A stretch of 58,581 bases of DNA from Nemertoderma westbladi (taxonomy: Eukaryota; Animalia; Xenacoelomorpha). A program made the translations under genes and the position numbers. The notes under the pieces are model-generated. The model made no database searches and was not told the DNA's origin. It worked only from the letters and a program-made list of their open reading frames with translations. Numbering within the stretch: position 1 is the first letter of the stretch; every line of letters starts with the position of its first letter. The DNA lies in the NCBI GenBank assembly GCA_032718475.1, contig JAUCBJ010008588.1:1-58581 (forward strand), in the 5' to 3' direction. This document shows, piece by piece, positions 1-58,581 of the stretch.

Positions 1-2889
1 GGAGTGACAGGTTCGCCGTTGGTGTCCTCGTCTGAGGCAATTATAACACAACCGCTTATCCCACATGACTTCCCGTCTCTCTTTTAATGATTTCTTTAAG
101 AATTCATCGCACATATTCAAGCAGTGGGGCCCGTCGCACAGCACACATTTGGGTTTGATGTTACTTACTTTAACCTGTGCTGTGTGGTGCACACTTATTC
201 TTTCTTCGGGCTTTCTCACCTGAATTCTCTTGGGAGACGTAGGAGGAGTTTTTCTTACCTGTTCTCTCCTGTCATTGGTTCGAGACTTGAATTTACTTAC
301 CTGGTCTTTAGGCGTTTTATTGACATAATTAGATCTTTTAGTGTCTTTCCCGCTATCCTCTCCTTGAGAAGTCTGGCTTTCGCCGTCGTCTGTATAACAC
401 ACTGGTGTTACCCTTCTCCTAGAAACGGGTTTCTCACTTACCTTGTTTTCCAGTGTCTTCTCTCTGGACTGCCTTAGGAGCTGTAATTTCACTTCTCCAT
501 CTAGGAATGACATGAGATCAGCCATGGTAGGGTCTCGTCGTTGTTGTTCCATCATATATAACACTTTCTTATCCCAGCGTGTACCTACTCCACCCTTCGG
601 TAAAGTAGAAGCCACTGCTCTAATAACCATAGCACTCTGATACTCATGAGACTTACCTAGCCAATCTAATTGTCTGCAGATCTCCTGAATTTCATCGGAA
701 AACTCTATAATCCCGCTGCTAATAAACTTTCGGGGCGCTACCAACTTTGCATACAAATACCCAGCTATGTTATTCCTATTACCATACCTGATGTTTAGTG
801 TATCCCAAACTTGTCTTAATCCGTCTGGATGTCCAATAAACCTTAACGCCATTAACTTGGGAGATCCTTCCAAGCACTCGATGAGGAATCTAAGTTTCTC
901 TCCATTAGATAGTACAGAGTTCTGTATGTTATCTTTGTAATATTCATTAAAAGGTAACCATCCCATCTCATCTCCACTGAACTTGACGATCTCTCCCACC
1001 TTCACCGCTTGCCGGGCTTCGGTTCTAGCCATTTGACGCGTAAAACTTTCTTGGGCCATCGTGTTATTGAATAGAGAATTATCGGTATATAAGTTTCTCG
1101 GATTATTATCAAGTCTAGATGAGATATCATTATCAACAGGTTTATAATTACCCTTAATAGGGTTTACTATAGGAGTTTCTATTTCGCTAACAGTATAGAT
1201 GCGTGTAGGCTCCACACCTTGCGCATGGGATACTTCAGACCTAACGGGTTGACACATTGTTACAGGGGGTGGTGGTATACCCTTTTGTGTGTTCACTAAT
1301 TTATCGCGTTCTAGCGCGATACTTTGCTGCACTTCTTGCAACTCTAGTCTACTTTCCCTTACTGTGCCCTTGAATTGCTGAACAGTCTCCTGCATCTGCC
1401 CGAGCAGGAGATCCATCCCGCGCCGTCTCTCGTCCACCCATTCGACCGCAGAAGCGGGAGTCGCCAACGTTGTAGCGGGCGGACGAGGGACAACGGGCGA
1501 CAAATCAGGAATATTTCGCTCGGGGTCCAGGACCTGAACTGTCTCTTGGGCAGTTCTACGGGGCACAGGTAGCTTAGTGCTATGCAGAGGGAATTTAGAG
1601 GTAGTTTCAGGGAGCACAGGTGTGTCTATCACCGAAGGGGTGATTTCAAGAACAGGCCTAATTATTTCAGGCTCATCTACTATAGTAGGGAGTCTTTCTA
1701 TTTTAATTATTTGGTCTGTGGGCTCTGTACTACCTAAGTTGGTGTTATTTAGTTGCCTTCTAACAGCTGGAGGCAAATCAGGCAATTTCTGACGGTGGAA
1801 TGTTCTTTTACATCTGCTTAGACGAGATCTATTTCCTTTGCCTTCAGTATCGGTGGTATCGCCTTCCTCAGATGATGTATATCCCTGTCTTTTGGGAGTA
1901 GATCGATTCATCATCTGCATGTTACTAGCTGTTAACTGTTTATTTATGCAGTCTTGATTCTCCTGAATGTTTTCCAATTCTAATTGGGTGGTTTCTTCGG
2001 AAGCTCTCCGTTCTGCTTCTGCTACTGCCTCGGCCGCTGTTACAGCCGCCTTTCTTTCTGCTTTGGCCGCTGCCGCTGCCACTTTTCTTTCGGCTTCTGC
2101 CTCTGCCTCTGCCGCCTTTCTTTTGGCTTCTGCCTCTGCCTCTGCCGCTGCCACTGCCGCTTTTCTTTCTGCTTCTGCCGCTGCCACTGCTGCTGCCACT
2201 GCCGCTGTCTTTCTGTCTTCTATACGTTTTTTCTTGACTTGCTCCTCCTGGACTCGTGTGATGCGGAGTTGTTCATCAAATTTAGCCTGGTTCGCAGCTA
2301 ACATTTCCGCATCGATGGCATCCAACACAAGCCTGGTTCCTTCACTATTAGGGCTAAGCCCCTCCAGCCTTCTCCTCAACTCTTCATCTCCTACAAAGCG
2401 TTGATAGTCTGACAGATAGATGTCAATAGCATCCCTCTTATGCGGTTTCTCTGCTGTCACTTCGCTTTCTTCTTGAGAAGAAGTGGCGTCGGTTGATTCT
2501 TCATAGGTTGGCCGCTCATCATAAACCTTATCCGCCATCTTCGCTCCGCGTTCGGGCGTCCGTTCAACAGTATCCGAACTACTGGAGCTATCGGGCCGTT
2601 GAGAAGTAAGTTCTTGGCTCGCGGGTTGTTGAGGTTCCGCTGCTTCTTGGTCCCGCTTGACCTGAGCTCGAGTGCCTATGATAGACCTACGATGTTGGAC
2701 TAGCCTAGGGTCTGATACTACTACTTGAGGGATGATCTTTCGCACAGTAGGAGGGGACTTAGACTTTGGTCTGGGATGTTCCATACTTTGATCTTGGTCA
2801 CAGATCCTTTTAAGACGCTGTCTAAGTCTAATACTCATTCTAACACCCTCTAAGAGACTATCTGACAATGTTTGTTGTGAGTCAGACAT
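1..2889 (-). CDS. BEL/Pao LTR-retrotransposon gag(-pol) polyprotein, N-terminal ~963 aa, open to the window edge
   Basis: Manual translation from ATG 2889 (MSDSQQTLSD...) is open to base 1. It contains an Ala/Glu/Lys coiled coil, a BEL-gag DUF1759-like segment (FSGDEMGWLPFNEYYKDNIQNSVLSNGEKLRFLIECLEG) and zinc knuckles CVLCDGPHCLNMC and CYNCLRRGHQRRTC. Confidence 0.9.
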   Translation of the reverse strand, partial: MSDSQQTLSDSLLEGVRMSIRLRQRLKRICDQDQSMEHPRPKSKSPPTVRKIIPQVVVSDPRLVQHRRSIIGTRAQVKRDQEAAEPQQPASQELTSQRPDSSSSSDTVERTPERGAKMADKVYDERPTYEESTDATSSQEESEVTAEKPHKRDAIDIYLSDYQRFVGDEELRRRLEGLSPNSEGTRLVLDAIDAEMLAANQAKFDEQLRITRVQEEQVKKKRIEDRKTAAVAAAVAAAEAERKAAVAAAEAEAEAKRKAAEAEAEAERKVAAAAAKAERKAAVTAAEAVAEAERRASEETTQLELENIQENQDCINKQLTASNMQMMNRSTPKRQGYTSSEEGDTTDTEGKGNRSRLSRCKRTFHRQKLPDLPPAVRRQLNNTNLGSTEPTDQIIKIERLPTIVDEPEIIRPVLEITPSVIDTPVLPETTSKFPLHSTKLPVPRRTAQETVQVLDPERNIPDLSPVVPRPPATTLATPASAVEWVDERRRGMDLLLGQMQETVQQFKGTVRESRLELQEVQQSIALERDKLVNTQKGIPPPPVTMCQPVRSEVSHAQGVEPTRIYTVSEIETPIVNPIKGNYKPVDNDISSRLDNNPRNLYTDNSLFNNTMAQESFTRQMARTEARQAVKVGEIVKFSGDEMGWLPFNEYYKDNIQNSVLSNGEKLRFLIECLEGSPKLMALRFIGHPDGLRQVWDTLNIRYGNRNNIAGYLYAKLVAPRKFISSGIIEFSDEIQEICRQLDWLGKSHEYQSAMVIRAVASTLPKGGVGTRWDKKVLYMMEQQRRDPTMADLMSFLDGEVKLQLLRQSREKTLENKVSEKPVSRRRVTPVCYTDDGESQTSQGEDSGKDTKRSNYVNKTPKDQVSKFKSRTNDRREQVRKTPPTSPKRIQVRKPEERISVHHTAQVKVSNIKPKCVLCDGPHCLNMCDEFLKKSLKERREVMWDKRLCYNCLRRGHQRRTCHS

Positions 2890-4210
2890 GTTTGGTTGTA
2901 CAGTTGAATGCCTACTGCTATATTACAGTCCAAGCAAGTCTAGTAATTCAGTATTAACTGCTAGCCTAGTAATTAATTACCGATACTGCTACCCAGTGTA
3001 GCGTGATATATATAATATTAGAATACCGGTATGCTTATGGTATATATAAGTATTATTACAGACTAGGTTTTTCACAGAAACCGGTATATAATTTTAGCAC
3101 AAATATATATAAATATATAATAGGCCTATCGTGGATACCGGTATGCAGTTTACACTTATAGTGTATATATATAAGTATAATTACAGACTAGAATTAATTA
3201 CAGAATACCGGTATGATTTCAACCTAAAATTTATAGAAATAAATATAATAAGCCTATTGTAAATACCGGTATGTCAATTATTTTAGAATAATTGAATTTC
3301 TGAATTTTAAGGGTTACTTGGTTACTTTAACTTACTTTATTACCGTTATTTAAGCAGTAGTCCAACTGATATTGAGACCTAATTGTTGTATGGCAGGCCT
3401 ACTATTTATAAATCGTTAGATTTGATTTATAATATATATATACCCGTTTTAATGGGTTTGTCAATGTTTGAAATAAATGTTATTATTTCTGGGGAGTAAT
3501 CACTACACAAAGCGGTGCGCTTTCAGTGAAGTGTTACTTATAGGACACTAAAACAAATAATTCTAATTTACCTAAGTTACTTAATACTACAAATTACGTA
3601 CAATTCGGGTGAGATTACAATCTCTAAATAAACACAAAAATTTACAAAAAACACAAAATACGAATTTTTAGGGTAATTTTACAAGAAGTCTACAAACCAG
3701 CCTAACAAAGGGTTAGAATTCTGGTTATTACAACGGACAGGGTACTGCGGTATTTGAAAATAATACGTAGTAGTAAATACACTGCGTTGTCCAGATAGGA
3801 AAATACCACCGCCTGACGACCTATAGCCGTATCGCTATAGGTACTACGTTATGTATCACGGAGTGTCCCTACCTAGAAGTTAATAGAGCTAATCGAACGT
3901 GCCTATCAACCACTTTACAACACAAATATAATGCCTACACTAATTACTTTCGGAAAGCACTGTACACTAAACCCTAAATTAGGTACGAGTACTTGTACAA
4001 CATATAATCAGTAGTTAAATATACTTGAACAGTTAAAAGAACCACGGCATCTGCTGGAGTGACCGGTGCACAAAATCACCAGTCTTTACCTACGCCAAGC
4101 AGCCCGTGTAGTACCGGGGTTAATTTAACTATAGCGGTATGTATAACAAACACAATTACTGTAGGAACAAACTTGGGGAATGAATGTTGCGGATAATCGC
4201 ATAAACTCTG

Positions 4211-4786
4211 AATAATAAATATTACGCTACGCGTACAAACCACTCAAACAAAATGCAGACCAAACGCTGACAGACTACTATCAAGCCTAAATAAACTACA
4301 GGACATGCAGACTCCGAAATGATTAGGTAGTATGCGTTCTAACCCAGTAGTACGACTTATTCTTTAGTTGGGGGTTTACCTTACAGCATTCGCTGCCCCT
4401 ACTTCCTAACCGTTCTTTATCGGACAAGTGATCTACACACGCTGCAATCCGTTCAGACCTAACCACAGCCAGACAACTATCCAGCCTACAAATTATCTAA
4501 ATAAATATTATACGCTACCCGTACAGACTTACACAAACAAAGTACAGACTAAACGATGGCAGACTACTCTCAAGCCTAAATAAACTACAGGACATGCAGA
4601 CTCCGAAATGATTAGGTAGCATGCGTTCTAACTCAGTAGTACGACTTATTCTTTAGTTGGGGGTTTACCTTACAGTATTGGCTGCCCCTACTTCCTAACC
4701 GTTCTTTATCGGACAGGTGATCTACACACACTGCAATCCGTTCAGACTTAACAGCAATCAGACAACTATCCAGCCTACAAATTGTC
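4211..4786. repeat. Two-copy ~289-bp direct repeat in the retrotransposon leader
   Basis: The block aagcctaaataaactacaggacatgcagactccgaaatg...cagcctacaaatt occurs at 4283 and again at 4572. Confidence 0.9.
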
Positions 4787-4964
4787 TGTACAATCTGATC
4801 AGGCTTACACGCCTTCTGTTCAATACTGGCCTACAAACAAATAAAACTTGACAGAAATAAGTAAAAATCTCAATAAAAAACCAGGGCGGCCGTTCCCTGA
4901 TTAAGTACTAAGACCTACCGGTATATAATTATCAAATTCGAATAATACTAATGTACTTATACTG

Positions 4965-5112
4965 GAAGTACCGGTTAGGACAGTTGGGCCTACGGACCTA
5001 CAGAAGTACCGGTTCTGGCAGTTGGACCTACGGACCTACAGCAGTACCGGTTCTGGCAGTTGGGCCTACTGACCTACAGAAGTACCGGTTCAGGTTTACC
5101 GGTCAACCGGTA
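4965..5112. repeat. Short ~39-bp tandem repeat (agtaccggttctggcagttggrcctacggacctacag) in the retrotransposon leader
   Basis: About 3.5 visible copies, each carrying an ACCGGT palindrome. Similar ataccggtat motifs recur at 3020-3275. Confidence 0.75.
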
Positions 5113-6408
5113 CTTTCAACTTTATTGCTTACTGCAATAAAGAAGCTATATCCGTTATTGTTCGCGCTTTCAGACCTTTGGCAGTTTAACCCGCCAAATT
5201 AGGATGTCTTCTAGATAATAAATCGCTTTAGCCTCTAACAAGTATTTGATTCACTACACTAGTTGAAACCAATCTGTGCGCGATCATTCACCCGTTGGAT
5301 ATACCCGGGAGATTGATTTCGACAGCTTAATCGTATTGCTATGTAAGCCTAATGTATTATTCGACTGACAGTATTATAATCTCTGACAATATTATTCACC
5401 TTCGGGGAATATTAACAGTTCCTTTAGGACGTGGCGCTCTATCTATATAAACAGAGTTATGACTTAAACTACACGCAACGATATGGCTTAGTTACAATTC
5501 ACATATATGGCGCATTCTTTAGGAAATGCTTCGTTATCAGTCTCACTCATTCACAACGCTGCACAATACTGCACACTAATCTGCCGATCTTCATTGATTT
5601 TAGTCACATATAAAAGGAACACAGACCGACTCATGTAGGGTCTATCGAATAACATTAGATTCACTTCAAACCACTTTAACATAAGTCGCAATCGTTATAT
5701 ATAACCTGTCTCTCTTACCTTCGGTATATCAAGAATATTGGGTTTTCGGGGTTATTTCTTGTTATTCCAAATATAATAATTCATCAACCATATTATGAAG
5801 AACCGACAGTAAATAGCAGTATAACAATATAAAAGTATGCAGGTTGTTTGATTAGGTATGGTATGTTATGTTGTGATAAATGCAGATAACGGATATATGT
5901 CCTTATAATTAAGCCTACTAGTGTAGGGCTAAAGCCGTTCTTCCTGGCTTAGAATCACCAACAACACTAAAAACTGATAAGAATAACTATAAGAATACCA
6001 GCTACCCTTATTCTACAAAGATCTCACCCACCACAGAGAATGAGCATACAGATAGGAAATTCAGTTCAGTAGATCTGTGATAGGTCAAAATCAAAACCAA
6101 CTCAAATCCTATTGGCAGATACAGAAAGCAGGGCTATGGGGCAACGTGGCAATATCAGCCGTTAGCCGTCGTCATGGTAGCGACACTGTTTTCAAGAGTA
6201 TCGAGCTTTTTACGTCACGAAATTGCAGATTATGTCCTCTAAAGTACAAATACAGAAGAAATGGCTTTTATGTCCTCCAAAACACCAGTACAGCAAGGAC
6301 ACGGCCTTTTTATGCCTGGTAAACCAACCACAGAGTACTTTACGGGGATAATAACCGGCTAATTACGCAAAAGCTTTTACACCACACTCAGTTATAAGTC
6401 CATTTTAG

Positions 6409-6571
6409 TGGCCGAGGTGAGGCAGTTCGTGGTGAGCCGGTACAGAACTTCACCGATCCCGATCGGCCGGACGCCGGGCTCCTTGTCGATAGCGACGAGG
6501 CGGCACGCTCGGAGCACCCGGATTTCCCCCGGATTATTATTATTATATATATATTATATATTATTATATTA
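6409..6571 (+). CDS. RGS22: Candidate additional RGS22-like exon
   Basis: A GC-rich island follows ttttag (6408). One frame is open (GRGEAVRGEPVQNF...DFPRIIII..YIIIL) up to gtaaaa at 6572, in phase 0 with exon 6638. No clear homology was recognised. Confidence 0.3.
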
Positions 6572-6637
6572 GTAAAATATATATATATTTATATTTATAT
6601 ATTTATTTATATATAAGTATTAATTTTGGGTTTTTAG

Positions 6638-7000
6638 TGTTTGAACCAAGAGCAAGGTATACAATGGATTAAAGCGGAGAGATTAACTCATTTCCTAAAC
6701 AGTGATTGTTACGCGGAGTACAGGTTGGCTAAACTATTACAACAATCAGATATCCATCGTAATGGTAGAACGCCATCTGCCGTCAGAATTGATAAAACTC
6801 AACCGCCTCCACAAGTATTGATTAAATCCGCTAAGCGGCGTCCAACATCCGGAGAATATAATAGCTTATTGGTTGACAGGGAGTCGACCAAGGTTGCCAG
6901 AGAGCAGGCCTACAAAGAGATCGCTAAAGGCCCTTATAAGGACGTGTATGTGTCCTTTGGTAACACTGGCTCTACTGCTGCAAAGCAATGGTATGCCCAG
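6638..7000 (+). CDS. RGS22: RGS22-like exon (CLNQEQGIQWIKAERL...KQWYAQ)
   Basis: tttttag acceptor, CAG|gtaaga donor, conserved RGS22 N-terminal motif, phase 0-0. Confidence 0.9.
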
Positions 7001-7327
7001 GTAAGATATCGTCCCATTTCATAACAATGGTTTCCTTTTATTTATCGTAATGAATAAAGTACAATAGCTGCCAATCAGGGAGGTCACTTCGTCTTGTTAT
7101 AAATTTAACTGTAACCTGTGCTATTGTCTCTCGTTTATTGATTTGGCTAGAAAAACGTGATACTGTAACCTGTTACTTTCTATTTGGACTTTCGTCCCTT
7201 TCGGGCCTGCACCTAATCTAAGAAGCCACCTACTTCTCCGACTTTTACGTTGCATGTTATGTAGACGTAGAGGGCCTTGTACTTCACATAACAGACATAA
7301 ATTATTCTACAATTCTACCTGCTTTAG

Positions 7328-7487
7328 GTCCAGATGGAGGCCGTTGTGACAGAGTCGCCGTCGCAGTACGGAGTTGAGTCGGTAGAGGGCGCTCTACGAC
7401 GTCCCCACAGCGCTAGAGTAGGTCTGACCACCTCACCCAGACTGTCTACCAGACCCGATTCAGGGGTCTATACAGGCTACGATTCGG
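7328..7487 (+). CDS. RGS22: RGS22-like exon (VQMEAVV...GYDS)
   Basis: ctttag acceptor, gtaggt donor, open frame, phase 0-1. Confidence 0.75.
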
Positions 7488-8139
7488 GTAGGTAAATCGT
7501 AAAAATATACGTTAAATAATAAATGTTAATGTTTAATTACTGCGGTTGTCATGTGATATTGATCATTGGAGATTTATACTTTTGATATTGATAAATATTT
7601 TGTCTCAAATATTACTACTTATTAATATTATTATACACAATCTTCCTTAATACAACAACCATTTTTAGCGTCCCCCCCCCCCAAATTTTTTTCAGCTACG
7701 AAATTTGGTATGATGATAATTTTTCTTACTGCTGGCCCGGTCGGATTTTTCAATTTATAAGTTATTTCGATAAAACAGTCAACAAGCCGTTAAAAATCGT
7801 CTATTTTCGCAATATTTAGCCACCTCCGTCGGCTTTATTTTTCGTCTTTGGAATGTAATCTGGATATCATTGGAATAACCGACTTCATTTGCAGATTCCG
7901 AATCGAAAAACGTTTTAAATTTAACCAATAACTTCCGGAGATATTATCTAAATTCAAAGATATACATTTTAACACGTAAATCGATATAATTCTGACTTTT
8001 TTTTTTACTAAATTCTAGTATATTGATTACGTATAATGAAGAAACAATATGTAGAGTTTTAAACGCTCATCTAAATAATAATTAATATTCTAGAATAAAG
8101 ACAAAAAAACATTAGAATTATAGCAAAATTTACACATTA

Positions 8140-9960
8140 CACCATGTCCTGGAATATAGTGTCGTTATTCAGGTACCTGCCCAACCCCCCCCCCCCCAAA
8201 AAAAAAATTTTTTCTTCAAATCTTAATCAAGACCCACCACAATTTATTTCCCATATTACGTGCTTTTTGCACCAAATATTATATTTCACACTACAGTAAA
8301 TTATACATTTTTGCACTAGTTATTAAGTTCTCGACTACCGCTTCCACGGAAGAGTTCATTGTGTAAAACTATTATATTGTTAAACAGGGGATCAATCTTC
8401 CAGGTGTTCTTCATAAAAACTGAGTTAAAGTCAATATAGTTTTAATTGTTTCTTCTTTACATTTTGTTATAAAATACTCGATAAACCCTAATTGTGGATT
8501 TTCAACATTGTCCTGATCATAACTTCCAGACCCGTTAGCTTTTACGCTAGATTCCTCAGACACTATTTAAATAAAATTTCTCTAAAAGACTCTAAGGAAT
8601 GTGCAGCAAAGGACTCTTTGACGCATGCAGCATTACCGACCTGGATACAAACCCTAAACGTTGACGGAGGTGTTCAATCGATTTTTTGTTGCCAGATACC
8701 TTCTGTATACGGTGCCCTAGCTCACGGAGGAATGCTATAGTAGAGGTACCAAGACCGCCCAGTGATTCGACAGCTACAGGTTGAATTATATAATTACGTG
8801 AGAGTTCGCTATATTTCATTAGTTTCATATCTTCAGCCATGTCTGCTACAGTAGGACCATCTAGGAGTGCTGTTTGGGAGTAAGAGAGAGCCTGGCGGTG
8901 GACGCAGGTAAAGTCCCAAACAAGAGGCTTGTCTCTCACCCATGGGAGCAATGTGGCCCCGTCCGGCCTCTTACCATCACTTCTACACATTCCAACAGGT
9001 TCTAAGGTGCTAGAAATCTCTGCAGACGCAAGTGCCCGATGAATTGCATCATTCCCGAGCCTGTGACGTTGATGGCGGCTCTTAATGTGGTTGCTGCAGG
9101 TGAAAGCATGTAGAGCTGATGAGTCTACGGCAGCGCCACACACGCAAGGGTGTGGGATACAAACTTGTGCGCCCAGCCGAAGAGCAACAGCGATTCCAAA
9201 ATCTTCATTAGATACTTTCAGGCCAAGGGAGGAAGATGGCAAGGTGTTGAGCCAGTCCCCAGATCCTTGGACCTTGCAAGCTCTCAGGCGTGCAGCTGAT
9301 GTTTTGTCTGATACTTCCAGGAGCGAGGCAAACCGTGAAACTGTTATTGGTTCCGACCAGTTTCTCTGTCTCTTTGGATCTTCTGGAGTATTCGCCTCTG
9401 GGATCATGCTTTTCCAACTGTCTATGGCTTCTCCATGGCGTTTGTTCTCACTAGGAGAGTGATAAATCTCTTTAATTAACGATTCATTCTTATGCAATGA
9501 TGAGAGGTATGCAAATGACGCAATATCTGTCACAGAAGGGATTCCGAGGCCACCGTGTCGACAAGGAAGGATTGCATGCTCCAAGGTTTCAGTTTCCAGT
9601 TTAACGTTCGTTATCTCTTCTAGAGACTCCCTTATATTGTTATCGATCTTGCTAAGTAGATGGGGTTCGTTGAAAGTTGGTGATGAACGGAGCATGTATG
9701 TAAGTTTAGTTTTTCAATGCAATCTTAATTAGATTGCATGAAATTTGAAACAGAGTCAGTTTCACCTCCCTCCTCCTTCCTGGGTGAACCAGAATTGTTA
9801 TTTTCGCTTTATTCTTTAGCTACAAATGTTATTTCACAGGTCACAGTGCAATCATTCTTCAACCTTATAGTGATTTGATGGTACCAATAGAAAGCTGCCC
9901 AGCCCATGCAAGGATTCCAAATATGTAAAAATATTTGAATTTGGTTGGGAATTTCGGAAA
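8140..9960. mobile_element. Non-autonomous repeat family copy 1, split by a LINE insertion
   Basis: 8140-8227 (accatgtcctggaatatagtgtcgt...polyC...aatcttaat) and 9721-9960 together match the contiguous copy at 39940-40255. Confidence 0.75.
8592..9720 (-). pseudogene. 5'-truncated CRE-like non-LTR retrotransposon: RT C-terminus plus restriction-like endonuclease
   Basis: Motifs LPCRHGGLGI, WLNTLPSSSLGL, CVCG..D....H...C zinc finger, RH, DGKRPDG, LVWDFTC and PVAVESLG are present. There is a frameshift near 8650; the expected IQVGNAACV continues in another frame. Confidence 0.85.
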
Positions 9961-10286
9961 ATGATGAGCAGGTTTCAGAAGCATGCCTTTATAACCAAAA
10001 CAATAAATGATAACAGTACAAGCACTGAAACAAGATGTACAGTAAAATGTGGGTGCCTTTAGTTGATCTTGTGACCGCCACTTTCATTACATACAGTACT
10101 ATCAGTAGGCCCTATATTAGTTACAAAATATTACCATAGATGGGGTCCATCTTTCCTACAACAACTACCTATTAGCTCTATAAAGAGCCAGTTTCGTAAT
10201 GAATATTATTATTAGTGTATATATATTAAAGTGACTCACTTTTAGTTTTAGATAAAACCTTTTGTATTCGGCAAGTGACTCATTGG

Positions 10287-11196
10287 CAAGGATGTTTTAC
10301 GTTACGTTACGTTACGGTATTACGTCACGTTACGGTTGAAAAACTGAACTTTTTACGTTACGATATTACATTACGGAATAATTTCCAAATTACGTTACGT
10401 TACTGTATTCCGAAAAAAATAATTGCGTATTACCGAAAATACCGTAACGTAATAACCGGTTCAGATTCCATAGGACCACAAAGAGATATTTAAAGTTTCA
10501 TCCTATTTTTGTCTGAAAATCGGAAAATTATAGTTTCAATGTTTTGAAATTGCAAATTAACTTAACAAAAAAATAACTTTAAATTGGTAGAACGGCTTGG
10601 CTTGTGTTGTAATAGGTTGTCATAAATAAGACATACAGGTAGCCGCTAGCCCTGTAGGTAGGCCTACCATATGTAACCTACTGACCTGTCCTGTAAATCT
10701 ATGATCTATACCATTACAGCATACTGCGTTATTATAGGCTACAGCTAGGATAGAGCAGAGACTCAGTATAAATAGTTCAGTCAGTAACCCTAGTTAGCTT
10801 AACATTAATTAAAACGTAATGTTTAATTAAAACTTAATTTAACTATTAATTAATTATTAATTAAAACTTCATCATAAATAACTGTTGAAGCCAGGAAGCT
10901 GGCTATAAGGATACCGTGTACAGACAAAAAAAACCTAAAAGCATTTAGCTTTATATTGAATAGCTAGAACGTTCAAGTGAAAGTTTTTTGTCGAAAGATT
11001 TACTTTTTTGTCCAAAATTATTGTTTGGTAGCTAAAAAAAATATTACGATATTACGTTACGGTTTACGGTAAAAATATACAGTAATATTACGTTACGGTA
11101 TTGAAAAAGCTATTACGTTACGGTTTACGTTACGGAAAAATATTGAGCTACGGTATTCCTGAAAAGATACCGTAACGTAACGTAATGACATCCTTG
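10287..11196. mobile_element. hAT-type MITE with 8-bp target site duplication (TSD)
   Basis: Terminal inverted repeats (TIRs) caaggatgt..ttacgttacgttacggt / accgtaacgtaacgtaa..acatccttg. The exact TSD CTCATTGG is at 10279-10286 and 11197-11204. Subterminal TTACG repeats are present. Confidence 0.9.
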
Positions 11197-11289
11197 CTCA
11201 TTGGGTGAATGACTGCACTGTACCCCGCCCCAATGAGACTGAAATTATTTCAATGACTGCTTACTATGTGGGATAATATATTGAATCTA

Positions 11290-11510
11290 TAACTGAAACT
11301 GTAAAAGAAATTTTATCGCGATCAAAACTGAAACTGAAACTGAAATGCTCAATTTTGTAATACTGAAACTGTAACTGTAACTGAAACGTTACACTTTGTA
11401 ATACTGAAACTGTAACTGTAACTGAAATGTTACACTTTGTAATACTGAAACTGTAACTGTAACTGAAATGCAAAACTTTGAATACTGAAACTGTAACTGT
11501 AACTGAAATT
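11290..11510. repeat. ~41-bp minisatellite (aatactgaaactgtaactgtaactgaaatgttacactttgt)
   Basis: About 4-5 degenerate copies are visible. Confidence 0.85.
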
Positions 11511-11521
11511 AGTTAGAATTG

Positions 11522-11968
11522 ATTCAGTTCTCAACACTACTAACTGCTGAGGATACCAAATCTCTGGATGGCACATTCACAAGAATGCTACGCCGGGTTC
11601 ATTGTGTCAAGTACAATGCACACATCTCCAACCAGACACTATATAACATTGGAGGTGTCTCATTGGTTCCCCCAAGCTTGACACTAGAACAAAATCGCCT
11701 CCGCTTTGCAGGACATTGCTTTCGCCGTGAGGACCAGCCAGTGCATAATCTTGTACTTTGGCAGCCTCATGGAGTGAATAAGCATGGTGGACAGCCCATG
11801 ACTTTCTTGAGACGCATCTTAAAGGACACTGGCCTTAAAGATGCGGATGATCTAGCAAATGTCATGGGTGATAGGGAGTTGTGGCGGTGCAATTTTGTTG
11901 ACAAGCCGGCACAGCATTCTTAAAAATGCAGCTGCAATGCAGCATGCCGATCCTAGTAGTAGTAGTAG
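11522..11968 (+). mobile_element. 5'-truncated RTE-like LINE 3' end
   Basis: The ORF has the RTE-type C-terminal signature (DGTFTRMLRR...ISNQTLY...RLRFAGHCFR...VLWQP...DRELWR), then a short UTR and a (TAG)5 tail at 11954-11968. Confidence 0.85.
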
Positions 11969-12684
11969 TGGGGGGCTCTGACCCCTTAAAATTGTTGTTG
12001 TATTAAGAGAGACTTGTGTACTAAAATATTATATTATGGTGAAGTACAGGATGCGTAGTAGAAATTTCTGAGGTTAACAAATATTTAATGTAAATAACGC
12101 AATAGTTTTTTTTTATAGTTTTGTATTTGCCATAGTTTTTATTTGTACGTGATCCCCTTAAAGATTTTTTTTACATTTTGTAATCTTTTGCATTTTGTAA
12201 TCAATTTTGATTGTAATCCAGATAACATTAGAACTGGCTTCATAGTAGTCTCTGAATATGAAACCAGTTTTAAATTTCACATACAATTTCCGGAGATATA
12301 TGAAAAATTCAAACGCAACTTTATAGACGTAAATCGTTACCATTAATTCTAAAACAGAACAATAAATCAGAATATAAACAAGACGTTCTACCTACTCCAA
12401 CCAACTCTACCTACCTCTAACTCTATAGCAAATGGAGCGGAAAAAATGAATTCGCCACCAGCGGGGAATCAGAATTATATATAGGATAAGCCTATTTCTT
12501 CTCAAAATATATCCATTTGAATTTTGATAATTCCGACAATTCTCGGTGTGGGAAATATTAAACTGATTTCATCAGACACTGAATATGAAGCCGGTTAATT
12601 AAAAAGGCAATTGTCTAGAAGAGATATTGCGCCACCCAGGGACGCAGCGGTTACTATGGACTATATTTACCCCATTATATTTAG

Positions 12685-12864
12685 ATGTCGGAGTGAGTGA
12701 AGATGATACGCCTCTAGCAGCAACCGCGGTATCCGAGACTTCCGGTAAGGTTGGACGGGCGCGTCCGTCGTCTGGGATACTTTGCGTTGTCGAGAATCGC
12801 ACCAGAAGTCTGGGGAAGTTGTCCCGAACCCAGTTGAAGGATCCACTACCGGCGTACATGGAGG
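12685..12864 (+). CDS. RGS22: RGS22-like exon (DVGVSEDD...PAYME)
   Basis: atttag acceptor, G|gtgagt donor, phase 1-1, GC-richer than its flanks. Confidence 0.75.
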
Positions 12865-13084
12865 GTGAGTCATTTATTTTTTATTTCCGTACATGTTTCA
12901 TGTACGGAAATTATATAAATTTAAATTATATATATTGAATATTTATATATATATTATATAAAATGAAATTATATAATTTACCAGTATACCGCATTAGTCT
13001 ACAAAATTGGCTTTCCTGTGGATTATGTTTTTTTAATTTTTATTGTTTTAATAAATTATCCTAACTTATATCCTGTCTGCCTAG

Positions 13085-13294
13085 ATAAACGCCCGTGGTT
13101 GGCTGCCCAGAGCGCCGGTAATTTACCTGTTAGATCTGTTTCCCCTGCGAATACAGAACAACCAATCAGAGTGGCCGTTACACAATACACCGAGGGGGAT
13201 CCACCAATCAGATCTTCGTTTCGGAGTGTGGCCGAACTTAGTGAATCACTGGTAGAGGATGCATTCAATGAAGTGTTTCAGTATCATATTCACG
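13085..13294 (+). CDS. RGS22: RGS22-like exon (DKRPWLAAQ...QYHIH)
   Basis: gcctag acceptor, G|gttggt donor, phase 1-1. Confidence 0.7.
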
Positions 13295-13565
13295 GTTGGT
13301 TTTATGTCTACCCGGCCGCGGCCTATGCTGTAAATAATTACCACCATAGGCTACATAACACTTACTGCTAAAATCAGTACGTTGGAACTTAGAGTACTCA
13401 ATCTACTATCCAAAGCTACTGTATATGGATTTAAAACGATACTATAGTGAACCATTCAAATTTTTTCAACACAACAACCACACAGGTTCTACTGTACTGT
13501 ACTATTGTACCGTTTCTGGGTACTGGTTGTCTGGCTACTCTAAAAGTATTAGTATTTCCTCATAG

Positions 13566-13736
13566 ACGACTCATCTGAACGAGCCCTTCCCAGTCGGCCA
13601 ATCACAGCGCGTTCTGCAATAGCCAGAGGGACCCAATCTCGTATCGGTTCAGCTTTTACCGACACCAGTTGCTATGGTTCCATGGCGCCGTTATCACGAC
13701 TATCTGAAGTTGATCTCGATTCCGAAGTTTCAGCGT
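13566..13736 (+). CDS. RGS22: RGS22-like exon (DDSSERALPSRP...SEVSA)
   Basis: ctcatag acceptor, gtgagt donor, phase 1-1. Confidence 0.75.
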
Positions 13737-13766
13737 GTGAGTACGAAATATTTACGCCATAGTTTG

Positions 13767-15014
13767 TGTATAAAGTAGCACTTTATATAATTACACAACA
13801 AGGGTCGTATAAAGTAGCACTTTATATATATAATTACACAACGAGGGTCGTATAAAGTAGCACTTTATATATATAATTACACAACAAGGGTCGTATAAAG
13901 TAGCACTTTATATATATAATTACACAACGAGGGTCGTATAAAGTAGCACTTTATATATATAATTACACAACGAGGGTCGTATAAAGTAGCACTTTATATA
14001 TATAATTACACAACGAGGGTCGTATAAAGTAGCACTTTATATATATAATTACACAACGAGGGTCGTATAAAGTAGCACTTTATATATATAATTACACAAC
14101 GAGGGTCGTATAAAGTAGCACTTTATATATATATTTACACAACGAGGGTCGTATAAAGTAGCACTTTATATATATAATTACACAACGAGGGTCGTATAAA
14201 GTAGCACTTTATATATATATTTACACAACGAGGGTCGTATAAAGTAGCACTTTATATATATAATTACACAACGAGGGTCGTATAAAGTAGCACTTTATAT
14301 ATATATTTACACAACGAGGGTCGTATAAAGTAGCACTTTATATATATAATTACACAACGAGGGTCGTATAAAGTAGCACTTTATATATATAATTACACAA
14401 CGAGGGTCGTATAAAGTAGCACTTTATATATATAATTACACAACGAGGGTCGTATAAAGTAGCACTTTATATATATAATTACACAACGAGGGTCGTATAA
14501 AGTAGCACTTTATATATATAATTACACAACGAGGGTCGTATAAAGTAGCACTTTATATATATAATTACACAACGAGGGTCGTATAAAGTAGCACTTTATA
14601 TATATAATTACACAACGAGGGTCGTATAAAGTAGCACTTTATATATATAATTACACAACGAGGGTCGTATAAAGTAGCACTTTATATATATATTTACACA
14701 ACGAGGGTCGTATAAAGTAGCACTTTATATATATAATTACACAACGAGGGTCGTATAAAGTAGCACTTTATATATATATTTACACAACGAGGGTCGTATA
14801 AAGTAGCACTTTATATATATAATTACACAACGAGGGTCGTATAAAGTAGCACTTTATATATATATTTACACAACGAGGGTCGTATAAAGTAGCACTTTAT
14901 ATATATAATTACACAACGAGGGTCGTATAAAGTAGCACTTTATATATATATTTACACAACGAGGGTCGTATAAAGTAGCACTTTATATATATAATTACAC
15001 AACGAGGGTCGTAT
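13767..15014. repeat. 43-bp intronic tandem array, ~29 near-identical copies
   Basis: Unit cgtataaagtagcactttatatatataattacacaacgagggt; ten units span exactly 14021-14451. Confidence 0.97.
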
Positions 15015-15244
15015 AGTAGACAACTGATAGGCTATGTAATTTTATTCCCTAATTGGGACATTATCTATCAGTTGAAAAATAATTAAACAAATAATTCTAA
15101 CAAAAAATTTATCAACAACTGTTTTCAAAAAAAATTTGATTTTAACAGATAGTTTTATTTTTATGTTTAACAGTCAGTTATGTAAATAATAACTCGGTTG
15201 TTAAATAATTCCATAAAATATTATTTGAACTGCAGCAATTTTAG

Positions 15245-15464
15245 GTAAACTTAATTCCGATGGAGAATCCTCGACGGAATCGGAACCGGACTTCCCTGTA
15301 AATCCGGCATTCCGTCGCTACAAACAGAGGGATTTTACGTGTTTGAGAGGCGTCGAAGAGTTCAAACGGTTCCTAAAAGGAACTTATGGGATCAACTGTT
15401 GGAAACTTTGGGTTGATGTTGACCAGGCTAAGAGAACATTGAAGGATGACATTGACATACAGAA
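15245..15464 (+). CDS. RGS22: RGS22-like exon, first RGS-like domain (GVEEFKRFLKGTYGINCWKLWVDVD)
   Basis: ttttag acceptor, gtaggt donor, phase 1-2, RGS helix motif. Confidence 0.88.
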
Positions 15465-15810
15465 GTAGGTTGTGCATGCGCATAATTACAATAAACATAA
15501 AACTACCAGTTACAGACTTGTCTACCAGACTCGGGTAACGCTTGTAGGAGTCACTTTTGGATTGTTCTGACACCCGAGACGCCAAGTCCACCTGCGAGTT
15601 ATCATGTCAATTTAGTTTTAAATATTTTCCAGGAAACTTTAAATAATATGCCAACCAACAATTATTAATATTTTGTAGATTGATTATTTCGAATTATGTT
15701 GAATTCCATAAATAGTCAATCCACAATCTGTAAAGTCTTTTATTTGTAACATTTTTTCACCTTCAAATTTTTATACTTTCATGAAGGCCTATTTTCTATT
15801 TTCATCGCAG

Positions 15811-15972
15811 ATTTATAAACGATATGAAAGACAAATATTTGTATGTTGGCAGTGAAGATCAACTTTCTCCCCACTCCCTCCGTAACTTGGGCTTGGATGG
15901 CCCTCTGCAGTGGTCCTGGACACAGCTTACCAATCTCCAAGACAAACTCATCGAGCCATTACTTCTTTATTG
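15811..15972 (+). CDS. RGS22: RGS22-like exon (FINDMKDKYL...EPLLLYW)
   Basis: tcgcag acceptor, gtgagc donor, phase 2-2. Confidence 0.88.
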
Positions 15973-16057
15973 GTGAGCAATTCTCTTACACAAATTTAAA
16001 ATTTAAATTCTGAATTAGAAATGTAATCTTATGAAATGTACGAACATTTATTTGCAG

Positions 16058-16234
16058 GGGGCCCCGATTTCTTTCGGACCAGGAACATCGCCATTCTCGT
16101 CAGCTATCGGCTAATTATAATTACCGGCGGCAGTGCCAGATACAACCGCCACCGAGTAGACCCTCGTCTGGGATCAATCCACATCCTAAACTAGCAAATA
16201 ACCTGCCTCTAAGACCCCAATCTTGTGTTCCAAG
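16058..16234 (+). CDS. RGS22: RGS22-like exon (GPRF...LPLRPQSCVP)
   Basis: tttgcag acceptor, AG|gtaaaa donor, phase 2-2. Confidence 0.88.
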
Positions 16235-16415
16235 GTAAAACAGCTTAGATAGATATTTAGACGAAATGGTACCTTATATGATTATAATTACTTACTATTT
16301 GCATGGTTATTAATATTGTTAGAAATCTGTTATTACATAGATATGAAATACACTATTTACTTGTATAAAAATTTCTTATTTTGGGGAATTACATCCTTTA
16401 ATTTTCGTTTGTTAG

Positions 16416-16607
16416 TATCCAAAGATCCCAACCGGAACCGTTGTTAAGGAAACAAATAGAGGCCAAACTATTCCAAAACCAGTTGCCTAACATTTCCGAA
16501 CAAATAAAGGCAGCGAGGGTTGAACTTCGTCGTAAATCTGCTTTTATTAGCAAGAAATCTGGAAGTGGTCAAAAGAGAAGAAAAAGTTCCAGAACAAACA
16601 GTGTAAG
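16416..16607 (+). CDS. RGS22: RGS22-like exon whose 3' end and donor seed the 51-bp array (minimal form)
   Basis: tgttag acceptor, in frame with ORF 16441. The first AG|gttggt donor (16608) gives the phase 2 required by exon 31142. Confidence 0.8.
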
Positions 16608-19600
16608 GTTGGTTACAGGTCAAAAGAGAAGGAAAAGTACCAGAACAAACAGTGTAAGGTTGGTTACAGGTCAAAAGAGAAGAAAAAGTACCAGAACAAA
16701 CAGTGTAAGGTTGGTTACAGGTCAAAAGAGAAGGAAAAGTGCCAGAACAAACAGTGTAGGGTTGGTTACAGGTCAAAAGAGAAGAAAAAGTACCAGAACA
16801 AACAGTGTAAGGTTGGTTACAGGTCAAAAGAGAAGGAAAAGTGCCAGAACAAACAGTGTAGGGTTGGTTACAGGTCGGAAGAGAAGGAAAAGTACCAGAA
16901 CAAACAGTGTAGGGTTGGTTACAGGTCGGAAGAGAAGGAAAAGTACCAGAACAAACAGTGTAAGGTTGGTTACAGGTCAAAAGAGAAGGAAAAGTGCCAG
17001 AACAAACAGTGTAGGGTTGGTTACAGGTAAGAAGAGAAGGAAAAGTGCCAGAACAAACAGTGTAAGATTGGTTACAGGTCAAAAGAGAAGGAAAAGTGCC
17101 AGAACAAACAGTGTAGGGTTGGTTACAGGTCGGAAGAGAAGGAAAAGTGCCAGAACAAACAGTGTAGGGTTGGTTACAGGTCGGAAGAGAAGGAAAAGTA
17201 CCAGAACAAACAGTGTAAGGTTGGTTACAGGTCAAAAGCGAAGAAAAAGTACCAGAACAAACAGTGTAAGGTTGGTTACAGGTCAAAAGAGAAGGAAAAG
17301 TGCCAGAACAAACAGTGTAGGGTTGGTTACAGGTCGGAAGAGAAGGAAAAGTGCCAGAACAAACAGTGTAGGGTTGGTTACAGGTCGGAAGAGAAGGAAA
17401 AGTACCAGAACAAACAGTGTAAGGTTGGTTACAGGTCAAAAGAGAAGGAAAAGTGCCAGAACAAACAGTGTAGGGTTGGTTACAGGTAAGAAGAGAAGGA
17501 AAAGTGCCAGAACAAACAGTGTAAGATTGGTTACAGGTCAGAAGAGAAGAAAAAGTGCAAGAACAAACAGTGTAAGGTTGGTTACAGGTCAAAAGCGAAG
17601 AAAAAGTTCCAGAACAAACAGTGTAGGGTTGGTTACAGGTCAAAAGAGAAGGAAAAGTGCCAGAACAAACAGTGTAGGGTTGGTTACAGGTAAGAAGAGA
17701 AGGAAAAGTGCCAGAACAAACAGTGTAAGGTTGGTTACAGGTCAAAAGAGAAGGAAAAGTGCCAGAACAAATAGTGTAAGGTTAGTTATAGGTCAGAAGA
17801 GAAGGAAAAGTGCCAGAACAAACAGTGTAAGGTTGGTTACAGGTCAGAAGAGAAGGGAAAGTGCAAGAACAAACAGTGTAAGATTGGTTACAGGTCAAAA
17901 GAGAAGAAAAAGTGCAAGAACAAACAGTGTAAGATTGGTTACAGGTCAGAAGAGAAGAAAAAGTGCAAGAACAAACAGTGTAAGGTTGGTTACAGGTCAA
18001 AAGAGAAGGAAAAGTGCCAGAACAAACAGTGTAGGGTTGGTTACAGGTCAAAAGAGAAGGAAAAGTGCCAGCACAAACAGTGTAGGGTTGGTTACAGGTC
18101 AAAAGAGAAGGAAAAGTGCCAGAACAAATAGTGTAAGGTTAGTTATAGGTCAGAAGAGAAGGAAAAGTGCCAGAACAAACAGTGTAAGGTTGGTTACAGG
18201 TCAGAAGAGAAGGGAAAGTGCAAGAACAAACAGTGTAAGATTGGTTACAGGTCAAAAGAGAAGAAAAAGTGCAAGAACAAACAGTGTAAGATTGGTTACA
18301 GGTCAAAAGAGAAGGAAAAGTGCCAGAACAAACAGTGTAGGGTTGGTTACAGGTCGGAAGAGAAGGAAAAGTACCAGAACAAACAGTGTAAGGTTGGTTA
18401 CAGGTCAAAAGAGAAGGAAAAGTGCCAGAACAAACAGTGTAGGGTTGGTTACAGGTAAGAAGAGAAGGAAAAGTGCCAGAACAAACAGTGTAAGATTGGT
18501 TACAGGTCAGAAGAGAAGAAAAAGTGCAAGAACAAACAGTGTAAGGTTGGTTACAGGTCAAAAGCGAAGAAAAAGTTCCAGAACAAACAGTGTAGGGTTG
18601 GTTACAGGTCAGAAGAGAAGGAAAAGTACCAGAACAAACAGTGTAAGGTTGGTTACAGGTCAAAAGAGAAGGAAAAGTGCCAGAACAAACAGTGTAGGGT
18701 TGGTTACAGGTAAGAAGAGAAGGAAAAGTGCCAGAACAAACAGTGTAAGATTGGTTACAGGTCAGAAGAGAAGAAAAAGTGCAAGAACAAACAGTGTAAG
18801 GTTGGTTACAGGTCAAAAGCGAAGAAAAAGTTCCAGAACAAACAGTGTAGGGTTGGTTACAGGTCAAAAGAGAAGGAAAAGTGCCAGAACAAACAGTGTA
18901 GGGTTGGTTACAGGTAAGAAGAGAAGGAAAAGTGCCAGAACAAACAGTGTAAGGTTGGTTACAGGTCAAAAGAGAAGGAAAAGTGCCAGAACAAATAGTG
19001 TAAGGTTAGTTATAGGTCAGAAGAGAAGGAAAAGTGCCAGAACAAACAGTGTAAGGTTGGTTACAGGTCAGAAGAGAAGGGAAAGTGCAAGAACAAACAG
19101 TGTAAGATTGGTTACAGGTCAAAAGAGAAGAAAAAGTGCAAGAACAAACAGTGTAAGGTTGGTTACAGGTCAGAAGAGAAGGAAAAGTGCAAGAACAAAC
19201 AGTGTAAGATTGGTTACAGGTCAAAAGAGAAGAAAAAGTGCCAAAAACAAACAGTGTAAGGTTGGTTACAGGTCAGAAGAGAAGGAAAAGTACCAGAACA
19301 AACAGTGTAAGGTTGGTTACAGGTCAGAAGAGAAGGAAAAGTGCCAGAACAACTAGTGTAAGGTTGGTTACAGGTCAGAAGAGAAGGAAAAGTGCCAGAA
19401 CAAACAGTGTAAGATTGGTTACAGGTCAGAAGAGAAGGAAAAGTGCAAGAACAAACAGTGTAAGATTGGTTACAGGTCAGAAGAGAAGGAAAAGTGCCAG
19501 AACAACTAGTGTAAGGTTGGTTACAGGTCAGAAGAGAAGGAAAAGTGCCAGAACAAACAGTGTAAGATTGGTTACAGGTCAGAAGAGAAGGAAAAGTGCC

Positions 19601-22600
19601 AGAACATCTAGTGTAAGGTTGGTTACAGGTCAGAAGAGAAGGAAAAGTGCCAAAAACAAACAGTGTAAGGTTGGTTACAGGTCAGAAGAGAAGGAAAAGT
19701 GCCAGAACAACTAGTGTAAGGTTGGTTACAGGTCAGAAGAGAAGGAAAAGTGCAAGAACAAACAGTGTAAGATTGGTTACAGGTCAGAAGAGAAGGAAAA
19801 GTGCCAGAACATCTAGTGTAAGGTTGGTTACAGGTCAGAAGAGAAGGAAAAGTGCCAAAAACAAACAGTGTAAGGTTGGTTACAGGTCAGAAGAGAAGGA
19901 AAAGTGCCAAAAACAAACAGTGTAAGGTTGGTTACAGGTCAGAAGAGAAGGAAAAGTGCTTGAACAAACAGTGTAGGGTTGGTTACAGGTCAAAAGAGAA
20001 GGAAAAGTGCCAGAACAAACTGTGTAAGGTTAGTTAGTTATAGGTCAGAAGAGAAGGAAATGTGCCAGAACAAATAGTGTAAGGTTAGTTAGTTATAGGT
20101 CAGAAGAGAAGGAAAAGTGCCAGAACAAACTGTGTAAGGTTAGTTAGTTATAGGTCAGAAGAGAAGGAAATGTGCCAGAACAAATAGTGTAAGGTTGGTT
20201 ACAGGTCAAAAGAGAAGGAAAAGTGCCAGAACAAACAGTGTAAGGTTGGTTATAGGTCAGAAGAGAAGGAAAAGTGCCAGAACAAACAGTGTAAGATTGG
20301 TTACAGGTCAAAAGAGAAGGAAAAGTGCCAAAAACAAACAGTGTAAGATTGGTTACAGGTCAGAAGAGAAGGAAAAGTGCCGGAACAAACAGTGCAAGGT
20401 TGGTTACAGATCAGAAGAGAAGGAAAAGTGCCAGAACAAACAGTGTAAGATTGGTTACAGGTCAGAAGAGAAGGAAAAGTGCCAAAAACAAACAGTGTAA
20501 GGTTGGTTACAGGTCAAAAGAGAAGGAAAAGTGCCAGAACAAACAGTGCAAGGTTGGTTACAGATCAGAAGAGAAGGAAAAGTGCCAGAACAAATAATGT
20601 AAGGTTGGTTACAGGTCAGAAGAGAAGGAAAAGTGCCAAAAACAAACAGTGTAAGGTTGGTTACAGGTCAGAAGAGAAGGAAAAGTGCCAGAACAAACAG
20701 TGTAAGATTGGTTACAGGTCAGAAGAGATGGAAAAGTGCCAAAAACAAACAGTGTAAGATTGGTTACAGGTCAGAAGAGAAGGAAAAGTGCCAAAACAAA
20801 CAGTATAAGTTTGGTTACAGGTCAGAAGAGAAGGAAAAGTACCGGAACAAACAGTGCAAGGTTGGTTACAGATCAGAAGAGAAGGAAAAGTGCCAGAACA
20901 AACAGTGTAAGATTGGTTACAGGTCAGAAGAGTAGGAAATGTGCCAGAACAAACAGTGTAAGGTTGGTTACAGGTCAGAAGAGAAGGAAAAGTGCCATAA
21001 ACAAACAGTGTAAGGTTGGTTACAGGTCAGAAGAGAAGGAAAAGTGCCAAAACAAACAGTGTAAGATTGGTTACAGGTCAGAAGAGTAGGAAATGTGCCA
21101 GAACAAACAGTGTAAGGTTGGTTACAGATCAGAAGAGAAGGAAAAGTGCCAGAACAAACAGTGTAAGATTGGTTACAGGTCAGAAGAGTAGGAAATGTGC
21201 CAGAACAAACAGTGTAAGGTTGGTTACAGGTCAGAAGAGAAGGAAAAGTGCCAAAACAAACAGTGTAAGATTGGTTACAGGTCAGAAGAGTAGGAAATGT
21301 GCCAGAACAAACAGTGTAAGGTTGGTTACAGATCAGAAGAGAAGGAAAAGTGCCAGAACAAACAGTGTAAGATTGGTTACAGGTCAGAAGAGTAGGAAAT
21401 GTGCCAGAACAAACAGTGTAAGGTTGGTTACAGGTCAGAAGAGAAGGAAAAGTGCCAAAAACAAACAGTGTAAGGTTGGTTATAGGTCAGAAGAGAAGGA
21501 AAAGTGCCAGAACAAACAGTGTAAGATTGGTTACAGGTCAGAAGAGTAGGAAATGTGCCAGAACAAACAGTGTAAGGTTGGTTACAGGTCAGAAGAGAAG
21601 GAAAAGTGCCAAAAACAAACAGTGTAAGGTTGGTTACAGGTCAGAAGAGAAGGAAAAGTGCCAAAACAAACAGTGTAAGATTGGTTACAGGTCAGAAGAG
21701 AAGGAAAAGTACCGGAACAAACAGTGCAAGGTTGGTTACAGATCAGAAGAGAAGGAAAAGTGCCAGAACAAACAGTGTAAGGTTGGTTACAGGTCAGAAG
21801 AGAAGGAAAAGTGCCAAAACAAACAGTATAAGTTTGGTTACAGGTCAGAAGAGAAGGAAAAGTACCGGAACAAACAGTGCAAGGTTGGTTACAGATCAGA
21901 AGAGAAGGAAAAGTGCCAGAACAAACAGTGTAAGATTGGTTACAGGTCAGAAGAGTAGGAAATGTGCCAGAACAAACAGTGTAAGGTTGGTTACAGGTCA
22001 GAAGAGAAGGAAAAGTGCCAAAAACAAACAGTGTAAGGTTGGTTACAGGTCAGAAGAGTAGGAAATGTGCCAGAACAAACAGTGTAAGGTTGGTTACAGG
22101 TCAGAAGAGAAGGAAAAGTGCCAAAAACAAACAGTGTAAGGTTGGTTACAGGTCAGAAGAGAAGGAAAAGTGCCAAAAACAAACAGTGTAAGGTTGGTTA
22201 CAGGTCAGAAGAGAAGGAAAAGTGCCGGAACAAACAGTGCAAGGTTGGTTACAGATCAGAAGAGAAGGAAAAGTGCCAGAACAAACAGTGTAAGATTGGT
22301 TACAGGTCAGAAAAGAAGGAATAGTGCCATAACAAATAATGTAAGGTTGTTTACAGGTCAGAAGAGAAGGAAAAGTGCCAAAAACAAACAGTGTAAGGTT
22401 GGTTACAGGTCAGAAGAGAAGGAAAAGTGCCAAAAACAAACAGTGTAAGGTTGGTTACAGGTCAAAAGAGAAGAAAAAGTGCCAGAACAACAGTGTAAGG
22501 TTGGTTGCAGGTCAGAAGAGAAGGAAAAGTGCAAGAACAAACAGTGTAAGGTTGGTTACAGGTCAAAAGAGGAGAAGGAAAAGTGCCAAAAACAAACAGT

Positions 22601-25600
22601 GTAAGGTTGGTTACAGGTCAAAAGAGAAGAAAAAGTGCCAGAACAACAGTGTAAGGTTGGTTGCAGGTCAGAAGAGAAGGAAAAGTGCAAGAACAAACAG
22701 TGTAAGATTGGTTACAGGTCAAAAGAGAAGGAAAAGTGCCAAAAACAAACAGTGTAAGGTTGGTTACAGGTCAAAAGAGAAGAAAAAGTGCCAGAACAAC
22801 AGTGTAAGGTTGGTTATAGGTCAGAAGAGAAGGAAAAGTGCCAGAACAAACAGTGTAAGGTTGGTTATAGGTCAGAAGAGAAGGAAAAGTGCCAAAAACA
22901 AACAGTGTAAGGTTGGTTACAGGTCAAAAGAGAAGAAAAAGTGCCAGAACAACAGTGTAAGGTTGGTTGCAGGTCAGAAGAGAAGGAAAAGTGCAAGAAC
23001 AAACAGTGTAAGGTTGGTTGCAGGTCAAAAGAGAAGGAAAAGTGCCAAAAACAAACAGTGTAAGGTTGGTTACAGGTCAAAAGAGAAGAAAAAGTGCCAG
23101 AACAACAGTGTAAGGTTGGTTGCAGGTCAGAAGAGAAGGAAAAGTGCAAGAACAAACAGTGTAAGATTGGTTACAGGTCAAAAGAGAAGGAAAAGTGCCA
23201 GAACAAACAGTGTAAGGTTAGTTACAGGTCAAAAGAGAAGGAAAGGTGCCAGAACAACAGTGTAAGGTTGGTTACAGGTCAGAAGAGAAAGAAAAGTGCC
23301 AAAACAAACAGTATAAGTTTGGTTACAGGTCAGAAGAGAAGGAAAAGTGCCGGAACAAACAGTGCAAGGTTGGTTACAGATCAGAAGAGAAGGAAAAGTG
23401 CCAGAACAAACAGCATAAGGTTGGTTACAGGTCAGAAGAGAAAGAAAACTGCCAGAACAAATAATGTAAGGTTGGTTACAGGTCAGAAGAGAAGGAAAAG
23501 TGCCAAAAACAAACAGTGTAAGGTTGGTTACAGGTCAGAAGAGAAGGAAAAGTGCCAAAACAAACAGTATAAGTTTGGTTACAGGTCAGAAGAGAAGGAA
23601 AAGTGCCGGAACAAACAGTGCAAGGTTGGTTACAGATCAGAAGAGAAGGAAAAGTGCCAGAACAAACAGTGTAAGATTGGTTACAGGTCAGAAGAGTAGG
23701 AAAAGTGCCAGAACAAACCGTGTAAGGTTGGTTACAGGTCAGAAGAGAAGACAAAGTGCCAGAACAAACAGTGTAAGGTTGGTTTCAGGTCAGAAGAGAA
23801 GACAAAGTGCCAGAACAAACAGCATAAGGTTGGTTACAGGTCAGAAGAGAAAGAAAACTGCCAGAACAAATAATGTAAGGTTGGTTACAGGTCAGAAGAG
23901 AAGGAAAAGTGCCAAAAACTAACAGTGTAAGGTTGGTTACAGGTCAGAAGAGAAGGAAAAGTGCCAGAACAAACAGTGTAAGGTTGGTTACAGGTCAAAA
24001 GAGAAGGAAAAGTGCAAGAACAAACAGTGTAAGATTGGTTACAGGTCAAAAGAGAAGGAAAAGTGCCAGAACAACAGTGTACGTTTGGTTACAGGTCAGA
24101 AGAGAAGGAAAAGTGCCAGAACAAATAGTGTAAGGTTAGTTACAGGTCAGAAGAGAAGGAAAAGTGCAAGAACAACAGTGTAAGGTTGGTTACAGGTCAG
24201 AAGAGAAGGAATAGTGCCAGAACAAATAGTGTAAGGTTGGTTACAGGTCAGAAGAGAAGGACTAGTGCCAGAACAAATAGTGTAAGGTTGGTTACAGGTC
24301 AGAAAAGAAGGAATAGTGCCAGAACAAATAATGTAAGGTTGGTTACAGGTCAGAAGAGAAGGAAAAGTGCCAAAAACAAACAGTGTAAGGTTGGTTACAG
24401 GTCAGAAGAGAAGGAAAAGTGCAAGAACAAACAGCCTAAGATTGGTTACAGGTCAAAAGAGAAGGAAAAGTGCCAGAACAACAGTGTACATTTGGTTATA
24501 GGTCAAAAGAGAAGGAAAAGTGCCAGAACAACAGTGTACGTTTGGTTACAGGTCAGAAGAGAAGGAAAAGTGCCAGAACAAATAGTGTAAGGTAAGTTAC
24601 AGGTCAGAAGAGAAGGAAAAGTGCAAGAACAACAGTGTAAGGTTGGTTACAGGTCAGAAGAGAAGGAATAGTGCCAGAACAAATAGTGTAAGGTTGGTTA
24701 CAGGTCAGAAGAGAAGGAAAAGTGCCAGAACAAACAATGTAAGGTTGGTTACAGGTCAGAAGAGAAGGAAAAGTGCCAGAACAAACAGTGTAAGGTTGGT
24801 TACAAGTCAGAAGAGAAGGAAAAGTGCCAGAACAAATAATGTAAGGTTGGTTACAGGTCAGAAGAGAAGGAAAAGTGCCAAAAACAAACAGTGTAAGGTT
24901 GGTTACAGGTCAGAAGAGAAGGAAAAGTGCCAGAACAAACAGTGTAAGGTTGGTTACAGGTCAAAAGAGAAGGAAAAGTGCCAGAACAAATAATGTAAGG
25001 TTGGTTACAGGTCAGAAGAGAAGGAAAAGTACCAAAAACAAACAGTGTAAGGTTGGTTAGGTTACAGGTCAGAAGAGAAGGAAAAGTGCAAGAACAAACA
25101 GTGTAAGATTGGTTACAGGTCAAAAGAGAAGGAAAAGTGCCAAAAACAAACAGTGTAAGGTTGGTTACAGGTCAGAAGAGAAGGAAAAGTGCCAAAAACA
25201 AACAGTGTAAGGTTGGTTACAGGTCAGAAGAGAAGGAAAAGTGCCAGAACAAACAATGTAAGGTTGGTTACAGGTCAGAAGAGAAGGAAAAGTGCCAGAA
25301 CAAACAGTGTAAGGTTGGTTACAAGTCAGAAGAGAAGGAAAAGTCCCAGAACAAATAATGTAAGGTTGGTTACAGGTCAGAAGAGAAGGAAAAGTGCCAG
25401 AACAAACAATGTAAGGTTGGTTACAGGTCAGAAGAGAAGGAAAAGTGCCAGAACAAACAGTGTAAGGTTGGTTACAAGTCAGAAGAGAAGGAAAAGTGCC
25501 AGAACAAATAATGTAAGGTTGGTTACAGGTCAGAAGAGAAGGAAAAGTGCCAGAACAAACAGTGTAAGGTTGGTTACAAGTCAGAAGAGAAGGAAAAGTG

Positions 25601-28600
25601 CCAGAACAAATAATGTAAGGTTGGTTACAGGTCAGAAGAGAAGGAAAAGTGCAAGAACAAACAGTGTGAGGTTGGTTACAGGTCAGAAGAGAAGGAAAAG
25701 TACCAAAAACAAACAGTGTAAGGTTGGTTAGGTTACAGGTCAGAAGAGAAGGAAAAGTGCAAGAACAAACAGTGTAAGATTGGTTACAGGTCAAAAGAGA
25801 AGGAAAAGTACCAGAACAAACAGTGTAAGGTTGGTTACAGCTCAGAAGAGAAGGAAAAGTGCCAAAAACAAACAGTGTAAGGTTAGTTATAGGTCAGAAG
25901 AGAAGGAAAAGTGCCAAAAACAAACAGTGTAAGGTTGGTTACAGGTCATAAGAGAAGGAAAAGTGCCAAAGCAAACAGTATAAGTTTGGTTACAGGTCAG
26001 AAGAGAAGGAAAAGTGCCGGAACAAACAGTGTAAGATTGGTTACAGGTCAGAAGAGAAGGAAAAGTGCCAAAAATAAACAGTGTAAGGTTAGTTATAGGT
26101 CAGAAGAGAAGGAAAAGTGCCAAAAACAAACAGTGTAAGGTTGGTTACAGGTCAGAAGAGAAGGAAAAGTGCCAAAGCAAACAGTATAAGTTTGGTTACA
26201 GGTCAGAAGAGAAGGAAAAGTGCCGGAACAAACAGTGTAAGATTGGTTACAGGTCAGAAGAGAAGGAAAAGTGCCAAAAACAAACAGTGTAAGATTGGTT
26301 ATAGGTCAGAAGAGAAGGAAAAGTGCCAGAACAAACAGTGTAAGGTTAGTTATAGGTCAGAAGAGAAGGAAAAGTGCCAAAAACAAACAGTGTAAGGTTG
26401 GTTACAGGTCAGAAGAGAAGGAAAAGTGCCAAAGCAAACAGTATAAGTTTGGTTACAGGTCAGAAGAGAAGGAAAAGTGCCGGAACAAACAGTGTAAGAT
26501 TGGTTACAGGTCAGAAGAGAAGGAAAAGTGCCAAAAACAAACAGTGTAAGGTTGGTTACAGGTCAGAAGAGAAGGAAAAGTACCAAAGCAAACAGTATAA
26601 GTTTGGTTACATCTCAGAAGAGAAGGAAAAGTGCCGGAACAAACAGTGCAAGGTTGGTTACAGATCAGAAGAGAAGGAAAAGTGCCAGAACAAACAGTGT
26701 AAGATTGGTTACAGGTCAGAAGAGTAGGAAAAGTGCCAGAACAAACAGTGTAAGGTTGGTTACAGGTCAGAAGAGAAGGAAAAGTGCCAAAAACAAACAG
26801 TGTAAGATTGGTTACAGGTCAAAAGAGAAGGAAAAGTGCCAAAAACAAACAGTGTAAGGTTGGTTACAGGTCAGAAGAGAAGGAAAAGTGCCGGAACAAA
26901 CAGTGCAAGGTTGGTTACAGATCAGAAGAGAAGGAAAAGTGCCAGAACAAACAGTGTAAGATTGGTTACAGGTCAGAAGAGTAGGAAAAGTGCCAGAACA
27001 AACAGTGTAAGGTTGGTTACAGGTCAGAAGAGAAGGAAAAGTGCCAAAAACAAACAGTGTAAGATTGGTTACAGGTCAAAAGAGAAGGAAAAGTGCCAAA
27101 AACAAACAGTGTAAGGTTGGTTACAGGTCAAAAGAGAAGGAAAAGTGCCAAAACAAACAGTATAAGTTTGGTTACAGGTCAGAAGAGAAGGAAAAGTGCC
27201 GGAACAAACAGTGCAAGATTGGTTACAGGTCAAAAGAGAAGGAAAAGTGCCAAAACAAACAGTATAAGTTTGGTTACAGGTCAGAAGAGAAGGAAAAGTG
27301 CCGGAACAAACAGTGTAAGGTTGGTTACAGATCAGAAGAGAAGGAAAAGTGCCAGAACAAACAGTGTAAGATTGGTTACAGGTCAGAAAAGAAGGAATAG
27401 TGCCAGAACAAATAATGTAAGGTTGTTTACAGGTCAGAAGAGAAGGAAAAGTGCCAAAAACAAACAGTGTAAGGTTGGTTACAGGTCAGAAGAGAAGGAA
27501 AAGTGCCAAAACAAACAGTATAAGTTTGGTTATAGGTCAGAAGAGAAGGAAAAGTGCCGGAACAAACAGTGCAAGATTGGTTACAGGTCAAAAGAGAAGG
27601 AAAAGTGCCAAAACAAACAGTATAAGTTTGGTTACAGGTCAGAAGAGAAGGAAAAGTGCCGGAACAAACAGTGCAAGGTTGGTTACAGATCAGAAGAGAA
27701 GGAAAAGTGCCAGAACAAACAGTGTAAGATTGGTTACAGGTCAGAAAAGAAGGAATAGTGCCAGAACAAATAATGTAAGGTTGTTTACAGGTCAGAAGAG
27801 AAGGAAAAGTGCCAAAAACAAACAGTGTAAGGTTGGTTACAGGTCAGAAGAGAAGGAAAAGTGCCAAAACAAACAGTATAAGTTTGGTTATAGGTCAGAA
27901 GAGAAGGAAAAGTGCCGGAACAAACAGTGCAAGGTTGGTTACAGATCAGAAGAGAAGGAAAAGTGCCAGAACAAACAGTGTAAGATTGGTTACAGGTCAG
28001 AAGAGTAGGAAAAGTGCCAGAACAAACAGTGTAAGGTTGGTTACAGGTCAGAAGAGAAGACAAAGTTCCAGAACAAACAGTGTAAGGTTGGTTTCAGGTC
28101 AGAAGAGAAGACAAAGTGCCAGAACAAACAGCATAAGATTGGTTACAGGTCAGAAGAGAAGAAAAGTGCTAGAACAAACAGTATAAGGTTGGTTACAGGT
28201 CGGAAGAGAAGACAAAGTGCCAGAACAAATAGTGTAAGGTTGGTTACAGGTCAGAAGAGAAGGAAAAGTGCAAGAACAAACAGTGTAAGGTTGGTTATAG
28301 GTCAGAAGAGAAGAAAAAGTGCCAGAATAAACAGCATAAGGTTGGTTACAGGTCAGAAGAGAAGGAAAAGTGCCAGAACAAACAGTGTAAGGTTGATTAT
28401 AGGTCAGAAGAGAAGGAAAAGTGCCCGAACAAATGGTGTAAGGTTAGTTATAGGTCAGAAGAGAAGGAAAAGTGCCAGAACAAACAGTGTAAGGTTGGTT
28501 ACAGGTCAGAAGAGAAGGAAAAGTGCCAGAACAAACAGTGTAAGGTTGGTTATAGGTCAGAAGAGAAGAAAAAGTGCCAGAATAAACAGCATAAGGTTGG

Positions 28601-29334
28601 TTACAGGTCAGAAGAGAAGGAAAAGTGCCAGAACAAACAGTGTAAGTTTGGTTACAGGTCAGAAGAGAAAGAAAAGTGCCAGGACAAACAATATAAGTTT
28701 GGTTACAGGTCAGAAGAGAAGGAAAAGTGCCTGAACAAACAGTGTAAGGTTGATTATAGGTCAGAAGAGAAGGAAAAGTGCCCGAACAAATGGTGTAAGG
28801 TTAGTTATAGGTCAGAAGAGAAGGAAAAGTGCAAGAACAAACAGTGTAAGATTGGTTACAGGTCAAAAGAGAAGGAAAAGTGCCTGAACAAACAGTGTAA
28901 GGTTGATTATAGGTCAGAAGAGAAGGAAAAGTGCCCGAACAAATGGTGTAAGGTTGGTTACAGGTCAGAAGAGAAGGAAAAGTGCAAGAACAAACAGTGT
29001 AAGATTGGTTACAGGTCAGAAGAGAAGGAAAAGTGCCAGAATAAACAGCATAAGGTTGGTTACAGGTCAGAAGAGAAGGAAAAGTGCCAGAACAAACAGT
29101 GTAAGTTTGGTTACAGGTCAGAAGAGAAAGAAAAGTGCCAGGACAAACAATATAAGTTTGGTTACAGGTCAGAAGAGAAAGAAAAGTGCCAGGACAAACA
29201 ATATAAGTTTGGTTACAGGTCAGAAGAGAAGGAAAAGTGCCCGAACAAATGGTGTAAGGTTGGTTTCAGGTCAGAAGAGAAGGAAATGTGCCAGAACAAA
29301 CAGTGTAGGGTTGGTTATAGGTCAGAAGAGAAGA

Positions 29335-29531
29335 TGTGCATTAATTATATTTTAACGCGATTTTAATTGAATATACCGCTGAAGACGCCCGCGAGGGTGA
29401 AATGGCCATACGGTAAATAATTAACTTCATTTTTTATATATCCACGTGGTGAAAGACCCTTCCTTGCCTTTATTAATCCTGTAATTATGAATACGCCACG
29501 TAAAACGTCATTCCGGTTAATCCAAAACCTA
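29335..29531 (+). mobile_element. ~195-bp insertion in the array, probable Penelope-like element pLTR fragment
   Basis: Unique sequence interrupts a repeat unit (gtgca...agaacaaac) and carries a minimal hammerhead motif of the kind found in Penelope-like elements. Confidence 0.65.
29374..29415 (+). ncRNA. Minimal type I hammerhead ribozyme
   Basis: Stem I taccg/cggta; core CUGAAGA; stem II gccc-GCGA-gggt; GAAA; palindromic stem III aTGGCCAt; AUA cleavage triplet with predicted cut after 29410. Confidence 0.8.
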
Positions 29532-29841
29532 AGAACAAACAGTGTAAGGTTGGTTATAGGTCAAAAGAGAAGGAAAAGTGCAAGAACAAACAGTGTAAGG
29601 TTAGTTACAGGTCAAAAGAGAAGGAAAAGTGCAAGAACAAACAGTGTAAGATTGGTTACAGGTCAGAAGAGACGGAATAGTGCCAGAACAACAGTGTAAG
29701 GTTGGTTACAGGTCAGAAGAGAAGGAAAAGTGCTTGAACAAACAGTGTAAGGTTGGTTACAGGTCAGAAGAGAAGGAAAAGTTCCAGAACAACAGTGTAA
29801 GGTTGGTTACAGGTCAGAAGAGAAGGAAAAGTGCGAGAACA

Positions 29842-30523
29842 AACAGGGGCGATAGGTTCCTGGAGCATTAGGTCCCGCACCGCGATATATAACCAGGGGC
29901 GATAGGTTCCTGGAGCATTAGATCCCGCACCGCGATATATAACCAGGGGCGATAGGTTCCTGAAGCATTAGGTCCCGCACCGCGATATATAACCAGGGGC
30001 GATAGGTTCATGGAGCATTAGATCCCGCACCGCGATATATAACCAGGGGCGATAAGTTCCTGGAGCATTAGGTCCCTCACCGCGATATATAACCAGGGAC
30101 AATAGGTTCCTGGAGCATTAGGTCCCGCGCCGCGATATATAACCAGGGGCGATAGGTTCCTGGAGCATTAGGTCCCGCACCGCGATATCTCATCAGGGCG
30201 ATAGGTTCCTTGAGCATTAGGTCCCGCACCGCGATATCTCATCAGGGGCGACAGGTTCCTGGAGCATTAGGTCCCGCACCGCGATATATAACCAGGGGCG
30301 ATAGGTTCCTGGAGCATTAGGTCCCGCACCGCGATATCTCATCAGGGCGATAGGTTCCTTGAGCATTAGGTCCCGCACCGCGATATCTCATCAGGGGCGA
30401 CAGGTTCCTGGAGCATTAGGTCCCCCACCGCGATATCTCATCAGGGGCGACAGGTTCCTGGAGCATTAGGTCCCCCACCGCGATATCTCATCAGGGGCGA
30501 CAGGTTCCTGGAGCATTAGGTCC
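29842..30523. repeat. 50-bp tandem array, ~13-14 copies
   Basis: Unit aaccaggggcgataggttcctggagcattaggtcccgcaccgcgatatat; it directly abuts the 51-bp array. Confidence 0.96.
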
Positions 30524-31141
30524 TGCAGCAGAAAGGGTCAGGTTTGTAAAGGAGCAGGATTCAGAGGCAGCGATCGGGGAGCCTAACAACAAACTAAAGT
30601 TAACGTGCAGGTTAGTAAAGAGTTACATTCGGAAAAGTGCTACTTTCGGACTGTAAGTTTAAAGGGCAGGATACTGCATCGTTAGGGCCTGAGATTTTCA
30701 GGGAAAGGTTTACTGCGATATGTTATTCTACCCAAAAAAATAAACGAAAGTCAATAGCACATGTTATACAGCTTATTTTTGCTAGAAATCAGTTAATACT
30801 GTACTAAAAAATTCAATTGCTACAAAAATAATACAAATACAATTCCCTAACAACGCAAGACCTACTGACCAAAGGACACCATTTAAACGTGAAGCAGCGA
30901 AAGTGAATGAGGTTATTTTTAGTGGAAAGAGATTAATATTAGTGGAAAATTAATAATTTTAGTGGAAGTTGATTAAATTTTAAATTATTTTTAGTGAAAT
31001 AAGATTATATTTGGTTGGATACAAAGTTAAAAATAGTTAAAAATATTTTTAATGGAAATCCAATTACAAAACGTGGATAATAATAATTATTGGTTAAGGA
31101 AAAATTTAGTGGGAAATAAATTTGTTGCGTTAATTTAACAG

Positions 31142-31305
31142 ATCGTCATCAGTCGCATCAAATACTTCGTCAGTTGGGAGTGGCGTATCAGGGAAGGCGT
31201 CAGAGACATCGGTTGTTACCAAACTCACTGCTATGGGGGATTACACGGCATCGTTAAGGGTAGAAACATTACTACAGGCATTACGTCACGAATACTACAA
31301 CTCAG
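31142..31305 (+). CDS. RGS22: RGS22-like exon (SSSVASN...VETLLQALRHEYYNS)
   Basis: ttaacag acceptor, CAG|gtaggt donor, phase 2-1. Confidence 0.85.
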
Positions 31306-31546
31306 GTAGGTCTAACTAATATCTAACGCCATAATATTACAAAGCCGCAATGATTAGTGTGATCAATTAGTTTACCATAACCGCCAAAAGCTAGAGATTG
31401 TTTTAGATTTTGCAATATTGGTATATATGACAAGACAAGGATGTGTGGAGGGGCATTATTTTGTAGACTGCCGGTGTTGCTCTCTAAATGTGCACGGCCA
31501 GCTATGTAACAACATTTATTAGCACTACACAATTAACGTTACATAG

Positions 31547-31689
31547 GTGGATTCTTCTATCACTTTGTTAAGGACAGCCAGAAACAGCTGTGGATTAATT
31601 GTCTCGAGTTTTGGCACGAATTACAATCTTATCACTCAACATTCTATTCCCACATCATCGACGCTAATTTACTTCAAAAGAAATCCAAA
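31547..31689 (+). CDS. RGS22: RGS22-like exon, second RGS-like domain (GFFYHF...CLEFWHELQSYH)
   Basis: acatag acceptor, gtaaga donor, phase 1-0, RGS FW motif. Confidence 0.9.
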
Positions 31690-31756
31690 GTAAGATATTA
31701 TGTAAATACGGTAAAATAAGTTTGTGTTTCATATTAGGTTGTATTACATGGCGACT

Positions 31757-33566
31757 ATGTAGGCCTACTTGTGGATCTTCTAATGATGCACTGTTATCAT
31801 TTACAGTATTATATGTAGGCCTACTTGTGGATCTTCTAATGATGCACTGTTATCATTTACAGTATTATATGTAGGCCTACCTGTGGATCTGCTAATGATG
31901 CACTGTATTACATGGCGACTATGTAGGCCTACTTCTGGATCTTCTAATGATGCACTGTTATCATATACAGTATTATATGTAGGCCTACTTGTGGATCTTC
32001 TAATGATGTACTGTTATCATATACAGTATTATATGTAGGCCTACTTGTGGATCTTCTAATGATGCACTGTTATCATTTACAGTATTATATGTAGGCCTAC
32101 TTGTGGATCTTCTAATGATGCACTGTTATCATTTACAGTATTATATGTAGGCCTACTTGTGGATCTTCTAATGATGCACTGTTATCATTTACAGTATTAT
32201 ATGTAGGCCTACTTGTGGATCTTCTAATGATGCACTGTTATCATTTACAGTATTATATGTAGGCCTACTTGTGGATCTTCTAATGATGCACTGTTATCAT
32301 TTACAGTATTATATGTAGGCCTACTTGTGGATCTTCTAATGATGCACTGTTATCATTTACAGTATTATATGTAGGCCTACTTGTGGATCTTCTAATGATG
32401 CACTGTTATCATTTACAGTATTATATGTAGGCCTACTTGTGGATCTTCTAATGATGCACTGTTATCATTTACAGTATTATATGTAGGCCTACTTGTGGAT
32501 CTTCTAATGATGCACTGTTATCATTTACAGTATTATATGTAGGCCTACTTGTGGATCTTCTAATGATGCACTGTTATCATTTACAGTATTATATGTAGGC
32601 CTACTTGTGGATCTTCTAATGATGCACTGTTATCATTTACAGTATTATATGTAGGCCTACTTGTGGATCTTCTAATGATGTACTGTTATCATATACAGTA
32701 TTATATGTAGGCCTACTTGTGGATCTTCTAATGATGCACTGTTATCATTTACAGTATTATATGTAGGCCTACTTGTGGATCTTCTAATGATGCACTGTTA
32801 TCATTTACAGTATTATATGTAGGCCTACTTGTGGATCTTCTAATGATGCACTGTTATCATTTACAGTATTATATGTAGGCCTACTTGTGGATCTTCTAAT
32901 GATGCACTGTTATCATTTACAGTATTATATGTAGGCCTACTTGTGGATCTTCTAATGATGCACTGTTATCATTTACAGTATTATATGTAGGCCTACTTGT
33001 GGATCTTCTAATGATGCACTGTTATCATTTACAGTATTATATGTAGGCCTACTTGTGGATCTTCTAATGATGCACTGTTATCATTTACAGTATTATATGT
33101 AGGCCTACTTGTGGATCTTCTAATGATGCACTGTTATCATTTACAGTATTATATGTAGGCCTACTTGTGGATCTTCTAATGATGCACTGTTATCATTTAC
33201 AGTATTATATGCAGGCCTACTTGTGGATCTTCTAATGATGCACTGTTATCATTTACAGTATTATATGTAGGCCTACTTGTGGATCTTCTAATGATGCACT
33301 GTTATCATTTACAGTATTATATGTAGGCCTACTTGTGGATCTTCTAATGATGCACTGTTATCATTTACAGTATTATATGTAGGCCTACTTGTGGATCTTC
33401 TAATGATGCACTGTTATCATTTACAGTATTATATGTAGGCCTACTTGTGGATCTTCTAATGATGCACTGTTATCATTTACAGTATTGTATGTAGGCCTAC
33501 CTGTGGATCTGCTAATGATGCACTGTATTACAACGCGACTATGTAGGCCTACTTGTGGATCTTCTA
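31757..33566 (+). repeat. 56-bp tandem array, ~32 copies, resembling the downstream 3' splice site
   Basis: Unit tattatatgtaggcctacttgtggatcttctaatgatgcactgttatcatttacag; the real acceptor is tgttatcatttacag|ttgttatat at 33602. Confidence 0.97.
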
Positions 33567-33602
33567 AGACGTACTTGTGACACTGTTTGTTATCATTTAC
33601 AG

Positions 33603-33797
33603 TTGTTATATCGCCAGTACGTGGAGGAATGTTCTACCTCGTCTATCGCTGCGCCCCCTAGCGTGCGATCAGATATTTTGCGACGTTTGGATCCGCCGTT
33701 TGAGGATTTATTTGATGCGGCTGAAGAAATAGCATTGTTCGTCCTGCGCGAGCCCTGGGATCAGTTGAAGAATGCGGAAAAAGCGTCGGCCAATAAG
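33603..33797 (+). CDS. RGS22: RGS22-like exon (LLYRQY...LDPPFEDLFDAAEE...EPW)
   Basis: tttacag acceptor, AAG|gtaact donor, phase 0-0, conserved motif. Confidence 0.92.
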
Positions 33798-34371
33798 GTA
33801 ACTTAATTTGCATTCCTTTACTAACTACAGTTCAGTATAGCCGTGATGTTTGAGCGCAGAACTCCCAAACGGAAGGCCATTGTCATTTATTAAGGAACTG
33901 TTTACGTAGACTTTATTGCTGGACTGGTAGGCACCTAGACTCCAATATTGCGAAGGGATTTTTAACTTTAAAACGTTAGAAAATTGAAATTAAATTATTA
34001 TTAATATTTTATTAAAATTAATTGAATAAATTAATTAATACATAAAATAAACGACCTAACTGCATTAATGATAACTAACCAGCTTACTAACTCTAACCTA
34101 ATGCAAACAGCATGAAGACTACCTGTAGGGATATTGCACAAATAATATATTAATTTAATTAACTAAAAAAATGTATCAGTTCAATAAGTCGGAAACTAAA
34201 CTCACGGAAATTTACTGATATTAACCGTAACATATTGTATAAATATATAAAACAGGAGGAGTGTAAAAAAGTAGATAATATGGACGGCCCAGTGGAAATA
34301 AACTTACTTTATGTAATTCGTATAAATTATTTCGTTAAATTAAAGTGACAACATTTAGTGATATAATCTAC

Positions 34372-35379
34372 CTAGAGTTCCCCAGCGGACGCCTCTAGCG
34401 GCGCCGCTGTCTGGGCGGTCTCCCCCCCGTCGACGAGCCGCCACAACCCGTACGGCTCCCCGACCTGCTGCTGCCACAGTCGCACTGTGCCGTCCTCGCT
34501 GGCGCTCGCGTAGACGGCCCCGTCGGGCGCGTAGACGACTGCGTGGACCGGCCCGAAGTGCGACTTACTGGCGCCCAACTGCATCCCAGACTCGAGTTCG
34601 TAGCGGTAGACCAGATGGTCCGCGCCCCCGACCACCATGTAGTCCGGGAGGTGCGAGGCGGCGGTCAGCGCCTCGCAGGGCAGTCGGACTGTCTGCAGAC
34701 AGTCGAAGCGTTCCGCGTCATACAGATAGACGCGGGTCCCGCTGCAGACGAGCAGCCGTCGTCCGTCGGCCGTGAACGCGAGTCCGCGGATCGGATCCTC
34801 GAACATCCGGCCCCGGATGTCCGTCCGGAGACGGTGGAGGTCCCACTTCCGTAGCGAGCGGTCCTCGGCGCAGCTGAACGCGAAGGCCCCGCAGCGGGAG
34901 ACCGCCAGGTCCCGGATCGACTGCTCGTGGCCCTCGAGCACCGTCGGAGTCGCGTCCGGCCGCTCCAGGTCGAACAAGTTGAGGAGTTTCTCGGCACCGC
35001 CGGTTAACAGGTACCGCGTGTCCTCCGAGAAGTCGACCGCCTTTACGATGTGTTTGTGTTCGAAAGTGTGCAGCTCGGAACCGGTTTCAGCGTCCCAGAG
35101 TTTCGTCGTAAAGTCAGCGGAACCCGTCGCGCAACGGGTCCCTTCCCCGTTGATCACGCAGCTCCAAACGGCGCCTTTGTGTCCCTCGAAGGTCCCCAAC
35201 CAATCGCCGGTAGCTCCATCTCGCAGCATCGGTTTGCCGTCTTTAGACGCACTCAATAGTAGGAAGTTAACATCGTCGGCGTCGTCTAGGACTTTGCTGT
35301 AACTCAGGTCTACTACCGGTCGTGTGTGCCCCGGGCATATAAGTGGCATCTGTTTCAAGTTGTTGGGAAGTAAAGACAT
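34372..35379 (-). CDS. STRAP: Serine-threonine kinase receptor-associated protein (STRAP/UNRIP, WD40), intronless CDS nested antisense in an RGS22 intron
   Basis: Complete 335-aa ORF with the STRAP signatures PLICPGHTRPVVDL, SASKDGKPMLRDGATGDWLGTFEGHKGAVW, HKHIVK and HFGPVH..YASASEDGTVRLW. Confidence 0.95.
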   Translation of the reverse strand: MSLLPNNLKQMPLICPGHTRPVVDLSYSKVLDDADDVNFLLLSASKDGKPMLRDGATGDWLGTFEGHKGAVWSCVINGEGTRCATGSADFTTKLWDAETGSELHTFEHKHIVKAVDFSEDTRYLLTGGAEKLLNLFDLERPDATPTVLEGHEQSIRDLAVSRCGAFAFSCAEDRSLRKWDLHRLRTDIRGRMFEDPIRGLAFTADGRRLLVCSGTRVYLYDAERFDCLQTVRLPCEALTAASHLPDYMVVGGADHLVYRYELESGMQLGASKSHFGPVHAVVYAPDGAVYASASEDGTVRLWQQQVGEPYGLWRLVDGGETAQTAAPLEASAGEL

Positions 35380-35909
35380 TGCCAGATTGTTATTTACTAT
35401 ATACTATTTACTATGACCGGTTGGTTTATTAATTATCTAAATAATTAAATGTATTATAAAATAATAGTCTTCCAAATGTCAGCCTTGCTTCTACCAAACT
35501 ATGGTCTGATGGTGCAAAAAAATGTTTGCAAAGTTTCAGAGATACGAATGTGTTTGGTCTGAGATATGGCAGATAAGTTCTTCCATGCGTTCTAGAAGTA
35601 AAATAACTTGTAGAACGCCAAGATTCTTTCCCTCGCTCGACATACTGACATGCCTACGCTACGGTACCGGTGTCAGTATATTATTGATACAAACTGAAAC
35701 AAATTAATGGTAATTTGTAAAGCAACACAGCTGTACATACCGGTACCTACTGTAACCTACCGGTTCGATGTTATATGAAACTGAAAGCAAATTGATGATT
35801 ACGAGATCTGAATGTACAACGGTTCAGTGTTGTGTGCTGTGCTGTGCCAGTGCAAGCCAGTGCATACAAAATACTGCTGTAATATGGCTTTACTATATTA
35901 TGCAAAAGG

Positions 35910-37430
35910 CCAATTGGGGTGTCATAGAGTTAATGTTAAATTAATATTGAAAAATTAGTGCATATAAGTAAAAATTTTACTGTAAATTGTGTTCCTAAAT
36001 TTAGTTTATTGTACTAGCTACTTTGTATAGCTACTTTCCTTTAAGGGGAGATGGTACCCCAGGCTATCCCCATATCATGAAAATTTCCAGAAGGGCGGAG
36101 TAACTATAAAAAAACCTAAAAAATATTGAATTTTTTTTGTGTCTATGTTTGAGGGTCACTTAATTGCACCAAAAACAAAAAAATGACACATTTTCGAAGT
36201 TTATATTAGAAATACATTTGATAATTGCTTTAAACATATGTTTTTAGAGGTTCCACAATGGTGTCTCAGAACAACAAACCTGCTGCGAAAATTTCAGCAA
36301 ATTCCATCAAGCCGTTCTCGAGAATAAGGTACCCTACATTTATCTCTAAATTTCACGAAAAGTAAGATGCTGAGAAAAACGCATTTTAAGTTTTCAAACC
36401 TTCCCGCTAATTTTATGTAAATCGCGGGAAATTTCAAAAATAAGCCAAATATACTACTCCAGCGAACCAAAATTTACGATTTAGGGATTTTCGTAGTCGC
36501 TGAGTTTATTTCTGATATCTGTTTTAATGTTTGATGACATCTGGACTGTCTATTTAGTGTTTGTCTGTCATTTTGTATGTCTGTCTGAAGTAATAAGTAA
36601 GTAAGCACAACACTTTACTATAATTTATGATATAGGGGTTTTCCCAGTCGTTGATTCCATTTCCGATGTCAATTTTAATATTTGACTGAACCTAGAATGT
36701 CTGTTTGTCTGTTTTTATGTCTGTCTGTCTGTCAGTCAAAATGTAAGGAGGCATATCACCGGAACAAAATTTCAGATATGGGGGTTTTCCTAGTCGCTGA
36801 TTTCATTTCCCATGTCGTTTTTATTAATTGAATGGACCTAGACTGTCTGTTTAAGTCTGTCTGTATGTCTTTCTTGACAGACAGATCGACTGACAGACAA
36901 ATATACAGGCATAATAGACTCTTCCAAACAGGAAAGATAGCACCAGAAATGAAATCACCGACCTTAAATACCCCATATTGTGTTTCGTTATGTTTTTGAC
37001 AGACAGACCGACAGACCGACAGACCGTCAAACAGACAGACAAACTAGATTACGTCAAATTTAAAAACTGACCCCGGAAATGAAATCCGCGACCACGAATA
37101 CCCATGTCTCAATAATTTTAGTTAGGTGGTGTACATTTTTATATCCATAATTTGTTGATAAACAGAAAAACAGACCAATAGACAGACAAACAGAAAAACA
37201 GACCACTTAAGCTTATGATATGATGTTAGGATTTCGATTTCTGAAAACTACGTTAAATTCTGATTTAGAATAAATAAAAAAAAATTCGAAAATTTTGTCT
37301 TTTTTGAAAAGTTCTGGGGTACCATCTCTCCCTAAAAGGTACCTTAAGTGGTGAGGGGGATATCTAAATTAAACATTCGCGAAATTTTAAGTTAATATGT
37401 TAAAATAGGCTGAAACGACACCCCAATTGG
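35910..37430. mobile_element. Outer inverted-repeat element enclosing the inner MITE
   Basis: 14-bp inverted pair ccaattggggtgtc (35910) / gacaccccaattgg (37417). No clear TSD. Confidence 0.45.
36045..37332. mobile_element. Non-autonomous DNA transposon (Kolobok/piggyBac-like, TTAA target)
   Basis: TIRs ttaa|ggggagatggtaccccag and ctggggtaccatctctccc|taaa. Internal ~150-bp subrepeats with (tgtc)n tracts occur in both orientations. Confidence 0.75.
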
Positions 37431-37750
37431 TAATATGCGTACGTATATGCCAGCCTGATATGATGACGTATGATGTTGACGTCGTTACTCTGTGGGTATG
37501 TTCCGTGATTCTAATTTGGTGTGGGAAAGTCGAGTGCCGGTTTATTTGCCCACCGCCGAATAACAGTTTGTATTTTATAGTTATTTTTTATTATTTGTAT
37601 ATTTAGCATACATAGCATACAAAATTGCTGTAACCTTTAGTATGCTAGCTAGGCTATGAATATTGTATAAAGTAAAATTGAATTAACAAATTCACAATTG
37701 GTTTATATATCACCCCCTAAGTATGTTACATAAATTCGCTGTTTAATTAG

Positions 37751-37940
37751 GTTGAAACAGTTGATGTAAAAAGAGAATTGGAAAAGTTAAAGTCGGAATT
37801 ATCGAGCCAATTGGAAAGGAAAGGTTTACTGAGGAGGAAAGTTTTACAACACGAACCTGAGATATCGGAAAAGGAGTTACGAGAGCGATTATACAAAAAA
37901 CTGGAAGCTAAAGTTAGTAAAGCGTGGGACAAATACAGCG
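37751..37940 (+). CDS. RGS22: RGS22-like exon (VETVDVK...KAWDKYS); alternative end at 38000
   Basis: aattag acceptor, G|gtgagc donor, phase 0-1. Confidence 0.8.
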
Positions 37941-38004
37941 GTGAGCGATTATACAAAAAACTGGAAGCTAAAGTTAGTAAAGCGTGGGACAAATACAGCG
38001 GTGA
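37883..38004 (+). repeat. Perfect 60-bp tandem duplication spanning the exon end and donor
   Basis: gagcgattatacaaaaaactggaagctaaagttagtaaagcgtgggacaaatacagcggt occurs twice. Confidence 0.97.
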
Positions 38005-38446
38005 CATCACGTCGCTATATTTACCCGCTTTATTTTCCTATTTTATCTTGGAATAATTATTAATAAAGTAACAGCTGGGAAGCAGCACCAGACACTTGCG
38101 CCTAACACCATCCTGCTTATTAATAATGAGGTCGGCGCGATTGAATAAAAAAAATATTTAAAATTTTCAAGAGCTAGAAGTAACTGTAGTAACTATAGTA
38201 ACTGTAGTCTTACAATACAATAATTACTAGGGTGTACAATGTATCCAAATGTAAGGTAGTAGTAATTGGGGTGGGAACAGATCAGTTGACAACTTCCATA
38301 TCAATGAACACTGATTGGATGCATTTCTGTGTCACCGGTCGCTTTTTATTTAGTTTTTGTACCTACCGCCGGTCGTTGGTTCTTAGTAATAGCAGTTTGC
38401 ATTGAAATATAATAAAATTCATGTTTACTAATGTTTCAGGTTTCAG

Positions 38447-38576
38447 AAGAATTCAAACATATTAATTTCCAGTGGTTGTTGAAAAATCGTATTGAATTTG
38501 AACACTTCCGTAAATTCCTCATTGACAACTACGCTATAATTGATCTTACATGTTGGATCGATTTTGAGGCGTACCG
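38447..38576 (+). CDS. RGS22: RGS22-like exon, third RGS-like domain (EEFKH...EFEHFRKFL...DLTCWIDFEAYR)
   Basis: Tandem acceptors gtttcag gtttcag, CG|gtaagt donor, phase 1-2. Confidence 0.88.
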
Positions 38577-38688
38577 GTAAGTTTATCTACGGTAATCGTA
38601 TACCATTTCTAACTGAAAATTGACTGAATATTCATTATGATATTTAGTAACCATTCTGTGATATTTTATCATCGTAATTAATTTGCAG

Positions 38689-38812
38689 ACGAGTTCCGCA
38701 TTCAGAGGAGCAGCGGAGAACAGACCACGGAAAAAATGTGAAGGCGAAATATCTAAATAAAAAGTATTTCTTTGGTTCCAACAGCCCGGCGACTAAGGAA
38801 GAGCAGAACGAG
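38689..38812 (+). CDS. RGS22: RGS22-like exon (KYLNKKYFFGSNSPA)
   Basis: tttgcag acceptor, GAG|gttcga donor, phase 2-0. Confidence 0.92.
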
Positions 38813-39011
38813 GTTCGAGTGAAATTATAATGTTTAGTTTATTATATTGCTAAAAAACGTTTGAACTAACAATTAACTCAAATTAATTCCCAGGGCCCGA
38901 ATAATCGCCTGATTATTCACAGATAATGGAATAGTTATATATTGGGGGGAGTATCCTATGCCAGTCAATTATTTAATAAATGGTATTAGGTTATACAAAT
39001 AATATCCCCAG

Positions 39012-39176
39012 GTGATGGAACTCGCGGGCGGTTGGGGCAGACTCCTGAATGACATACCTTCCACGGTTGTTGTCACTGAGGCGCAGAAACACGTGAGGGA
39101 ACGACTCGAAAGGAAATGGGTCTCATTATTTTTGTGTTCCGACGGATTCAAAAGTCGACAAAAACTCGACCACAAA
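39012..39176 (+). CDS. RGS22: RGS22-like exon (VMELAGGWG...QKHVRERLERKWVSLFL)
   Basis: ccccag acceptor, AAA|gttagt donor (a phase-0 alternative lies at 39214), conserved motif. Confidence 0.88.
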
Positions 39177-39426
39177 GTTAGTAACAACGACAATAACGAC
39201 ATGTTGGACAGGAAGGTCTATCTGTTCAATTGTCTGTATCGACAATAGATTTCAAACAAAACCGAAACAGAATCGAAGACATTGACATTAGTCTTACTGT
39301 ATTTAGCATATCGTAGCTAAGTGCCCTTAAGGCCGTACCTAACTCTATTTTAGTCGGATTTTACATTTTTATACAATTCCACACTTAGTCATCATACTCT
39401 ATCAGTTGGTGAAGTTTTGAACATTT

Positions 39427-39604
39427 TAACCAATGGGAAGTGATGATTATTGCCTATTAAAGTGAAGCCCTATATCCCAGCGGGCAATATTTTATGCAGA
39501 AGGCCCTATGTAAAAGTTTAACCAATGGGAAGTGATGATTATTACGTAATAAAGTAAATTCCAACAATCCTATTGGGCAATATTTTACTGCAGAAAGGCC
39601 CTAT
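39427..39604. repeat. Two-copy ~90-bp diverged direct repeat
   Basis: ttaaccaatgggaagtgatgattatt...ggcaatatttta..gcagaa(a)ggccctat occurs twice. Confidence 0.8.
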
Positions 39605-39735
39605 CTATATCTCTATATCTTTTAGTTTTATAGGCTCTCCTGAACAATTGTATTTTTTGACTTCGGGCCTTATGACACTTAGGCTAAGATATATTATTGT
39701 CTTCGTCTTGACGTAATGATACCGTATTGTTTTAG

Positions 39736-39890
39736 GTTGGTGACGTCACTGACGACGTTCTCGCTCAGAAGAAGCGTAAATCGATGGCTTTATGGAAAGT
39801 GTTGGATTCCCGATGGGTAACGACGTCTCAGGAGATTATCGAGTTTAGAAGGGCTTTATTAAATCCAGTGGCCTCATTACAGTTCCAAAG
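39736..39890 (+). CDS. RGS22: RGS22-like exon (WKVLDSRWVTTSQEIIEFRRALLNPVASLQFQR), start of the last RGS domain
   Basis: ttttag acceptor, AG|gtgcat donor, phase 0-2. Confidence 0.9.
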
Positions 39891-39939
39891 GTGCATTGTA
39901 GTTCGTATGTCTGTTAGGCATGGTTTCTACTGTATATAC

Positions 39940-40903
39940 ACCATGTCCTGGAATATAGTGTCGTAATTCAGTGACACGCCCCCCCCCCCCCCCCCCCCCT
40001 ACCTAATTTTTCTACAAATCTTAATGAGATCGCATGAAATTTGAAACAGAGGTAGTTTCACCTCCCTCCTCGTTGCTGGGTGAGCCAGAATTTTTATTTT
40101 CGCTTTCATTCTTTAGCTACAAGCGTTTGAAAAAGGTGTCTCCGTCGATATTGCAGCAGTTACACCGCAGTTATTCTTCAAACTTTTAGTGATTTGTTGG
40201 TACTAGTGGAAAGCTGACCGTGCATGGATTCCAAATCTGTGAAAATATTTGAATTTGAATTGAAGTAGAAGCTTGAAAATCCAATAATAAAGAGTTAATT
40301 GTATTTTATTTATTAATTAAGCACGTTAAGTAAAAACCTCCTTACAGGTTGGAAATCTCTCTCTACATTTTCTGGCTTGGCCTCCTGAGAATGCCTTCAG
40401 TTGCGGGGCGAAACCTACCGATCAGCTGGCTGCCGTCAGCTGATCACTGATTGCATGCAACGTCTAGGTCTTGTTGCCTTTTAGTTTTTTACATACTTTG
40501 GCACTGACATACCTACCGGTAAGGTTTTTACTTAACGTACTTGATTAATTAATAAAATACAATTAACTCTTTATTTGAATTTGGTTGGGAAATAGCTGAG
40601 ATATGGGCATTCGAATTTTACATGTATTAGTTTCCGCTGCAGACCATTTATTCTATTTAATAAATACACAATTTTCTAGAACATTTTGCTCATGTATGAA
40701 TATCCATATACTAGTATTATCATTTAGGCATTGCATTTTTGCCAAGCTACTTATGAGATAAACAAAATGTTCTAGAACATTGTGTATTTATTAATTATTG
40801 ATTATTATTTAATCATTGTGTATTTATAATGGCCTGCAGCGGAAGTTAATACATGCAAAATTCGAATGCCCATATCTCAGCTATTTTTCCCAACCAAATT
40901 CAA
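39940..40903. mobile_element. Non-autonomous repeat family copy 2, with a foldback segment
   Basis: Homologous to 8140-8227 plus 9721-9960; it continues into a long inverted repeat at 40575-40903. Confidence 0.7.
40286..40575. mobile_element. MITE with ~55-bp AT-rich TIRs
   Basis: aataaagagttaattgtattttatt...cgttaagtaaaaacct is the imperfect reverse complement of aggtttttacttaacgt...aataaaatacaattaactctttatt. Confidence 0.75.
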
Positions 40904-40908
40904 TGGAT

Positions 40909-43900
40909 CACTAGGATACATCGTCCACTCACACCACTACGATACATCGTCCACACAACTAGGATACATCGTCCACACCACTAGGATACATCGTCCACAC
41001 CACTAGGATACATCGTCCACCTACACCACTAGGATACAACGTCCACACCACTACGATACATCGTCCACCCACACCACTACGATACATCGTCCACCCACAC
41101 CACTACGATACATCGTCCACCCAAACCACTACGATATATCGTCCACCCACACCACTACGATACATCGTCCACCCACACCACTAGGATACATCGTCCACCC
41201 AAACCACTACGATATATCGTCCACCCACACCACTAGGATACATCGTCCACCCACACCACTAGGATACATCGTCCACCCACATCACTAGGATACATCGTCC
41301 ACCCAAACCACTACGATATATCGTCCACCCACACCACTAGGATACATCGTCCACCCACACCACTACGATACATCGTCCACCCACACCACTACGATACATC
41401 GTCCACCCAAACCACTACGATATATCGTCCACCCACACCACTACGATACATCGTCCACCCACACCACTAGGATACATCGTCCACCCAAACCACTACGATA
41501 TATCGTCCACCCACACCACTAGGATACATCGTCCACCCACACCACTACGATACATCGTCCACCCACACCACTACGATACATCGTCCACCCAAACCACTAC
41601 GATATATCGTCCACCCACACCACTAGGATACATCGTCCACCCACACCACTAGGATACATCGTCCACACAACTAGGATACATCGTCCACACCACTAAGATA
41701 CAGCGTCCACCTACACCACAAGGATTCATCGTCCACACCACTACGATACAACATCCACACCACTAGGATACATCGTCCACACAACTAGGATACATCGTCC
41801 ACACCACTAGGATACATCGTCCACCCACACCACTAGGATACATCATCCACACAACTAGGATACATCGTCCACATCACTAGGATACATCGTCCACAACACT
41901 AGGATACATCGTCCACCCACATCACTAGGATACATCGTCCACACAACTACGATACATCGTCCACCCACACCACTACGATACATCGTCCACCCAAACCACT
42001 ACGATATATCGTCCACCCACACCACTAGGATACATCGTCCACCCACACCACTAGGATACATCGTCCACCCACATCACTAGGATACATCGTCCACACAACT
42101 AGGATACATCGTCCACCCACACCACTAGGATACATCGTCCACCCACACCACTAGGATACATCGTCCACCCACACCACTAGGATACATTGTCCACACCACT
42201 ACGATACATCGTCCGCACCACTACGATACATCGTCCACACCACTAGGATAAATCGTCCACACAACTAGGATACATCGTCCACCTACACCACTAGGATTCA
42301 TCGTCCTCAGCACTACGATACATCGTCCACACCACTAGGATACATCGTCCACACCACTACGATACACCGTCCACACCACTAGGATACATCGTCCACCTAC
42401 ACCACTAGGATACATCGTCCACACCACTAGGATACTTCGCCACACCACTACGATATATCGTCCACCCACACCACTAGGATATATCGTCCACACCACTAGG
42501 ATACATCGTCCACCCACACCACTAGGATATATCGTCCACACCACTAGGATAAATCGTCCACACCACTAGGATACATCGTCCACCTACACCACTAGGATTC
42601 ATCGTCCTCAGCACTACGATACATCGTCCACACCACTAGGATACATCGTCCACACCACTACGATACACCGTCCACACCACTAGGATACATCGTCCACCTA
42701 CACCACTAGGATACATCGTCCACACCACTAGGATACATCGTCCACACCACTAGGATACATCGTCCACCCACACCACTAGGATATATCGTCCACACCACTA
42801 CGATACATCGTCCACACCACTAGGATATATCGTCCACCTACACCACTAGGATGCATCGTCCACACCACTAGGATACATCGTCCACCCACACCACTAGGAT
42901 ATATCGTCCACACTACTACGATACATCGTCCACACCACTACGATACACCGTCCACACCACTAGGATACATCGTCCACCTACACCACTAGGATACATCGTC
43001 CACACCACTAGGATACATCGTCCACCCACACCACTAGGATATATCGTCCACACCACTATGATACATCGTCCACACCACTAGGATATATCGTCCACACCAC
43101 TAGGATACATCGCCCACACCTCTAGGATATATCGTCCACCCACACCACTAGGATACATCGTCCACACCACTAGGATATATCGTCCACCTACACCACTAGG
43201 ATACATCGTCCACACCACTAGGATACATCGTCCACACCACTAGGATACATCGTCCACCCACACCACTATGATATATCGTCCACACCACTACGATACATCA
43301 TCCACACCACTAGGATACATCGTCCACACCACTAGGATACATCGTCCACACCACTAGGATACATCGTCCACACCCCTAGGATATATCGCCCACACCACTA
43401 CGATACATCGTCCACACCACTAGGATACATCGTCCACACCACTAGGATACATCATCCACACCACTAAGATACATCGTCCACACCACTAGGATACATCGTC
43501 CACACCACTAGGATACATCGTCCACACCACTAGGATACATCGTCCACCCACACCACTAGGATATATCGTCCACACCACTACGATACAGCGTCCACCTACA
43601 CCACAAGGATTCATCGTCCACACCACTACGATACAACATCCACACCACAAGGATACATCGTCCACACAACTAGGATATATCATCCACCCACACCCCTAGG
43701 ATATATCGTCCACACCACTAGGATATATCGTCCACCTACACCACTAGGATACATCGTCCACACCACTAGGATACATCGTCCACACCACTAGGATACATCG
43801 TCCACCCACACCACTATGATATATCGTCCACACCACTACGATACATCATCCACACCACTAGGATACATCGTCCACACCACTAGGATACATCGTCCACACC

Positions 43901-46900
43901 ACTAGGATACATCGTCCACACCCCTAGGATATATCGCCCACACCACTACGATACATCGTCCACACCACTAGGATACATCGTCCACACCACTAGGATACAT
44001 CATCCACACCACTAGGATACATCGTCCACACCACTAGGATATATCGTCCACCTACACCACTAGGATACATCGTCCACACCACTAGGATACATCGTCCACA
44101 CCACTAGGATACATCGTCCACACCACTAGGATACATCGTCCACACCACTAGGATATATCGTCCACCTACACCACTAGGATACATCGTCCACACCACTAGG
44201 ATACATCGTCCACACCACTAGGATACATCGTCCACCCACACCACTATGATATATCGTCCACACCACTACGATACATCATCCACACCACTAGGATACATCG
44301 TCCACACCACTAGGATACATCGTCCACACCACTAGGATACATCGTCCACACCCCTAGGATATATCGCCCACACCACTACGATACATCGTCCACACCACTA
44401 GGATACATCGTCCACACCACTAGGATACATCATCCACACCACTAAGATACATCGTCCACACCACTAGGATACATCGTCCACACCACTAGGATACATCGTC
44501 CACACCACTAGGATACATCGTCCACCCACACCACTAGGATATATCGTCCACACCACTACGATACAGCGTCCACCTACACCACAAGGATTCATCGTCCACA
44601 CCACTACGATACAACATCCACACCACAAGGATACATCGTCCACACAACTAGGATATATCATCCACCCACACCCCTAGGATACATCATCCACACCACTAGG
44701 ATATATCGCCCACACCACTACGATACATCGTCCACACCACTAGGATACATCGTCCACACCACTAGGATACATCATCCACACAACTAGGATACATCGTCCA
44801 CACCACTAGGATACATCGTCCACACCACTAAGATACAGCGTCCACCTACACCACAAGGATTCATCGTCCACACCACTACGATACAACATCCACACCACTA
44901 GGATTCATCGTCCACACAACTAGGATACATCGTCCACACCACTAGGATACATCGTCCACCCACACCACTAGGATATATCGTCCACACCTCTAGGATACAT
45001 CGCCACACCACTACGATATATCGTCCACCCACACCACTAGGATATATCGTCCACACCACTACGATACATCGTCCACACCACTAGGATACATCGTCCACCC
45101 ACATCACTAGGATACATCGTCCACACAACTAGGATACAACGTCCACCCACACCACTAGGATACATCGTCCACCCACACCACTAGGATATATCGTCCACAC
45201 CACTATGATACATCGTCCACCCACACCACTAGGATATATCGTCCACACCACTAGGATACATCGTCCACACCACTGGGATACATCGCCCACACCACTAGGA
45301 TATATCATCCACCCACACCACTAGGATACATCGTCCACACCACTAGGATACATCGTCCACCCACATCACTAGGATACATCGTCCACACAACTAGGATACA
45401 TCGTCCACCCACACCACTAGGATACATCGTCCACCCACACCACTAGGATACATCGTCCACCCACACCACTAGGATACATTGTCCACACCACTACGATACA
45501 TCGTCCGCACCACTACGATACATCGTCCACACCACTAGGATAAATCGTCCACACAACTAGGATACATCGTCCACCTACACCACTAGGATTCATCGTCCTC
45601 AGCACTACGATACATCGTCCACACCACTAGGATACATCGTCCACACCACTACGATACACCGTCCACACCACTAGGATACATCGTCCACCTACACCACTAG
45701 GATACATCGTCCACACCACTAGGATACTTCGCCACACCACTACGATATATCGTCCACCCACACCACTAGGATATATCGTCCACACCACTAGGATACATCG
45801 TCCACCCACACCACTAGGATATATCGTCCACACCACTAGGATAAATCGTCCACACCACTAGGATACATCGTCCACCTACACCACTAGGATTCATCGTCCT
45901 CAGCACTACGATACATCGTCCACACCACTAGGATACATCGTCCACACCACTACGATACACCGTCCACACCACTAGGATACATCGTCCACCTACACCACTA
46001 GGATACATCGTCCACACCACTAGGATACATCGTCCACCCACACCACTAGGATATATCGTCCACACCACTACGATACATCGTCCACACCACTAGGATATAT
46101 CGTCCACCTACACCACTAGGATACATCGTCCACACCACTAGGATACATCGTCCACCCACACCACTAGGATATATCGTCCACACCACTACGATACATCGTC
46201 CACACCACTACGATACACCGTCCACACCACTAGGATACATCGTCCACCTACACCACTAGGATACATCGTCCACACCACTAGGATACATCGTCCACCCACA
46301 CCACTAGGATATATCGTCCACACCACTACGATACATCGTCCACACCACTAGGATATATCGTCCACACCACTAGGATACATCGCCCACACCTCTAGGATAT
46401 ATCGTCCACCCACACCACTAGGATACATCGTCCACACCACTAGGATACATCGTCCACCTACACCACTAGGATACATCGTCCACACCACTAGGATACATCG
46501 TCCACACCACTAGGATACATCGTCCACCCACACCACTATGATATATCGTCCACACCACTACGATACATCATCCACACCACTAGGATACATCGTCCACACC
46601 ACTAGGATACATCGTCCACACCACTAGGATACATCGTCCACATCCCTAGGATATATCGCCCACACCACTACGATACATCGTCCACACCACTAGGATACAT
46701 CGTCCACACCACTAGGATACATCATCCACACAACTAGGATACATCGTCCACACCACTAGGATACATCGTCCACACCACTAAGATACATCGTCCACACCAC
46801 TAGGATACATCGTCCACACCACTAGGATACATCGTCCACACCACTAGGATACATCGTCCACCCACACCACTAGGATATATCGTCCACACCACTACGATAC

Positions 46901-49900
46901 AGCGTCCACCTACACCACAAGGATTCATCGTCCACACCACTACGATACAACATCCACACCACAAGGATACATCGTCCACACCACTAGGATATATCGCCCA
47001 CACCACTACGATACATCGTCCACACCACTAGGATACATCGTCCACACCACTAGGATACATCATCCACACAACTAGGATACATCGTCCACACCACTAGGAT
47101 ACATCGTCCACACCACTAAGATACAGCGTCCACCTACACCACAAGGATTCATCGTCCACACCACTACGATACAACATCCACACCACTAGGATTCATCGTC
47201 CACACAGCTAGGATACATCGTCCACACCACTAGGATACATCGTCCACCCACACCACTAGGATATATCGTCCACACCTCTAGGATACATCGCCACACCACT
47301 ACGATATATCGTCCACCCACACCACTAGGATATATCGTCCACACCACTACGATACATCGTCCACACCACTAGGATACATCGTCCACCCACATCACTAGGA
47401 TACATCGTCCACACAACTAGGATACAAAGTCCACCCACACCACTAGGATACATCGTCCACCCACACCACTAGGATATATCGTCCACACCACTATGATACA
47501 TCGTCCACCCACACCACTAGGATATATCGTCCACACCACTAGGATACATCGTCCACACCACTGGGATACATCGCCCACACCACTAGGATATATCATCCAC
47601 CCACACCACTAGGATACATCGTCCACACCACTAGGATACATCGTCCACCTACACCACTAGGATACATCGTCCATACCACTAGGATACATCATCCACACAA
47701 CTAGGATACATCGTCCACACCACTAGGATACATCGTCCACACCACTAAGATACAGCGTCCACCTACACCACAAGGATTCATCGTCCACACCACTACGATA
47801 CAACATCCACACCAATAGGATACATCGTCCACACAACTAGGATACATCGTCCACACCACTAGGATACATCGTCCACCCACACCACTAGGATACATCATCC
47901 ACACAACTAGGATACATCGTCCACACCACTAGGATACATCGTCCACACCACTAAGATACAGCGTCCACCTACACCACAAGGATTCATCGTCCACACCACT
48001 ACGATACAACATCCACACCACTAGGATACATCGTCCACACAACTAGGATACATCGTCCACACCACTAGGATACATCGTCCACACAACTAGGATACATCGT
48101 CCACCCACACCACTAGGATACATCGTCCACACAACTAGGATACATCGTCCACACCACTAAGATACAGCGTCCACCTACACCACAAGGATTCATCGTCCAC
48201 ACCACTACGATACAACATCCACACCACTAGGATACATCGTCCACACAACTAGGATACATCGTCCACACCACTAGGATACATCGTCCACCCACACCACTAG
48301 GATACATCATCCACACAACTAGGATACATCGTCCACACCACTAGGATACATCGTCCACACCACTAAGATACAGCGTCCACCTACACCACAAGGATTCATC
48401 GTCCACACCACTACGATACAACATCCACACCACTAGGATACATCGTCCACACAACTAGGATACATCGTCCACACCACTAGGATACATCGTCCACACAACT
48501 AGGATATATCGTCCACCCACACCACTAGGATACATCGTCCACACCACTAGGATACATCGTCCACCCACACCACTAGGATATATCGTCCACACCTCTAGGA
48601 TACATCGCCACACCACTACGATATATCGTCCACCCACACCACTAGGATATATCGTCCACACCACTACGATACATCGTCCACACCACTAGGATACATCGTC
48701 CACCCACATCACTAGGATACATCGTCCACACAACTAGGATACAACGTCCACCCACACCACTAGGATACATCGTCCACCCACACCACTAGGATATATCGTC
48801 CACACCACTATGATACATCGTCCACCCACACCACTAGGATATATCGTCCACACCACTAGGATACATCGTCCACACCACTGGGATACATCGCCCACACCAC
48901 TAGGATATATCATCCACCCACACCACTAGGATACATCGTCCACACCACTAGGATACATCGTCCACCTACACCACTAGGATACATCGTCCATACCACTACG
49001 ATACATCGTCCACACCACTAGGATACATCGTCCACACCACTACGATACACCGTCCACACCACTAGGATACATCGTCCACCTACACCACTAGGATACATCG
49101 TCCACACCACTAGGATACTTCGCCACACCACTACGATATATCGTCCACCCACACCACTAGGATATATCGTCCACACCACTAGGATACATCGTCCATCCAC
49201 ACCACTAGGATATATCGTCCACACCACTAGGATAAATCGTCCACACCACTAGGATAAATCGTCCACACCACTAGGATACACCGTCCACCTACACCACTAG
49301 GATTCATCGTCCTCAGCACTACGATACATCGTCCACACCACTAGGATACATCGTCCACACCACTACGATACACCGTCCACACCACTAGGATACATCGTCC
49401 ACCCACACCACTACGATATATCGTCCACACCACTAGGATACATCGTCCACACCACTAGGATACATCGTCCACCCACACCACTAGGATATATCGTCCACAC
49501 CACTACGATACATCGTCCACACCACTAGGATATATCGTCCACACCACTAGGATACATCGCCCACACCACTACGATACATCGTCCACACCACTAGGATACA
49601 TCGTCCACACCACTAGGATACATCATCCACACAACTAGGATACATCGTCCACACCACTAGGATACATCGTCCACACCACTAAGATACATCGTCCACACCA
49701 CTAGGATACATCGTCCACACCACTAGGATACATCGTCCACACCACTAGGATACATCGTCCACCCACACCACTAGGATATATCGTCCACACCACTACGATA
49801 CAGCGTCCACCTACACCACAAGGATTCATCGTCCACACCACTACGATACAACATCCACACCACAAGGATACATCGTCCACACCACTAGGATATATCGCCC

Positions 49901-52900
49901 CACACCACTACGATACATCGTCCACACCACTAGGATACATCGTCCACACCACTAGGATACATCATCCACACAACTAGGATACATCGTCCACACCACTAGG
50001 ATACATCGTCCACACCACTAAGATACAGCGTCCACCTACACCACAAGGATTCATCGTCCACACCACTACGATACAACATCCACACCACTAGGATTCATCG
50101 TCCACACAACTAGGATACATCGTCCACACCACTAGGATACATCGTCCACCCACACCACTAGGATATATCGTCCACACCTCTAGGATACATCGCCACACCA
50201 CTACGATATATCGTCCACCCACACCACTAGGATATATCGTCCACACCACTACGATACATCGTCCACACCACTAGGATACATCGTCCACCCACATCACTAG
50301 GATACATCGTCCACACAACTAGGATACAACGTCCACCCACACCACTAGGATACATCGTCCACCCACACCACTAGGATATATCGTCCACACCACTATGATA
50401 CATCGTCCACCCACACCACTAGGATATATCGTCCACACCACTAGGATACATCGTCCACACCACTGGGATACATCGCCCACACCACTAGGATATATCATCC
50501 ACCCACACCACTAGGATACATCGTCCACACCACTAGGATACATCGTCCACCCACATCACTAGGATACATCGTCCACACAACTAGGATACATCGTCCACCC
50601 ACACCACTAGGATACATCGTCCACCCACACCACTAGGATACATCGTCCACCCACACCACTAGGATACATTGTCCACACCACTACGATACATCGTCCGCAC
50701 CACTACGATACATCGTCCACACCACTAGGATAAATCGTCCACACAACTAGGATACATCGTCCACCTACACCACTAGGATTCATCGTCCTCAGCACTACGA
50801 TACATCGTCCACACCACTAGGATACATCGTCCACACCACTACGATACACCGTCCACACCACTAGGATACATCGTCCACCTACACCACTAGGATACATCGT
50901 CCACACCACTAGGATACTTCGCCACACCACTACGATATATCGTCCACCCACACCACTAGGATATATCGTCCACACCACTAGGATACATCGTCCACCCACA
51001 CCACTAGGATATATCGTCCACACCACTAGGATAAATCGTCCACACCACTAGGATACATCGTCCACCTACACCACTAGGATTCATCGTCCTCAGCACTACG
51101 ATACATCGTCCACACCACTAGGATACATCGTCCACACCACTACGATACACCGTCCACACCACTAGGATACATCGTCCACCTACACCACTAGGATACATCG
51201 TCCACACCACTAGGATACATCGTCCACCCACACCACTAGGATATATCGTCCACACCACTACGATACATCGTCCACACCACTAGGATATATCGTCCACCTA
51301 CACCACTAGGATACATCGTCCACACCACTAGGATACATCGTCCACCCACACCACTAGGATATATCGTCCACACCACTACGATACATCGTCCACACCACTA
51401 CGATACACCGTCCACACCACTAGGATACATCGTCCACCTACACCACTAGGATACATCGTCCACACCACTAGGATACATCGTCCACCCACACCACTAGGAT
51501 ATATCGTCCACACCACTACGATACATCGTCCACACCACTAGGATATATCGTCCACACCACTAGGATACATCGCCCACACCTCTAGGATATATCGTCCACC
51601 CACACCACTAGGATACATCGTCCACACCACTAGGATACATCGTCCACCTACACCACTAGGATACATCGTCCACACCACTAGGATACATCGTCCACACCAC
51701 TAGGATACATCGTCCACCCACACCACTATGATATATCGTCCACACCACTACGATACATCATCCACACCACTAGGATACATCGTCCACACCACTAGGATAC
51801 ATCGTCCACACCACTAGGATACATCGTCCACATCCCTAGGATATATCGCCCACACCACTACGATACATCGTCCACACCACTAGGATACATCGTCCACACC
51901 ACTAGGATACATCATCCACACAACTAGGATACATCGTCCACACCACTAGGATACATCGTCCACACCACTAAGATACATCGTCCACACCACTAGGATACAT
52001 CGTCCACACCACTAGGATACATCGTCCACACCACTAGGATACATCGTCCACCCACACCACTAGGATATATCGTCCACACCACTACGATACAGCGTCCACC
52101 TACACCACAAGGATTCATCGTCCACACCACTACGATACAACATCCACACCACAAGGATACATCGTCCACACCACTAGGATATATCGCCCACACCACTACG
52201 ATACATCGTCCACACCACTAGGATACATCGTCCACACCACTAGGATACATCATCCACACAACTAGGATACATCGTCCACACCACTAGGATACATCGTCCA
52301 CACCACTAAGATACAGCGTCCACCTACACCACAAGGATTCATCGTCCACACCACTACGATACAACATCCACACCACTAGGATTCATCGTCCACACAACTA
52401 GGATACATCGTCCACACCACTAGGATACATCGTCCACCCACACCACTAGGATATATCGTCCACACCTCTAGGATACATCGCCACACCACTACGATATATC
52501 GTCCACCCACACCACTAGGATATATCGTCCACACCACTACGATACATCGTCCACACCACTAGGATACATCGTCCACCCACATCACTAGGATACATCGTCC
52601 ACACAACTAGGATACAAAGTCCACCCACACCACTAGGATACATCGTCCACCCACACCACTAGGATATATCGTCCACACCACTATGATACATCGTCCACCC
52701 ACACCACTAGGATATATCGTCCACACCACTAGGATACATCGTCCACACCACTGGGATACATCGCCCACACCACTAGGATATATCATCCACCCACACCACT
52801 AGGATACATCGTCCACACCACTAGGATACATCGTCCACCTACACCACTAGGATACATCGTCCATACCACTAGGATACATCATCCACACAACTAGGATACA

Positions 52901-55900
52901 TCGTCCACACCACTAGGATACATCGTCCACACCACTAAGATACAGCGTCCACCTACACCACAAGGATTCATCGTTCACACCACTACGATACAACATCCAC
53001 ACCAATAGGATACATCGTCCACACAACTAGGATACATCGTCCACACCACTAGGATACATCGTCCACCCACACCACTAGGATACATCATCCACACAACTAG
53101 GATACATCGTCCACACCACTAGGATACATCGTCCACACCACTAAGATACAGCGTCCACCTACACCACAAGGATTCATCGTCCACACCACTACGATACAAC
53201 ATCCACACCACTAGGATACATCGTCCACACAACTAGGATACATCGTCCACACCACTAGGATACATCGTCCACACAACTAGGATACATCGTCCACCCACAC
53301 CACTAGGATACATCGTCCACACAACTAGGATACATCGTCCACACCACTAAGATACAGCGTCCACCTACACCACAAGGATTCATCGTCCACACCACTACGA
53401 TACAACATCCACACCACTAGGATACATCGTCCACACAACTAGGATACATCGTCCACACCACTAGGATACATCGTCCACCCACACCACTAGGATACATCAT
53501 CCACACAACTAGGATACATCGTCCACACCACTAGGATACATCGTCCACACCACTAAGATACAGCGTCCACCTACACCACAAGGATTCATCGTCCACACCA
53601 CTACGATACAACATCCACACCACTAGGATACATCGTCCACACAACTAGGATACATCGTCCACACCACTAGGATACATCGTCCACACAACTAGGATATATC
53701 GTCCACCCACACCACTAGGATACATCGTCCACACCACTAGGATACATCGTCCACCCACACCACTAGGATATATCGTCCACACCTCTAGGATACATCGCCA
53801 CACCACTACGATATATCGTCCACCCACACCACTAGGATATATCGTCCACACCACTACGATACATCGTCCACACCACTAGGATACATCGTCTACCCACATC
53901 ACTAGGATACATCGTCCACACAACTAGGATACAACGTCCACCCACACCACTAGGATACATCGTCCACCCACACCACTAGGATATATCGTCCACACCACTA
54001 TGATACATCGTCCACCCACACCACTAGGATATATCGTCCACACCACTAGGATACATCGTCCACACCACTGGGATACATCGCCCACACCACTAGGATATAT
54101 CATCCACCCACACCACTAGGATACATCGTCCACACCACTAGGATACATCGTCCACCTACACCACTAGGATACATCGTCCATACCACTACGATACATCGTC
54201 CACACCACTAGGATACATCGTCCACACCACTACGATACACCGTCCACACCACTAGGATACATCGTCCACCTACACCACTAGGATACATCGTCCACACCAC
54301 TAGGATACTTCGCCACACCACTACGATATATCGTCCACCCACACCACTAGGATATATCGTCCACACCACTAGGATACATCGTCCATCCACACCACTAGGA
54401 TATATCGTCCACACTACTAGGATAAATCGTCCACACCACTAGGATAAATCGTCCACACCACTAGGATACACCGTCCACCTACACCACTAGGATTCATCGT
54501 CCTCAGCACTACGATACATCGTCCACACCACTAGGATACATCGTCCACACCACTACGATACACCGTCCACACCACTAGGATACATCGTCCACCCACACCA
54601 CTACGATATATCGTCCACACCACTAGGATACATCGTCCACACCACTAGGATACATCGTCCACCCACACCACTAGGATATATCGTCCACACCACTACGATA
54701 CATCGTCCACACCACTAGGATATATCGTCCACACCACTAGGATACATCGCCCACACCACTACGATACATCGTCCACACCACTAGGATACATCGTCCACAC
54801 CACTAGGATACATCATCCACACAACTAGGATACATCGTCCACACCACTAGGATACATCGTCCACACCACTAAGATACATCGTCCACACCACTAGGATACA
54901 TCGTCCACACCACTAGGATACATCGTCCACACCACTAGGATACATCGTCCACCCACACCACTAGGATATATCGTCCACACCACTACGATACAGCGTCCAC
55001 CTACACCACAAGGATTCATCGTCCACACCACTACGATACAACATCCACACCACAAGGATACATCGTCCACACCACTAGGATATATCGTCCACCTACACCA
55101 CTAGGATACATCGTCCACACCACTAGGATACATCGTCCACACCACTAGGATACATCATCCACACAACTAGGATACATCGTCCACACCACTAGGATACATC
55201 GTCCACACCACTAAGATACAGCGTCCACCTACACCACAAGGATTCATCGTCCACACCACTACGATACAACATCCACACCACTAGGATTCATCGTCCACAC
55301 AACTAGGATACATCGTCCACACCACTAGGATACATCGTCCACCCACACCACTAGGATATATCGTCCACACCTCTAGGATACATCGCCACACCACTACGAT
55401 ATATCGTCCACCCACACCACTAGGATATATCGTCCACACCACTACGATACATCGTCCACACCACTAGGATACATCGTCCACCCACATCACTAGGATACAT
55501 CGTCCACACAACTAGGATACAACGTCCACCCACACCACTAGGATACATCGTCCACCCACACCACTAGGATATATCGTCCACACCACTATGATACATCGTC
55601 CACCCACACCACTAGGATATATCGTCCACACCACTAGGATACATCGTCCACACCACTGGGATACATCGCCCACACCACTAGGATATATCATCCACCCACA
55701 CCACTAGGATACATCGTCCACACCACTAGGATACATCGTCCACCCACATCACTAGGATACATCGTCCACACAACTAGGATACATCGTCCACCCACACCAC
55801 TAGGATACATCGTCCACCCACACCACTAGGATACATCGTCCACCCACACCACTAGGATACATTGTCCACACCACTACGATACATCGTCCGCACCACTACG

Positions 55901-58576
55901 ATACATCGTCCACACCACTAGGATAAATCGTCCACACAACTAGGATACATCGTCCACCTACACCACTAGGATTCATCGTCCTCAGCACTACGATACATCG
56001 TCCACACCACTAGGATACATCGTCCACACCACTACGATACACCGTCCACACCACTAGGATACATCGTCCACCTACACCACTAGGATACATCGTCCACACC
56101 ACTAGGATACTTCGCCACACCACTACGATATATCGTCCACCCACACCACTAGGATATATCGTCCACACCACTAGGATACATCGTCCACCCACACCACTAG
56201 GATATATCGTCCACACCACTAGGATAAATCGTCCACACCACTAGGATACATCGTCCACCTACACCACTAGGATTCATCGTCCTCAGCACTACGATACATC
56301 GTCCACCCACACCACTAGGATACATCGTCCACACCACTAGGATACATCGTCCACCTACACCACTAGGATACATCGCCAACACCACTAGGATACATCGTCC
56401 ACACCACTAGGATACATCATCCACACAACTAGGATACATCGTCCACACCACTAGGATACATCGTCCACACCACTACGATACATCGTCCACCCACACCACT
56501 AGGATATATCGTCCACACCACTACGATACATCGTCCACACCACTACGATACACCGTCCACACCACTAGGATACATCGTCCACCTACACCACTAGGATACA
56601 TCGTCCACACCACTAGGATACATCGTCCACCCACACCACTAGGATATATCGTCCACACCACTACGATACATCGTCCACACCACTAGGATATATCGTCCAC
56701 ACCACTAGGATACATCGCCCACACCTCTAGGATATATCGTCCACCCACACCACTAGGATACATCGTCCACACCACTAGGATACATCGTCCACCTACACCA
56801 CTAGGATACATCGTCCACACCACTAGGATACATCGTCCACACCACTAGGATACATCGTCCACCCACACCACTAGGATATATCGTCCACCCACACCACTAG
56901 GATACATTGCCCACACCACTATGATATATCGTCCACACCACTACGATACATCATCCACACCACTAGGATACATCGTCCACACCACTAGGATACATCGTCC
57001 ACACCACTAGGATACATCGTCCACACCCCTAGGATATATCGCCCACACCACTACGATACATCGTCCACACCACTAGGATACATCGTCCACACCACTAGGA
57101 TACATCATCCACACAACTAGGATACATCGTCCACACCACTAGGATACATCGTCCACACCACTAAGATACATCGTCCACACCACTAGGATACATCGTCCAC
57201 ACCACTAGGATACATCGTCCACACCACTAGGATACATGGTCCACCCACACCACTAGGATATATCGTCCACACCACTACGATACAGCGTCCACCTACACCA
57301 CAAGGATTCATCGTCCACACCACTACGATACAACATCCACACCACAAGGATACATCGTCCACACCACTAGGATATATCGCCCACACCACTACGATACATC
57401 GTCCACACCACTAGGATACATCGTCCACACCACTAGGATACATCATCCACACAACTAGGATACATCGTCCACACCACTAGGATACATCGTCCACACCACT
57501 AGGATACATCGTCCACCCACACCACTAGGATATATCGTCCACACCACTACGATACATCGTCCACACCACTAGGATATATCGTCCACCTACACCACTAGGA
57601 TACATCGTCCACACCACTAGGATACATCGTCCACCCACACCACTAGGATATATCGTCCACACCACTACGATACATCGTCCACACCACTACGATACACCGT
57701 CCACACCACTAGGATACATCGTCCACCTACACCACTAGGATACATCGTCCACACCACTAGGATACATCGTCCACCCACACCACTAGGATATATCGTCCAC
57801 ACCACTACGATACATCGTCCACACCACTAGGATATATCGTCCACACCACTAGGATACATCGCCCACACCTCTAGGATATATCGTCCACCCACACCACTAG
57901 GATACATCGTCCACACCACTAGGATACATCGTCCACCTACACCACTAGGATACATCGTCCACACCACTAGGATACATCGTCCACACCACTAGGATACATC
58001 GTCCACCCACACCAATATGATATATCGTCCACACCACTACGATACATCATCCACACCACTAGGATACATCGTCCACACCACTAGGATACATCGTCCACAC
58101 CACTAGGATACATCGTCCACACCCCTAGGATATATCGCCCACACCACTACGATACATCGTCCACACCACTAGGATACATCGTCCACTCCACTAGGATACA
58201 TCATCCACACAACTAGGATACATCGTCCACACCACTAGGATACATCGTCCACACCACTAAGATACATCGTCCACACCACTAGGATACATCGTCCACACCA
58301 CTAGGATACATCGTCCACACCACTAGGATACATCGTCCACCCACACCACTAGGATATATCGTCCACACCACTACGATACAGCGTCCATCTACACCACAAG
58401 GATTCATCGTCCACACCACTACGATACAACATCCACACCACAAGGATACATCGTAAACACCACTAGGATATATCGCCCACACCACTACGATACATCGTCC
58501 ACACCACTAGGATACATCGTCCACACCACTAGGATACATCATCCACACAACTAGGATACATCGTCCACACCACTAG
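40909..58576. repeat. 22/26-bp satellite, ~17.7 kb, with higher-order repeat (HOR) structure
   Basis: Monomer ccactaggatacatcgtccaca with or without a 4-nt ccca/ccta insert. Identical spurious ORFs recur at 5190-5193-bp spacing. Confidence 0.98.
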
Positions 58577-58581
58577 TGTAT

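Follow-up and report, generated by a model that had tools for sequence, protein, structure and literature searches.

The end of one exon, together with its splice donor, is repeated some 250 times within a predicted gene of the xenacoelomorph Nemertoderma westbladi, which raises the question of whether the additional copies are read as protein or removed as intron. We examined this question in a window of 58,581 bp (positions 1 to 58,581 of contig JAUCBJ010008588.1, the whole stretch of DNA that was analysed). An initial annotation of this DNA had proposed that a choice among the repeated donors could generate a ladder of protein isoforms differing in repeat number.

Matches to a solved structure identify the host gene as RGS22. 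When searched against solved structures, three of five exons had the RGS22 chain 9fqr_Ha of the PDB as their best match, in the correct order and with the correct spacing: exon 15245-15464 matched RGS22 residues 397-432, at the start of RGS domain 1 (E = 1.4e-4), and exons 31547-31689 and 33603-33797 matched residues 667-702 and 714-771, in RGS domain 2 (E = 1.5e-7 and 2.2e-8, respectively; all on the plus strand). The other two exons searched (15811 and 31142) gave no RGS22 match among solved structures. The domains matched are the first two of RGS22's four. Pfam returned a sub-threshold RGS match for one of 14 RGS22 pieces and nothing else, an Atlas search gave an RGS lead, and no relative emerged from word-based searches that used two single exons. 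According to the available text of PMC13443885, RGS22 is a radial-spoke protein of metazoans that carries four RGS-like domains, and the mouse protein has such domains at residues 408-530 and 664-779. These positions and the exon matches put the array in the linker between RGS domains 1 and 2, where the initial annotation had located it; in this respect the gene differs from the RGS22 of 9fqr_Ha.

The gene was represented by a 17-exon GT-AG model running from 6638 to 39890, with the gene ends falling outside it and with exon boundaries that are predictions from the open gene model. The exon that seeds the repeat (16416-16607, plus strand) ends at a predicted phase-2 donor, AAG|GTTGGT, at 16608, and the next exon (31142-31305, plus strand) begins with a predicted phase-2 acceptor. 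Joining the two leaves the model open for 1026 codons, so the phase logic originally put forward was sound. The predicted donor at 13295, elsewhere in the model, likewise reads GTTGGT. The exon that ends at the first donor is 192 nt long, as compared with 124-363 nt for the other exons of the model, and with this donor the anchor distance from domain 1 to domain 2 is 280 residues, versus 271 in 9fqr_Ha. The short form is therefore the conserved one, although this spacing leaves one unit and two indistinguishable.

Tandem Repeats Finder reported a 51-bp unit that recurs 249.3 times at 16567-29333 (91% matches), followed by another 6.2 copies at 29531-29846; our own tiling gave 254 units across 16567-29846 (~13 kb), in agreement with the original estimate of ~250 copies. 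The units are arranged head-to-tail, and the first spans the predicted exon-intron boundary. Each corresponds to the last 41 nt of the seeding exon (16567-16607) followed by 10 nt from the start of the intron; the unit is thus as first described, but its division (given as 40 and 11 nt) is shifted by one shared G. This anatomy agrees with the proposed origin by tandem duplication of the exon end and its donor. The unit is 72% purine, and the array as a whole contains 113 unit types in ordered higher-order duplications.

The first part of the array is distinct from the rest. Units 1-52 (16567-19218, plus strand) are all 51 nt long and free of stop codons, as had been claimed for approximately this number; they comprise 20 unit types, hold 42 in-frame donors of the authentic type, and if translated would yield 884 residues with a net charge of +299. 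The first +1 frameshift falls in unit 53 (19219-19270 in our tiling) and the first stop codon in the exon frame at 19354. Frameshifts and stops are abundant from there on (units 53-249, 19219-29333, plus strand), so that 63 of the 202 units numbered 53-254 are broken by one or the other, as compared with 0 of 52 before them. Near its distal end the array is interrupted by ~197 bp of non-repeat sequence (29334-29530), sampled 14-mers of which had no match elsewhere in the window. The last ~6 units (29531-29846, plus strand) adjoin an unrelated intronic minisatellite of 14 copies of a 50-bp unit (29844-30527). A 34-nt pattern from the unit had no match among metagenome contigs.

It is extremely improbable that the array was inflated or created during assembly. 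Its copy number does rest on one assembly, but the variety of unit types and the ordering of their higher-order duplications count against an artefact, as does the +1 insertion, which recurs as a single haplotype (35 of 38 units are identical around it) and, together with the lack of indels in units 1-52, is unlike random read error.

The array belongs to a known class, that of minisatellites spanning an exon-intron boundary. The available portions of PMC1557585 describe human members of this class with a first unit lying across the boundary, and the array shares with them (the 37-bp VNTR in F7 intron 7, and those in 6-16 intron 2, CBS intron 13, LMNB2 and PDGF intron 4) both that placement and a donor reiterated head-to-tail into the intron. 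It differs from them in size (~254 units over 13 kb versus 5-26 units), in the exonic share of the unit (41 of 51 nt, versus 4 of 37 nt in F7), and in having a unit that is a multiple of three with an open frame of 52 units. Lancelet ‘mirages’ (in Adh3, troponin C, the globins BflGb6 and BflGb9, and PGBD5), as described in the accessible parts of PMC3087553 and PMC3902484, are likewise tandem copies of exon boundaries in genes of an invertebrate, and leave splicing undisturbed. Both 5′ and 3′ boundary types occur among the mirages and in this RGS22 gene, but the present array is far larger, and three boundary duplications lie within the one gene. Boundary repeats in human duplicated genes, which are kept as amino-acid repeats or spliced out according to the available text of PMC2812944, differ in averaging ~4 units of 30 bp and in having transcript support.

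How donors are chosen in the human cases bears directly on the proposed ladder. In F7 the most upstream donor alone is used, mutating that donor shifts splicing to the next, and pseudo-sites of greater strength fail to compete; 6-16 (with 25 pseudo-sites) and CBS employ two extra donors, and LMNB2 and PDGF none (PMC1557585, available portions). The initial annotation had given hundreds of ignored decoy donors as its fallback; judged by these accounts they pose no paradox, such disregard being the documented norm of the class. A long ladder finds no such precedent, since donor use in the known cases is confined to the first or extends at most to the third, and in the parts of the boundary-minisatellite literature available to us no long donor ladder is reported. 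The accessible RGS22 literature likewise reports no such repeat, and the portions seen of PMC10078293 and PMC12776774 add nothing specific.

The array contains 176 donors of the authentic type, and 138 exact copies of AAG|GTTGGT are found in its 254 units. Only 42 of the 176, the last at 19158, give an open frame to acceptor 31142, fewer than the ~52 rungs that had been envisaged. The described variants that weaken, abolish or strengthen the donor are all present: units 1-52 carry 20 AAG|GTTGGT, 19 AGG|GTTGGT, 10 AAG|ATTGGT and 3 AAG|GTTAGT sites, and a consensus donor, AAG|GTAAGT, lies at 24592. A weakened or missing donor is seen in 29 of 52 proximal units versus 65 of 202 distal ones, the units not being independent of one another. 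Further GT sites, in other phases, are present in every unit and had been overlooked in the earlier inventory of donors. Among them are six near-consensus phase-1 donors, CAG|GTAAGA, in units 10-47 (at 17027, 17486, 17690, 18455, 18710 and 18914; span 17027-18919, plus strand), which are confined to the proximal block and do not keep the frame of exon 31142; they give an open frame only via an AG at 31153 or if that exon is skipped. Against the U1 consensus, CAG|GTAAGA matches at 8 of 9 positions, versus 6 for the authentic donor. A spliceosome working deep within the proximal block would meet these stronger, out-of-frame sites. We excluded a donor weight matrix as evidence, because GTTGGT is among the 16 predicted donors on which it was built, and it therefore favours that motif.

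Two other candidates for the first donor were rejected: AGT|GTAAGG at 16603 breaks the frame with acceptor 31142, as does CAG|GTCAAA at 16619, which gives an open frame only if an AG at 31153 is used or if splicing skips ahead to 31547. We likewise set aside recursive splicing within the array, whose AGs are preceded by 0-5 pyrimidines in the upstream 14 nt versus 7-11 at the gene's 17 predicted acceptors.

In a ladder, the authentic-type donors would each take a few percent of transcripts, in-frame mRNAs (from donors in units 1-51, plus sites at 19272 and 19323) would be kept and later ones degraded, and selection would hold the proximal block in frame. The purine-rich unit could enhance each next donor, as SR-protein sites do. 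We consider such a ladder quite unlikely. The 42 in-frame donors with an open frame, the proximal weakening of donors and the short three-donor ladders of 6-16 and CBS (PMC1557585, in its available parts) all speak for it, but the behavior of F7, in which the first site prevails, and the presence of six stronger out-of-frame donors inside the block speak against it, and selection would act only weakly on distant, seldom used units.

The proximal block could instead be a single long coding exon, in which all 52 units (~2.8 kb) are read through before splicing at approximately 19158-19323 or termination at the stop at 19354, and which would insert 884 residues of basic repeat into the RGS22 linker. 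After the +1 shift, the CAG|GTCAGA donors at 19272 and 19323 (plus strand, within 19219-19356) fall in phase 2 and are open to exon 31142, and unit 53 forms a sharp boundary for both indels and non-synonymous variants. Those two sites, however, are indistinguishable from the 42 in-frame sites upstream or from 128 CAG|GTCAGA sites further downstream, and the domain spacing would become ~1150 residues versus 271 in the solved RGS22. Moreover, a search of the exon with four units against 1.84 billion representatives gave two matches, both to unrelated repeat proteins. A long exon is accordingly improbable. Either it or a ladder would explain a clean, synonymous-rich block, but would have to bypass the stronger out-of-frame donors.

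Variation among the units bears on whether the proximal block might be translated. Synonymous variants account for 7 of 15 in units 1-52 versus 15 of 58 distally, as compared with 22% of possible changes, and piN/piS is 0.24 proximally versus 0.52 distally (permutation p = 0.02-0.09, with transitions and transversions matched). Among variants with at least 10 distal copies, all 6 synonymous but only 1 of 10 non-synonymous ones are also seen proximally (p = 0.0009, for a statistic chosen post hoc); with the same post hoc statistic p is 0.008 when linked variants are merged and 0.025 without the frequency cut. The pattern is absent from every other 52-unit block (of eight) and is strongest in the RGS22 frame among the six, with a weak echo in the antisense frame that has the same third positions. 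This enrichment and sharing, which a ladder could also account for, is suggestive of coding constraint on the array's first fifth. Against a ladder, 8 of the 15 proximal variants alter an amino acid; three of the four variants private to the block are non-synonymous. Frame-breaking mutation events (0 of 15 proximally versus 7 of 64 distally) do not differ (p = 0.21), the proximal block contains internal duplications that reach 9 units in length, and two arrays of the same window (43 and 56 bp), whose periods are not multiples of three, also stay free of indels for ~27 units, although their units are more uniform.

Six common synonymous variants (unit positions 6, 15, 24, 33, 42 and 45) are spread over almost the entire array, and most common non-synonymous variants begin at unit 53 or later. 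This distribution would fit a past constraint, whereby the array, while it was small, underwent translation or swapped sequence with the real, constrained exon copy, leaving its oldest array-wide variants synonymous, and has since fallen silent. We regard this as very improbable: the position-42 variant abolishes the donor and so cannot derive from the real exon copy, and several synonymous changes within 41 nt would point to a great age.

We then compared these patterns with neutral simulations (1500 runs in five settings, of which 723 were retained by conditioning on 12-40% broken units). A clean first run of at least 52 units arose in 95 of the 723 conditioned runs, the sharing signal alone in 44 of the 1389 runs in which it was defined, and a clean run together with the sharing signal in 3 of 723, the sharing statistic again being post hoc. 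The neutral model is crude, producing 70-82 unit types versus the 113 observed; an earlier simulation without intra-unit recombination fitted worse (43-64 types) and gave similar rates.

Boundary duplication is a habit of this RGS22 locus. A second array in the same gene (31756-33567, plus strand; ~32 copies of a 56-bp unit) copies the acceptor of exon 33603 together with a few exon-like bases; of its 31 acceptor sites the 30 decoys all break the frame, and only the last, real site is open. The third case is an exact 60-bp duplication of an exon end and its donor (37883-38004, plus strand), in which the donors at 37913 and 37973 are both in frame and would give products that differ by 20 residues. 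Decoy splice sites are evidently tolerated here, if the gene is functional.

Other features were observed in the window. An intronic minisatellite at 13768-15015 (29 copies of 43 bp) begins ~30 nt past a donor, and downstream of the last modelled RGS22 exon a 17.7-kb array of 22/26-bp units (40909-58576) runs up to the window end. Of the 51,944 bp between the start of the first modelled exon (6638) and that end, 34,799 bp lie in tandem arrays. An intronless, GC-rich, STRAP-like WD40 gene of 335 residues, whose best relatives are at most 50% identical, is nested antisense in an RGS22 intron (34372-35379, minus strand). At ~100-2900 on the minus strand lies a 933-codon open frame extending toward the window start and containing an alanine/lysine-rich repeat (2017-2221); as a guess, this frame could be a retroelement gag-like gene.

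We conclude that the array is probably a mostly silent minisatellite, in which the first donor at 16608 is the one likely to be used, with leakage at most to the next one or two. It may have been seeded by slippage at the exon end and have grown through slippage or unequal exchange and local block duplication. The most upstream functional donor would be selected, as in F7, nearly the whole array would thereby be removed as intron, and transcripts spliced at out-of-frame donors would decay. Minor leakage to units 2-3 would lengthen a low-complexity linker by 17 or 34 residues, possibly without harm. The clean proximal block could reflect a recent block duplication of ~20 unit types beside the constrained, real exon copy.

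We favor this mostly silent reading on several grounds: the use of the first donor in F7, the lack of extra donors in LMNB2 and PDGF and the undisturbed splicing of mirages (in the sources as available); the near-native domain spacing and ordinary exon length obtained with the first donor; the 30 unproductive acceptors in the same gene and the share of the locus filled by arrays; the persistence of the six out-of-frame CAG|GTAAGA donors in units 10-47; the lack of a difference in frame-breaking events and the indel-free runs of arrays with other periods; and the long internal duplications, the mostly non-synonymous private variants and the frequency of clean runs under neutrality. Counting against it are the piN/piS and sharing contrasts and the rarity with which neutral runs combined both signals, the excess of weakened or lost donors in the proximal block, and the fact that the precedents are human and lancelet, with stated copy numbers (in the portions available) of at most 26. 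The clean, synonymous-rich run of units 1-52 lends genuine, if minority, support to the originally proposed isoform ladder. Translation reaching deep into this block is unlikely, if by no means negligible. It is doubtful that the block is translated with its repeat length (1 to ~53 copies of a basic 17-residue peptide per protein) set by the choice of donor rather than by allele length, and just as doubtful that, as part of the same joint reading, the distal 200 units would act as a sink filtered by transcript decay.

Among the known cases compared, as their sources describe them in the parts available, the array is exceptional in size. If it is silent, it would constitute an extreme natural test of first-donor selection, with 175 downstream donor copies over 13 kb, some of the downstream donors being stronger than the real one, and with a copy number ~10-fold above the largest stated for the class in those sources. 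Should the proximal block prove to be translated, the product would be a splice-tuned repeat protein on a scale well past that of the three-donor ladders described for 6-16 and CBS, and the repeat would sit in a ciliary radial-spoke subunit.
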